Shown: in pieces, positions 1 to 64,000 of the stretch
How the letters are laid out: each line of letters begins with the position of its first letter
How positions within the stretch are numbered: position 1 is the first letter of the stretch
NCBI GenBank assembly: GCA_032718475.1
Contig: JAUCBJ010000121.1
Span: forward strand, 1 to 64,000
Reading direction: 5' to 3'
From: Nemertoderma westbladi
Lineage: Eukaryota > Animalia > Xenacoelomorpha
Length of the DNA: 64,000 bases
The notes under the pieces: generated by a model
Databases searched by the model: none
Told to the model about the DNA's origin: nothing
Seen by the model: the letters and a program-made list of their open reading frames with translations, nothing else
Program-made: the position numbers and the translations under genes

Positions 1-430
1 TTATAAAATTAACCCTTTCAAGATCCTGGGCCCTATGCGGGCTGCCACTTTTAGAGGGTACTGTGGACAAGCAATATTATATTTATATACTGCCATCTGA
101 AATATCCCGTAATCCATATAGGATGCCAATGAATAGCATGTCATTTTTTATGATTTTGTCACGTTAGATGTTGACCAATTACTTCAATTTCTATACAGAA
201 TGCAATTTTTTGAATCTTATGGCTGTGTTGTCTGTATCCAAAAAGATCAAGCCTTACCATGCCATGGTGTCTGGACAATTGTGACCCGGACTGTGAGCGA
301 ACAGGAAACACTATCATGTCTATGTCCAAATACAAACACCATTGCGTGGTTACAGTTGGTTTAAGGGGGGTCCATTATCATTGTCAGTAAATCACAGTTT
401 AAAAGAGTTTGTCAACAGGATGAAAAAGGT

Positions 431-1312
431 TTAAACGGGTTTAGCATTGTCACCAATGTCTGCAGCAGGATCCTGAGTAGGGAACTTATCACCTCTCATG
501 GAGTCAACACTGCCATTGCCTTCAAGAAGGCACAGCCTCTGGATAGGGCGTTGGTAGTGACCCTTTGCCGTTTGTATCGTCACAGTCCTCGCAAGTCCGT
601 CTTTACTCGGGTGTATTGCTGCAACTCGCGCCACAGGCCAGTGTACACGGTCTTTGAGGTCTTCCTTCACTAGCACCATGTCGCCAACTGCGACATTCCT
701 ATAGGTGTTGCTCCACTTCCTCCTGGTCTGGAGGGTTATGAGATACTCCTGGGCCCAGATTCTCCACCAATGTGCCGCCAACGCTTGGGCCTTCTTCCAA
801 TTGGTATGTCTCGCGATATTGTAGGGATCTGGGAACGTTTCCTCTGGAAGAATGTTGGTCTTGGGTCTTCCGAGTAGATGGTTAGGTGTAAGGGACTCAA
901 CCGGGGCATTCACCATCTGGGTATTACGGTAAATTAGTCCGTGCTCTCCCATTAATGGTCTCAATGTTATTATTGCAATTAACGTCATTATCATTATCAA
1001 CAACATTACTAGCCACCAAAGCATGGGCGAGCACCAATGTCCGTCTTTGAACGTTGCCTGATCAAGAACGTCGACACAATATTGATCTTCCTCGGACGGG
1101 TTCTCGTCCTTCTCGGCAAACTCTAGGGTCTCTAGGTTGCAGTATTTGGTCATCTCCTGCTGGGTTTTCTCGGTCTCAAGGAATAAATCCTCGCCCAGGT
1201 CTGTAGCTGAACAATAACCCACGGAGGTTGCATTCTCTTTAATCTGACATTTAGGGAGGTATGTATAGGTGTCTATAGTCTCCTCCTTGATGCCGCAGAG
1301 TGTCCATCCCAT
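431..1312 (-). pseudogene. pol: BEL/Pao post-protease linker fused to integrase C-terminal (DUF5641-type) region
   Basis: GWTLCG...EDQYCVDVL joined directly to RPL...LTPNHLLG...WWRIWAQEYLITLQTRRKW...VGDMVLVKE...WPVARV...DGLARTV. Confidence 0.85.
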
Positions 1313-1487
1313 GATTGTACGTTTGGCATAAAAGCCATCATCCTGCTTTACAGATCAGGCGACGTCTCCTGTGGGTATGTGTAATTCCGGTGTGTCGAGT
1401 CCGATCAATAGGGTGATGCGGTTCACGTCCAACGGTGGACATCTTAGGTCTACATCTTCCCGGTCTAACTGTATGAGTGGGGCGTAT

Positions 1488-2153
1488 TCAGCTGATTGTC
1501 GGAACCGCACTCGGAGTTCGGTGTGTACCAAGGTGTTCTTGATCGTCAGCTTGACCGTCTCGTAGCCTTTCATGACTCCTTTCATCTGGAGCAAGCACCT
1601 CCCCGGACTCTACTTCTCTATGGTCGGTGATAGTTTGTATGGGCCATTTGCAAGGTTTGTAGTCTAGGCAAAGTTGTTCGAGGAAATCCCGGTCGATGAT
1701 GGTTCCGTCCGACCTGTTATCGAGGAACGCGAGCGTTGTCAAGGATTTCCCGACCCCTTGAATTCTTACTGGGATTACTTTGGCGAAGACCATGTAACGG
1801 CGATTTATAAGGTTGATCGTGGCCGAGATATTTGTCACTTGTGATACATCGGTGGAGGTCTGAAATGGGTTGGTTTCCCTACATTGAATCGTCCGGGTTC
1901 CTTTAGAGACGTGGTTCGTTTCTCCTCTTCGTTTGGCTTTGATCCGAAAGGGGAGGGTGGTGAAGTCAAAGTTTGCAGGGATGTAGAGGAGTGTGTGATG
2001 ACGTAGGTCATTACAGACTGCGCAGCACGATCTTTGGTCGCAATCCCGAACATAGTGACCTGTTCCGAGACACCGGAAGCATCCTCGGTGTCTCATTATC
2101 GCCTCGAAGCGTGGAACGAGTTCAGCAAACAGGAACTTTCTGCAGAATTCCAC
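1488..2153 (-). pseudogene. BEL/Pao Gag zinc knuckles and aspartic protease remnant
   Basis: CFRCLGTGHYVRDC, CCAVCNDLRHH, and VIPVRI...AFLDNRSDGTII (decayed DSG motif). Confidence 0.8.
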
Positions 2154-2259
2154 CTTATGTTTCTCTCCGCAGAAGAGACATATAGGGGAGGCTGTTATGC
2201 CTTCCCTTTTGGGTGCTTACGGCTGATGTCGGTTCCTCGTAATCCTCGTCATCCAAGTC

Positions 2260-3018
2260 CTAGGCCATACTGACGGCCACCGTACTCACAGGAGTAGGGC
2301 GGAATCTTGGGTTTGGAGCGGGTGCCCTGCTCTGGTAATTGCTCTCCATCCCATCCAATTTGGAGAGACTCTGTTTGGAGAACATGGGGTCGTTCATGGC
2401 CTCTGATATATCTTCTTTGAATGCCGACATTTCGAGGAAACTAGGATCCCGATCCAGGTGTCTGCGTCGGAGATCGACACATTTATACGCCCATTTGCTT
2501 TGCAGCCATCCGGGGAACTTTTGGGCAATCTGTCGGAGGTTTAGAATGTTGTTTACTTGTTCCTCCTTATTTAATGGTTTTAGAGTGTAGTAGGCATCTT
2601 TCATGGAATCCGAGAACTCCTGGATATTCTGTGGGTCACCTAGGGACCCAGCGTCCTGTATCAGTTTCTCGAGAGTCTTATTAATTATAGTCCCGATATT
2701 TCCGTATCTTTTGTCTAGAGTTTTCCATGCATCATAGTATGCTTCATGAGATCCTCCCTCGAAACAATTAATGATTTGGCGTGGTTTGTCTCCCAGGTAT
2801 TGGGATAAATATACCAGTTTTTGTGCGTCGGTTATGTCCGTTGACCCAATCTGAGCGAAGAACCGTTTCTTGAATCCGAGGTAATCGATGGGGTCTCCTT
2901 CGAAGGTGCGGATCTCCATCTTGGGCATGGCTAGGCGGTTTTCCAATGCCCGGATAATGCCGACGTCATCTGAACTGGAATGACTAGGAGGGTTATAGTT
3001 ATTAGCACTCTCTCCCAT
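2260..3018 (-). pseudogene. gag: BEL/Pao Gag capsid-like (DUF1759-type) segment
   Basis: MPKMEIRTFEGDPIDYLGFKKRF...AWKTLDKRYG...KFPGWLQSKW; flanked by stops and frameshifts. Confidence 0.85.
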
Positions 3019-3479
3019 GCATGATGGATCGATGAGAGGTGGAGTTTTAATGATGACGCGGTTACGGATTTGTGGTGTGGATGTAAACGGGTTGTTGGAT
3101 CAAGGGGTGGCGTCCCGTTCCGAGTCCCTTTCAGGCTCGTACTTGGGTACACCCGGTACCGTGGGGTTGGAGTCGAAATAAGTTTCCTCATTTTTAAGCG
3201 TAACCGGTGGGAGATGAAATACTGGTGCTTGTGCAGATAACGTAGACTGTACGGTGGGCGGGAACTCAGGTTTCGGAGGTTTTGCATCTGGTGGCGTAAA
3301 TGACTTCTCTAATTCCGGTACCGGGATTGGTTCATAGTTCTGTTCTATACCCCTTTCCCAGTCCTCGTATAGTTGAATATCCTATTCTATAAGTGCGGCT
3401 TCGTATTCCGCGAGTTTCGCAATATCCGCATTCTTTTTATGGATGAGAATCGCTTGGGCCTCGGCATGTTGTTTACGCA

Positions 3480-3765
3480 TTTCTGCCTCCCGTTTGCGTT
3501 GTTCGGTCTCCTGTTTGGCCTCTCGTCTACGTTGTTCGGCCTCCCATTTGCGCTGTTCGACCTGTCGTTCAGCCTCTTGTCTATGCTGTTCGGCCTCCTG
3601 TTTGGCCTCTCATCTACGTTGTTCGGTCTGTCGTTCGGCCTCTTGTCTATACTGTTCAGCCTCCTGTTCGGCCTCTCGTCTACGTTGTTCGGCCTGTCGT
3701 TCGGCCTCTTGTCTATGCTGTTCGGCCTCCTGTTCGGCCTCTCGTCTACGTTGTTCGGCCTCTCA
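3480..3765 (-). repeat. ~66-bp coding tandem repeat (coiled-coil Gag segment)
   Basis: Repeating ggcctctcgtctacgttgttcggcctgtcgttcggcctcttgtctatgctgttcggcctcctgttc units that read AEQ/AER-rich on the minus strand. Confidence 0.75.
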
Positions 3766-4394
3766 TTTCTGCATTTTGGCTGCTAATACATCTTGCTCGA
3801 CTCGCAGTTGAACATACTCATCTTCCATCCGAGCTTTGAGGGCCAATGTCTTCTGCTCTCGTAGCTGATCTCGGAGTGGTTAACCCCCTTGAGAACTGCG
3901 TGCTGAACCGGACCTCTCGTCCTAGCGCTGGAGTGCTGGTTCCTAGAGGACCCCGTTCTCTTTCGATTAATTGCTGTCCTCTGTTCGCACTGATTCTGCG
4001 TCTGTTCTTTCAGCTCTCTTATAATATTGTTCCTCGTAGCCTCTCACGAGGCTGAGGGTCCTCCGGTGTTGATTGCGGAACTCATCTAGATGTACCACAT
4101 GTTCTTCTAATCTGGGGTAGTTTACCTGATCAGTGGCGGGGATGAGTTCTTAATATGCCTGTATCATCCTCTCATATCGTTGTAAGATATTTCGAATATT
4201 CTGAAGCTGAGTTTGTATCTCGTTGAGGGGGGTTTCGACTCTCCTGAGATGTTTCTCTATACGCTGATACGCTCGAGTGACTCCGCCTTTGAGAGCGCCT
4301 AGTCAACGGGTCATGTTCTTGACGTTCGGTACCTCGTCGGCCTCCGAGTCTGTGTGGGTGTCCATCTCATCGGCGTCGGAGACGTTGTTCGTCG

Positions 4395-4586
4395 TCATTC
4401 TAGCGCCTCGTTGATAGCTAGATATGCGATGTTGTAAAATAGTTCTTCGTAGCTTTCGTACTCAGCTTGGACTACCCGAACGGTAATCCTGAATCGTCCG
4501 ACATTCGTTCCTTGTACTTCAACCTCGACGTGCCAGATTCCTGGCTCAACTTGGATTATGTCGATGGGTGTGATCGATACTTCCAT
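4395..4586 (-). CDS. 63-aa orphan ORF directly upstream of the BEL gag
   Basis: ATG start, globular-looking composition; its TGA (4395-4397) overlaps the gag ATG (4396-4398) as ATGA. Confidence 0.4.
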   Translation of the reverse strand: MEVSITPIDIIQVEPGIWHVEVEVQGTNVGRFRITVRVVQAEYESYEELFYNIAYLAINEALE

Positions 4587-7107
4587 TCCCTGTTAACGAC
4601 TCCCTATATGTAATCTGCCGACTACGAGTTTATTAGATCGAGTTTGTCGATTGATTAAACCACGGCTTTGTCTTAACTCAAATACCAGAGTTTCCTCGTA
4701 GTGGGTGCTGGGTAAGCACAGAGAGAGTTTGAAGAGTATTGTAGGATTCCCAACTTCCACCAGTTGAAGTTGGCCGCATCTTATTCTCAATTTTGTTGCC
4801 ATTATTTGCCATTACTTCTTCATCCTCATCTCTCAACATTCTAACATCCGATTCTACTGCGCTGTTTGGCTCGCCTGGTTTTTCTTTTTCCGTGTCTGCG
4901 TTTTGAGTTTCTTGTTCTCCTTGGTGTCGTTCAACTTTCTCGATGGCAACGTCAGTGGGTGGAATGAGGACGGGTACAACATCGTCATGGATGTCTTTAA
5001 TTACAACATAAGGGTTATATTGGCGCCCTAGACGGCCTCGCCGATTCATACGGCCTCGTTGTCCGTAATTAGTGATAACATTAATTATGGGGTTACGCCC
5101 ATTTATATTAATTCGATCAATTTTTCTACAGTAGGTATGCTTAATAATCAATTTCGTGCACACCACTTGTTTGTTTTTTTAAATAGCGCATTTAGAGGAA
5201 AAGGAACAGGTTAATGACGTGGTCATTTCTAAGCAAAACAATAAACGATCACTTTGCCATTTCAGGGAAACCATATGCTGAGACAGTCAGTAGTCACATG
5301 GTTTGACACTCAGTAGTCACTCTCGCGTGTCCGTCCCACCCCTCCCGAACCCCGAAAGGATTGGTCATCGGGAACCAGTACGGCTTGGCTAGGGGTCCAT
5401 CGGTTCATCGCAGAGACCCAACCACCTAGGCTTTCCGAGTCCTTATTCAGGCTTGTAGTCGCTTCGGCAGCCGAGAAACTGCTCCGAACAGTCGGTAGGC
5501 CAGTAGAGTCCAGTCCTTTGTCTTTCGACCCCGTTGCGTGTCCGTCCCACCCTTTCCTCACCCCGAAGGGATCGGTCACCTGGCCAGGCCATATATCCAA
5601 TAGTAAAATAATTAAAAAATTTAAATTTCAAAAACTATAAAAAAGATAACTTCCCCTTTATTTTAAAATATATTTCAAGTGGATTTATAAGTTTAATATA
5701 TGGGAGAATCAAAGCTAAAAATTACTTATCAACCCACTTAACGATTAATATTATTAAATTTTGGATATGTAGATACAAAATACAAAGGTAGCAGTACCGA
5801 CAATATATAACAATTTCCCAGGTTGCGAATCAGGATGTGATTGTGAGTTGTCTGCTTAGGCGACTGTGTATTACATTAGACGGCAGTTTGTTTGGTTGAT
5901 GTAAGTCATTATTGGTTTTCATCCTCCAATCCCATCTGTTTCATGGAGTCTGTGTGATGCATGTTAGTTACGGCGGCGGCGACAGAATCCATATGCTGAG
6001 AGGTCAGCCTCCGGGCCGCTCAGTTTACGTGCGTATACGTTTATTCCAAACACTCAATCGAAGAAATTATCTTTAGTTTAAAATTATTATTAAAAATATG
6101 AAGAAATTATCGGGAGGGGGTGGGCCATCACGCTGTTGAACTACAGAACAATTTATCTACGATTTCTCGCGAATTCTTCCAGTTTCTCAAACTCTTACAA
6201 TTTGCTGTGCGCGATATAGCGCTCTCTAACAGCGGAGCAACTCAGTCAGTCAGTTGTTTACTTCAGTTGTTCTTCTCACCGGAGCTGATGTTTCCTTTAC
6301 CAACTTCTATTCTAAGACGCCAAGACCACATTTTTTTGATAGCGAAGTCTTATTCAAGGAACGGCAGGTCATAGAAGAATCGTAATCAGATGTCTCGAAA
6401 CAGTTGAAAAGTTCAGCATTGGGTATGGGTATTCCGAGTGTGTTTCGCCAGAGCGAAAGGCAGATTGTAAGTGAATCTCACATTAAAGTAGCGCCAAAAG
6501 TGCCTTCATTGATCGCCTGCGCTTCAACATCGACTATGTACTACAGTGGGCCTACTACCAACAAACTGTAAATAAAAAAATTAATACCAACAACTCAAGC
6601 CCATCTGTTGATGTGTGGTAGTGGTAGTAGAGGAGAGGCTACTACTGCTGTACTGCTTTTGGTAGGCTTAACAGGTTGTTTATTTATTTGAGTTTATTAT
6701 GACTGTATGAGGTTGCTTGGCAATGAACAATTGGACAGAATGCACAATACAATGCATAACACATAAGGTGTATGTAGGCCCTACACCTTGATAACACAAT
6801 ACAATGAGTCAACCCACCTTTCCTTAAATGTCTTATACGCCAACCATTTAATAGACGTCTGGTCTTGCCCAATCAGAGAACAGTAAATAAGCTGCATTTA
6901 ATTAACCAAATGCTGTTATGTGGTAGTGGTTTGTAGTAAGAAAAATATTGGCTTGGAAAAGGAATTTATTAGCACATAATGTAAATATTGTACTTAAATA
7001 TTATTTGTAACAACTTCATATTGGATTACTAAAAGAAGCCAGGAATTCACAATAACAAGATCCAAAATGTAAAGGCTATAAGTTCTCTAGACAATAGACA
7101 GTTTCGA

Positions 7108-7397
7108 GCGAGCCATGAAGCGAGTGAAGCCTTAGCATATGGGTACCATTAGCGAGTTGTGGGGGCGAGCTACGATGAAGTAAGGAAGGTTATTGTATTT
7201 ATAATATTACTATTTTAATTTGATTATTTTACTTAAATCTGCCATCGCTTTTATTTAAAAATTTCTCCCGCCACCTCACCCACTTATCCCGCCATCGCCA
7301 TCTGCCCAAGTTATTTTGTTGATTTGATGAAAAAATAGGGCGAGCCATGAAGCGAGTGAAGCCTTAGCATATGGGTACCATTAACGAGTTGTGGGGG
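7108..7397. repeat. 58-bp direct repeat pair (7108-7165 and 7340-7397)
   Basis: gcgagccatgaagcgagtgaagccttagcatatgggtaccatta(g/a)cgagttgtggggg occurs twice. Confidence 0.85.
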
Positions 7398-10300
7398 AGC
7401 ATGTAGGTACTATTGTTGAATTTGCCGATTATTATTGTTATTATATTAATTGTCGTAATTATTACTTACATTAATTTTCGGTAGGTGGCGGTGTGTGAGT
7501 TTCACCAACCATCCGAGGCGGACATATGCACATCGGCCGCCGACTGGCGATCGGCGAGATAGCAATCCCCGGGCGCGCCGGGAGCACCCCATCTTTACGT
7601 GGTACGTCCCGTATTCTATCTTCCCACGCGAATCTCCGCGCTACCATCACTAAATGTCGCCCCCTTGTTAAGGGGCGATGAATGAAGGCAACAGACAACA
7701 GACATCGGTTTATAGGGTTTAACTTCGGGCGTTATAAATGTCACCGTTGGTTTATTAGGCCTCCTAAGTGGTTCGATAGCACCCCCTCGAGGCCCCCACC
7801 CAAAAGTTTGGGGCACCCTACCAGAAACTGGTATTTGTTGGTTGGGTTCAACGATTTTATTCGCTTCAGCCATTATAATACAGAAATTATTATACTGCTA
7901 TATGGCCAGTCAACCATGTCAAACGCTCCCCCCCCCCCCCCCCCCCCCCATTAATTAAGCAATCTGATGTAAAACCGAATTCAACATCTGCTTTACCACC
8001 CTTCAACTTAGAAATCGCCTCAGCTACCAATTTGGCAGAAACAGACATACTTTCGTCAATAACAAGATTTTGCAATTCTGAAATAGTTTAGAATCAACGA
8101 TTATAATATATTTTAAAAATCGGAAAAAATGAACAACAGAGGGTGGCATACACTACACCAATAATATAATATTTTTTTCAGATTATTAAATCGCCATTTA
8201 TATTTACTAATAAAATAAAGTACAAAGCGGTTTGGTTGAATGGCTTAGTGTGGAGTGGGGTGGTGGGAAGAATATGGAAGTTTATAGAAGAACAAACAAT
8301 AATTCTTATGACATTATGTAATAAGCCTCTCTTCAATAAACTCCTTTACTTTATTCGGTTCTGATGGCCATATATATGATATATGGGCATCAGCCTCTGC
8401 TGATATGGTTTTCTCCCCATCCGCCTGTGTGATGGTACCCCACATCGACCATCCCACTACAGACAAACCACATTCTCTATTGATTCTTCCTGCAATACTT
8501 TTTCTCTGCATTCTTCAAGGCTGGAACACCGAAATTACCAAGAGGTAAAGCCAGCGGAGAAGGATTAATAAAAAGTTTTGATAGATTGAAAGAGAATAGC
8601 CCGTCCTCGGCTTCTGGAAATCCTGGAATTTCTGGATTGATAAACATTCCAGCACACCAGTTGACTGAACGCCTGCTCTTATAATAACACACACATACTG
8701 CCTCCTTGGATAAGATGCCTCCTTAACACACACCCCGGAGATACTGACTTTTACACACTTGTAGCTAAACATATGAGTGTCAGTATCGCCAGGGTATTGG
8801 TTGTAGGGGACGTAGGGAACTTCGTACACTGGGCCAGGGGTTAGTTTTATAGGGGATCCAGTATGTATAATGGGATTAGATGAGTCGTTGCTCATATATT
8901 TACAGTTGAAATATGCAATCCATAATCCACAATATACAATCCACGATCGTGTATCATGGACTTCCTTTGTTCGTAATTTCAATTTATCCTGATTTTATCT
9001 TTAAAACCTACGCAAATGGAGTTGAGGTTAGAATTCTGAGTTTATCTAAGAATAGAGTTTTTAATCTCAAAAAAAACATATTTTGGATGATGCCGTTCGT
9101 CAGTTGACTACGCTTAGTAAGACACCAGGACATAAAGAGGAGATCATAGTGCGAAACATGGAGCTCTTGGGATGTTGTCAATTTGGAGGGCGCAATTATT
9201 ATATGATGGCGGGCCTTTGATCTAGAACTCGATACATGATTATCTTGTTGCCATTATCTCGTCATGATATTGACGTCACACCTCTCCTTTGTTCTTTCTC
9301 TAACATATGAACACTTTCCATTGTCATATTTTAATCATCTACCTCTATAAAAAGCTATCATGATGGCCACGGTTCACTCTAGAAACATTTCCATATAAAT
9401 TTTTATCCTTTTCTGTCATCTAATTACAATGTTTTCTTACATATAAGAATATATTTACTTTTTGTATTAACTTCGCCAAACCCTTCAGCTAATTTGCCAT
9501 GAAATACCGAATCTTCAACAAACTGAAATGTATACTCTTCATTCCAACGAAATGAAGCTTTCATTACTGACCTACATCTTTTTGTGTTAAAATTTAATTG
9601 TATAACACATTGCTGTAAGAAGTTACCATGTTCAGTGGGCAAACTCTCACCTCTACCATTATTGTAAGATTTACAAATAACGAATATATCCTTGCCTGGA
9701 ATGTGATTCATCATTTCAACATTATCAACCATATCAACTGTAGGAACAAGATCACAAATATCTCCTGCAACCTGATCTGCGACCATATCACCTAAATGTA
9801 AGTGGCCTAAAACCACACTAATTTTCTCCAGGCAATCAGTAACATTCGTATTAGACCTTGGAACCCTTGTGTTATTATTGACAACACGGCAATACATTAT
9901 ACAAACTGACAATGACTGCAATCATAAACCTGGTGCTAAATTGTCTACTTTATGAATAACCCAAGGTCTCATTCCAGTACTTGATTAAGTCTGTATACAA
10001 GGCATTTCTTTTCTTGATATTTCCCTAACAGATTGTTTCCCAATTTTTATCACTCGTTGCTCTCTTATAACAATATCAATATGTATCATATGTCATATGT
10101 GCTGTATCAATATGTATTGCTCCTTGTAAATTATCCTTTATTTTATCAGGTGGCGGCAAATCATGTCTTTACAACTTCCACGTAATTATCTTCTAGGTTA
10201 GGTCTACCATCCCTAACGAATTCAATAACATCCACTCTGTATTCCAAAATTAATCTATTAGCCTTCTCTAATCTGTTATCATCGTAAAAACAAATGGAAA

Positions 10301-10915
10301 CTGAATCCGCGGATCCAAATCTATGAATGTTGAAGATATTCTGTTGTAACCACCTTTTGCATTTATCGTCCGATACGAATCCACATGCTATCCAACTCTT
10401 GGTTCTCTCTCTAATTACATGGAATGATATCTTTGCCATAGATAATATATCTGGCCACGCGAACAAGTATCTTGCATTATCGTCACCTGTAATGTATTTA
10501 AAACTTTTTTAAATATAAAGATTAAATAAAATATAACATCAAACAAAAAAAAATTAAAAAAAAGACTGCAGACACAACGGATGTGTCTCTGTCTATATGA
10601 CAGTGATTTCTAACAAACTATTAATTTACATTTTCGGCTAATTATTTTTCAATACAGGTTTTCTGGGGTGCAAAATACATTGGAAAATATTTAAAAATGA
10701 TATGATTACTATAAATGGCTGTTTAGTCCTCTCTGCGTAGGAAAAAATGAAAAAAACAAGTTAACCAGCACTTTTCAGTTAGAACACAAAATTTTTAATT
10801 CACTTATACGATGCTATAAATTCACATTTTCAGGTTTTCGAGGGCGCTGATTCTAATGGAATACATTTCTAATATGCCAGATCATTGCTACTTGTATTTT
10901 TCGGCGTAATTTGGC

Positions 10916-11300
10916 AAATTTTGGTGCTAGCACCAAATTTCGTACCCATCACCAAAAAGTACAAGTTTGCGATGCCCAGTGCTGTTTTTATTGATTCCAT
11001 CGGATTCAGGACCCTCATAAACCCGTATAACGCAAGAAACTAGGTGATACTATCTACTAATCAATTTGCATATTTTCCAAAATTTGGTGCTGGCACAACA
11101 ATTTTCACCCACCGGCGAAAAATACAAGTTTGAGAACTCTTATGAAATTTTTACTGATTCCATTGAATTCAGAACCATCACAAACCCGTATAACGCAAGA
11201 AACAAGGTTACACAATCAATTGATATATTTGATGGTTTTCAAAATTTGGTGCTAGAACCACATTTTGCACCCACATCCGAAAAATACAAGTTTGAGATGT
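10916..11300. repeat. Diverged ~163-bp tandem repeat, about 2.4 copies
   Basis: aaatttggtgct...tacaagtttg recurs near 10916, 11080 and 11242; aaacccgtataacgcaagaaac occurs twice. Confidence 0.7.
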
Positions 11301-11546
11301 AGTGAACTTAGAAATATATATTATTTAGTTTTTTGCGATTATTGCGTGATTATTGCGTTTACAGCTTTAATACAAAATTATAGTAATATATATTCGAGCA
11401 AATTCAAGACAATTAGCATAGCACAAATAGTAAGGGGTAATTTCTTTATATTTCTTAAATTATTTAGTTATTTGTATGGAATTTCGCACTATCAAATCCT
11501 TCAATCTTATTTTCAAACTTTAAATCGCAGTGCGACATTATTTCTC

Positions 11547-11755
11547 AGTATGTCCCTACGCCATACATTTTAGTATGTATTTCAGTTAGGCCCCCTATAT
11601 CCAGTAAGTCCCTACGCCATACATTTTAGTATGTATTTCAGTTAGGCCCCCTATATTCAGTATGTCCCTACGCCATGCATGTTAGTATGTATTTCAGTTA
11701 GGCCCCCTATATTCAGTATGTCCCTACGCCATGCATGTTAGTATGTATTTCCAGT
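11547..11755. repeat. 56-bp minisatellite, about 3.7 copies
   Basis: Unit cagtatgtccctacgccatacattttagtatgtatttcagttaggccccctatatc. Confidence 0.9.
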
Positions 11756-12287
11756 ATGCCACCGCGTCGTTATTAGGTTCTTCTAGAAAGTTTCATTGCA
11801 TAACTACAAATAATTATTTACAAATAAATAAAATTAGATTCGCCATTATTCATAATTAGCACATTAAAGTTTTTATGTCCCTCGTTCTATTATTCGTGCC
11901 GTAACGCTATAATGTGCTATATTATGAACAATGTCTTTTATTACACCATTACTAGTAGTGAAAGCAGTGCGAAATTATATTACATTACACTATCACTATA
12001 TTTGCAGGCCTAGTTGATACAACAGTGTTTCTTAATTACTATTAGATAATTCTAACTTAAGCTTACATAGTAAATCAGAAAATCACCCAGATTGAAAAAT
12101 ATTTTAAACAAAGTAAAACACAGTAATCAAAAGTTATATATTCTATAAAGAGCAGGCCTATAAAATATAATAGTGAGGTATAATAGTAATATAATGGTAT
12201 AGTAATATAAGGATATAGTAAATATAAGTAACATAGTTCTTATACGATATACTGTAGGTCTATAAGTTCAGACTTGACTTGACGTTC

Positions 12288-12452
12288 AGCCCATGACTTT
12301 CTTGAGACGCATCTTAAAGGAGACTGGCCTTAAAGATGCGGATGATCTAGCAAATGCCATGGGTGATAGGGAGTTGTGGCGGTGCAATTTTGTTGACAAG
12401 CCGGCACAGCATTCTTAAAAATGCAGCTGCAATGCAGCATGCCGATCCTAGT
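12288..12452 (+). mobile_element. 5'-truncated RTE-like LINE 3' end
   Basis: Matches the 3' end of the copy at 49260-49806 (cagcccatgactttcttgagacgc...gcatgccgatcctagt). Confidence 0.88.
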
Positions 12453-12529
12453 ATAAGTTCAGAGCACCCACCAGAATCAGAATAATAAATAATATACAGT
12501 AATATACTGTAATAAGTAATACATAAGTA

Positions 12530-12645
12530 ATACATATAAGATACATATAAGATACATATAAGATACATATAAGATACATATAAGATACATGTAAGATACA
12601 TATAAGATACATATAAGATACATATAAGATACATATAAGATAAAT
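12530..12645. repeat. 11-bp tandem repeat (catataagata)n
   Basis: About 10 consecutive copies. Confidence 0.92.
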
Positions 12646-12649
12646 ATAT

Positions 12650-13465
12650 ATGACTTGCCCGTTTTGGCAAGTTAATATACTGTATATGACTTGGCCGTTT
12701 TGGCAAGTTAATATATATGATTTGCCCATATTGGCAAGTAAATATATATGACTTGCCCGTATTGGCAAGCTAATTTATATTACTGGTACTTGCCAATTTG
12801 GGTAAGCGAATATACTGTACAGTATAACTTATACATTTATTATAGGAAAGGGTCTAGGGGTCTTCTTAACCTCGAATGATACGTTTATTTTACCGAAAAT
12901 AACTTATATTTTTATTGGCGCAATTGTACTGTACAGTAAGACAAGAACCCAAAAACCTGTGGCAGTCGTTGTTTTCTCGGCTTCAACCTCGATGTCCCAG
13001 GTCCGAATCCGACACCACGATGAAGAGACCCAGTTAGCTCGAAAAGCGTACGTTGTTTGGAGAGATATGAGATATTAATTTCAATATAAAAATTACGGGA
13101 TTCCTAAATTTGTACACTACCCGTCTAAAAAGAACGCATTTGATAGGATTACTCCTACAATTGCGCCAATAAAAAGATTAGTTTATTTTCGGTAAAATAA
13201 ACTTATCATTCGAAGTTAAGACCCCTACAGTAGAACCGTTCCTATAGTAAATGTATAATAAACAAACACCTCAAAAATCACACCTTGCCAACACATTGTG
13301 ACTATCAATAATAATATATAACTTTCCCGTTTGGGCAAGGGAATATATAACCTGCCCGATTGGGCAAGTGTATATATAACTTGCCCGTTTGGGCAAGTGA
13401 ATTTACAGTATAACTTGCCCGACTGGGCAAGCGGATATATAACTTGGCCGTTTGGGCAAGCGAAA
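12650..13465. mobile_element. Foldback/MITE-like non-autonomous element
   Basis: Inner inverted arms (~12830-12930 vs ~13156-13258, e.g. ggggtc...ttattttaccgaaaataa...ttattggcgcaattgta and its reverse complement), flanked on both sides by arrays of the palindromic unit acttgccc-n-gggcaagt. Confidence 0.65.
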
Positions 13466-13893
13466 ATAGGCCCTACACTAGCATGCATTGGTTAGGAAGA
13501 CCATTGATCGTGGTGGCCATCTCTTGGGAGTTTAAACGTGCTTCTTGCATAACCATGGCATTTGATCAGCATTTATCTCCGTCATTGTGTGCCATCCGGT
13601 ACATTTAGTATGAACCCAAACACTGTAAGTATAAGATTAATTTTACCTGCCTTTATTGAAGTTGAATGAACTACTGCGCATTAATAAACTGTTATTATTA
13701 CTGTATCCTATTATGCTGTGTATTACTTTACCGCCTTGTTAAATACAGAAAACTGTAAATTGATTTTTGCAGTTCAGAGATTATAGATAAAAATTAAAAA
13801 TAGTTAAGTTTTAATTTAATTGCTGGAATTGATTAATAAAGAGTTGATAAAGTTAATAAGTAGGTAAAATAGACTAAATATAGATATGGTAGG

Positions 13894-14435
13894 TGTTAGC
13901 TTATTCAATCCCGCTAACACCCCATAAAGTTAAGCCGATAAGCAATATTGGGAGCCACGATATTGGGTAATTAACCAACTCGTGCCATCCCAATAAGAAT
14001 GGGAAGGAGAAGCGCACAATGAGGGTCAGGGGCCAAACCCCTAACCCAGAGAGAATAGGTGGAGTGAACGGGAACACTCCAAAGGGCGCCAACAAGGGTA
14101 TCAACCAATCAGAGGGGGGAAAGGCATCGATTAGGTAGAGTAACAAGGCCAACCGTGCAATATAGCCACTTGGCAGTAATCATATCAATTCAGTTATCTC
14201 AGTGCAATACTGGTGCTAGTTTAGGTTACATAGTTTAGCTAGGGAAGGACCGGGACTTTAGTTACCGTATCCCGCCTTCCGTATACAACAACTATATTAT
14301 CTCATATCTATATCTATATCTGTATACCCAAATATTATATACGACGAACAGCACAAACTCATTCACTCTTTATACACGGCGGGGACGCGTGAACTAACAA
14401 CGGATAAACCGGGATCCCTCTTGGATCCCGTCACA
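13894..14435 (+). repeat. 5' LTR of element A (542 bp, TGTTAG...GTCACA)
   Basis: Near-identical to 34370-34883 (3 mismatches seen by eye); the end is set by homology to the TSD-defined LTR end of element B. Confidence 0.9.
14159..14195 (+). promoter_or_regulatory. Putative LTR core promoter: TATA-like box plus TCAGTT initiator
   Basis: aatatag at 14159-14165 and tcagtt at 14190-14195, ~30 nt apart; the same arrangement (aatataa...tcagtt) is kept in the diverged LTR of B. Confidence 0.5.
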
Positions 14436-14444
14436 GTAACTAAA
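14436..14444 (+). promoter_or_regulatory. Non-tRNA primer-binding site of A (GTAACTAAA), complementary to LTR 14257-14265
   Basis: Directly follows the LTR end, lacks TGG, is the exact reverse complement of TTTAGTTAC, and covaries with element B. Confidence 0.7.
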
Positions 14445-14500
14445 TCAGAGCTGCCGCCCTAGCTAACTAAACTCAGCGACCAATCTAGAGATAAAGAGAG

Positions 14501-17006
14501 ATGAGTCAGTCGGGAGAGATAACACCGACGCGGACCCCGGACGAAGAGCTAACGATCCGCGAGGCCGCAACCAGGCGATATAGGCCCACGACGCCGGACC
14601 CATCGGTAACGGGTCATCCGGCAGTTCAGGATGAGGGGGACCTGGAACCCGAGGTCGAGTCGGAGGATAGAGAGAACGAGCTCGAGGGAGAAGGAGACGA
14701 GTCGACACGGGACGGGGGTCGACGCACCGGTGTCTCCGGCCAGCCACAGGCTGAGGGCGACGAGCGGCCCACCGAAACGGCGACGGTGGGGCCGACGGTG
14801 CGGGCCCGGACGCAGAGAGACGAAGGAGATATCGGTACCGATGTCGCCGGCCAGCCACAGGCCGAGGGCGACGGACGGCCCGCCGGAACGGCGACGGTGG
14901 GGCCGCCGGTACGACGTCGGACCCGGAGAGACGGAAGAGAGATCGGCGACGAGGACGTCGGGGTTTATGATCGACTTCGACGGGCCTACAATGCGACCCA
15001 GAGACTACTAAAGGACGCTAAGAAGGAAGGGGCGAAGATAGACGAGGTGAGACTGAGGAAACGACTAGGTGAGTCGGATAGACACTTTAATTACCTAATG
15101 CGTTTTGGGCAGAGAGAACTAGCCGAGGAGAGAGCAAAAGGGGTTGCCAGCGAACTGTTTGAACTATGGGAATGTGGGAGTATGGAACCTAGCGTAGCGT
15201 CAGTGTACATAGGGCCATACTTGGTCGATGCCCGGGGAGTAAAATTAGTGGGTTGGAGGGGACCAGAAGGGGGCGAATCCGAGGTTAACCCCGAGGATTC
15301 GGCCTCGTCGGTTGGAGGAAGTTCCGGGAAGCGGGGGAAAGTTAGTAGATCTGGAAGGCGGAGGGAGTCCGTCGTAACCGATAAGTCTGCTACATCCTCC
15401 GCGAAAGGAAGACGGGTGAGAGAGGTAGGTGCCGCGTACCGTCTCGACCTGGTAGAGCAAGGTCAGAAGGAAATGGATAAACGGCTGGAGGAGGGGAGAA
15501 TGCGGCTAGAGAGGGAAGCGGCATTGATTAGAGAAACCGGAGAGAAGGCCGAAAGGGCTTTGAGAAGCCTTAGGGAGTATGAGGGAATAGAGGAAAAGGA
15601 GTGTAGGGAGCGTGAGGCGAGAGAGGAAAGGGAACGCAAGGAGCGTAAGGCGAGAGAGGAAAGGGAACGCAAGGAGTATGAGGCGAGAAAGGAAAGTGAA
15701 CGTAAGGAGCGTGAAGCGAGGCGAAGGGAGAGCACTAGGAGAATAGCAGAGCTGGCTGAGCGGGACGCGCGGGAATGTGAGAGGAGAATGGTAGAAGCTG
15801 AGCAAGAGCAAAAGGAACTAAAGAGACGCCAAGGTGAGCTTGCGGAACATAGGATTAGACGCATGCACGAGCTGCAGCTGGTGCGGGCGGGGACGTCTGA
15901 GAGCGGGACTGGCTCGAGTATTCTAGGGGAGCCAGGGGCCGTGGATACATTTATTAATACCCCACTTACAGGGACCGCACGACAGACCCAAAACTGGTGT
16001 GACCGTACGGGCGGGGGGGGGGGGGGGGGGGTAATAATGATAATGGTACAGTAGACGTGGTTAATATTAATAGTACCGTATGGGATAATTCTAATCAAAC
16101 CTTTATTGCAGGAAATAATTTACCTAGTGGTAGTAATTTAAATTTAAATCAGAACAATCCTAATATTAATGTAGAAAATAATTCTAATATTAATGTAGCT
16201 ACGCAAAATAATCCAAATAATCAAAGTAATAACCCAAATTCGAACTTACAAAATAATTTAAGTAACGCAATTACACAAAATAATCCAAATAACTTAAATA
16301 ATGATCCGAGCCCGAATTTACAAAATAATTCAGATGGTGTAGTCGCGCAAAGTAATTCAAATGATTTTGTTTCGAACGAACAAATTGGTTCCGTTTCCGA
16401 TATGGGTGCTATTAACGTAAACACGTTGGGCGTGAATGGCCAGACAGACGAGGGCCTGGTAGGCCATGTAGTTGGTAGGCAGGGAGTAGCTGGGTTAGGT
16501 AGACCGAGAGAGGGCCTGGTAGGCCACGTAGTTGGGAGGCAGGGGGTGGCTGGGTTGAATAGACCCAGCGAGGGCCTGGTAGGGCACATAGTTGGTAGGC
16601 AGGGTGCAGAGGGCCTGGTAGGCCACGCAATAGCAGAGGGAGAGGCGGGGGTGAATAGACCCGACCGCAGTAGGGTTGATGTGTCGACTAGAGAGGGATA
16701 TAGTAGCGGGGTGAGGGATAGCGAAGTTAGATGTGGCGAGTGGGGGGGGGGGGGGGGGGCTACAGGGGCCCCACAACAGCGAGTTAGCGGCGAAAGGGGG
16801 GGGCAGAGAGTGTCCCACAGCCGTCAGCGGATAATGCGCGGGCCGAAATAGGTAAACCGCAACAACCGGCGACGGAAAGTAATAGGGGGATTGCGAGTAT
16901 CCCCAGCGGCGTGCGACCGAAGCGGACGAAGCGTCGAGCCCGATCAGAAGAGGGAAGAGGAACAGTGGGGTTTAACTGGGAGGTCGACGAGAGATCTCAC
17001 GAGCGG
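14501..17006 (+). pseudogene. gag: Element A Gag N-terminal extension (disordered, coiled-coil, Asn-rich), broken at poly-G runs and cut by insertion of B
   Basis: ORFs 14501-16054 and 16057-16851 are colinear with B ORFs 21277-23199 and 20612-21382; frame changes fall at G runs near 16013-16030 and 16742-16758. Confidence 0.75.
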
Positions 17007-17537
17007 TGTGACGGGATCTACGGATCCCGGTTTATCCGTTGGGTTTTCTATCCACGCGTCCCCGCCGTATGTGAAAGGTAAAATAGTTCTGGTGTCCGGT
17101 TATATGTATAAGGTATAATAGTCTGATATATATGTAATATAGTATGACACAACAGGTAATATAAGTATGATGGCGGTAGCGGACGGTGACAGAAGTCCCC
17201 GTTCCACCCTACTGATCTGACTGAGTAAACTGAATGAATGATTACAGGTTACTGGTTATATTGCACGGTGGCCTTATTGCTACTCAATCGATGCCTTTCC
17301 CCCCTCTGATTGGTTGATACCCCTGTTGGCACCCTTTGGAGTGTTTCCCTTCACTCCCTGTGTTCTCTCTCGGTTAGGGGTTTGGCCCCTGACCCCTATT
17401 GTGTGTGTCTCCTTTGGGGCCTATTGTCCCCGTTTACTGGGCTGACACGAGGTTGATTGGTAATCAACCTCGTGCTCCCAATATTGCTTTATGGCTCACT
17501 CTATGGGTTAGTGTTAGCGGAATTGGATAAGCTAACA
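17007..17537 (-). repeat. 3' LTR of element B
   Basis: TG...CA termini, preceded on the sense strand by PPT GGGGGGAG and followed by the TSD. Confidence 0.95.
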
Positions 17538-17929
17538 CTCCCCCCATGCTATCTTCCCGGTAAGAAGATAGCATCCAACTCAAGTGCGCTACAATTCCGC
17601 TGGATCCCGATCTAGCATCGGGTGTGGGGTGGGTATATTTTTTCGGAGTCGGCTTTCCAGGCCGCTCCCTATGGGTATGATGTCACTACCCTCTGGCGTC
17701 TCGTGTCGGGCCGATCGTGCGCTTCTCTCACACAATTTTTGTTTCCCCAACACTCTCACCACTCTACTCCAACTCTCGCATACTCCCGGACCTCCTCGTC
17801 CCACACTCTTCCTCTCACTTCTCCTCCCCCACACTTGAATTGCGCCCACGCTCTCTTCGCACTCCGCACTATTACCTCTCCACTCTCTTGTCACTCCCTA
17901 AGGCTTTAATCTCTAATGCTACCCCTGTG

Positions 17930-19396
17930 CTATCATACTATCTACCTACTGCTTACTAACTCTAACTATCTAACTAACTCTGCTAACTACTAACTCTTAC
18001 TACTTCTAGCTCTAACTGAGAGCCTCTAACTTTCTACTGACTCTAACTCTCTACTAAGTCTAACTAACTCCTACTAACTTTCTACTTCTACTAACTCTAC
18101 TTGACTCCTCTGAGTCTACCAATTCTGCTAACTAGCTCTACTAACTCTACTCCACTAGCTCTGCTAACTCTACTCCACTAGCTCTGCTAACTCTACTAAC
18201 TAGCTCTACTAACTAGCTCTACTAACTCTACTCCACTCTTCTAACTACGTGGCGCTTGCGGTGCCCACAACCACTCTACTATCTGGCACCCTATGTGCCC
18301 TCTCTACTACTCAACTACCTCTCTAACTCTACTACCTGGCACCCTATGTGCCCTCTCTGCTCTACTCTACTACCTGGCACCCTATGTGCCCTCTCTACTA
18401 CACTACTACCTCTCTAACTCTACTACCTGGCACCCTATGTGCCCTCTCTACTACACTACTACCTCTCTAACTCTACTACCTGGCACCCTATGTGCCCGTC
18501 TGTACTCCTCTACACCCCCTTTACGTCTCATCGCCTACACGTGACGCTCTGAGTGCCGGCAGAGTGGGTACGTTAATTATGTGAACTACTACTGACTCTA
18601 CTAACTCTACTAACTCTCTTCTAACTCTACTAACTCTTTTTGTGCCCGGCACCTCTTGTGCCCGGCACCTTCTAACTCTACTAACTCTCTACTAACTCAA
18701 CTAACTCTACTACTAACTCAACTAACTCTACTACTAACTCAACTAACTCTACTACTAACTCAACTAACTCTACTACTAACTCTTTTTGTGCCCGGCACCT
18801 CTCGTGCCCGGCACCCACCCTAATTAACATACCCTGCTCTAACATCAAACACGTCATCACGCCCGTGCCCCATTAAGTTCAACGCATTCCCTACTAACTC
18901 TAACTACGTGGCGCTTACGGTGCCCACAACCTCTACTGCTCTACTACTTCCTAACTAGGTACCACGTACCTACTAACTCTAACTCTAACTAGGTACCACG
19001 TACCTACTGACTCTCTAACTAACTCTAGGTACTACGTACCTACTAACTCTAACTCTAACTAGCGGTACTACATACCCTCTAACTCTAACTCTAACTAGCG
19101 GTACTACGTACCCTCTAGCTCTAACTCTAACTAGGTACCACGTACCTACTAAACTAACTCTAACTCTAACTAGGTACCACGTACCTACTGACTCTCTAAC
19201 TAACTCTAGGTACTACGTACCTACTAACTCTAACTCTAACTAGCGGTACTACGTACCCCCTAACTCTAACTCTAACTAGCGGTACTACGTATCTACTAAC
19301 TCTCTAACTCTAGGTACTACGTACCTACTAACTCTAACTCTGATTAGGTACTACGTACCTACTAACTCTCTAACTAACGGTACTACGTACCCTCTT

Positions 19397-19437
<41 letters not shown>

Positions 19438-19450
19438 CTTACTACCTAAC
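17930..19450 (-). repeat. TAG-rich low-complexity 3' UTR of B containing small-hairpin arrays
   Basis: (ctaa/ctact)n matrix with repeated ggcac-cctat-gtgcc, gtgcc-c-ggcac and about 13 ggtac-nnn-gtacc units. Confidence 0.85.
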
Positions 19451-19490
19451 TTCTACCTACTCTATTATTTAATTATTTTCTTATTTTTAA

Positions 19491-22400
19491 TTAAATAATT
19501 ACTTTATATTTTGTGCGTGGGAAGGGCGTCTCGCCCTCATTCCCACCCCCCTCAGTCCAAAACTTTGGACGACTAAAAACTCTCACGTGCCCCTTCTTCC
19601 AGTAGGCACTCTCCTGCTGCCCTCCTATACGTCCTCTAACTCTTCGCCACACTCTCTTCGGTGCCACCTTTGCTGGCCTCCCCCTTCGTATGTGCGCTGG
19701 CATTAGAGCCCTCGACGACCCCCGCTCGTTCCTTGGTATACGCGGTGTCTGCCCATGTAATGCCCCCCCGCACTGTGTCAGCCCTGCGTGTGTATGCAAC
19801 ACGCCTCCTTCTACTTTCCCGACTCCTTTGCTCATGGACTTCTCTACCCCTGGTTTAGTCCTTTCACATCCTCTCCCTTTCCAACACTCTCCGGATCTGT
19901 GTCCTTTTACCACACATCGATGACATAGTCCGTTTGCGTCTGTGTAGGCTACACGATCTCGTTTGGGCAACGCTTGCCAGTACTTGCAACTCCTGGTCTT
20001 ATGGGTTCCGTCCCGATGTAATTGACATTGGAATCCTGGATTATAGCGTTTCCTGTATAGTCCTTCACGTATCGCGCTTAGGTTTATATGTACCGATTTA
20101 ATGTTTTGGTTGTCTAGACTCGGCCTACTGGGTGTATTGGGATTGTTTTTATTTACGGTGTTATTTTCTTTCTGTCCCTGCCACGGTGTGGCCCTGCTAC
20201 CAGCTAACTGTGGACTAGCAGTCCCCTGTATGGCCGCGTGTGGTATCGACTGTCCGCACGACCTTCTCTCGTCCAAGGGGTCCGATGTTCTTGCTCCTAT
20301 TGGGGTATATTGTTGATATTGTGATGGGGGAATGTCACCCTGTCCCCCCCCAGCCGGTATGTTTGGTACTGGGGTTGATGTTAATACATTGGGGCCCATA
20401 CGTCTATCTCCAATAACTCCCCCCTCCCCTGGATACATGTTATGTCCCTGTGTATTATAGTCATGCTGCTGTACCGATATAGGCCTACCTACCTCTCGCC
20501 TACCTACCGGTATGTACTCCGCAACTTCCGGGTTTAATCCCGTCGTTCGCGCTACCCCATCGCCTACTCTATCTCTCCCAGCATGGCCTATAATAGTATG
20601 TGCAGTAAGGCCTACAGTATGTCCTGCAGTCTGCATGTGCCCTTCCGAACCACGTTTATTCTTCGCGAATCTCGAATCTCCCCGCGACTACTGCACTCTC
20701 GATCGGCAGCTATATCCCGTCGGGAAGCTTCTCTCCGATCCCCTCTCCTGTTCTCGACTCTGTATTGGTACGTCTTGTACCCCTCTCTTGGCGTGCGGTG
20801 CGTTTCTCCGGGGCGACGGCAATCTCCCGAAGTTCGACCCCACTGGCTCCCTGACTCCATCTCTACTGTCGACGGTCCGTTATCCGTCCTCGCACTGCTA
20901 TCGTTCGTGGCGACACTTCTTCTACTATCTTCTCTTCTTCTCTTTTCTGTGTAGTATTCCGGCTCGTGAGGTCTCTCGTCGACCTCCCGGTTAAACTCCA
21001 CTGTTCTTCTTCTCTCTTCTGATCGGGCTCGACGCTTCGTCTGCCCTCTCGCGACGTCAACCTGCCTCTCTCTACTGGATCGCACGCCGCTGGGGATACT
21101 CGCAATCCCCCTATTACTCTCCGTCGCCGGGTGTTGCGGTTTACCTGATTCGGCCCGCGCATTATCCGCTGACGGCTCTGGGACACTCTCTGCCCCCCCT
21201 CTCTCTCTACTAATCTCTCGCGGTGGGGTGCCCGTAGCCCCCCCCCACCCGCCACTTCTAACTTCACTATTTCTTACTACACTTCTATACCCCTCTTGTG
21301 GGGAATTCTCTGCCCCCCCTCTCTCGCCACTAATCTTATGTGGTGGGGCGCCCGTAGCCCCCCCCCCCCCCACTCGCCACATCTAACTTCACTATCTCTT
21401 ACTTCGTCTCTACACCCCTCTCTAGTCGACGCACTGTCTCTACTACGGCTGGGTCTATTCACCCCCGCCTCTCTCTCTACTACTGCGTGGCCCATCAGGC
21501 CCACTTCGGGTTGGCTCAACCCCGCTACCTCCTGCCTACCAACTACGTGGCCTACCAGGCCGCCATCTGCCGGGTTATGTACGTCCGACACGCTCATATT
21601 AATAGCACCATTCCCAATATTATTTGTTAAATCAATTAAATTATTAGAATTTGAAACGGGATTATTATTTAAATTATTTAAATTACTTAGATCACTACTA
21701 TTCTCTAAACTTAAATTATTATTCGAATTATTTTGCGGGTTTGAATTGGAATTATTATTTAGAATATTTGTATTTAAATTTAAATTACTACTACCCGGTA
21801 AAATATAATTTCCTGTAATAAAGGGATTAGGGTTATTTACTACGGTACTATTAATATTAACATTTCCTAACGTACTACTATTACCCCCCCCGCCCGTACG
21901 GCTACACCAGTTCTGGTTTTCTCGCCCGGTGCCTGTAAGTGGGGGCTCACTCTCTGATATCTCCAACCGCGCCAGTTCTAGTCGGCGCCATTTAAGTTTG
22001 GCTTGATATTGCGCAAGCCTCCCTATCCGGGCACACAAATCATCCCGGTCACGCTCTTTCTCTATCTCTCTCTCTCTGTACCCTCGTAAACTTCGCCCGG
22101 CCGTCTCTCTCGCAAGCATATCAAACCAGCTCGCCGGCTCGCTCTCTACTCTCATCTCCCGATCTCTTTGCTCCTCGGCTCTCTCTCTATCCTCCCTTGC
22201 CAACTCTAATAATGTGGTTTCACTCCTCAATTGCCACTCTAACTGTTCCTGCTCTGCCGCCGCCATTCCTAATTTACACTTTAGATATCTCTCCCGTACC
22301 CTTCTTTCTTTTGCGGAGGATGTAGCAGACTTATCGGTTGCGACGGACTCCCGTCGCCCCTTTGTCCTATTAACTTTCCCCCGCTTCCCGGAACTTCCTC

Positions 22401-23139
22401 CGACCGACGAGACCGAATCCTCGGAGTTAACCTCGGATTCGCCCTCCCCAGGTCTCTCCCAACCCATTAACTTAAATTCCCTGGCATCGACTAAGTATGG
22501 CCCTATGTACACTACACCAGGCCCCATACCCCTACGTTCCCATAGCCCAAACAGTTCGAAGGCAACCCCTCTCGCTCTCTCCCTGGCCAGTTCTCCCTGC
22601 CCAGAACGCACTAGGTGATCAAAGTATCTGTTCGACTCACCTAGTCGTCTCCCCAGTCTCACCTCGTCTATCTTCGCCCCTCCTTTGGCCTCTCTCAGTT
22701 GCTCCCGGGTCGCGAGGTAGGCCCGTCGAAGTCGATCAGAAACCCCGACGTCCTCGTCGCCGACCTCTCCTCCATCTCTCCGGGTCCGACGTCGTACCGA
22801 CGGCCCCACCGTCGCCGTTCCGGTGGACCGTTCGTCGTCCTCGGCCTGTGGCTGACCGGTGACATCGGTACGTCGACCATCGCTCCGCGTCGACTCGTCT
22901 TTCTCTTCTCCTCCCGACTCGTCTCCTCTACTCGACTCGCTCTCTCCTGGTAGACGACCCCCCACATCTTGGTTCGCCGGGTTGCTCGTTGTCGACGTGG
23001 CGTCAACCTGCGTCGACGTGGTCGGCGTATCATCGACCGGCGTCGTGGGTTCGTATCGTCTCGCCGTGGCCTCGCGGATCGTTAGATCGTCGTCCGGGGT
23101 CCGCGGCGGTGTCGTTCCTTTCTCTCCTATTCGGCTCAT
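19491..23139 (-). pseudogene. gag: Element B Gag-like reading frame (N-terminal extension plus zinc knuckles, capsid deleted), two frameshifts
   Basis: ORFs 21277-23199, 20612-21382 and 19491-20636 align to A. PLDE joins QSIPHAAIQGTASPQL, skipping the capsid domain. CQLH...HKTRSC and CHRCVVKGHRSGEC are retained. Confidence 0.75.
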
Positions 23140-23190
23140 CTTTGTCTTTGGTGTCAGTCTATCACTGTCAGGGCAGCTGGGCGGATCTGA

Positions 23191-23199
23191 TTCTGTCAC
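23191..23199 (-). promoter_or_regulatory. Non-tRNA primer-binding site of B (sense GTGACAGAA), complementary to LTR 23379-23387
   Basis: Abuts the 5' LTR end at 23200; exact complement of sense TTCTGTCAC inside the LTR. Confidence 0.7.
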
Positions 23200-23730
23200 T
23201 GTGACGAGATCTACGGATCCCGGTTTATCCGTTGGGTTTTCTATCCACGCGTCCCCGCCGTATGTGAAAGGTAAAATAGTTCTGGTGTCCGGTTATATGT
23301 ATAAGGTATAATAGTCTGATATATATGTAATATAGTATGACACAACAGGTAATATAAGTATGATGGCGGTAGCGGACGGTGACAGAAGTCCCCGTTCCAC
23401 CCTACTGATCTGACTGAGTAAACTGAATGAATGATTACAGGTTACTGGTTATATTGCACGGTGGCCTTATTGCTACTCAATCGATGCCTTTCCCCCCTCT
23501 GATTGGTTGATACCCCTGTTGGCACCCTTTGGAGTGTTTCCCTTCACTCCCTGTGTTCTCTCTCGGTTAGGGGTTTGGCCCCTGACCCCTATTGTGTGTG
23601 TCTCCTTTGGGGCCTATTGTCCCCGTTTACTGGGCTGACACGAGGTTGATTGGTAATCAACCTCGTGCTCCCAATATTGCTTTATGGCTCACTCTATGGG
23701 TTAGTGTTAGCGGAATTGGATAAGCTAACA
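23200..23730 (-). repeat. 5' LTR of element B
   Basis: 531 bp, near-identical to 17007-17537, bounded by TSD AGCGG. Confidence 0.95.
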
Positions 23731-23735
23731 AGCGG

Positions 23736-24435
23736 GAATACTCCACTGAAAGGAGAAGAAGAGAAGACAGTAGTAGAAGTATCGCCGCGAACGATAGAAG
23801 AGCGAGGACGGATAGCGAGCCGTCGGTAGTCGAGATGAGAACAGAGAGTCAGTGGGGTCGGACTCCGGGAGATTGCCGTCGCCCCGGAGAGATGCGACCC
23901 GGCGAGGCGCACTACGCGCCGAGAGAGGGGTACGCGATGTACCGGTACGAAGATGAGAACAGTAGAGGGGGGGGTCGAAGAGAAACTTTCCGACGAAATA
24001 TACCTACCGATCGAGAATACGGTAGCCGCGGGGAGGACTACTCGAGAAGAATAAACTTCGATCCCGAGCGACACATGCAGACTGTAGGACATACTATAGG
24101 CCTTACTGCACATACCATAGGCCATACTGAGAGAGGCAATATAGGCAATAGGATAGCGTGGACAACGGGATTAAACCCGGAAGTCGCGGAATACATACCG
24201 GCGAGTAGCCCAGAAGCTGATAGGCCTATACCGGTACCAGTACAGCAGTGTGACTACAGCATGCAGGGACATAACATATACCCAGGGGAGGGGGGAATTA
24301 TTGCGGATAGGTGTATGGGCCCCAATATATTAACATCAACCCCAGTACCAAACATACCGGTGGGGGGGACAGGGTGACATTCCCCCATCACAATATTAAC
24401 AATATACCCCGATAGGAGCAAGAACAACGAGACCC
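23736..24435 (+). pseudogene. gag: Continuation of the element A Gag N-terminal region after the B insertion
   Basis: ORF 23835-24377 (TTGLNPEVAEYIP, MGPNILTSTPVPNIP) matches the B ORFs; frameshift near the G run at ~24362. Confidence 0.75.
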
Positions 24436-27400
24436 TTGGATGAGAATAGGTCGTGTGATACAGACATATGGAGGGGGCCGCTACCCCCGATGACATACCC
24501 AAGTCAGAGAAAGTCAAGAAATAGGACAGACGGAACGCACCAGACAGGAGAAACTATACAGCATCCATCGAACCCATTGGAAGCACAGGCGATGGGGATG
24601 GCCACGTTGATCGATGCGTTGAAAACGAGGATCGAGCTACCACCCGTGGAACCATTCAAATTCGATGGGAGCAGGCCGGAAGAATATCTACAGTTTCGGC
24701 GCATGTATAGTAACGAAATACGAACAAAAAACTTGACACAGGCGGAGTGCCTAAAGTATCTGCAAGTGTACACGGCAGGCCCAGCATACGATATCGTGAG
24801 GCAATATCAAGGAATAGAGGGCGGCTTCACAACAGCATGGCGGGCACTGGATAGGGAATACGGGCACCCGGCCAAGATCATCAGGCAGACGCTGAGAGGC
24901 ATAACATCGGGTGGCCTACAGGATAATCCCGTTAGCATTAAGACGTTCGCTAACAAAGTCGAAAAGGCGCTAATCGTGCTGAAGACGCTAGACGCGCCGT
25001 ACGAGCTCAATGCGTCCAACAACATCACCACGATAGCGCAGGCACTACCAAACTGGCTGCGCAACAAGTGGGGGAAAATCGCCTTCTCCACTCGAGATAA
25101 GAAGGGTGCGGAACCGGGTTTAGAAGAAATGTCAAACTTCTTAAACTACGAGGCTGAACTAATAACTGACCCAGTCTATAGCGAAGATAGCCTGGGAAAG
25201 GGACCGAAGACAGACTACCATAGACCGAAACCAGAGCACAACACATCAAACGCATTACCGAGACTCAGGCAATCATTGCCATATGCAGCGACGCAGGGGA
25301 CTGCAAGTCCACAGCTAGCCGAGGATAAGACAACACCATGGAACGGACAGGGAAACAATAACAACACAAATAAACATAACCCCAGTACATCCAGTAGGCT
25401 GAATCCAAACAATAAGAATAGTAGGGACTTTGGTACAAACGCAACTGCGATACGCAATGCACTGTATAAAGAGGGCTACGACCCAAAGAGCAAATGCCAG
25501 CTACACGCAAATGCGCTTCATCAAACCATGAACTGCAGGTACTGGCAGGCGCTACCTAGGCAAGATCAGATAGATTATGCATTCAGCAATAAAATATGCT
25601 CGCGATGTGTAATGAGTGGACATAGAGCAAGGGAGTGCAAGGAGAAGCCAATAAAATTTGGTCAAAGGAGAGGCCAAATGATGGCGACGAGCACAGTAGG
25701 GGCGAAGAAGAGGGGAACGGTGTTACTTGGAGTAGTACCAGTGCGAGTGATCGGGGAAGGCAATCGATCAGTAATAACACTAATGCTGGTTGATAGTGGA
25801 GCTGCCTTCACATTAGTCGAGGAATGGGTGGCCGAGGAGATAGGATTGAGAACGAGGCCAAGCAGGATGGCGGTAACAACCATCTCTAGCAAAGATGAGA
25901 TCCTGGAGATGAGAACAGGACGGTGCGCAATTGCAGCAGTGGCACCAGGATGCGACTATGGGGCAACCATCGACCCCATCCAAGTGATAGAGTCAATTAA
26001 TATTAATGCCAGGCGACCAACCAAGATCGAGGTCGAGCAGTATAAATTCCTGGACGACATTGACTTCTCAATCCCAGACGTGGACGTTAGGAAGGTGTCC
26101 ATCATAGTAGGCATGGACTGCCCAACGGCCCACGAAAGAATACAAACGGTCTTCGGCGAAGACAAGCAGAGTGACCCGGTGGCCATATTAACACCATTCG
26201 GGTGGACGCTGAGTGGTCCAATCAAGAGTAAGATACCATTTAGGATGTCGGAGACATCAGGATGCATGTTCGCGGGAACAATGCAGGAAATGGGTGACGA
26301 GGGAGCAGAGGAGCAGCTTAAAAGACTGCTCAGACATGATTTCGAGGGACTGAAAGAAACCGGAGTCGGGACCTCAGTAGAAGACAAGCAGGCTTTACAA
26401 AGCGTGGAGGAACCGATGACATGCAATGAGGGGCGGTATACTATAGGAATGGTATGGAAACTACCGAAGATACCGCTGCCCGACAATAGGGGGATGGTAC
26501 TCACGAGACTCCGCAAACTGAAACAAACACTAAAATGGAGCCCCGAGAAGAATGAGTACATCCACATTACAATTAAGAAGTACGTCGAGAAAGGATGGGC
26601 CGTGGAGTTACCGGTCGACGAGCCGAACACGGATAGGACATATTACCTGCCACTACACATGGCTTTAGATCCAAAGAAAGGTAAACTACGGATGGTAGTC
26701 GACGCATCGGCAAAGACCGACGGAAAGTGCTTAAACGACTACCTGTTAGAAGGCCCAAACATATACAATTCAGGCATAGAGGTGTTACTTAGATTTAGAA
26801 ATGGGAAACACGCCTTCACGTGTGACATAGAAGGCATGTTCAACCAAGTCCGTGTAACGGAGGAAGATAGCGACAGTCAGCGCTTCTTATGGTATAACGG
26901 CGAGAAAGAACCGTCGATAATACCGGCATATAAGATGGTAGTACAGAACATGGGGGCCAAGTCGTCTTCATTTACGACGACTATGGCAGTGAGAGACACA
27001 GTAAAGGGGAAGGAAGATAGATACAGCAGTAGGGCCGTCGATATGATTCGACGCGGCTTCTACGTAGACGACGGAATGGAGTCTGGAAATACGGTTAAGG
27101 AGATACTGGATACAGGGCGCGAGGTTCGCGACATCCTAAAGGGATCCGGCTTTAACCTGACCAAATTCCAATCCAGTTCGGAAGAATTTATCAAGGCCAT
27201 AGAGGACAGGAGACCAGAATCGACCATGGATAATCCCACAACAGCCAAAGGGCAGGACATGGCGATTAAGAGAACAGAATCTCAACAGAAGGCATTGGGA
27301 ATCGTGTGGGATAGAGAGACAGACGAACTGAAGTATCAGCTGAGCCAAGAGGGTGCAGACATCCACACGAAGAGGGGCTATGTATCGTATATAGCAAGGA

Positions 27401-28122
27401 TATACGATCCCCTAGGCCTAGCATCCCCATTATTAGTCACAGGGAAACAGATACTCAAGAGAGTATACAAACTGAAGGATGAGTGGGACGTAGAGGTACC
27501 AGAGGAAATCAAGAAACAGTGGAGCAAGTGGACAGGAGACTTGGAGAAGATGGGAACATACAACATGCCACGGGTGTATTTCCCGGATGGGAACATGACG
27601 AATCTGGACCTACACATGTTCTCCGACGCGTCGTTGGAAGCGTACGGAGCGGCACTCTACTTAGTACAACGAGAGGGGGCTCATAAGCCAAGACTAGCCT
27701 TTAGCAAAGCAAAGTCAACGCCACCAGATTCAGCATCAGTTCCTAAGTTAGAATTGACAGCCGCGAGACTAGGAGTAAGAGCCACAGCCTACCTAGTGGA
27801 TACTATTCCCAACATAGTGGAGACACACTACTGGACGGACTCCATGGTAGTGCTTGGCTGGCTACACAACGAAAGGACGAGATACCCGATATTCGTCGCG
27901 AATAGAGTTGACGAAATAAGGGCGAGTACAGAACTGGAAAGGTGGCACTACTGCCCAACAGACGATAACCCAGCGGACTTGTTGTCGAGGGGCGTGGTAC
28001 GCCACACTTTCTTGAAGAAGGAAGTATTGTGGCAACATGGGCCACAATTTCTGAGCGATAAAGAGGCCTGGCCGCCGATGAGAAAGGTGGACCCGGGCTC
28101 AGAAGTAGTATCAGAAGGATAA
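24436..28122 (+). CDS. gag-pol: BEL/Pao Gag capsid, zinc knuckles, aspartic protease, reverse transcriptase and RNase H
   Basis: LPPVEPFKFDGS; CSRCVMSGHRAREC; LVDSGA; YYLPLH, KLRMVVDAS, CLNDYLLEGP, DIEGMFNQV, GFYVDD; LHMFSDASLEAYG, VPKLELTAA, WTDSMVVLGW, NPADLLSRG. Confidence 0.95.
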   Translation: MDENRSCDTDIWRGPLPPMTYPSQRKSRNRTDGTHQTGETIQHPSNPLEAQAMGMATLIDALKTRIELPPVEPFKFDGSRPEEYLQFRRMYSNEIRTKNLTQAECLKYLQVYTAGPAYDIVRQYQGIEGGFTTAWRALDREYGHPAKIIRQTLRGITSGGLQDNPVSIKTFANKVEKALIVLKTLDAPYELNASNNITTIAQALPNWLRNKWGKIAFSTRDKKGAEPGLEEMSNFLNYEAELITDPVYSEDSLGKGPKTDYHRPKPEHNTSNALPRLRQSLPYAATQGTASPQLAEDKTTPWNGQGNNNNTNKHNPSTSSRLNPNNKNSRDFGTNATAIRNALYKEGYDPKSKCQLHANALHQTMNCRYWQALPRQDQIDYAFSNKICSRCVMSGHRARECKEKPIKFGQRRGQMMATSTVGAKKRGTVLLGVVPVRVIGEGNRSVITLMLVDSGAAFTLVEEWVAEEIGLRTRPSRMAVTTISSKDEILEMRTGRCAIAAVAPGCDYGATIDPIQVIESININARRPTKIEVEQYKFLDDIDFSIPDVDVRKVSIIVGMDCPTAHERIQTVFGEDKQSDPVAILTPFGWTLSGPIKSKIPFRMSETSGCMFAGTMQEMGDEGAEEQLKRLLRHDFEGLKETGVGTSVEDKQALQSVEEPMTCNEGRYTIGMVWKLPKIPLPDNRGMVLTRLRKLKQTLKWSPEKNEYIHITIKKYVEKGWAVELPVDEPNTDRTYYLPLHMALDPKKGKLRMVVDASAKTDGKCLNDYLLEGPNIYNSGIEVLLRFRNGKHAFTCDIEGMFNQVRVTEEDSDSQRFLWYNGEKEPSIIPAYKMVVQNMGAKSSSFTTTMAVRDTVKGKEDRYSSRAVDMIRRGFYVDDGMESGNTVKEILDTGREVRDILKGSGFNLTKFQSSSEEFIKAIEDRRPESTMDNPTTAKGQDMAIKRTESQQKALGIVWDRETDELKYQLSQEGADIHTKRGYVSYIARIYDPLGLASPLLVTGKQILKRVYKLKDEWDVEVPEEIKKQWSKWTGDLEKMGTYNMPRVYFPDGNMTNLDLHMFSDASLEAYGAALYLVQREGAHKPRLAFSKAKSTPPDSASVPKLELTAARLGVRATAYLVDTIPNIVETHYWTDSMVVLGWLHNERTRYPIFVANRVDEIRASTELERWHYCPTDDNPADLLSRGVVRHTFLKKEVLWQHGPQFLSDKEAWPPMRKVDPGSEVVSEG

Positions 28123-29700
28123 GAGGGAGATTCAGAGGGAGAAGATATATACTCCCAGATGGTGAGGGAGATTAGGGACGTGCAACCAGGACGGGAACTG
28201 TGCGATAACCCGACGGATAAACTCCTCAGCTACAGTTCTAGTTGGTATAAGACCAAGAAACTAGTGGCGTACTGGAGAGCCTTCGGCAATTTCCTTGCGG
28301 GAGTTGGCAAGGACAAGAAGATCAGGACAACCATAGATCTGGAAGGAGCGGCCAAGGCAGTGATCCGCTATGAACAACGGAAGAACTATGGCAACGAGGT
28401 GGAACGCATCGGTAACCAACAGCACCTCCGACAGGACAGCGAGCTGATTACGCTGTCGCCACAACTCAATGACGACAGGATTCTAGTAATGCATTCTAGG
28501 GTGGGATACAACAACAGCATAGTCGTACCACCGAAACCCATCATCATTCCTACAGGATCGCCAATAGTCCACCAGATTATATGGGACTCCCACAAATCGA
28601 TATTGCATGGGGGCACCAACCGAACCCTCACAGAGATAAGGAGGACCTATTGGGTCAAACAACTGAGGAAGAAGGTAAAAGCGGTAGTGGGGCAGTGCCA
28701 GACCTGCCGACGAGCGAAGAAGGAGCGAGCCGTACAGGAGATGGCGCCACTACCGGCGAGTAGGGTAAGACAGCACGACCCGCCATTTACGCATTGCGGT
28801 GTGGACATGTTCGGGCCGATAAAGATCAAAGTGATGCGACACACGGAGAAACGCTACGGCATTATCTTCATATGCAACAACACGCAGGCGGTAGGGATAG
28901 AACTCGCCCAAGATGCAACCGCATCAGCGTTCATTAACGCCTTAGAAAGGTTTAGGGACCGCAAAGGTGGGACGATCGCAGTGATATACAGCGACAACGG
29001 CACCAACTTTGTGGGCACAGAGAGTGAGATGGCAGAGGCCTTGGACATCTTGGAGGGAGAAGAAGTCAGGGCAGCCATGAGGCGACGACAAGTAAAGTGG
29101 GAGAGAAGGACACCGTATGCACCACATACACTAGGGTGCGTCGAGAGACTGGTGGGCAGTTCAAAGCGTCTAATGACGAAGCTAATGAACACCCACATGG
29201 TCACTGAGGACGTCTTACGGACAGTACTTGCGAAGTGCGAGGGGATCATTAATAGCAGACCGCTATATCCGGAGAATGATGACCCTGAGTCATTAGACGT
29301 GCTGACGCCTAGCCATTTCCTGATGGAAAGGCCAGCGACCATCGATATGCGGGGTGTAGACCCAGATGACATACACTCCCGCCAAAGTTGGAAAGTCGCT
29401 AAAGCAATAAGCGCAGAGTATTGGAGGAGGTGGGTCGACGAATACCTACCCACACTCCATAAACGAAGCAAGTGGAGGAAGTCAAACAGGGAGTTAAGAG
29501 AGGGAGATCTCGTAATCGTTACGGATGATACTATCATCAACAACCAATGGCGGTTGGCGAGAGTTGTAGGCACCTACTCCGACGAGGACGGAAGAGTCCG
29601 ATCGGTAGAAGTGCGGATAGGTGGAAAGATAGGTGCGAAGGACAGAAAAACCTACAGGAGAGCTGTAGGCAAATGCTGTCTGTTAGAAGGGGCAACTTAG
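28123..29700 (+). CDS. pol: BEL/Pao integrase, same frame as the upstream ORF and separated by one TAA at 28120-28122
   Basis: HHCC zinc motif (H-KSIL-HGG...CQTC); DDE core GVDMFGP, YSDNGTNF, GCVERLV; C-terminal WRRWVDEYLPTL, WRLARV. Confidence 0.93.
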   Translation, partial: EGDSEGEDIYSQMVREIRDVQPGRELCDNPTDKLLSYSSSWYKTKKLVAYWRAFGNFLAGVGKDKKIRTTIDLEGAAKAVIRYEQRKNYGNEVERIGNQQHLRQDSELITLSPQLNDDRILVMHSRVGYNNSIVVPPKPIIIPTGSPIVHQIIWDSHKSILHGGTNRTLTEIRRTYWVKQLRKKVKAVVGQCQTCRRAKKERAVQEMAPLPASRVRQHDPPFTHCGVDMFGPIKIKVMRHTEKRYGIIFICNNTQAVGIELAQDATASAFINALERFRDRKGGTIAVIYSDNGTNFVGTESEMAEALDILEGEEVRAAMRRRQVKWERRTPYAPHTLGCVERLVGSSKRLMTKLMNTHMVTEDVLRTVLAKCEGIINSRPLYPENDDPESLDVLTPSHFLMERPATIDMRGVDPDDIHSRQSWKVAKAISAEYWRRWVDEYLPTLHKRSKWRKSNRELREGDLVIVTDDTIINNQWRLARVVGTYSDEDGRVRSVEVRIGGKIGAKDRKTYRRAVGKCCLLEGAT

Positions 29701-29816
29701 TAGAGTTAGAGAAAAGTTTAGTCGTCCAAGTTTTGGACTGAGGGGGGTGGGATTGAGGGCGAGACGCCCTTCCCACAAACAAGCAAATAAAATAAAATAA
29801 AAATAATAGTACATGG

Positions 29817-30625
29817 TAGGTACGCAGTTAGTAGGCAGAAGTTAGTTAAGAGGTACGTAGTACCTAGTTAGTTAGTTAGTTAGTTAGAGGGTACGTAGTA
29901 CCGCCAGTCAGAGAGTTAGTTAGAAGGTACGTAGTACCTAGTTAGTTAGTTAGTTAGAGGGTACGTAGTACCGCCAGTTAGAGAGTTAGTTAGAAGGTAC
30001 GTAGTACCTAGTTAGTTAGTTAGTTAGAGGGTACGTAGTACCGCCAGTCAGAGAGTTAGTTAGAAGGTACGTAGTACCTAGTTAGTTAGTTAGTTAGTTA
30101 GTTAGAGGGTACGTAGTACCGCCAGTTAGAGAGTTAGTTAGAAGGTACGTAGTACCTAGTTAGTTAGTTAGTTAGAGGGTACGTAGTACCGCCAGTTAAA
30201 GAGTTAGTTAGAAGGTACGTAGTACCTAGTTAGTTAGAGGGTACGTAGTACCGCTAGTTAGTTAGAGTTAGAGGGTACGTAGTACCGCTAGTTAGTTAGA
30301 GAGTTAGAGGGTACATAAGTACCGTTAGTTAGTTAGAGAGTTAGAGGGTACGTAAGTACCGCTAGTTAGTTAGAGAGTTAGAGGGTACGTAAGTACCGTT
30401 AGTTAGTTAGAGAGTTAGAGGGTACGTAAGTACCGCTAGTTAGTTAGAGTTAGAGGGTACGTAGTACCGTTAGTTAGTTAGAGAGTTAGGGGGTACGTAG
30501 TACCGTTAGTTAGAGAAGAGTTAGAGGGTACGTAGTACCGTTAGTTAGAGAAGAGTTAGAGGGTACGTAGTACTGTTAGTTAGTTAGAATTAGAGTTAGA
30601 GGGTACGTAGTACCGTTAGTTAGAA
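29817..30625 (+). repeat. Array of ~22 GGTAC-GTA-GTACC palindromes embedded in (TTAG)n
   Basis: Directly visible tandem array between pol and the third ORF. Confidence 0.92.
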
Positions 30626-31113
30626 GATAGAGAGTAAGAGGTAAAAGGGGGTATATAAGATATAGATATTAGTTAGCAGTTAGTAGAGAGAGGGGGGCAT
30701 ATGAGTACAGCTGGGTAAATCGTGTGGCCACACGACGCATACTGCTGTACTGCATAGGCCCACAGAGTAGGCCAGAATGTGGATTAGAGAATAGAATAAT
30801 CCATAGGCAGTAGTAAGTAGTAGGACAGTAGAATCAAAATTAAATAGGTGAATAAATAGAATAGGGCTGAAAGTTACAAATAATGGCAACACAAGGAAAG
30901 TTATTCTAGAACATAATAAAAGTAACGGACAGAAATTGTAAATTACGCCCATTTACTAGCTTCAAAATTAATTAGTAATAATTTAGGTTAAAAGGCGCAG
31001 TTAAATAGGAAATAGGCCATTATCGAACCGTACAGAACATCCTAGATACATCACTCATCTGTATTGCGCCTTGGTAAGGCACCACCTTGCAGGTGAGCGA
31101 GTGAACGTTCGGA

Positions 31114-33660
31114 ATGGCGAGTAAGTTGATCAGAAAGAGAAAAGCGGAGTCAGGAGGAAAGGAGATACTGGTGGATTTCACCGAGAGGCATCCGGAAGAG
31201 AAGACGAGAGGATACTACGAGAGGTTGGAAAGGGGTCACGCGGCGCGAGCGCTGCAGGATCACTTCAGGGAGATGCACGAACAGCGGCTGGTCGGGACCT
31301 ACGGGACGCCGTCGCTGGACAACGCGATCTTCCAACACTTCCACTACGTGGTGAAAGGGGACGAGGCGAAGTTCGGGATTCCGAAGTACCCGAGGGAATC
31401 ACCGAGGAAGGACTGGAAAAGATTCATAGAGTCCGTCAACAGAGGAGGATATATGATCCTAGACGACGAGGGAACCGTGGAAGACGAGGCGGGTTCGAGA
31501 CGAGGAACGGCGGGGTCGGCCAGGACCATACTCCTACATTTGGCCGCGCCAAATGGGGACATCTTCTTGTTCGACCTAGGGACGTATGGGAAGAAGGACG
31601 GGCCGAAATTAAACCGGTTACCGAAAGCGGTACAAGTTTTGGTAAGAGAGAAGTCGACGACGAAAGTGGGATCGGCGATTCGCAAGGATTCGGAGAGAAT
31701 CATCGGTCCGGACGCCACCAACCTCCTGGATATGCAGAAGGTCTTTATGGCTATGACGGCACCGGATGGGTTGGGGGTAGTCGAAAACACAGGCCAATGC
31801 GGGGCGGTGGCAATGGGCCAGCTATTGGGGCTCGTATGCCACAAACCGATGGATTGGGGGAAGTTTAGGGAAGAATACGGAGCAGAACTAGAGAACTCGC
31901 TAAAGTGGGGAGCGAGACCAGGAAAGCAGGAGGTATATCAATTCCGCAGGGGAGCGATAAAGGTATATCAGAAGCGATATATCCTGCAGGAGGACTGGAT
32001 GATGATAAGTTTGCTTAACTTATTCATGACCGTGGTTATCGAGAGGGAACCAGGGGCATTTCTGTTATCGGGATCACCCCTAAGCTACAGGAGAGCCTTT
32101 AAGACGGCCTTTGACGGTCTGGTAGACCACCCGGGGCTGAAGGGCGAGTCGGTGTACTACAACAGCCGACATATGGTAGACGGGGAGACAGATACACCGT
32201 ATCAGAGATGGGAGCAGCTAGAGACGGATAGACGAGAAGCAAAGCGACTGGAAGAAGTCGCTAGACGGGAGAGGATAGAAGCAGAGGAGAGGGAAGAGGA
32301 GGCCAGGACACAGAGTTACGGCTTCGAGGAACAGGCAGGCCTAGACGAACTTCATTGGACTTCATCAGGGAGTTCGGGGGAGTCTCTAGGGCGAGAATTG
32401 GGATGGACGGTGGGATCGCCGAAACAGTCGACGTCGGGGTTGCAAACGATGCCCATACCAGCGGGCGCCGAGGGCGACCAACCGCCAAGGAAGTTAAGGG
32501 AGCTAGAGGGATGGAGAGCTACGGGCGAGAGCCAAGGCGGGAAGGGACATAGTGTATCCATCGGGATACCGGGGTTGGAGACACTGCCAGAAGAGGAGGA
32601 CAACGACGACGAGTTCGGAGAGATGCCGCCCATCGAGAGGATAGGCCACTCGGACACGGACTGGGTTGGCGGAAGGGTGGTGACGGCCAGTTGGGCGAGG
32701 GCCTTCTGGAACAGATCCGGCAAGCGGACCTGGGTGCACGAGGACCCGGCGATGGATTTCGCGGGGAGCACTATCAGGTTGGGCGAGCAACCGGGGATGG
32801 CACCACGGATAGTATTCGGGGAGACGATGCCCGAGAGGGGCGGAGAGATCGACGTAGATAGAGAGACCAACGTAGAGAAGTTCGCCTACCAGCGACTCCA
32901 CAAACCGCGGAGATCGCTTGGGACGAAAGACGAGGTGGGACGGGAGACATTGGTACTCGGCTGCGACTACTGTGGGAGACAGACCCATCGGGAAAGGAGC
33001 TGCCTATACCGGTTCCAGAAGGGAACCTTTTGTCTCTACTGCCGAGAACCAAGCCACAGGATGGGGGCGTGTCCACAGTTGCATAACCGATGTCCAAAGT
33101 GCCACTTTCGGGGACACTATGGACGCAAATGCGACTGGATGAACGACGAGGAGAAGTTCACGAGATTCGAGGAGTGGGCCGACGTCGAGGCCATGACGCG
33201 CCAGCGCATGAAGGCCCAGGAGTTCAAGTGGGGTTTCTTCCTTATCAATCAGGAGACTCACATGGAGATCATAAAGCGGAGGCTACCGTTTACCTACCAA
33301 GAGTTAGCAACGGCGGCGTCGTACGCCGGAGTGATGAACACGCAAAGATATTTGGACAGGTGGACGCCAGAGAACCGAAGGGAGTTTAGGGATTTCTTGG
33401 CGGAGCACGTACCACAAGCAATGAAGATGATCCTATGGGACGCCACTAGAGGGAGACAACCGGGCCACTCTGAGGGGCCACCGGCGAAGCGATATCGGGC
33501 ACTAATAACACCAGCGCCCAGGGAGCCAACGACCGGGATCAGCAGGGAGGTGGCGGCGAAGGTCCGAAAGCAGAAAGCGGATCCCAGAGGAACGGTGGTA
33601 ACCAAGAAACGACCCAGGGAAGAGGACGCCAGGGGGAACTATCCCCAGAGGAACAGATAG
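31114..33660 (+). CDS. 848-aa accessory protein: DEDDy 3'-5' exonuclease-like domain (RNase D/WRN/EXD/Mut-7 type) plus three CCHC zinc knuckles
   Basis: Uninterrupted ATG ORF with ExoI ILDDEG, LLHLAAP..IFLFDL, LPKAVQVLVR..TKVGSAIRKD (ExoII), LLDMQ, LLGLVCHK, ExoIII-like QKRYILQED; knuckles CDYCGRQTHRERSC, CLYCREPSHRMGAC, CPKCHFRGHYGRKC. Confidence 0.8.
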   Translation: MASKLIRKRKAESGGKEILVDFTERHPEEKTRGYYERLERGHAARALQDHFREMHEQRLVGTYGTPSLDNAIFQHFHYVVKGDEAKFGIPKYPRESPRKDWKRFIESVNRGGYMILDDEGTVEDEAGSRRGTAGSARTILLHLAAPNGDIFLFDLGTYGKKDGPKLNRLPKAVQVLVREKSTTKVGSAIRKDSERIIGPDATNLLDMQKVFMAMTAPDGLGVVENTGQCGAVAMGQLLGLVCHKPMDWGKFREEYGAELENSLKWGARPGKQEVYQFRRGAIKVYQKRYILQEDWMMISLLNLFMTVVIEREPGAFLLSGSPLSYRRAFKTAFDGLVDHPGLKGESVYYNSRHMVDGETDTPYQRWEQLETDRREAKRLEEVARRERIEAEEREEEARTQSYGFEEQAGLDELHWTSSGSSGESLGRELGWTVGSPKQSTSGLQTMPIPAGAEGDQPPRKLRELEGWRATGESQGGKGHSVSIGIPGLETLPEEEDNDDEFGEMPPIERIGHSDTDWVGGRVVTASWARAFWNRSGKRTWVHEDPAMDFAGSTIRLGEQPGMAPRIVFGETMPERGGEIDVDRETNVEKFAYQRLHKPRRSLGTKDEVGRETLVLGCDYCGRQTHRERSCLYRFQKGTFCLYCREPSHRMGACPQLHNRCPKCHFRGHYGRKCDWMNDEEKFTRFEEWADVEAMTRQRMKAQEFKWGFFLINQETHMEIIKRRLPFTYQELATAASYAGVMNTQRYLDRWTPENRREFRDFLAEHVPQAMKMILWDATRGRQPGHSEGPPAKRYRALITPAPREPTTGISREVAAKVRKQKADPRGTVVTKKRPREEDARGNYPQRNR

Positions 33661-34331
33661 GTTCCCAGAGCCGAGGGAGAGAGACTGAGACTTGGACGTG
33701 GTGCGCCTGGAAGGCGCCGCGTGGGACGTACGAACTATTAAGTACAAATTTAATTAATGCAAATAATCATATAAGTGCAATTTGTATGTACGTATGTAGT
33801 AATTAGTAATCTACGAATATATACGCTCGAAGTAAGTACTATAGTCATACAACCTTTCTCAATTAGCTACTGGGACTGGGGGGTAAACTGACTATGGCAC
33901 TATGGACGAGACACCAGACAATTTCACACTTCTTGAGTGCGACGGCACAAGAGGGGGGGGAGATTCGTCAGAAGGGATGAGGTAGTCAGAGTAGGGTTGA
34001 GGGACAGAGTAGTAGGTGTGAAGTGCGGAGAGAGTGCGGACGCAATTCTAGTGTGGGGGGGATAATAAGAGGCTGAGTGAGGGACGAGGAGGTCCGAGTG
34101 TATGAGAGAGTTAGGATGAGAGTGAAGAAGAGATAGGGCGGAAGTGTTGGGGAAACAAAAGTTGCGTGAGAGGTGAGCGCGATCGGCCCAACATGAGTCG
34201 CCAGGCACACAGGGTAGCGTTATCATACCCATAGGGAGCGGCCTGGAAAGCCGGATCCGAGAGAAAAGAATTCCACCCCACACCCGATACTAGATCGGGA
34301 TCCAGCGGGATTGTAGCGCACTTTTTGGTTG

Positions 34332-34369
34332 ATGCTATCTTCTTACCGGGAAGATAGCATGGGGGGGAG
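34332..34369 (+). promoter_or_regulatory. 11-bp hairpin followed by the polypurine tract of element A
   Basis: atgctatcttc-ttaccgg-gaagatagcat then gggggggag abutting the 3' LTR; same module in B at 17538-17574. Confidence 0.85.
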
Positions 34370-34883
34370 TGTTAGCTTATTCAATCCCGCTAACACCCCA
34401 TAAAGTTAAGCCGATAAGCAATATTGGGAGCCACGAGATTGGGTAATTAACCAACTCGTGCCATCCCAATAAGAATGGGAAGGAGAAGCACACAATGAGG
34501 GTCAGGGGCCAAACCCCTAACCCAGAGAGAATAGGTGGAGTGAACGGGAACACTCCAAAGGGCGCCAACAAGGGTATCAACCAATCAGAGGGGGGAAAGG
34601 CATCGATTAGGTAGAGTAACAAGGACAACCGTGCAATATAGCCACTTGGCAGTAATCATATCAATTCAGTTATCTCAGTGCAATACTGGTGCTAGTTTAG
34701 GTTACATAGTTTAGCTAGGGAAGGACCGGGACTTTAGTTACCGTATCCCGCCTTCCGTATACAACAACTATATTATCTCATATCTATATCTATATCTGTA
34801 TACCCAAATATTATATACGACGAACAGCACAAACTCATTCACTCTTTATACACGGCGGGGACGCGTGAACTAACAACGGATAA
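34370..34883 (+). repeat. 3' LTR of element A, lacking its last 28 bp
   Basis: Matches 13894-14407 and then diverges; no TSD recoverable. Confidence 0.92.
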
Positions 34884-35982
34884 GTTTATTACTAACAACG
34901 GATAGGTTTATTACAACTTTAATTAAATGCATACTTACTGACACTTAGGCTTCTTTCAGCAATGTACCCATAAGCTATCATGACGCTGATCTTCTAGTGT
35001 GCCGTACATGCTGCTGCACAAACAACAACGATTTCCTTTGGACGGCTTTCTTTTTAAAGGTTTTTGGACATTCGATGGTGAGTAGTTAAGTGATCGCCGT
35101 ACCCCACATGATCTATCTTTATCGATCTCAGCCACGAGTTTTCCTAGTGAAGCACTCACCTCCTAGATTTGGACATAATAATTTTAATATTTTCATATAT
35201 ATAAACTTAGTTATAACGAACGCAGTCTTACATTTTAGTAAATTAGGCATAAAAATAGTATTATTATTGTACCTCAGTTATTATGTTCCTTGTTATTGGG
35301 CTATCTGGGATGGGCCCTTTATGATGATGGGATGTTTGTCCTAAACGATAAATAACGTTAGATGGAATAGATAATTGAAACTGTATTGCAGACTTGGCTA
35401 TCGCTTGTTAAGTGTTAACTAATTTTTAATCAAACCTGATATGCGAGCCTTTTTTTAAGGATAGAGGTAAAAGATAAGTAATTTATATAAACTTAGTCAC
35501 AATATTTATTTACTACATTAACTTTACTTTTATTCGCTAGGGTAGTACCGAATGTGTGAGTTAGTAGTTATGTAATCATATTAGGCCTAAATGTAATCAT
35601 ATGTGCGTACGGTACTGTAGGGCCTGTTATGAAATAAAATCTATAAATTAAAGTACTTTATGTTACGTTTGTTATTTTAGTTCCCCCTTAACGCAGCCTG
35701 AGCGGATGGGTCACGTAGTCATTAACAGCGGATGGGTCAGAAAATGACCAAGCTATAAATTTTACTATATTCAATTAGAATTAATATGAAAAGTTGGTTA
35801 AGGAGCCGCCAACGAGGCCTTGAGGTCTAGTTCTGCACAATACGAAACAGTATATGAGTACAGTACAGCATATACAGCAGATGATACTATGTATACTTAC
35901 GAAGTTAGCTGTACTGGCCTACTGACGTACTACTGCTTAGGCCTATATAAATATTGGAATACTTAAAAGCATCTTATTTACA

Positions 35983-37681
35983 ATGACGCATCCACAGAAT
36001 ATTAATGTCGCAAATGATGAAAACGATCACAGTATTATTGCTAGTATTATTTCATCAACGGATGACCCTGAAATAAAGAATTGTTTAAGCTGCTGGTCCC
36101 AGGAGGAGACAGGAACTACAATCACCAAAAAACTTAACAAATGTCCAACCAGCCAACTTCGCAAGACAGCCCTTTACATGGGATGTGAAAGGGCGAATGA
36201 CAACCTCTATAAGGCGCAATTAGTAGTTGAGGTTGTTAAATCAATTGAACGTTTCCTACCTGAGGAATGCGCGAACTGTGGGGCTGACTACTCATGCGAG
36301 TTTGGAGAGAAAACCGCTATTCAATGTTTTATTTGTCAACGAGGTGTTCACAGTGGTTGTGTCACTGATCCAACGCAAACAGAAGAATATAAAGCACTAA
36401 CGTCGGCCCACGGATTTGTCTGGGTATGCCTCTATTGCCAACAACGGGCCATAGCTGGCAAAGCAATTATTCGCAATAAAGAAGGCAAATCCATTGCCGG
36501 TATTCGTAAGCGTCAAATTCTAGGCGCAGTGGCTACGACTGAAGGAGTACCGGTACCGTTGTCAGAACAAATGAGGGTTAAGGAACTGCAAACGAGAAGT
36601 CCAACTGTCAATGGGCCAAGTCAGTTCGAGAGTGATAACTGCATTCTCACCATTACAAACACCGCTACTGGTAGAGACAACACTGATAGTGTTGTACAAC
36701 CAATTCACCGTCAGTACCAGTATATGGATTCGACCAACCAAACTCAAGTTAGTCGACTACAAAACCGCTTTGATATACTGGACGGTGAAGATGATGATGT
36801 TGTCGATTTAGGTTCTGTACATTATGAAAGAGGATGAATGGGTAAATCCCAACAGTACTGTTGGTAGAGAGACATCACCGGTATCACACAACCACAATAA
36901 ATCGGAACCTCATTCTACAAACAGCAGCAATGAAAATAGACCTGTCTGTCGGTTCTTTCGCAATGGGAACTGCCAGTTTGGCCGATCGGGACGAGGCTGT
37001 TCATATCGACATCCAAAACTTTGTCTTAAATTCTTAAACAAAGGAAAATCAAGCCAAGGTGGCTGCACTAAGGGGACGTCCTGTAGGTACTTTCATCCCA
37101 CACTGTGCCGCAATTCTGTCAACGAAAAACAATGCCTTAATGGCTAATGTAACTTCTACCATATCCGTGGCACTCAACGTGTCAAGAGGCTGCAGGAAAA
37201 TCGCGTGGAAGACAGATATAATATCAGGGAACAAAGTGTTGGGCTACAAGGGAATAACATAGTCTCCCGGAGCTACACCAAGTCGAACCTCCCTCCTCAT
37301 AGAGAAATCGACCAACCAAACACCAATGGTCAAATCCAGCAGCGTAACGTGGAATGCTATCGCTATGGTGAAGCTCAGACTTTGCAGACCACGGATCAGA
37401 GTTCTTTTTTAGAGAACGCCATGGCGGAAATGCAGAACTCGTTTACTATGCAAATGTCTCAGATGCAGGATCAAATATTGGGTATGCAGCGCCAGTTCTC
37501 TCACCAACTTCAGCAGTTGGTGCAGCTACAGCCCCAGGCAGCTGCATCCCCACCTCAAACCCAAACACAATACTATACTCAGCAACCGAGTGTCCACAAC
37601 ACACAACAAATGCAAGGTTTTGCCCAGTCGGGCCAGGTTCATATAGTACCGGTATCCAACCCAACCCAAATTATGGTGTGA
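35983..37681 (+). pseudogene. LINE ORF1 with PHD finger, three CCCH fingers and Gln-rich tail (one frameshift, one stop)
   Basis: CANC...CFICQRGVHSGC...WVCLYC; CRFFRNGNCQFGRSGRGCSYRH, CLKF...GCTKGTSCRYFH, CRNS...CLNG*CNFYH. Confidence 0.8.
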
Positions 37682-37965
37682 ACCATGGCTCTTACAGTTA
37701 TGTAAATAATTTTGAGGATACCATTTTTCATAGAGGAATGAGTGCCAATAATAATTTTCGCACTCATATTAATAACTTTGAATTGAATAATAATAAAGCC
37801 AAAATGCAAAACGCTGTTGGTTCTTCCCCTAAGGAAAATATAAATGCAAATTTTACCAATTTACATAATATTAAGAGCCAGGGCTACACGAATAATTTCA
37901 ATTGTGCTCCAAGTAATACTAATCTTACTACCGGTTCTACAAACACTAATATTAGTAGTAGTAAT

Positions 37966-38162
37966 TGTACAGTGTTGATCTAAGTTACCCTTAAGTGATA
38001 TTATATACTTATATATATGTAGGCCTACAGGCCTATGGAAAGTCAAGTATTCAATATATATAACATAAGTACTTCTGTACTTTGTCATCTGGCAATCCCA
38101 TATTTTCATACACAGCAGTCTGGCAGTATATCTACTGCCTACTGGTACTTCAGTACTTTACA
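37966..38162 (+). repeat. Gypsy 5' LTR
   Basis: Identical by eye to 43450-43646. Confidence 0.95.
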
Positions 38163-38417
38163 TGGCGCTGCGAATCTGGAAATACAAATACACTGCGGCA
38201 CTACACACTACAAGATGGAACAAATAAATAATAGGTCTTAAAACTTAACTGGTCTACAAACAATACTGCAATAGGCCTACCCCATCATTGGTTAGCCAAC
38301 AAGATAACCTACAATCTACAGCTCTACAGACATATAGGCCTACCAATAGGCCTATAACCTAGCCTACAACAGGTGTCAGGGTGCTTACAATAAGCACCTA
38401 CAGCTCAACATAGCAAC

Positions 38418-39998
38418 ATGACGGATACCGGCACCGGTACTACAGCTACATCTATTACAGCAGCCAAATATTCGCGATCAGCCTTCAAGGGACGTGTTAC
38501 TACAGCAATGAGACGCCTTGAGGACTCGCTACAAAAATATACCACCATGGACCATGAACAATTAACGCCATTAATAATTGAAGCAGTAACAAGCCGATTA
38601 ACAGATTTTCAAATGGCTGCAAACAAATATTTCGAAGCACACCACAATGTCCAGGTGTTAGAACCTACAAAGGATGGTGACAAAGAAACATTATATGTGA
38701 ATTCACTGGAAGATAATGTTGTAGAATTCCGCGACCGGGTTCAATAATTAAGTTACCGGTACTCAAGTACTTTGAACATTTTAAATCATTCTCAGGTTAG
38801 TGATGTTAATACTAATGGTAGGCCTGCTGATCCAGTAGCTACCGGTACACATATTAAAAATCCACGCATAGATCGAACCTGTCAGCCAGATCGTCTGAAC
38901 AAAGACGTTTCTATCGCAGACTACAATACATGGAAAATTAATTTCCTCCAATTTTTCCGCATAAATGCGATGCAACACATGGAGCATGATTACCAAATTG
39001 CTCAACTTCAAGCATGTATTTCTCCAGAATTACAAACTACAAGTCGTCTGTCCCTTAATGTCACACCACAACATACTGTTGATGAAATTCTGGACATTCT
39101 CCATGAATATTACAAAAAAAAATGTAGTTGGATTCGCAGATGTGTCGAATTCAACAGTTGTCATCAGGTCGCTGGTGAACCATTTAATGATTTTTTTGTT
39201 CGCCTGCGTGGCCTGCAAGAATTAACTGAACCATGCCACAGATGTATAGACCGCAACTTAATGGTCCAAATATGTCAAGGTGTCATAAACATTGAACTCC
39301 AACGGAAATTATTTGCTTTACAAATGGGGCACCCTACCTTAGATGACGTTAGAAATGAATGTATTGCATTTGAACACGGTGACCATGAATCAAATGTTTC
39401 CAAACAACCAAACCGTGATCAATTAATACACAATATACAAACAATTTCGTCCCCAGATGGGGCTGTTGAAATACCGGTACCACAATATACATTTACTATT
39501 GATGAAATTCGAGAAACAATGTTAAATAGTAAAGGTACTGATTCTGATATAATTCATGCACTTCAAGTTTTAAAAACGCAACAACTTCCAGCACGGTCAA
39601 AGAAAACTTACCCTATTTATAGGGGTAAAGGCAATACACAAACCCAATCTACATTCTCAAAAAGTACTTCATCAAAAAGCCGGAATTGCCCTTGGTGTGG
39701 TGGACCATCACCACATGAAAATAATAGACAAAACTGTCCAGCCAGTGGGAAATTATGTGTCAATTGTGGGAGAAAGGGACACTTTTCATTTGCTTGTAAA
39801 GCAAACCCAGCTATGCAATCTTTTCAACAACGACAAATTAATCAAATTGAATATAATAAACAATGCGATGAAGGGGATGATGACAGTGACCAATCATCCT
39901 ATGTTTATCGTGCTGGCGTTAATATTAATGTGATTTCAGATGAAGTTCATATTACTCAAATTAAATTTTCACATTCTGCACCATTGATTTCGAATTAA
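38418..39998 (+). pseudogene. gag: Gypsy gag with one in-frame TAA at 38745-38747
   Basis: ORFs 38418-38747 and 38772-39998 share a frame; HQVAGEPFNDFFVRLR, CPWCGGPSPHENNRQNC, CVNCGRKGHFSFAC. Confidence 0.85.
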
Positions 39999-42900
39999 TG
40001 TATGTGGAACACAAAATAATGCCATTTTTGTTTGTGACTCACTTCCAGATACTGGTGCAGATGCCCCAATCGTACCATATGGTCTAATAAAAGACAATGA
40101 TTTAATAATGGAGATTAAAAAATCTCACAAGCCGAAGGTATTTGCTGCAAACGGTACTGTAATCCAATCCATTGGTATCATAACTTTAAAATTACATTAC
40201 TATGGACATAAGGCTATAATCAATGCAGTGGTTACTGAAACAGCATCTACCTTTTTGCTACCCTGGTTTACCCTGAAACAATTAAAAATCATACCAGAAT
40301 GTTTTCCCCTTCCATATATATTTCCAAAAGACAGCAGGGATCTTTATGTCCAAGAAGTATCATCAGCTAATAATGTGCGATCAACATTATTAGATGAATA
40401 TTCTGATGTCTTTGATACTGAACAGTTCCAGGCTATGGACATAACTCCAATGAAAATACACCTTAAACAAAATGCAATTCCATCTAAGATATATACTGCA
40501 AGAAAAATCCCTGTTCATCTAGAGGCAGACACAAAGGCAGAATTAGAAAATATGACCAAACTAGGAGTAATTAAAAAATTAGAATCTGATGCTGAACCCC
40601 CAGAATGGATTTCTCCAATGGTGGTTATACAAAAACCACGAGGTGGGATTCGAATATGTGTGGACTACACTGCTCTAAATCAATACATAGAACGCCCGGT
40701 ACATCCATTTAAGTGTCCTGCTGATATCGTTGCAAATTTAAATAATGGGTGTCACTTTTTCTCAACTTTAGATGCAGTAAAAGGATACTGGCAAGTTCCT
40801 CTTGAATTCAATAGCCAAAAATATACAACATTCCTAACTCCATGGGGTTGCTATGTTTTTCTTCGAGCCCCAATGGGCCTTAGTTCAACTGGTGATGTAT
40901 ATTGTATATGGGGAGATACAGCAATATCTGGAATCCCTTCAGTAGAAAAAGTTGTAGATGATATGCTGGTTCATACAGTTACATTTGAAGAACATGTGAC
41001 TGTTGTGAGATCCATACTAGACCGATGTAGACAATACAAGATTACATTGTCAAAAGATAAATTTATCTTCGCCCAGCCAGAAGTGGAATTTATTGGAATG
41101 CGCATCGGGCGAAATGGTATTCATGGTGATCCATTAAAGATGGAAGCTATTAGAGAATTCCCAATACCAAAAGACATTTCCATGTTGAAATCTTTTTTTG
41201 GTATTATTACACAACTTCAAATGTTTACACCAAATCTGGCTCAGATATCTGCACCATTACGTGGTTTGTTGAGCCCTAAGAATGCATTTGTATGGACCCA
41301 TGATCATACACAAGCTTTCAATGCAACCAAAAATTTACTTACTTGTTTACCGGCCCTTCAACCATTCGATAAAACATTACCAATTTCACTACACACAGAT
41401 GCCTCTAAAGATGGTATTGGATATGTACTCATGCAAAAACATGACAGCAATTGGTGTATAGTAACCTGTGGAAGCCGTTTTGTCACTCCCACAGAGTCGA
41501 ATTGGGCTGTCATTGAACGTGAGCTGTTAGCTGTTCAATGGGCAGTAACGAAATGCAGAGTATATTTACAAGGTTGCCCAAATTTTTCTGTTAACACAGA
41601 TCATAAACCTCTAATCACCATATTAAATAGTAAAACATTGGACAAAATAGGTAATTTACGACTTCAGAGAATCAAAGAAAAGCTTATTGGATATAACTTT
41701 ACTGCTATATGGATACCGGGTAAGAATAATGGCTTTGCCGATGCTCTATCTAGAGCACCTGTATCTCAACCTGATAAAGAGGATATAGATCAAGTAAATG
41801 AGATCATCACTCAAGTAAACGAAGTCATTACAGTAAATTCTAATGATATTGACCCATCGCACACTCTATTTACGAAAGCTGTTAGTGAAGATACCGAATA
41901 TAAACTCCTTATTTCTCATATTATTTCTGGATGTTACAAGATACCTCAAGAGTTAATTATGTTCAAAAACATAATTAAAGACCTTTCAATATGTAATGAG
42001 CTAATCTTGTATGGAGATCGTATTGTTGTACCAAAAAAGGCCAGAAATGAGGTTCTGCGTCGATTACATGTACCACATCAAGGAATTCGTCGATCCAAAG
42101 AAAGAGCCCGCCGATTATATTATTGGCCAGGAATGAATAGTGATATAACCAACACTGTTGAGAACTGTCATAATTGTCAAAAATATAGACCCAGTCAGGC
42201 ACCAGAACCAATGACTCTTGATGTTAATCCGACTCGACCATTTGAAAATGTCTCGACTGACCTTTGTAGCTATGGAAATAATATATATCTCATATATGTG
42301 GACCGTTTTTCTGGATGGCCAATAGTTATTTTGTTCAATAAACCTCCAACAACATCCCAAATAACTTCAAAACTAATCGATCTGTTTTGTGATACAGGCG
42401 TTCCTGTGAAAATGCGATCAGATGGTGGATCACAATATGCTTCAGCAGAGTTCAATACTTTTTGCAACAATTGGCATATAGACCACACCCTTAGTAGTGC
42501 ATATTATCCCCAATCTAATGGTCATGCCGAAGCTGGAATAAAATCAATGAAATCTTTAATTAAAAAATATACTTCAACTAATGGCCAATTAAATCATGAA
42601 GGATTCAAAGAAGCAATATTAGAGTGGAGAAATACTCCCCGTGATGGTGATACTCCAGCTCCTTCAGTACTACTATATGGAAGACTAATGCGCACTCGTC
42701 TCCCTGCAAGCAAAGAAGCCTTGGACTTTCAGTGGAATAAAGTATTTGACGAAATTGATAGAAAAGTAGTGGATAAAAAACGTTGGGTGACAAAATCAAG
42801 ATACGACTTACACACACATCCACTCAAACCTCTCTCCATAGGCACCTCTGTATTTGTTCAGGATGTCAGGACAAAGTTATGGGATCGAGTAGGTCGAATA

Positions 42901-43131
42901 ACTGATATAAGAGATAATGGTCATAGTTATTACGTTGCATTTCCATCTGGTCGTATCCTGCTGAGAAATAGGCGTTTTTTACGCCCAGAACCTTTGATAA
43001 ATAGCAATATAAATGATAGTGATAATAAATACAAAGAAATGGCTTCAGATACTGTAATTGTAGATCTACCCCTTCGGCGAAGCATCAGAGCAAAACAGTT
43101 ACCAAACCGATATGGACAATTGATTAAGTAA
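39990..43131 (+). CDS. pol: Gypsy pol: protease, RT, RNase H, integrase
   Basis: LPDTGAD just upstream of the called ATG; WISPMVVIQK, IRICVDY, LDAVKGYWQ, VVDD; TDAS; HVPHQG...CHNC; SDGG, PQSNGHAE. Confidence 0.93.
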
Positions 43132-43449
43132 ATAATGTTCCTTGGTATTATTTTTAAGATTATTACAATAAATGACTAAGAATGAAGATTGAATTAATTT
43201 TGAGTAATTTGTATTGTATTGTAATAGATTATGTTTAAGCTATTTTGAATATGAAAGATGGTATATAATTTAGAATCAAAAACTGAAAAGGGATGTATAT
43301 TATTTTAGAGTATATCTATATATATCGAGTCAAGATTATTGATTGTGTATTGATTATATATTTAGGACCATATTTTTGTTAGAGGATTTAGTATGATTTT
43401 TTTTTTTGTTTATTTCTGATCTTTTGAGTTCAAAGATCATGGGGGGAGG

Positions 43450-43646
43450 TGTACAGTGTTGATCTAAGTTACCCTTAAGTGATATTATATACTTATATAT
43501 ATGTAGGCCTACAGGCCTATGGAAAGTCAAGTATTCAATATATATAACATAAGTACTTCTGTACTTTGTCATCTGGCAATCCCATATTTTCATACACAGC
43601 AGTCTGGCAGTATATCTACTGCCTACTGGTACTTCAGTACTTTACA
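43450..43646 (+). repeat. Gypsy 3' LTR
   Basis: Follows the PPT and is followed by TSD GTAAT. Confidence 0.95.
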
Positions 43647-43759
43647 GTAATACTTATACTACTACTAATAGTAGTAACCAAAAAGGGCTCAGTGATGGCA
43701 ATTTTTCTAGCTACACGAATTGTTATCAAAATAATATTAATCAACATTTTATTGTACTA

Positions 43760-44450
43760 AATATCCAAGGGCTACATTTTCAAGGCCAGCCATCTAAAGT
43801 ACCACATATTCAGGACTTGGCTAGTTCTTCTCCCCAATTTATTGCCCTAACCGAAACCCATTTAAATAGAAAGTTTTTGGATGCTGAATTAAAAGTACCA
43901 GGCTATACCTTAGTTAGGGCTGACAGGGATTCTAGAGCCAAAGGAGGTGCCGGTATATATATAAATGATAATATTGTTTTCACAATAATCGAAAAATACT
44001 CAAATACTGTTTGTGAATTCTTGGCTGTTCATTTTCAGTGTAGTGATACCTTAGTATTTGTAGTATATCGGCCTTCCTGTGAATTAAAATTATTTAAGGA
44101 GTGTTTAAATAGGGTTGAAAATATTATTGAATGCGAAAATTTCAATAATAGTAGACTCCTAATCTCTGGGGACTTTAATTTTCCCAACATTTCTGGGGAC
44201 AGGGACACTTTTTCATCTCACTCTCCAATAGCCTCTATAAATTATCAGGGCAATGCATTGCTTGGATTAATGTCACGCTGGTTTATGACCCAGGTCGTTG
44301 ACAAACCAACCCGCTTGAACAGTACCATCGATCTACTTATTACCAACGATTTAGACTACATAGACAAAGTAAATGTGTATGGTACCAATTATTCAGACCA
44401 CAATGTTGTACAAATTTTCACGAGTAAAATAGAAGCAAACACACAACAAG
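43760..44450 (+). pseudogene. LINE ORF2 apurinic endonuclease domain
   Basis: NIQGL, IALTETHL, RADR...KGGAGIYI, VVYRP, ISGDFNFP, PTR..STIDL, SDH. Confidence 0.9.
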
Positions 44451-44454
44451 TTAT

Positions 44455-44865
44455 GCAGTGAAATCTGCAGTTAAATCTCATCTCCGTGTGCAATGTAAAA
44501 ATAGGTACAATAGTCCTACAGTAAGTTATTAGTTTATTAATTATTTACTATTTATACTGTAATTACGTTTTATAATAAATTGTTCTGTACATTACATCTT
44601 TATCGTTGAGTCGGGCATTGTCACGCTCTCGGTAAAGTTGTACATGTACATAGTGTAATTACGTTTTATATTGGTTTTAGGTTAGCGTAGTGTAATATTG
44701 TACTGTATTTGTAACCAAGTGACATAAAGGACCCCCTTGGAAATAAGCTGCAAAGCTTTAGGGGTAATCCTATATATGTTATGTTTGACAATACCTTTAT
44801 ACCGGTACATTGTTTGGTGTATTTGTTATTGTTTTTACATAATGTATAAATAAATCTATATCTAA
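44455..44865 (+). mobile_element. Inserted non-coding fragment, probably the 3' UTR of another LINE or a SINE
   Basis: AT-rich block interrupting ORF2; contains a stem-loop-like ggacccccttggaaataagctg-caaagctttaggggtaatcc and ends in aataaa plus tctatatcta. Confidence 0.5.
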
Positions 44866-44892
44866 CAAAATATAGAACGCAATAACGTACCG

Positions 44893-47131
44893 GTGCAAGG
44901 TTTTAAGAACCTGAACTTTATTTCTGAAAAAACTGATTGGGTATCCATGAAATCAGAAATTAAAGAAACAGATTGGTCAGAATTATTTCGAGATAAAACG
45001 TTGGACCAAAAAGTTGAAATTTTGTTACAAAATTTAGAATCTATTTACGAAAGTAACGTCCCACCGAGAAAACCAAATTCAAAAGCAAAAATTCCCTTAG
45101 AGAGACGGTCATTATTTAAAAAACGAACAAAGTTGTTGAAAAGAATAATAAATTCAACGTCAAAAGTGAAAATAGCCAAATTAAATTCCGATTTGACTAA
45201 ACTCGATTCAGAGTTATATCTATCTCGCCAGGCATGAATCAAAAAGGAACGAAATTAATGCCGTGAATAAGATCAAAGTAAATCCGAAATTATTTTTTAC
45301 CTTTGCTAACACGAAACGTAAGGATAAAGTAAATGTTGGTCCTTTTGTTATTAACGGCAAAATAGTTTCTAATCCCGTTGATGTTTGTGAAACTTTACAC
45401 GAACAATACCAATCAGTTTTTTCCAATCCAATTGCAGCTCTTAGGGTCTACTCACCCTCAGAGTTCTTTAAAGTCGATCAAGATACCAAACTAACTGATG
45501 TCCCGATTACATTAGAACTTATTATCATGGCTATTGATAAGCAATGTGCAGCCTCATCGGCAGGTCCTGATGGTATTCCAGCTCTTCTACTCAAATCATG
45601 TAAGAATGAGTTGGCCCATCCCCTCTCTATAATCTATCAGGAATCATTATCATCTGGTATATTTCCATCTACTTTTAAATTTGGACATATTACCCCAATA
45701 TTTAAGAAAGGATCCCGACTGGAGCCAATTAATTATCGACCAGTAAGTCTTACATCCATCCTCTCAAAGACCCTTGAACGTTTAGTAAGGTGGAGACTAG
45801 TAGAATATCTGGAGATAAATAACCTCCTTAATGTGACTCAGCATGGCTTCCGGGCTGGGCGTTCTTGTCTTTCCCAACTACTAGACCATTACACATACAT
45901 TCTAGACTTGCTGGCAACGGCTGAAGGAGCCGATGTGATCTACCTTGACTTTGCCAAGGCATTTGACAAGGTAGACCACGGCGTCTTACTTCACAAAATT
46001 AAAAAACTTGGTATCAGCGGTAGTTTGGGAGTGTGGCTCGCAAACTTCCTAACAAATCGGTCCCAGAAAGTTGTAATAAACGGTGCCAGTTCCCATCCCC
46101 AACCCATCCTTAGCGGGGTTCCACAAGGAACGGTACTTGGACCCCTACTGTTCCTTATTATGGTTGGGGACATTAACACTAACACAAACAATAAATTATC
46201 ATCATTTGCTGACGACACAAGAGTAACTGCTCCATCTCTTAACAATGATGACAATAATCTACAAAGAGATTTGAATACAATATATGATTGGGCTGTAAAT
46301 AACAATATGCATCTGCATGGTGACAAATTTGAGCATCTGCACTACAGCAACAAACCCAAATCTCATCCACACAATAGCTACACTTATATAAATTCTACTG
46401 GCGACCATTTGATAATAACTTCAGATCATGCAACTAAAGATCTAGGTGTGACCATGAGTGATAATGGGCGTTTTTCATTACATATCACAAACATTTGTAA
46501 AACCGGATCTCAGTTATGTGGCTGGATACTAAGGACATTTACAACCCGTAATGTAATCCCCATGGTTACGCTTTTTAATTCTCTCGTCCGTCCAAGACTC
46601 GAATATTGCTGCCAGTTGTGGAACCCAGCTACTGTAGCTGATATCCAAAAAATTGAAAATGTACAACGGGCCTACACCCGCCGCATATTTGGAATGAAGG
46701 ATATAAATTATTGGGAACGCTTGAAAATGTTACGGTTATATTCGCTCGAGCGGAGGAGAGAAAGGTATATAATGATATATACATGGAAAATTATCGAAAA
46801 TAGAGTTCCAAATATTTCAGATTTAACCTATAAAATTAAATCTACAAAAAACATCCGCAGAGGTCGACTTTGTACCATACCGTCCCTTGCAAGTAAGGCT
46901 ACATGTCGCGTCTCCTCTCTTACAGACAACAGTTTTTGTGTTATTGGACCTAAATTATTTAACACCATCCCAAAACATATAAGAGACTTGACAGGCTGCG
47001 CACTGGAGACTTTTAAAAAGCATCTTGATGCATATCTTTTCACCGTCCCAGATTGTCCCGGCTCGCCTGGATACACTGACTCGAGACCTATCCAGTCAAA
47101 CTCCCTAACTAAGGTACAAGTATTAAAATAA
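44893..47131 (+). pseudogene. LINE ORF2 linker and reverse transcriptase (CR1-like), frameshift near 45240
   Basis: GPDGIP, NYRPVSLTS, QHGFRAGRSC, YLDFAKAFDKVDH, GVPQGTVLGPLLF, SFADD, KDLGV, LVRPRLEYC..WNP, IENVQR, YWERL. Confidence 0.93.
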
Positions 47132-47428
47132 ATTAAATGGACTACATTTCTTTCATTGCATTGTCCATTTAAACAGAAGAATTAGCCAGTTTTTGCACAA
47201 TTTGTATACAATGTATATTTTTACTATAATGTTTTATTTTTTTCTCATTATTAGTTATGTGCATTTTGTGCCTTATTTGCGAAATTTTTACAACTGTAGG
47301 CCCGTACTTAATTATTTGATATACTGCAGTTTTTAGGTTTATGTTCTTAATTTGGTGTGCTCTACGAGTTCTACCGTGTGAATTTTAAATCACTAAATAT
47401 ATATACAAGAATCATATTCATACTGTAA

Positions 47429-47973
47429 TTACTGCTGCGGACCACAAGACTTGCAGGTGATTGATTCAACTCTTGTTTTCTTGGAGTGGTTCTTGCAAGA
47501 GTATTTAGAGTAACTGGAGCAAACTAGTGCAGTTTTCAGTCCGCACTTTTGTTGCTCACATCGACGCCGGCGTCCACATTCAACTGCGGAAGGATTCCCC
47601 TGTACAATGTTTATAATTGCAGCTTTTACCTTTCTTACTGAGATTGAATCATTAATCAGTTCACGAGATACATTCAATAGGAACATATGTCGAGTTTTAG
47701 CTTTCCCACGAATTGAAGGGAACTTCAAGTTATATATAACGTATGCTGCCAAGGCAGCAACGTCTATAATGGTGTAGAGTAACTTCGTAGGCCAGCGCCT
47801 AGTGGCGCGGTGGACAGAACTCAATGACACCATCTTATCCATGGTGTCGACCCCACACTTTGATGCGATATAATCGAGTACTATGGCTGGTCTCTTAATA
47901 CCGGTGGTTTCAACCTCGTTGTCGTGGTGCATACTCGATATAAGTGTGAAAGTTTTGCCCTTTTTAGGAACAT
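47429..47973 (-). pseudogene. piggyBac-like transposase, C-terminal part
   Basis: SSMHHD...RPAIVLDY...KCGVDTMDKM...RATRRWP...IIDVAALAAYVIY and C-terminal Cys-rich RRRC...C...CKNH. Confidence 0.85.
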
Positions 47974-49231
47974 ACTACTACTACTAGGATCGGCATGCTG
48001 CATTGCAGCTGCATTTTTAAGAATGCTGTGCCGGCTTGTCAACAAAATTGCACCGCCACAACTCCCTATCACCCATGACATTTGCTAGATCATCCGCATC
48101 TTCAAGGCCAGTGTCCTTTAGGATGCGTCACAAGAAAGTCATGGGCTGTCCACCATGTTTATTCACGCCATGAGGCTGCCAAAGTACAAGATTATGCACT
48201 GGCTGGTCCTCACGGCGAAAGCAATGTCCTGCAAAGCGGAGGCGATTTTGTTCTAGTGTCAAGCTTGGGGGAACCAATGAGACACCTCCAATGTTATATA
48301 GTGTCTGGTTGGAGATGTGTGCATTGTACTTGACACAATGAACCCGGCGTAGCATTCTTGTGAATGTGCCATCCAGAGATTTGGTGTCCTCAGCAGTTAG
48401 AGCCCAGCATGGACTCCTGTAGAGGAGTACTGGAACTACTGCTGCTCTAAATAATCGGACCTTAAGTTTCCGATTAATTCTCGGTGACTTCTAAATCCTG
48501 GAAAGCCTATTCAAGGCTGCCCATGCCTTTCCCTTACGTATTCGAAGGTCCTCACCTGACTTCCGGATCCATGATCCCAGGTAACAGAAGTCGTCCACAT
48601 GCTCAAGCATACCATCCTTTGAGCTTATGCTCATCCGATCAGAGACTTGCTGAGGACTTTCAAAGTTAACTGTCAGAATTTTGGTCTTTCTGGAGTTAAT
48701 AAAAAGACCAACACTAGAAGCAGCATGTTCTAATGAGCTGAGGAGCCGTTGGGCTCCCTCTAATGATTCTGAGAGTACTCCTAAGTCATCAGCAAAGTCT
48801 AGATCAGTTAGGTACTTGGCAGGATTTCCTCGACTTCTGGAGCCAGTAGGTGGAGTTATCATCACCCCATCATCATTATAATGATCTAAGGACATGCGTA
48901 GAACATAGTCAACCACAATAATGAACAAAAATGGTGCAAGTGTGTCTCCTTGGAGGACGCCCCATAACACTTCAAATGGTTCTGTGTCACCATCAACAGT
49001 AGACACAAATGTTGTCGAACCATCGTATACTGATCTGATTGCTGCAATAATTTCATCAGGAATCCCATATAATGAAAGTATGCTGAACATACGTGAGCGA
49101 GAGACTGAATCAAAGGCCTTGAAGAAGTCAACAAAGATAACAGCCAGATGCCTGTCTTTCTTTTTTGATAACTCTTCAATTATCCTTCTAAGTGCCAAAA
49201 TGGGCTCCATGGTCCCACGACCTTTACGGAA
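47974..49231 (-). mobile_element. 5'-truncated RTE-like LINE with (TAG)n tail
   Basis: FRKGRGT, FVDFFKAFDSVSR, GVLQGDTLAPFLF, DLDFADD, FCYLGS, RLRFAGHC; tail tactactactactag at 47973-47987. Confidence 0.92.
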
Positions 49232-49259
49232 CAGGGGACCATGTTCCTTTTAGGAATGG

Positions 49260-49806
49260 GCCTTGAATAGGCTTTCCAGGATTTGGAAGTCACCTAGAAT
49301 TAATCGGAATCTTAAGGTCCGATTATTTAGAGCAGCAGTAGTTCCAGTACTCCTCTACGGGAGTCCATGCTGGGCTCTAACTGCTGAGGACACCAAATCT
49401 CTGGATGGCACATTCACAAGAATGCTACGCCGGGTACATTGTGTCAAGTACAATGCACACATCTCCAACCAGACACTATATAACATTGGAGGTGTCTCAT
49501 TGGTTCCCCCAAGCTTGACACTAGAACAAAATCGCCTCCGCTTTGCAGGACATTGCTTTCGCCGTGAGGACCAGCCAGTGCATAATCTTGTACTTTGGCA
49601 GCCTCATGGAGTGAATAAGCATGGTGGACAGCCCATGACTTTCTTGAGACGCATCTTAAAGGACACTGGCCTTAAAGATGCGGATGATCTAGCAAATGTC
49701 ATGGGTGATAGGGAGTTGTGGCGGTGCAATTTTGTTGACAAGCCGGCACAGCATTCTTAAAAATGCAGCTGCAATGCAGCATGCCGATCCTAGTAGTAGT
49801 AGTAGT
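49260..49806 (+). mobile_element. Second 5'-truncated copy of the same RTE-like LINE, inverted relative to the first
   Basis: KVRLFRAAVVPVLLYGS...RLRFAGHC; near-exact reverse complement of 47974-48520; ends in tagtagtagtagtagt. Confidence 0.92.
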
Positions 49807-49960
49807 CCTTTTAGGAACATGGGAAACTATGGTTGTCTTGTTTATATGTCCAAATAAACTTGACTCAACCACAAGCCCTTTAGCAGTAACGAACTCAGAT
49901 GGGTGCTCAGTAATATATTGAGTATTAATCAGGAAAAATATCAGCTGAATTATTAATACT
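49807..49960 (-). pseudogene. piggyBac transposase segment upstream of the LINE insertion point
   Basis: Minus strand reads PSEFVTAKG...LFGH..KTTIVSHVPK, which continues into ...TLISSMHHD at ~47950; ttttaggaacat is duplicated across the insertion. Confidence 0.7.
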
Positions 49961-50999
49961 TACCCATCTATTTATTTCTCGCGATTTTCATACTGTTACT
50001 TAAACTATTCTTCATACCCCCCCCCCCCCCCCCCCCCATCCTCTTGTGTAATATATAGTATGCCGAACTCTCACCTTAGAATAAGGGTTAAATCGGTGGC
50101 ATGGTATTCACATCTCTTTGGAAGTAGTGGGTACGATTCCGCATGGTACGTCGCTCTTCTTCTTCTTCTCCTCCTCCTTGTCTCGTCTCGTCTCGTATCT
50201 TCTCTTGGATTTGTCATCCGCTCTCTTTCTCATCTTATTTACTATTCTCCTCTTCTCTTCTATTATTATTCTCTTCATTTATTTATTCTCTATCTCTATT
50301 ATTCCTTCCTCTACGATGACTAAAATTTTAAAGATGTAAACTCTAGTTGAATTATTGGTGAAAAAATTTTAGGTTTACTATAATTTGTAAAAATCTGGGC
50401 TTTATTTAGCCCAGGGAACAAATTATTATTTCCCCAATCCCCTCACAGAAGAATTGGGAATTGAAAATTGTAGTTTGATGACAAATTATACAACACAAGA
50501 GTTGCTATCAGGTACTTACCGAGTTATAATTATGTGTGTCGACAGAGTAAGAGTAAGGTTGCTGGACTTGTCAAAGTTGAAAGAAGATTCAAATTCTAAA
50601 ATTAAATATAAAAATAATGTTAGATTTAGATTCGGGAACAAAGTAATTTGGGGAAACTACGGTTTATTTTACTATGCAGTACTTCCAACACTGAATATAC
50701 AGTAAAGATTAATTATTGATTATGTACATTACATTACCGATTATGATTCGGGGGCACCCCGTTTATTTACTTACACCCTTCCTTACTTACCGATGTGACA
50801 TGTATTGGCTCAACTGCATGTGGAATATATTATTAATAAATAAATATAATATATTTTCATGTTTCTTCTATCAGAATCTATCAGATCTAAATTTGTAACA
50901 TGTCATAAATGGCATATACTACAAAATGATTGATGAAAATAATGAAAATGACAAATAAATATACTAGTACTAATATACTAACTATTGTATTTTTTAGGA

Positions 51000-51830
51000 T
51001 AAATGTTATGAGAATCCGTGCGAGTTCAAATTCGAAAACCACTTATGGAGGATCCTTGCAGTTACAGTGCCGTTAAAAACTGCGTTGAACAAACATTAAA
51101 CTCGGCCCTACAAACTGAAGTTAGGAAATGGACCGAGGTCATATTTGATGGCAATCCCATGTGACTGTCTTTAAGAACACTGGAAGGACAGCCCGGGTGG
51201 TGTGATAAACTATTATTGCGACCCGGATGGGGTCATTACGAACACAATATGTTAAAAACATATAATTCGATTCGGCTATGAGGATAAATATTTTGCTTTA
51301 ACCAATAGCTATGTCACTGATAAAGCTTTAGACTATTTTATTTCAGCTAGTGACCATCACAAAGACTTTGAAACAATGGAAGTTGTACTGTATGGGACTG
51401 CTCGGGAACTTTTAGGTGAATTTGTGAATCACCAAATGAAATCCCACAACTCTGCTAATCGTAATGACTTTAACTCATCAAATCTCACTGAATTTTTGTC
51501 TCAAGCATGTCAGAGTTATCGGTTCATATTCTTTTTTATTTTTGAAACCTGCTTCAGTATAAAATTATTTCGAATTGGGGTAAGAAAGAATATGGCAGTC
51601 ATGGTGAAATTTTCATCAATTTTTTTTACTATGAGACATCCAACCTATCAGATTATCTCATCATCATATTATCTCACCGAACATCTTCGCTTGACAGACA
51701 ATATTCTGGAACACATCAGACAAACCGAGGCAATGTCACGCACATTGTCTCCTGGGAGGAACCAGGGGGGAGATTACATAATGGAGGAATTTCATCACTT
51801 AATTAAAGCCATTGAAGGTACGACATGACC
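51000..51830 (+). pseudogene. Decayed coding fragment, possibly from a DNA transposon
   Basis: LILRPGWGHYEHNMLK, SDHHK, RHPTYQ and NQGGDYIMEE look like relics of one protein; family not determined. Confidence 0.3.
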
Positions 51831-53971
51831 AACTGACATAAATTCGTTGAATATAGTATATGGGTCGGTTGCGAAACAAGTTTATGTGACCTCTGATATA
51901 TTGTTAATTTGACCTATTTATATTCTGCTTACCAATTATTGGGCTGATATATTTTTCCTGTTATGAGGTCCTTAATTATTAGAACAAATTATTTTACATT
52001 TTATATTATATTATATTACTTTGACAATGACAATGAACCAATACACAATACAATACACAAACCACTACTGGCGAGGAGCAGAGCCTAGTGTCTATTCTAG
52101 GTACGTGGGCGGGTCTAATGCCTACGAACTAGACAAAAGGATACCTGTCCTCTAACCGGTATAGCAGATGTACAGTTACAGTAACAGACCAAACTCACGG
52201 GAAAACAATCCCCGCGCAGCGAATCCTAACTATCGCTGACAGTCCTAAATACCGTAACTTGCCGCGGTGTGATTTATATGGTTTATATACGAGCTAGGTG
52301 GGTTACAGCCCTAGCGTAACAATGCTGATCCCCCTGTCTGAATCAGCCTAAAAGAGGTCGTACCTAAATGTAACAATAACTGATCGCCCTGCACGGAATC
52401 AGTCTAAAAGGTCAGGCCTAAATGTAACAATAACTGCTGCGCAGAAAACAACAGTTTAATAACGAAAATGAAATACTCCTTTTGCCGTAACTAAATATCA
52501 GATCCTAATTTACGAATACAGATAAATTCTGCCTAAAGTAATATAAAGTGCTCTATAACTAGTAGAAACTCTAAGGGTAAATATGTTTTAGGGCGTGTGT
52601 GTGTGGGTGTGTTACAAATAAAACAATTTTGGTGTATATCTTTCACTAGGTTTTAGTGATTTTCTGACCGAAATGATACCGTGCGCTTGCTACTAAAATA
52701 AGCTAATCGCGTTTTGTAGAACTTTATACTCACAAATGACGTCAAAGCTCTCTCCTTCTTATCCACAACTCAAATGGGCAACCATGGTGTTAGAAACTAC
52801 ACCCGTGATCGGCACAAATACCAGATTCTGGTTGTAAGATAAGAAATAGGGGTTAATCGCTACCGTACGTTAGCTGATCTGGTATACAAATTTGATTCTA
52901 GAACTTTGTTGCCGCGGTAGTTAGCAGCAAATACCTATCAGTATGTGGCAAGGCGCGGTAGGATATTAATAAACCTCCCTAGGCCAAGCAGTGTGCCAGT
53001 AGCAGAAATGCTCCTTGCCTGATCAAATAACCAACTTCAGGCAGGGGGGGGGTGTATTAATGTATGCTCTACAGAGCGAACCGGTACCAAACAGTCAGTA
53101 CTACAAATCACTAAATTATGGAACGTATGCTGTCCGTACCTAATATGTACTTGCGTACTGACGAACGGCAATAGCTCGCTATACCTGTGAGGTATACAGG
53201 TAACCCAGGGGTTTGCAGGACTGACAAAGGGGGTTCTGCCTAAAATATAGTTATTTGATCCTAAAATTTGCGGCGTCCAGGACGGCGTCACGCTTACCCT
53301 GATCTATAGGTCTTACGGCGGGCAAGGGCGTCGAACGAAGTCTTACCTTCCTCATAAAGCGGGCGCTGCATGGCGTGTGGAGTATTTCGAAGGGCGAAGG
53401 GGGTGCGCGGTCTAATCTAAAGTGGGCGCTAGCGTGTTGTGGACATCTTTCCCCTGCGTTGCTGACGGCCTAACTGTCTAGGCTGCCATCTTCCCGATGT
53501 TTGGCTGTCCCAAGGTTGGACCAAAAGAAAACATGTTCAGGAGTTTGCAGTATATTTACAGTTTAGCAAAAGATTATCAAACAGATTTAACAAAGTTTCA
53601 ACAAGAAACCAAATAACTAATAACAATTTACTAAAGGTACTAGTGAAGGTATATAGGTGATAACCGAAGGCAAACCGGCCCTTTTATACTAAATATCGCA
53701 CATGGAAACCAAAGAGAATTTTCCACAGCTTCACATTTGAGCAATAAAGTGCTTTATGCCCTATGATTGGCCCAGCTCATCGTTCAACGCAATCCGGCCC
53801 TTACACTAATCTGGGACATGGAATCCTAACAGAATTTTCCATAGCCTCACATTTGAGCAATAAGATATTTATGCCCCATGATTGGCCTGGCTCATCGTTC
53901 GCTACGTTGTACGCTTCTCATTGGTCCACCAATTTGCACCAAATGAAAATAAATGGCCCCAAAATACAAAT

Positions 53972-54043
53972 TTCCCGACCGGGATTCAAACTCGTAACAT
54001 CTGTAATGTAACCAACGCCTTAACCATCTGACCACTACGCCAC
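53972..54043 (-). other. tRNA-derived (SINE-head-like) sequence
   Basis: A-box-like tggtcagatgg and B-box-like gtttgaatcc at tRNA spacing; no intact cloverleaf. Confidence 0.35.
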
Positions 54044-54182
54044 GAGTGTACCTAGGGGCTTTATGTGTACAAATATGAATAGGCATATTACATTACTGTA
54101 ACTTAATCAAAATGCGTCGGATTTTCGAAAGTTTTTACGTTAAAGTTAAACTACAAATGCTATCTTATAGTGAAATAATTCA

Positions 54183-56190
54183 TCAATATCTGTCACAATA
54201 ATTAGGGTACCGGTATGTTCCTATAACAGTATGTTTATATCTGTCACAGAACTTACTCTTCTTTTCATTGATTACCATATTATGTGACCTACAGAATTTA
54301 TCTAAAATATTTAGCTTTTCTATACAACTCTCTCGGTTCTCAGCTAAAATAGCAGTATCGTCCATGAACAGGAGAAGATGCAAGGCTCCTAGGTATGTGT
54401 TAGTAGATGTTAGTGAATCAAACATGGCGACTAGGACATCAATGTAAAGAGTGAATAGAAATAAACTTGATGGCGCTCCTTGACGCAAACCGCTGTCGAC
54501 ACGAATATCAATTGATCTAAGGTTTAAAAACGTCGTCCTATATATTGCTTTTATTGCGTTAATCATATTAAATCCACAACCGAGAAAAAGTAACTTTGAT
54601 ATAAGAGTAGACCTAGAGACTCTATCATAGGCTTTACTGAAGTCGATGAAGATGATGAATAGTTTCTTGTTCTTGGTGTAAGCATAATCGACAACCAAGC
54701 GTAGAGCGAGTATCTGTTCATAACATGATCTCCCTTTTTGACCGCCCGCTTGAGCTCTTGACTGTTTGTACCATCTCACTAGTCTGTTCGCTAAAACGTA
54801 GTCATAAATCTTTGCTAGAGAGTCCATAATCGTGATTCCACGGTAATTGTTACAGTTAAAACGATCACCTGTTTTATACAAAATACTTAATAAGCTATAT
54901 GCCCAAACTGCCGGTAAGCATCCGAATATGAATATCGCATTCAATATAAATGTAATAAATACCACAATATTCACTGGTAGATCCTTCCAAAGAGGTGATG
55001 AAATTCCTAGCGCTGCCTTGTTCGCTTTTATTGAGTTTATCGCCTCGTCCACTTCCTGTGGTTGTATCGGGTCATCCAGGAGTGGTATAACTGGAGCCTG
55101 TGAGGTGTCAATATCGTCTACGGTATCCCCTTGATTATACAGAAGACTCTCAAAATGGTCTTTAAATTCATCGTCGGTGGGTTTGTCGATATCATCAGCT
55201 TTATCTCCAAGTTTGCCATTCCAATTTATGGCGCGCCAAACAGATTTCGAATCCTTCGTTAGCAACAAGTTTTCCCATCGGTTATTTTCACTACAATGAT
55301 TGGTTAAGGTAACACCAGACCTCATCTTAGAAGAGTTAACTGCGTCTTGAAAAAGTTTTCCCAAAGTATTGACTGCCTCGTTGACATCTCCTATGTTTCC
55401 ATGAACGCAACCGTTTGCTCTTTGATCATGCTCCAAAGCTTCTATAAATTTCGATCTGTCTATCCCTTGTCGAGGTACCCTCACAGTCTTTGAACTATAA
55501 TTGGTTTCCGTGGTATTGCGATTGTACTCATCATAGAATGAGGAACCCATTCGCAGGGAACGCTGTAGAAGCCCGTTCCAGTTTCTATTCCCCGAAGTTG
55601 TCAGTAATATCTCCAAAGGCGCATGATCCGAAGGTTTTGTTAAATCTTGATTTACCTTTAATTCAATATCTTTGTTTACCGACTTACTTGCTAAACACAG
55701 GTCTATCTCACTAATCCACCTTTCTTTTCTTCTGAAAGTAAGGTCACTTGTAGCAGGAGGGACCTTATTGACAATAATGAAATCGGCGTCGTCACAGACC
55801 CGGTCCACTTCTTGGCCATGCGAATTTTTCGGATGATAAACTCTTGCATTAAGGTCACCAAACACAAGCTGTTTCTCTCTATCTCCTAAGCAAAGTCCCT
55901 GAAGAACCCCCCACAATTTATCATCATAAAATAGCGAATCTTTTGGTTTGATGTAACCGCCGCTAAACTCGTACTGTCCGAGTGAATGAAATCTTGTTGA
56001 TATGAATCCAATGAAACTAGTATCAACTGATTCGATGTCGCCCACTAAATAGTTTTCTATTAAAAGCGCTACGCCCCCCCCCCCCCCCCCCCCTTCTCTG
56101 AAAATTTCTGTAAATAATTAAGACAGTTGGAGTTTAGTAATTTTTCCCTTACACCTCCTATATTCCAAGAAAGAATTTTCAACAAGTTAT
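54183..56190 (-). pseudogene. LINE ORF2: APE endonuclease plus RT, truncated
   Basis: VFGDLNAR, SEIDL, SDHAPL, NYRGIT, FIDFSKAYDRVSR, GLRQG, LFMDD. Confidence 0.88.
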
Positions 56191-57200
56191 TAGGCTTACT
56201 ATTATCATCATTCCCATCACCATAAATACTAGTAGAACTGTATTGACTGTTGTCGGGCCTGTACTATTGAAAGAACTTTGGCTGATAACGGTCAATAATC
56301 ATACCATCCCGATACACGATACTGGCTCTGTAGTCGTAAACAATGCGACATCCTTGGTTTTCAGGTTTCTCCTTCTCTTTGTTTTCTACTTCATGCAACC
56401 TTGCTCTCTCTCATCGTACCGCCGGGTGTATATCCTTCTTTATAAATACCTTACAATAGTCATTATTTTCTTTCAACTTCTTGGCGTTCTCTAACACAAT
56501 ATCCCTTTTCTCTTTCTTCTTGAATGTGAGTAAGATAGGCCGCGCTCTCATGGCCGTGTTGCTGTTGCCCTGTGTTTGCTCATTTCTAGTTTTTCCTAAT
56601 CGCCTGTATTCTACATCTTCCATTGCTCCTCCTCAATTTCCGGTGTTCTCATCGTCGATGTTCAACTCTACATTTATTTCATTAAAAATTTTAGACAACT
56701 TTTCACTGTCATTGTCATTTGTTTCGCCAGCCTGTTCTGGTAAACCTAAGACTACTAAGTTTTTAGCTCTTTTATCGGTATCTATCGATTCTAAGAAATG
56801 TTGTTGATTGCGAATAATGCTGTAACACATATCTAACTCCTTTCGCACCCCACCTATTTCTCGATCGAACTTATCATCGAAATACCCTTTTAGTTTTTGG
56901 ATTTCTTTGATCATGTCCCTATTATCGTTATGGTCATCGTTACTTGCGGTTGGTACCGATACCGGTACCTCGTCTATTAGGTTCCGTAGAATGTTCCGCA
57001 TCTCATCATTTTTAAAACTGCTTATTCTCGATCTGCTCATACCTCTCAACTCGGCGAATGTACTAGGGATCGGTACAGCCATGGTTGCAAACTCAAAGTC
57101 CAAATCGGTAATAAACACAGTAAACACACTACAGTACTGTCTGACAGTTCTACTATATCAAATATCATTCATATTCTCATTCATCTCATTCTCATTCATA
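54230..57200 (-). mobile_element. LINE with ORF1 and 3'-truncated ORF2 (clade uncertain, RTE-X/L2-like)
   Basis: ORF1 (AKNLVVLGLPE, RPILLTF, VFIKKD) followed by APE and RT motifs; cut off shortly after the RT core. Confidence 0.85.
56300..57082 (-). pseudogene. LINE ORF1 (coiled coil plus RRM-like), frameshifted
   Basis: ORFs 56633-57127 and 56411-56623. Confidence 0.75.
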
Positions 57201-57202
57201 TA

Positions 57203-57530
57203 ATGTACAGTATATAGGTGGAGGGTGGGTTTAGATACATGCTGTAATGTATATGGTTGGAGGGTGGATTTATAGATAATGCAGTAATGTACAGTATATA
57301 GGTGGAGGGTGGGTTTAGATACATGCAGTATGCAGTAGTCTATATAGGTCGAGGGTGGGTTTAGATAATGCAGTAATAATATACAGTATATGGGTGGAGG
57401 GTGGGTTTAGATATATGCAAGTTGCAGTAGTCTATATGGGTGGAGGGTGGGTTTAGATATATGCAGGTTGCAGTAGTCTATATGGGTCGAGGGTGGGTTT
57501 AGATAATGCAGTAATATACAGTATATGGGT
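57203..57530. repeat. ~40-bp minisatellite, about 8 copies
   Basis: Core tataggtggagggtgggtttagata...tgcagta. Confidence 0.88.
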
Positions 57531-57780
57531 TACAAGGCGTTCAGATAAGTACCACAAGTAGTTTTCCGACTTACTGCGAGCAGCACCAACTAGTGAGCTG
57601 AAGTTGACTGGCCACTGTAGCCTCTCTCTTGAAAAACATCTTCATTAAATCGAGGTCGTTCTGAGTGGCATCCTGTACAGAGGTAGAAGTCAGGCTAGGC
57701 TGGTGATTGAATCAAGCTGATCAGTTGTATAAACATTCTGGATTTCAGATCGTAAAAAGGCATCTTAACAAGGCATTGTG

Positions 57781-58009
57781 TCATTGTGTCAAGTACAATG
57801 CACACATCTCCAACCAGACACTATATAACATTGGAGGTGTCTCATTGGTTCCCCCAAGCTTGACACTAGAACAAAATCACCTCCGCTTTGCAGGACATTG
57901 CTTTCGCCGTGAGGACCAGCCAGTGCATAATCTTGTACTTTGGCAGCCTCATGGAGTGAATAAGCATGGTGGACAGCCCATGACTTTCTTGAGACGCATA
58001 TTAAAGGAC
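57781..58009 (+). mobile_element. Internal fragment of the RTE-like LINE family
   Basis: Matches 49437-49665 (cattgtgtcaagtacaatg...ttaaaggac). Confidence 0.88.
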
Positions 58010-59390
58010 TACGATTTCTGTGGTGGCCTGAAGTAGACCTCAACCAGAAACCGGTGGAGTACTGGATGACCATCCAGGCTTTTGGGATCATCTCGAGCCC
58101 TTCAAACGCCTGCTCAGTAGTGCGTACCACTGCTGATGACAACCGGGATGCCTTCTCCAAAGAGGTTATCGACAACATCAAATGGGATATATACATGGAC
58201 GACAATTTAAAGTCCCTCCCATCGGTGGAAGAAGCCATTGATGTCGCCAAAGGAACGGTAGAGTGCTTGAAAAGAGGTGGATTTCGATTAACTAAATTCA
58301 CCAGTAACTCCCGTGAGTTTCTGGAATCGATCCCGGTAGAAGACCGAGGAGTTAAAGATCTAGACCTAATCAAGGACGATCTTCCAGAAACCAAGACGCT
58401 TGGTTTGAAATGGGACACAGAGAGAGATATCCTGTTTTTCCAGCTAAAACAGCCAGTTCGGACTAAACGGATTTGTCGAAGTATCCTGAGCACTTATTTC
58501 GATCCATTGGGATTTATTAGCCCAGTTATATTTATTGCTCGGAGTTTAGTACAACAAATGTGGCTTGAAAACCACTCATGGGACGATCCACTTAAGGGAG
58601 AACTATTAAAGAAGTGGATGAAATGGGAAGATTCTCTACCATCCATCGAGAACTTTATAATTTCCCGTTCCTATTTTGGTCATGTTCTCCCCACGTATTC
58701 CTATCAACTCCATGTGTTTGGAGACGCCAGCGATATGGGAATAGGTATAGTAGCCTACCTGAGAGTTGAAACTCCGGATGGAATCAAGGTCGCCTTGGTT
58801 ACCTCTAAGGCATTGATAAACAACAAGTTGAAAGTTCCTCGAGCGGAGTTAAAAGCGGCTCTATACGCTGTCTATACGCTGAAAACTGTCTATTGGACCG
58901 ATGCTTTACTCGTGTTGGAGTATATCACCAATGAAGTCTGTCAGTTCAGCGTCTTCGTTACCAACAGAGTAGCCATTATACTTAGTCGCACGAAGATAGA
59001 TCAATGGAGACATTGCCCCGGAACGATTAATCCAGCCGACATCGCCTCCAGAGGAGCAACTCCACAGGAACTGATAGATACTCCAGACTGGTTAGGTGGA
59101 CCCGACTTCCTAAGCAAAGAAGAGGATGAATGGCCTCCTCATCTTACTATGGCGGAGATTAGACAAGCCAAGGGAGTGGAGAAAGTCAAACCTAAAACCC
59201 GGGCAAGTAAATCGAAGTTATTTAAACCCGTGATAGATCTGTCTGTATTACACACTTCCAGGGACGACACTTTGGATCCAAAACCCCCAGCCACTAATAA
59301 GTCTGTTGTGGAAATTAGAGAGAGAGATTGGAAATCTGAGACACCAGACGTCTCGCAAGGACTCTCATCTCTCCTGCAGAGAGCAATAAT
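58006..59390 (+). pseudogene. pol: BEL/Pao RT and RNase H fragment from a family different from A
   Basis: LRFLWWP, FGIISSP, IYMDD, TKTLGLKWD, YFDPLGFISP, LHVFGDAS, VPRAELKAA, WTDA, NPADIASRG. Confidence 0.9.
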
Positions 59391-59419
59391 AATGATATGA
59401 AATAATAATATGAAATAGT

Positions 59420-60235
59420 AAATCATTACACTTATCTCGGAATAGTACTACAACCAACCCTTTCATTCACTCGACACATAATTAACACCACATGCAAATC
59501 GTTTAAAGTGATCCATTCTATCAAACAACCCAGCCTTTTATCTCTCAACACAGCAATCAAGTTATTTACAATCAAAATCGAACCAATCATCAGTTATGGG
59601 CTCACTGTTATATGGGAATTTCTGAAATCAAAGGACTTTGAGAACCTGGACAAGATTAAGTCATCGTACCTTAAAAGAGTTCTGTCAGTACACAAATCTG
59701 CTCAGAACAGGCTTGTCCTGGCGCTGAGTGGAAGCAAGAACCTGCGTATGGATCTGCAACAAAAACTCAATCTCCTCAAAACTCAATACAAAACTGGGGT
59801 CAATTCGAAGAACAACAAAATAATTCCAGAATTCTGGCGTTCTCCCGGATTTACAAACCCAAAATGGAGAACCTCAAACTATAAAAACCGGCACATCATC
59901 ACACGGGTGTCTATACATGGGTTTCATCACCTAATTTGTAAAAACCCCGCGTTTCACGAGACTGCAGATGAATGTGTCTGCCGATTGTGGGACGCCAGAG
60001 CCAGCCGATACCACATTTTAAATTGTCACAAGAATGATGCACCCCTTGTGAACTGGGCAAATACAAAATGAGCCCATGTAAATGGAAGAACTGCATTTTA
60101 TTTTATTTTGTATATATTTTATAATAATTTGTATAGTTGTGTGTGTTATTGATGTAATTTTAGCCTAATTTCTCGTTCCTACTGTAGAAGTGCCATCCTT
60201 TTGGCTTAATTAATAATAATATTAAAAAAAATAAA
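59420..60235 (+). mobile_element. 3' fragment of another LINE ORF2 plus AT-rich tail
   Basis: TYLGIVLQ, IEPIISYG..IW, LKRVLSV and a C-terminal Cys/His cluster (ORF 59508-60071). Confidence 0.65.
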
Positions 60236-61173
60236 ACAAAAAATAACCAACAGGTCATAAAACATTGTTGCACGGGTGTAGCCTACATGTATTTTACACA
60301 TTTTTGTATGGTATTGTTAAATAATTTATAATAGTTTTTGAGTTATTAAAAAAAATCAAGTCTCCCCTAAAGTCAAGTCTCCCTCACTCACCCTACTCCT
60401 ATCTCAGTAATTCAACTGGTTCTCATTTGATTGAAGCCAGTTAAGGAAAGGCTGAGTGGATCCAGGCGGGGCTCGAACATACAACCAAGGGATCAACCAA
60501 CAGTCGTCCTAACCTGCCTTTTTTTTATAAAAGGTTTAGGTACATAGTGTATCTAAACCTACTGTGTATACTATATTAAACACCTAAAACATGGTGTAGA
60601 CCTACAAATTATCACATCCTACAGCACATAGTGCTCGGAATAGACACAAAAAACCAAGTCAAGTCTCTCATTTAATGAATTCCGTGAACTATAGTTCCAA
60701 TGTAAGTAACCCCCTGCTGGTGTGTTACTGTGTTTCATAATGTTCCTTATGTATAACAGTTTAAGTAATCAATAACACTTTGTTCACTAAAGCTGGATAA
60801 TAATTGTGCTGCATGACGATTGTGCTCGACCTTTGCTTGAGTTTCTTATCATGGCTGCTCAGTGTGATACCAAACTTATTAATAAAGTAGTAATGTAGTA
60901 CCCAACATTGTTAAAAATATAACGCTCTCGCTTTATTAATTAATTTAGATGAATCACAACTTTTTTATTTTGTTATACAATTGTTTTTATGTGTATAATT
61001 TCATGGTTAAATTTTCCGAATAATTACACTGTAAGTTAGCAGTCAGTCAGTCAATTACGCAGTGTTCTTGCGCAGAACACTTGTTGATATGGCCTCTTCA
61101 TATTAAATGCATTATTCAATCATTATTTAATAATTATAAAATTAAATTATCTATGTAACATTTTCCCTTATAG

Positions 61174-63030
61174 CACAGTGCCGGCGGACCCAGCAGTCTA
61201 GCGCCCCCAGATGTAATGGTCAGCCATACACAGTGGCGGCGCACCCAGGAGCATAGCGCCCACAGATGTAACGATCAGCCATACACAGTGCTGGCGGACT
61301 CAGCAGCATAGCACCCACAGATCTAATGGTCAGCTATACACAGTGCCGGCGCACCCAGCAGCATAGCGCCCACAGATGTAACGATCAGCTATACACAGTG
61401 CTGGTGGACTCAGCAGCATAGCACCCACAGATCTAATGGTCAGCCATACACAGTGCCGGCGCACCCAGCAGCATAGCGCCCTCAGACCTAATGGTCAGCC
61501 ACTAACAGTGCCGGCGCACCCAGCAGCATAGCGCCCTCAGATCTAATGGTCAGCCATATACAGTGCCGGCGCACCCAGCAGCATAGCGCCCTCAGACCTA
61601 ATGGTCAGCCATACACAGTGCCGGCGGACCCAGCAGCATAGCGCCCACAGATGTAACGATCAGCCACACACAGTGCCAGCGGACCCAGCAGCATAGCGCC
61701 CACAGATCTAACGATCAGCCATACACAGTGGTGGCGGACCCAGCAGCATAACACCCACAGATCTAACGGTCAGCCATACACAGTGCCGGTGGACCCAGCA
61801 GCATAGCACCTCCAGATCTAATGGTAAGCCACACACAGTGCCGGTGGACCCAGCAGCATAGCGCCCCCAGATCTAATGGTCAGCCATACACAGTGCCTGA
61901 CCAGTGGACCCAGCAGCATAGCGCACCCAGATCTAACAGGCAGCCATACACAGTGCCGGCGGACCCAGCAGCATAGCACCCCCAGATCTAAGTGTCAGCC
62001 ACACACAGTGCCGGCGGACCCAGCAGCATAGCGCCCACAGATCTAACGATCAGCCATAAACAGTGCTGGCGGACCCAGCAGCATAGCACCCCCAGATCTA
62101 AGGGTCAGCCACACACAGTGCCGGCGGACCCAGCAGCCTAGCGCACCAATTCTAATTATCAGCCATACACAGTGACGGCGCACCCAGCAGCATAGCGCCC
62201 TCAGACCTAATGGTCAGCCATACACAGTGCCGGCGGACCCAGCAGCATAGCGCCCACAGATCTAACTGTCAGCCATACACAGTGCCGGTGGACCCAGCAG
62301 CATAGTGCCCACAGACCTAATGGTCAGCCATGATACACAGTGCCGGCGGACCCAGCATCATAGAGCCCACAGATCTAACGATCAGCCATACACAATGCCG
62401 GCTGACCCAGCAACATAGCGCCCTCCACGGTCAGCCACACACAGTGCCGGCGGACCCAGCAGCATAACACCCACAGATCTAATGGTCAGCCATACACAGT
62501 GCCAGTGGACCCAGCAGCATAGCACCCCCAGATCTAATGGTCAGCCACACACAGTGCCGGTGGACCCAGCAGCATAGCGTACCCAGATCTAACGGACAGC
62601 CATACACAGTACCGGCGGACCCAGCAGCATAGCACCCCCAGATCTAAGGGTCAGCCACACACAGTGCCAGTGGACCCCGCCGCATAGCGCCCACAGATCC
62701 AACGATCAGCCATGCACAGTGCAGGCGCACCCAGCAGCATACCGCCCCCAGATCTAACGGTCAGCCACACAAAGTGCCGGTGGACCCAGCAGCATAGCGC
62801 CCACAGATCTAACGATCAGTCATACACAGTCCTGGTGCACCCAGCAGCATAGCACCCCCAGATCTAACGGTCAGCTATACACAGTGCCGGTGGACCCAGC
62901 AGCATAGCACCCCCAGATCTAATGGTCAGTAACACACAGTGCCGGTGGATCCAGCAGCATAGCGCCCTCAGATCAAATGGTCACCCATACACAGTGCCAG
63001 TGGACCCAGCAGTGTAGCAGCAGCATCTTA
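61174..63030. repeat. 55-bp GC-rich satellite, about 33 copies
   Basis: Consensus cacagtgccggcggacccagcagcatagcgcccacagatctaatggtcagccata; copies start at 61174, 61229 and so on. Confidence 0.95.
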
Positions 63031-63067
63031 CGGTCATCCATGAACTTTCCTAGTTCATGGCTGCTTC

Positions 63068-63392
63068 TATAACATTGGAGGTGTCTCATTGGTTCCCCCA
63101 AGCTTGACACTAGAACAAAATCGCCTCCGCTTTGCAGGACATTGCTTTCGCCATGAGGACCAGCCAGTGCATAATCTTGTACTTTGGCAGCCTCATGGAG
63201 TGAATAAGCATGGTGGACAGCCAATGACTTTCTTGAGACGCATCTTAAAGGACACTGGCCTTGAAGATGCGGATAATTTATCAAATGTCATGGGTGATAG
63301 GGAGCTGTGGCGGCGCAATTTTGTCGACAAGCCGGCACAGCATTCTTAAAAATGCAGCTGCAGTGCAGCATGCCGATACTAGTAGTAGTAGA
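63068..63392 (+). mobile_element. 5'-truncated RTE-like LINE 3' end with (TAG)n tail
   Basis: Matches 49480-49800 and ends ctagtagtagtag. Confidence 0.9.
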
Positions 63393-64000
63393 ACTGCAAT
63401 AATTGCTCAAAGTTAGTCATGCATTGAATTGGGATGATGTTCTACCTGCTACTAGTGAAACTCATTAAAGTTAAGGAGTCACTGGTGAGGAAGTGTCATA
63501 ACTCCAACAGATTTTGAATAATTCTGCTGGCTAACTTCAATTCCTCCTCTGGTCCTGCTATGAGTAAAGTGTCGTTCACATAACAATAGATCCGAGCCAC
63601 ATCAAACAAAGTAAGTCATAGAAACCATCTCCATAAGACATTCTAACACCTCATTAATATATAAAGTATAGAAAGAATATAAAGAAACTAGTAGGAAGGA
63701 GGGAAATTGTGTGACCTCTTATAGCCTCAGGTTCATTCCATTGGATTCATTGGATTGTTTGATCAATTCTACTTAAGATTTAAAATCGTCAAAGTTAATC
63801 AGACATCTGTATGGGCTGATGATATGTAGGATTTGTATTTGATGGATTTGGAAACATTATAAATCAGTAAATCAAATTAATATAAATTAATTAAACTCAA
63901 GTTTATTATTAGTATAAATAAATAATTAATTCAATTTGTTTTAACAATAATCTAAAATAATAAAATTGTATTATTATCTCCCTTCTCAAATATATCTCTC

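Follow-up and report, generated by a model that had tools for sequence, protein, structure and literature searches.

Probable self-priming in BEL/Pao retrotransposons, with a bulged decoy helix at the predicted primer end

The ICTV profile describes Belpaoviridae as tRNA-primed elements with an 18-nt primer-binding site (PBS) for tRNA-Arg or tRNA-Gly, and calls their replication poorly understood (PMC8742986). Two BEL/Pao elements, here termed A and B, raise the question of how minus-strand synthesis could start where such a site is lacking. Both lie in one 64-kb window, by which we mean the whole stretch of 64,000 nucleotides analysed. Neither A nor B carries the 18-nt PBS of the ICTV profile, and no TGG occurs within the first 35 nt past either 5' LTR, in agreement with a preliminary description of this locus. 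The lack of TGG at the PBS excludes mature tRNA 3' ends as primers. The preliminary description had proposed that a 9-nt segment of the element's own LTR serves as the primer, by a mechanism apparently unlike that of Tf1. Our analysis supports the self-priming reading, as distant BEL/Pao relatives also show complementarity between PBS and LTR, PBS starting with GT or AT, and a bulged helix at the same cut site. We consider it very likely that the primer of A and B is self-derived.

The two elements are defined by the following features.

13894-14435 (+): 5' LTR of A (TG...CA, 542 nt), with three mismatches to the 3' copy in 514 nt
24400-28122 (+): gag core, protease, RT and RNase H of A, of BEL/Pao type (PF03564; PF05380, E 2e-40; weak PR and RT hits)
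28123-29700 (+): integrase ORF of A, behind an in-frame stop (PF17921, PF18701)
34361-34883 (+): polypurine tract and 3' LTR of A (LTR 34370-34883, final 28 nt missing)
23200-23730 (-): 5' LTR of B (531 nt)
17007-17537 (-): 3' LTR of B

By its domains and their order (PR-RT-RH-IN), the Pol of A is of BEL/Pao type. PF05380 was present in 120 of 120 A homologs among those listed, at 34-39% identity, and a Pfam search of the A Pol returned no hit to the chromodomain that serves as a criterion for Ty3/gypsy chromovirus Pol. The TG...CA LTRs, the polypurine tract and a 5-bp target-site duplication, seen around B, are further BEL/Pao traits. Without B, element A is about 14 kb long. An in-frame stop (28120-28122) separates its RNase H from its integrase, and the upstream gag region is broken over several frames. 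The 3' LTR breaks off 28 nt before its expected end, after which its final bases are repeated in a short stretch (34884 onward); as this LTR is cut short, no target duplication of A is visible. B lies inside the gag region of A on the opposite strand, lacks pol and has only gag-derived coding sequence. Its two LTRs (23730-23200 and 17537-17007) mismatch at 1 of 531 positions, suggesting that its PBS worked recently, and are flanked by the 5-bp duplication (17002-17006 and 23731-23735). The LTR copy pair and the flanking duplication thus set the LTR end of B independently of any pairing, and the same terminus, GTCACA, ends the LTR of A. Tandem-repeat blocks common to both elements (18930-19460 and 29800-30640) lie in the 3' untranslated region.

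Elsewhere in the window, a Gypsy element (37966-43646, +) with identical 197-bp LTRs, a 5-bp target duplication and an ordinary TGG PBS is inserted in a LINE (~35941-47131). Two more degraded BEL/Pao remnants (~430-5100, -, with PF03564 and PF18701; 57964-60071, +, with PF05380) have no recognisable LTR pair, and two similar GC-rich blocks (~55 nt each, ~210 nt apart) without an Rfam match lie upstream of the first remnant at ~5600-5260 (-). A 545-nt inverted repeat (98%; 47973-48517 and 49260-49804) encloses an RT fragment and has more copies near 12287, 57781 and 63068, and a 55-nt tandem array (61051-63111) near the window end is separate from the repeat blocks of A and B. ARAGORN detected no tRNA in the 64-kb window.

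The predicted primer ends and the PBS positions are as follows.

14257-14265 (+): 9-mer of A, predicted 3' end of the self-primer; predicted cut 14265/14266
14436-14444 (+): PBS position of A, without TGG, exact complement of the 9-mer
23379-23387 (-): 9-mer of B, predicted 3' end of the self-primer; predicted cut 23379/23378
23191-23199 (-): PBS position of B, without TGG

The account of this pairing in the preliminary description withstood recounting in full. All four 9-mers were found where it had placed them, and within each element the two are exact complements, forming a perfect Watson-Crick match with no G-U pair. Three of the nine pairs are altered on both sides between A and B, six are identical and none is broken, within flanks (GGGAC, CGT, GTCACA and TCAGA) that are identical in both elements. 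The geometry is that of a primer, with the LTR 9-mer's 3' end facing the LTR end and the match beginning at the first base after the LTR. Of 5000 dinucleotide-shuffled LTRs for each element, 8 (A) and 7 (B) contained the 9-mer, or 24 and 15 when offsets of 0-5 were allowed. Cross-pairing of A with B fails, at -4.1 and +0.4 kcal/mol versus -8.0 and -12.6 kcal/mol for each element's own pair. The duplex of 9 bp is shorter than the 10-16 nt of relatives. The compensated changes also say less about selection than would first appear, since a self-primer would be copied into the PBS during plus-strand synthesis. A PBS variant, GTAATTAAA, was present in one public contig, with no link made to its LTR partner. 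The primers of A and B are contiguous and intronless: the junction score for a splice-junction primer was 0 for both, and B has no AG in or directly before its 9-mer, with CTG sitting where the acceptor AG would be needed.

Folding predictions revealed a second, co-varying partner of the 9-mer within the LTR, which we term the decoy. It is new here and absent from the preliminary description. The decoy directly follows the 3' strand of a helix, P2, with one C between them.

14266-14276 (+): 5' strand of P2 in A, immediately following the predicted cut; pair probability 0.92-0.97; public contigs show no variant at or above 4%
14281-14373 (+): variable AT-rich loop closed by P2; 35 of 40 variants among those listed; A and B identical in 52 of 105 columns
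14378-14397 (+): 3' strand of P2 (14378-14387), bulged C (14388) and decoy (14389-14397) in A
14410-14430 (+): hairpin close to the LTR end; probability 0.98 in A
23239-23259 (-): 3' strand of P2 (23259-23250), bulged C (23249) and decoy (23248-23239) in B

In the predicted folds of both elements, P2 begins at the base following the 9-mer, and the bulged C stands exactly opposite the predicted primer end. The decoy pairing uses G-U pairs and bulges. Two of its pairs changed on both sides between A and B, two changed on one side with the pair kept, and none was broken. Because the decoy, unlike the PBS, has no templating route, this covariation points to selection. In constrained folding of the intact RNA, the decoy state was better by 1.6 (A) and 2.8 (B) kcal/mol, whereas cutting the RNA in silico at the end of the 9-mer made the PBS state better by 1.9 (A) and 0.6 (B) kcal/mol; these margins fall within model error, and A and B agree in direction only. 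The PBS duplex is not part of the lowest-energy fold of the intact RNA (pair probability 0.22 in A, <0.2 in B). In B, the LTR end together with the PBS (23205-23195, -) makes up a short palindrome, by which the PBS is sequestered when the RNA folds into the decoy state.

Contigs from public DNA runs cover the region of A deeply, and the family is very abundant. At a threshold of 4%, 40 variants were listed, 20 indels not being among them. Those outside the loop numbered five, all in 14391-14409, with none in 14246-14280 or 14410-14452. The variant G14391A converts a G-U decoy pair into A-U and keeps the pair. Contig variants near the edges of the stretch and B-like copies may have been clipped from this set. 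The public contigs contained no further paired 9-mer/PBS variants, so that the comparison involves only the two primer variants of A and B. The contig variation shows conservation, not added covariation.

Where the RNA would begin was approached through promoter motifs and through the pairing of its predicted 5' end.

14105-14195 (+): predicted Pol II promoter of A (CCAAT box 14105, TATA-like box 14158-14165, Inr TCAGTT 14190-14195), with motifs spaced as in B
14194-14244 (+): 5' arm of A, predicted to pair with the leader past the PBS (clamp); -36.9 kcal/mol, 4 of 1000 shuffles as good
14457-14504 (+): leader arm of the A clamp, reaching into the gag ATG at 14501
23156-23185 (-): leader arm of B, pairing with the predicted 5' end 23424-23396; -30.9 kcal/mol, 1 of 1000 shuffles as good

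The predicted start sites, taken as the Inr A, are 14192 in A and 23424 in B, with the TATA-like box ~30 nt upstream and CCAAT farther upstream. Together with the 5'-arm pairing, these motifs would put the start 65 (A) and 37 (B) nt upstream of the 9-mer, within one base of the 66 and 38 nt given previously. The primer looks internal, in line with the earlier suggestion of a mechanism apparently unlike that of Tf1. The pairing of the 5' end with the leader had likewise been missed in the preliminary description. The letters of the clamp largely differ between A and B, and the cross-pairs reach -29.7 and -16.9 versus -36.9 and -30.9 kcal/mol for the own pairs. Over the folded segment, from the predicted start to the gag ATG, the folding z-scores were -2.8 and -2.3. 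Such a clamp is predicted to hold a 46-74-nt primer in place. Searches of A and B for AATAAA or ATTAAA found none, and an Rfam search of 13000-36000 and 4300-7000 returned no ribozyme and no other family.

The relatives of A comprised the best 80 of 523 loci from 19 of 64 parts of a metagenome collection, at 31-37% identity. Many of them share an accession series and may derive from few hosts. Enough upstream sequence for scanning was available for 62 of the 80 loci, corresponding to 51 families. In 17 of the 51, the PBS position matched a GT-AG junction of the family's own LTR exactly over at least 11 nt, compared with 7.3% of 3754 cross-family pairs. The other 34 families had no 11-nt junction match; many of the contigs end within the LTR. 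The PBS start was left unfiltered, and it reads GT or AT in 14 of the 17 junction families, as it does in A and B. Two LTR copies clearly fix the LTR end in four of them (L004, L010, L032 and L045). L037 and L057 carry contiguous matches, 12 nt and 13 nt long, against 0 of 46 cross pairs in either case. Altogether, the relatives carry more than 10 different PBS sequences, each tracking its own LTR. A TATA box was found in just 4 of 16 relatives. The RT of A forms a very long branch (3.48) in the tree and could not be placed among the relative loci. One relative, L072, has a TGG-type PBS (235-430) and is nested among junction-primed families in a quick tree with an unsure root, which hints at primer-type switching. 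The predicted LTR intron of L062 (181-217), at 37 nt, was under the 45-nt floor of the automated scans and was added by hand. L012/L013 represent one element head-to-tail with a 6138-nt period on a single contig, or the assembly of a circle. Metagenome contigs gave 0 matches to a DNA pattern built on the conserved LTR end, and viral contigs yielded one weak locus, which was irrelevant.

The decoy helix was compared across 23 families whose PBS is self-complementary, a set curated by hand and made up of 21 relatives, A and B. This set leaves out L021, L029 and L041, whose junction hits look like chance, L006 (motif identical to that of L003), L039 (contig break) and duplicate family members. 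Our rule called for 3 bp or more past the predicted cut, a single bulged base, and a minimum of 5 bp formed with the primer. It held in 13 of the 23 families, with 1.1 expected from shuffles, and failed in 10; the remaining 19 cells of the grid of cut shift and bulge size contained 0-3 families each. The test was not blind, because the rule was spotted by eye and set after seeing the data; among the 14 families not named at the first by-eye sighting, the motif was present in five (0.8 expected). Ten of the 13 families bulge a C, and the perfect PBS duplex beats the decoy duplex in all 13. Bulge and PBS geometry indicate the same bond by separate routes. Plain duplex energy was rejected as a signal, since the primer against the downstream LTR was significant in just 5-6 of 24 loci; the signal is the bulge geometry. 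In 16 of the 23 families, A and B not among them, AATAAA or ATTAAA coincides with or follows the predicted cut, and this position fits the model because strand transfer requires it.

For A and B we favour, with less confidence than self-derivation itself, a priming route in which the 5' piece of the element's own RNA is cut after the 9-mer, switches from decoy to PBS and primes the minus strand. Transcription would start 37-65 nt upstream of the 9-mer, and the 5' arm would pair with the leader beyond the PBS, as the folds predict. While the RNA is intact, the decoy would hold the 9-mer, and a single C would bulge out across from the cut site. An endonuclease would then cut after the 9-mer (AC/CG), most likely the RNase H of the element, by analogy with Tf1, where RNase H cleavage of an RNA duplex reportedly frees the primer. 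The capped 46-74-nt fragment would remain clamped to the leader while its freed end moved to the stronger, perfect PBS, from which RT would copy 170-179 nt back to the cut and thereby produce strong-stop DNA. This DNA would jump to the 3' LTR, which would restore the primer segment. In the junction-type relatives the intron would be restored as well, since the first stretch to be copied lies entirely downstream of the cut. B would use the same signals with proteins supplied in trans, and the decoy state could serve either as the cut substrate or as a safety catch.

The primer could also be self-derived without a cut in the same molecule, namely supplied in trans, either from a short transcript of the LTR or from another copy of the genome, and trimmed at its 3' end to the 9-mer by an exonuclease-like extra ORF or a host nuclease. 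We regard this as unlikely, albeit the best of the alternatives. The ORF in question is carried by A:

31114-33660 (+): extra 848-codon ORF, a possible 3'-5' exonuclease of DEDDy type bearing zinc knuckles (lead: Atlas features 0.93 to a PF01612 cluster)

This ORF is intact, lies between the integrase and the 3' LTR with a tandem-repeat block and a TATA-like box upstream, and is absent from B. Its exonuclease-like features and the abundance of the family in public contigs, by which LTR transcripts could be plentiful, speak for trimming in trans, as do the DEDDy ORFs known from rotifer LTR elements (excerpts of PMC5408684), and supply in cis and in trans look the same at the sequence level. However, the exonuclease call comes from one Atlas search and motif resemblance (zinc-knuckle-like Cys/His motifs included), while Pfam, PDB and two protein searches for homologs were blank and the structure model has a pLDDT of 31. 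Most junction-type relatives consist of a single gag-pol ORF ending near the 3' LTR, and a helix that runs across the site and has its one bulge facing it suits a defined cut better than trimming.

It is quite improbable that the pairing is structural only, serving packaging, dimerisation or translation control, with priming by another route. The preference of the folded intact RNA for the decoy over the PBS would agree with such a role, as would the leader arm of A that reaches the gag start codon. A structural role nevertheless leaves unexplained why the match sets in with the very first base past the LTR, why the PBS is perfectly Watson-Crick when the decoy has G-U pairs and bulges, and why relatives pair only across the splice junction; no other primer site is in view. 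Still a shade less probable is a primer of host origin, be it a tRNA fragment or some other small RNA, with the LTR 9-mer a mimic occluding the PBS: A and B differ at three of nine positions, the PBS sequences of relatives track their own LTRs, and neither sequence combines the pyrimidine-32, U33 and purine-37 usually expected of a half-tRNA ending at 39-41, even though the ICTV calls the family tRNA-primed (PMC8742986) and half-tRNA priming without TGG occurs in Copia lineages (excerpts of PMC6317226).

Returning to the element's own cut RNA as the primer, we consider the feature of A and B to be real and to reflect probable self-priming in BEL/Pao, with a conserved bulged decoy helix as an added element. 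An origin independent of Tf1 self-priming is plausible. The bulged decoy helix recurs across elements that are only about one-third identical in RT. We give roughly even weight to the broader proposition that a large part of the BEL/Pao superfamily is tRNA-free and uses a second, independently evolved self-priming machine, in which a long capped 5' RNA fragment is cut at a conserved bulged decoy helix and switched onto the PBS, the primer being spliced in some families and contiguous in others, such as A and B. If elements such as A and B are indeed self-primed, a third LTR superfamily has reached tRNA independence, by an architecture unlike that of Tf1, and annotation tools for which a tRNA PBS is mandatory would overlook or misjudge many members of BEL/Pao. 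Host silencing by tRNA fragments at the PBS would then presumably not apply to such elements. As the decoy helix names an exact bond, the claim is testable by RNA end mapping.

Searches of the open-access literature yielded no paper on BEL/Pao self-priming; Repbase, GyDB, subscription papers and supplements may mention these PBS. Word look-ups gave no statement of BEL/Pao self-priming in the retrieved portions of PMC3601003, PMC554778, PMC8220671, PMC3286476, PMC4558846, PMC2774666 and PMC5445492, and the words primer, PBS and tRNA are absent from PMC3118150. A shares with the Belpaoviridae (Semotivirus) its LTRs, polypurine tract, gag-PR-RT-RH-IN order and family-specific Pfam domains, whereas A and B differ from the ICTV profile in lacking the tRNA PBS, and A also in its extra ORF and its length (PMC8742986). 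Junction-type BEL/Pao relatives are like A and B in the PBS position, the GT or AT start and the decoy helix with its one-base bulge, the difference being the contiguous primer of A and B, which shows no junction match.

Outside BEL/Pao, the GalEa Copia elements of fungi have a Conserved Hairpin Site: a conserved 9-nt sequence stands in place of the PBS and has a complementary partner, a feature shared with A and B. The GalEa site, however, is palindromic and its authors found no LTR complement, according to the portions of PMC5445492 covered here, whereas the partner in A and B lies 170-179 nt upstream, inside the LTR. Self-priming has also been predicted from LTR-PBS complementarity for the plant elements Tcn1 and TAR (Houba, Osr-1; Ty1/copia), the latter standing outside Tf1/sushi. 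These belong to other superfamilies and hosts than A and B, and the excerpts of PMC6317226 on them contain no decoy helix or splice-junction primer.

The closest parallel in principle is the Tf1/sushi group of Ty3/gypsy chromoviruses, including Tf1, Tf2 and Tj1, where self-priming uses a primer at the mRNA's 5' end, held in a three-duplex pretzel. In the portions of the Tf1 sources covered here (PMC4600332; bioRxiv 10.1101/2022.12.06.519325), these elements have, like A and B, no tRNA PBS, complementarity between PBS and LTR, a multi-helix context and a primer freed by a cut, the last being predicted in A and B. The Tf1 primer, in contrast, is the very 5' end of the mRNA, whereas the primer end of A and B is predicted 46-74 nt into the RNA. 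In the pretzel, both PBS flanks pair with the LTR downstream of the primer, whereas the predicted folds of A and B pair the downstream flank upstream of it. A and B further differ by their BEL/Pao Pol and by a competing decoy strand. Thus, A and B appear to resemble Tf1 in principle, while standing outside the Tf1/sushi group with a different predicted architecture.

Follow-up and report, generated by a model that had tools for sequence, protein, structure and literature searches.

Few LTR elements of animals are as abundant as BEL/Pao retrotransposons, and a nematode element of the BEL type (Cer) is said to carry an RNase D-like domain. As described, the Belpaoviridae encode gag, pol and env only and are primed by tRNA, with a primer-binding site of 18 nt complementary to a host tRNA (PMC8742986). 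The closest described counterparts of the gene reported here are the DEDDy exonuclease ORF3s of bdelloid rotifers, which occur in the LTR elements Juno and Vesta and in Athena/Terminon elements and for which no clear link with copy number is reported (Rodriguez et al., 2017; PMC5408684). A literature search, with subscription papers, Repbase and GyDB outside its scope, found neither an exonuclease ORF in a BEL/Pao element nor the nematode case, and the word "exonuclease" is absent from PMC3118150, PMC554778 and PMC2774666.

The window, i.e. the whole 64,000-nt stretch of Nemertoderma westbladi DNA analysed here, contains a BEL/Pao element (element A, + strand). Its 5′ LTR (13894–14435, 542 nt, TG...CA) and 3′ LTR (34370–34883) differ at 3 positions over 515 aligned nucleotides. 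Between them lie, on the same strand, a gag region in pieces (14495–24377), a stretch encoding the gag C-terminus, protease, RT and RNase H (24400–28122; PF03564, PF13650, PF00078 and PF05380, with an in-frame stop at its end), the integrase (28123–29700; PF17921, PF00665, PF18701), a tandem-repeat array (29832–30624), ORF3 (31114–33660) and a polypurine tract (34361–34369). The order PR-RT-RH-IN behind gag is the one by which BEL/Pao is recognised, and BEL-specific Pfam domains were found in pol (PF05380 at E 2e-40, PF03564 at 2.8e-11, PF18701 at 1.7e-24). The gag region is broken by a nested non-autonomous relative, element B (17007–23730, – strand), with 531-nt LTRs (23200–23730 and 17007–17537) that differ at 1 position, and a 5-bp target duplication; the tandem-repeat array is present in B as well. 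Element B encodes a gag-like part alone, without pol or ORF3.

ORF3 thus occupies the env position, between the integrase and the 3′ LTR. A preliminary description of this DNA had proposed an uninterrupted ORF of 848 codons inside the LTRs without a transmembrane segment, and both points were confirmed: the frame is stop-free from 31114 to 33660, the maximum hydropathy over 19 residues is 1.3, and the N-terminus is basic, not hydrophobic. The gene was also called intact, which holds for ORF3 but not for this copy of element A, in which element B and frame breaks divide gag, a stop codon in pol precedes the integrase and the final 28 nt of the 3′ LTR are missing. Since the highest hydropathy is 1.3, ORF3 is not an env gene; the named rows of a viral fold search were exonucleases and polymerases only. 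A copy of the Gag nucleocapsid was also ruled out, as comparison with the element's own gag gave nothing below E 4.

The N-terminal part of ORF3 is predicted to form a DEDDy-type 3′-5′ exonuclease domain (31294–32172, approximately residues 61–353; all positions on the + strand). It is followed by a long predicted helix (residues 362–409) and a predicted disordered acidic linker (residues 410–609, pLDDT <50), which together span 32197–32940, then by three CX2CX4HX4C zinc knuckles (32962–33132, individually at 32962–33003, 33031–33072 and 33091–33132) and, 3′ of these, by a conserved helical domain of no named family (33142–33447). The ExoI motif D117-x-E119 (31462–31470), the ExoII motif KVG..IRKD (31663–31689) with D192 (31687–31689) and the three CCHC knuckles all lie where the preliminary description had placed them. 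The ExoIII-like Y..QED stood in part: Y289 (31978–31980) and the position of the motif (Y289..ED, 31978–31995) are right, but the acid in register with the homologues and with EXD2 is E293 (31990–31992), which makes the motif YxxxE with Glu and not Asp. As the ExoIII Asp is replaced by Glu, activity of the window's ORF3 is unsure.

To establish what the protein is, we relied on profiles and on structure prediction. A profile of 27 exonuclease domains, taken from loci chosen by the zinc motif and with the window row excluded, matches window residues 102–305 at 3e-19. The best of 500 shuffles reached 0.002, and a chance origin of the motifs was ruled out on this basis. Pfam gave no useful match in ORF3 or in 46 exonuclease stretches, and the domains went unrecognised in all 45 related ORFs (45/45, with one unrelated weak match); one relative, P0011, matches PF01612 at 6e-5. 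A sequence search of 1.84 billion representatives resulted in 50 matches, which were driven by the knuckle region and in 22 of which the N-terminal domain is also present. No informative name was attached to any of the 20 ORF3 homologues examined, viral contigs contained no ORF3 relatives, and word-based homologue searches with the protein or the alignment returned nothing. When solved structures were searched with a 23-row profile, human EXD2 came first (2.9e-11), then trypanosome RNase D (TbRND); Egalitarian scored 2e-4 and WRN 0.055. With a 28-row exonuclease-only profile EXD2 (PDB 6K17) was the sole significant match (7.2e-11), and the match extends over the helix that precedes ExoI and over that of ExoIII. 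For the C-terminal knuckle-plus-helix domain no solved relative was found by profile (best E 0.67), and all its leads in the ESM Atlas are below 0.9.

Single-sequence inputs gave a fold with pLDDT 31 and no match in a PDB search. With a 48-row alignment AlphaFold2 predicted a confident exonuclease core (pLDDT 74–93 in most blocks) and a knuckle domain, with the disordered linker between them. The model aligns with Nibbler over 204 residues (Z 14.2, rmsd 3.7) and also with WRN (Z 13.3), RNase D (13.1), TbRND (12.9), Egalitarian (12.2) and Exd1 (11.8). All top 20 rows of the structural match list are DnaQ-like, and the predicted fold had been named beforehand as a test of the identification. Foldseek puts TbRND first and also finds structures of Egalitarian in complex with localisation signals, one of which is the I-factor signal. 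In the ESM Atlas unnamed clusters matched at 0.94–0.95, and a cluster with PF01612 on 34% of its members matched at 0.94. EXD2 itself aligns with a Z of only 8.5 as a single chain (19% identity), which fits its reported domain-swapped dimer (PMC6648332). Both the profile, with EXD2, and the predicted fold, with Nibbler, therefore support the DEDDy/DnaQ identity, and the N-terminal domain is predicted to be an EXD2-like 3′-5′ exonuclease of DEDDy fold. An Rrp6 or RNase D protein with an HRDC domain was rejected: Pfam finds no HRDC, and the Rrp6 and RNase D matches stop near residue 353.

ORF3 differs from each of these cellular proteins. EXD2 is reported to have an N-terminal membrane anchor (PMC6648332), which ORF3 lacks, and knuckles replace the C-terminal region of EXD2. 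TbRND (PDB 7C42) likewise has a DEDDy exonuclease followed by CCHC knuckles, but it is a cellular protein with four knuckles after a short linker, whereas ORF3 has three, which lie behind some 250 residues of helical and disordered sequence and are followed by an extra helical domain; the two architectures are likely convergent. Nibbler/Mut-7, Exd1 and Egalitarian share the fold, and their family is similarly split into active and pseudo-nuclease members. However, they are host genes, and their profile match to ORF3 is weak or absent (Egalitarian 2e-4 in the 23-row profile, none in the 28-row profile).

The proofreading domains of polymerases share the fold too (apPol Z 14.0, Klenow 12.1), and the DEDDy domain reported in Dada DNA transposons has been suggested to act on DNA ends (PMC3706591). 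ORF3 might accordingly proofread, or trim cDNA ends, during reverse transcription. Yet it is a separate ORF that is not fused to RT, its nearest sequence profile is that of EXD2, and element size is ordinary, with many loci near 10 kb. The proofreading role offered in the preliminary description is weakened by catalytically dead versions that are kept under selection (see below) and by exonuclease-less versions that also persist. We consider it quite improbable.

Metagenome contigs were scanned with a degenerate knuckle motif that occurs once in the window and in none of 100 shuffles. The scan gave 120 loci from 26 of 64 parts, corresponding to an estimated total of about 300, and flanks were taken for 80. 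For 33 loci the flank reaches 5 kb or more upstream, and in 30 of these it contains BEL pol or integrase in the same orientation. The other three comprise a decayed copy, a copy with gag alone, and L071, a bacterial contig that matched by chance and was discarded. Over all 80 flanked loci, BEL pol or integrase matched in 40 and the window's gypsy or LINE proteins in 0 (the queries comprised no copia, DIRS or Penelope protein). PF05380 or PF18701 is present in 34/34 pol stretches from 33 loci, the exonuclease was found in 56 of the 59 loci with 1.5 kb upstream, and in L013 and L023 ORF3 lies between LTR copies. The loci were chosen by the zinc motif, so describing the knuckles as the constant part of the protein would be a biased claim. 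The domains are highly diverse: clustering of the 65 exonuclease domains leaves 63 groups at an identity of 90% and 42 at one of 50%, and the nearest to the window's is 24% identical.

Exonuclease tree distances correlate with those of RT (rho 0.87, 24 elements, 1 conflict among supported splits) and of integrase (rho 0.83, 29 elements, 0 conflicts), in quick LG+G4 trees with partial rows excluded. These values were reached in 0 of 2000 permutations. The capture proposed in the preliminary description was not a recent event in a single element: ORF3 is an old accessory gene that many BEL/Pao families have inherited along with pol. A tree of RT-RNase H that also included 120 database relatives places most ORF3 elements in one clade (starred in the tree), with the window element and the pair L010/L079 outside it. 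The named relatives by pol come from fish, cnidarians, barnacles, molluscs and insects, at no more than 38% identity. For a single clade of all ORF3-bearing elements the AU test gave p 0.0506 (46 of 146 rows; 13 versus 33 rows). Because this value is borderline, the data are compatible either with one old gain followed by losses or with exchange between lineages.

Conservation of the acidic residues, another test set beforehand, was read from the 65-domain alignment, in which identity is 10–25% and on which the assignment of catalytic columns depends. All four catalytic acids are kept in 38 of the 65 domains. By motif, 26 domains are D-E-D-Y-D, 5 D-E-D-Y-E (the window's form, D-E-D-y-E), 4 D-E-D-H-D and 3 D-E-E-Y-D, and 27 are without at least one acid; 21 retain at most one of the four. 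The columns of window residues D117, E119 and D192 hold D in 42, E in 42 and D in 37 domains, respectively. The dead domains form one clade of 17 rows (starred), which is mirrored in the RT and integrase trees. In addition, loci L047 and L059 have the knuckle domain with no exonuclease match. We estimated dN/dS in 17 hand-picked close pairs, which are not independent of each other: it is 0.09–0.19 in 7 intact pairs, saturated in 2 pairs, and 0.04–0.47 in 8 dead pairs, with seven at or below 0.28. These sequence comparisons show that intact and dead domains alike are under purifying selection. Judged from the dead clade and the exonuclease-less loci, RNA binding may matter more than cutting.

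The BEL/Pao genes resemble the rotifer ORF3s, with clear differences. Both are separate third ORFs after pol in the env position, of DEDDy type and without a membrane segment, and both have a putative function. The rotifer carriers, however, are Juno/Vesta LTR and Penelope-like elements, while the carrier here is BEL/Pao. Compared by description, the rotifer ORF3s have DEED as their motif, with no mention of a triple knuckle and helical domain, whereas the BEL/Pao ORF3s have a large dead clade. The exonuclease ORF3 is already known as a kind, and the BEL/Pao version with its pseudo-nuclease clade appears to be new in the literature covered.

Purifying selection on dead domains is what one would expect if ORF3 served chiefly as an adaptor for the localisation or packaging of element RNA (germ cells being one possible destination), in the manner of Egalitarian and with catalysis secondary. 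The Egalitarian match with its bound localisation signals, the I-factor signal included, the long helix and disordered linker, and the position of the gene in place of env agree with such a role. On the other hand, retention of the four acids in 38 of the 65 domains across very deep splits argues that catalysis is selected in most lineages, and no motor-adaptor region is recognised (no Pfam match). We therefore regard a mainly adaptor function as unlikely.

The window's element belongs to a high-copy family. In two runs, contigs of this family reach each of the 30 bins into which pol, ORF3 and LTR were divided, as tens of thousands of short variant pieces. As variant contigs cover every bin, the family has many copies with ORF3. 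The presence of ORF3 in other copies of the family, also set beforehand as a test, is supported by this end-to-end coverage by same-family variant contigs in two runs. None of the variant pieces joins ORF3 to pol, and some have ORF3 deletions. These deletions, together with the recent movement of nested element B without ORF3, would suit a neutral passenger taken from the host. Element B is also without pol, however, and was therefore presumably mobilised in trans. Furthermore, of the 40 variants listed for the exonuclease stretch, out of 66, 32 are synonymous, where 33% would be expected for transitions (p 2e-9), and the 8 replacements leave every catalytic residue unchanged. With the low dN/dS of the seven intact pairs, and with place and architecture conserved in dozens of families, a passenger is very hard to credit.

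Elements A and B both lack a TGG-type tRNA primer site after the 5′ LTR. Instead, the first 9 nt after the LTR of element A (14436–14444, +), at the primer-binding position, form the exact reverse complement of an LTR-internal site (14257–14265, +), a candidate self-primer. Element B (– strand) pairs in the same way (23387–23379 with 23199–23191). The pairing is 9/9 nt in both elements, lies at the same place in the LTR and is maintained through 3 compensatory changes. The background frequency of such 9-nt pairing is 28 of 13195 positions (0.2%) and 8 of 5653 positions (0.14%). In folding predictions the duplex forms with a pair probability of 0.8–0.9 in A and 0.5–0.6 in B only when the start of the RNA is no more than 3 nt from the site, and with 30 nt more at the RNA start it falls to about 0.2 in A and 0 in B. 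We conclude that the family is likely self-priming, as predicted from the LTR pairing. In Tf1/sushi elements, too, the bases that directly follow the LTR pair with part of the LTR itself and not with a tRNA. Those elements belong, however, to Ty3/gypsy (some to copia) and pair over 11 bp, whereas the elements of the window are BEL/Pao and are predicted to pair over 9 bp. The missing tRNA site is a deviation in priming and no reason to remove the family from BEL/Pao, which is defined by pol. None of the literature examined describes self-priming in BEL/Pao, and a self-pairing primer site would carry this mode to a third LTR superfamily.

A self-primer needs a 3′ end to be made, and ORF3 might make it: the protein could process the element's own RNA in replication, trimming a tRNA primer or self-primer, or else the RNA strand in RNA-DNA intermediates. 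RNase D-type enzymes are reported to trim structured RNA ends (PMC5408684), EXD2 is reported to act on RNA-DNA hybrids (PMC13425236), and the tight co-divergence with RT fits a replicative function. Nevertheless, a tRNA-type primer motif is present in 18 of 30 other loci, six of them with intact active sites (L006, L013, L029, L046, L053 and L057), while many of the remaining 12 may lack the LTR junction. The nuclease is therefore not tied to self-priming, and the primer-maturation role raised in the preliminary description loses weight. In Tf1, moreover, self-priming is reported to need RNase H alone for the cut (PMC7175516), and the dead clade persists with an intact-looking pol. We consider processing of the element's own RNA possible but somewhat doubtful.

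The explanation we rank first, and hold tentatively at somewhat less than an even chance, is that ORF3 is a counter-defence protein that grips RNA 3′ ends used in host silencing and, where its active site is intact, trims them. It is placed first because selection keeps binding-only versions, most lineages keep catalysis, and the structural kin act on small RNAs or RNA tails. Nibbler, Mut-7 and Exd1 work in small-RNA pathways, and uridylation restricts transposons. The TbRND knuckles are reported to increase RNA binding and cleavage (PMC7797062), and EXD2 in Mg2+ is reported to cleave RNA, not DNA (PMC6648332). ORF3 is also optional for BEL/Pao replication as that is described (PMC8742986), and it diverges fast (24% best identity among 65 domains), which is what one would expect of a host-facing protein. 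In such a counter-defence, ORF3 would be made from a separate message, either spliced or internally started. By analogy with trypanosome RNase D, its knuckles would bind single-stranded RNA and feed the nuclease. The targets may be unmethylated small-RNA precursors or the short tails that host enzymes put on element RNA, and dead versions would sequester the same RNA ends or host partners. Fast divergence and the dead clade also fit an RNA-adaptor role, and tree agreement with low dN/dS is not, at these distances, the signature that a rapid arms race would leave.

A more speculative reading, which we think unlikely as a whole, is that a BEL/Pao group long ago took an EXD2-type nuclease as its own piRNA/siRNA suppressor acting at small-RNA 3′ ends. 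One lineage would then have repeated the host switch from enzyme to pseudoenzyme (cf. Exd1 and Egalitarian), and the lineage of the window would have swapped tRNA priming for self-priming. The role of retrotransposon exonucleases has been an open question since the rotifer report, and the ORF3 family, with its natural predicted-active, dead and deleted versions, offers a ready series for testing their function. Suppression of small-RNA silencing by ORF3, if real, would place it among the few counter-defence enzymes that transposons encode.

Among the ORF3 relatives recovered from metagenome contigs by the knuckle-motif scan, several loci depart from the architecture of ORF3 in element A, the BEL/Pao element that carries ORF3 in the window. 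The BEL elements L047 (3341-6529) and L059 (6880-9648) keep the knuckle-helix domain and have no exonuclease match. Both fall within the main ORF3 clade, adjoining the dead clade, the group of exonuclease domains that have lost their catalytic acids. In L005, L051, L043, L015 and L037 the ORF3 frame runs to 1277-1592 codons, and its N-terminal portion is long and of low complexity; in L005 and L051 this frame may overlap with a second one. Two further loci, L022 and L012, are ORF3 remnants without pol. The remnant in L012 is decayed, and that in L022 is preceded by a gag-like frame, making L022 a possible non-autonomous element retaining ORF3.

The window also holds other retroelements. A gypsy-type element (38748-43131), whose gag (416) and pol (1047) frames both look intact, is flanked by a 197-nt direct repeat (37966-38162 and 43450-43646). 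Its insertion apparently splits a LINE element (35941-36837 and 43553-47131) in which a PHD-like ORF occurs alongside frames for AP endonuclease and RT. Two more BEL/Pao fragments lie at 431-3099 (minus strand) and 57964-60071 (plus strand), and nothing in either matches ORF3. Another LINE RT is present at 54183-56117 (minus strand). Inverted repeats of 545 nt, 98% alike and spaced 742 nt apart, mark a non-autonomous DNA element, MITE-like or of another kind, at 47973-49804; its ends have related copies at 12287-12458, 57781-58009 and 63068-63391. A 55-nt satellite array occupies 61051-63111.

The 3′ LTR of A is 28 nt too short, ending at a 22-nt tandem duplication (34869-34914). Since the missing LTR end is absent from the rest of the window, the target duplication of A is unreadable. 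Element B (17007-23730, minus strand), a non-autonomous relative with ~65-85% identity to A over the aligned parts, is inserted in reverse orientation within the gag of A; a single difference separates its two 531-nt LTRs, and its target duplication is 5 bp. B lacks pol and ORF3 and retains the G/T-rich tandem array (units of 36-70 nt) that lies between pol and ORF3 in A (29832-30624; 18951-19409 in B). Additional arrays in B occupy the place expected for ORF3 (17954-18782).

No tRNA primer site was found in A or B. Instead, a site in the LTR pairs with the first bases past the LTR, forming a perfect 9-nt duplex in both A (14257-14265 with 14436-14444) and B (23387-23379 with 23199-23191). A hairpin at the LTR end accompanies this duplex in the A/B family. 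Between A and B, the duplex shows three compensatory changes. The BEL/Pao family of A and B is a candidate for Tf1-like self-priming.
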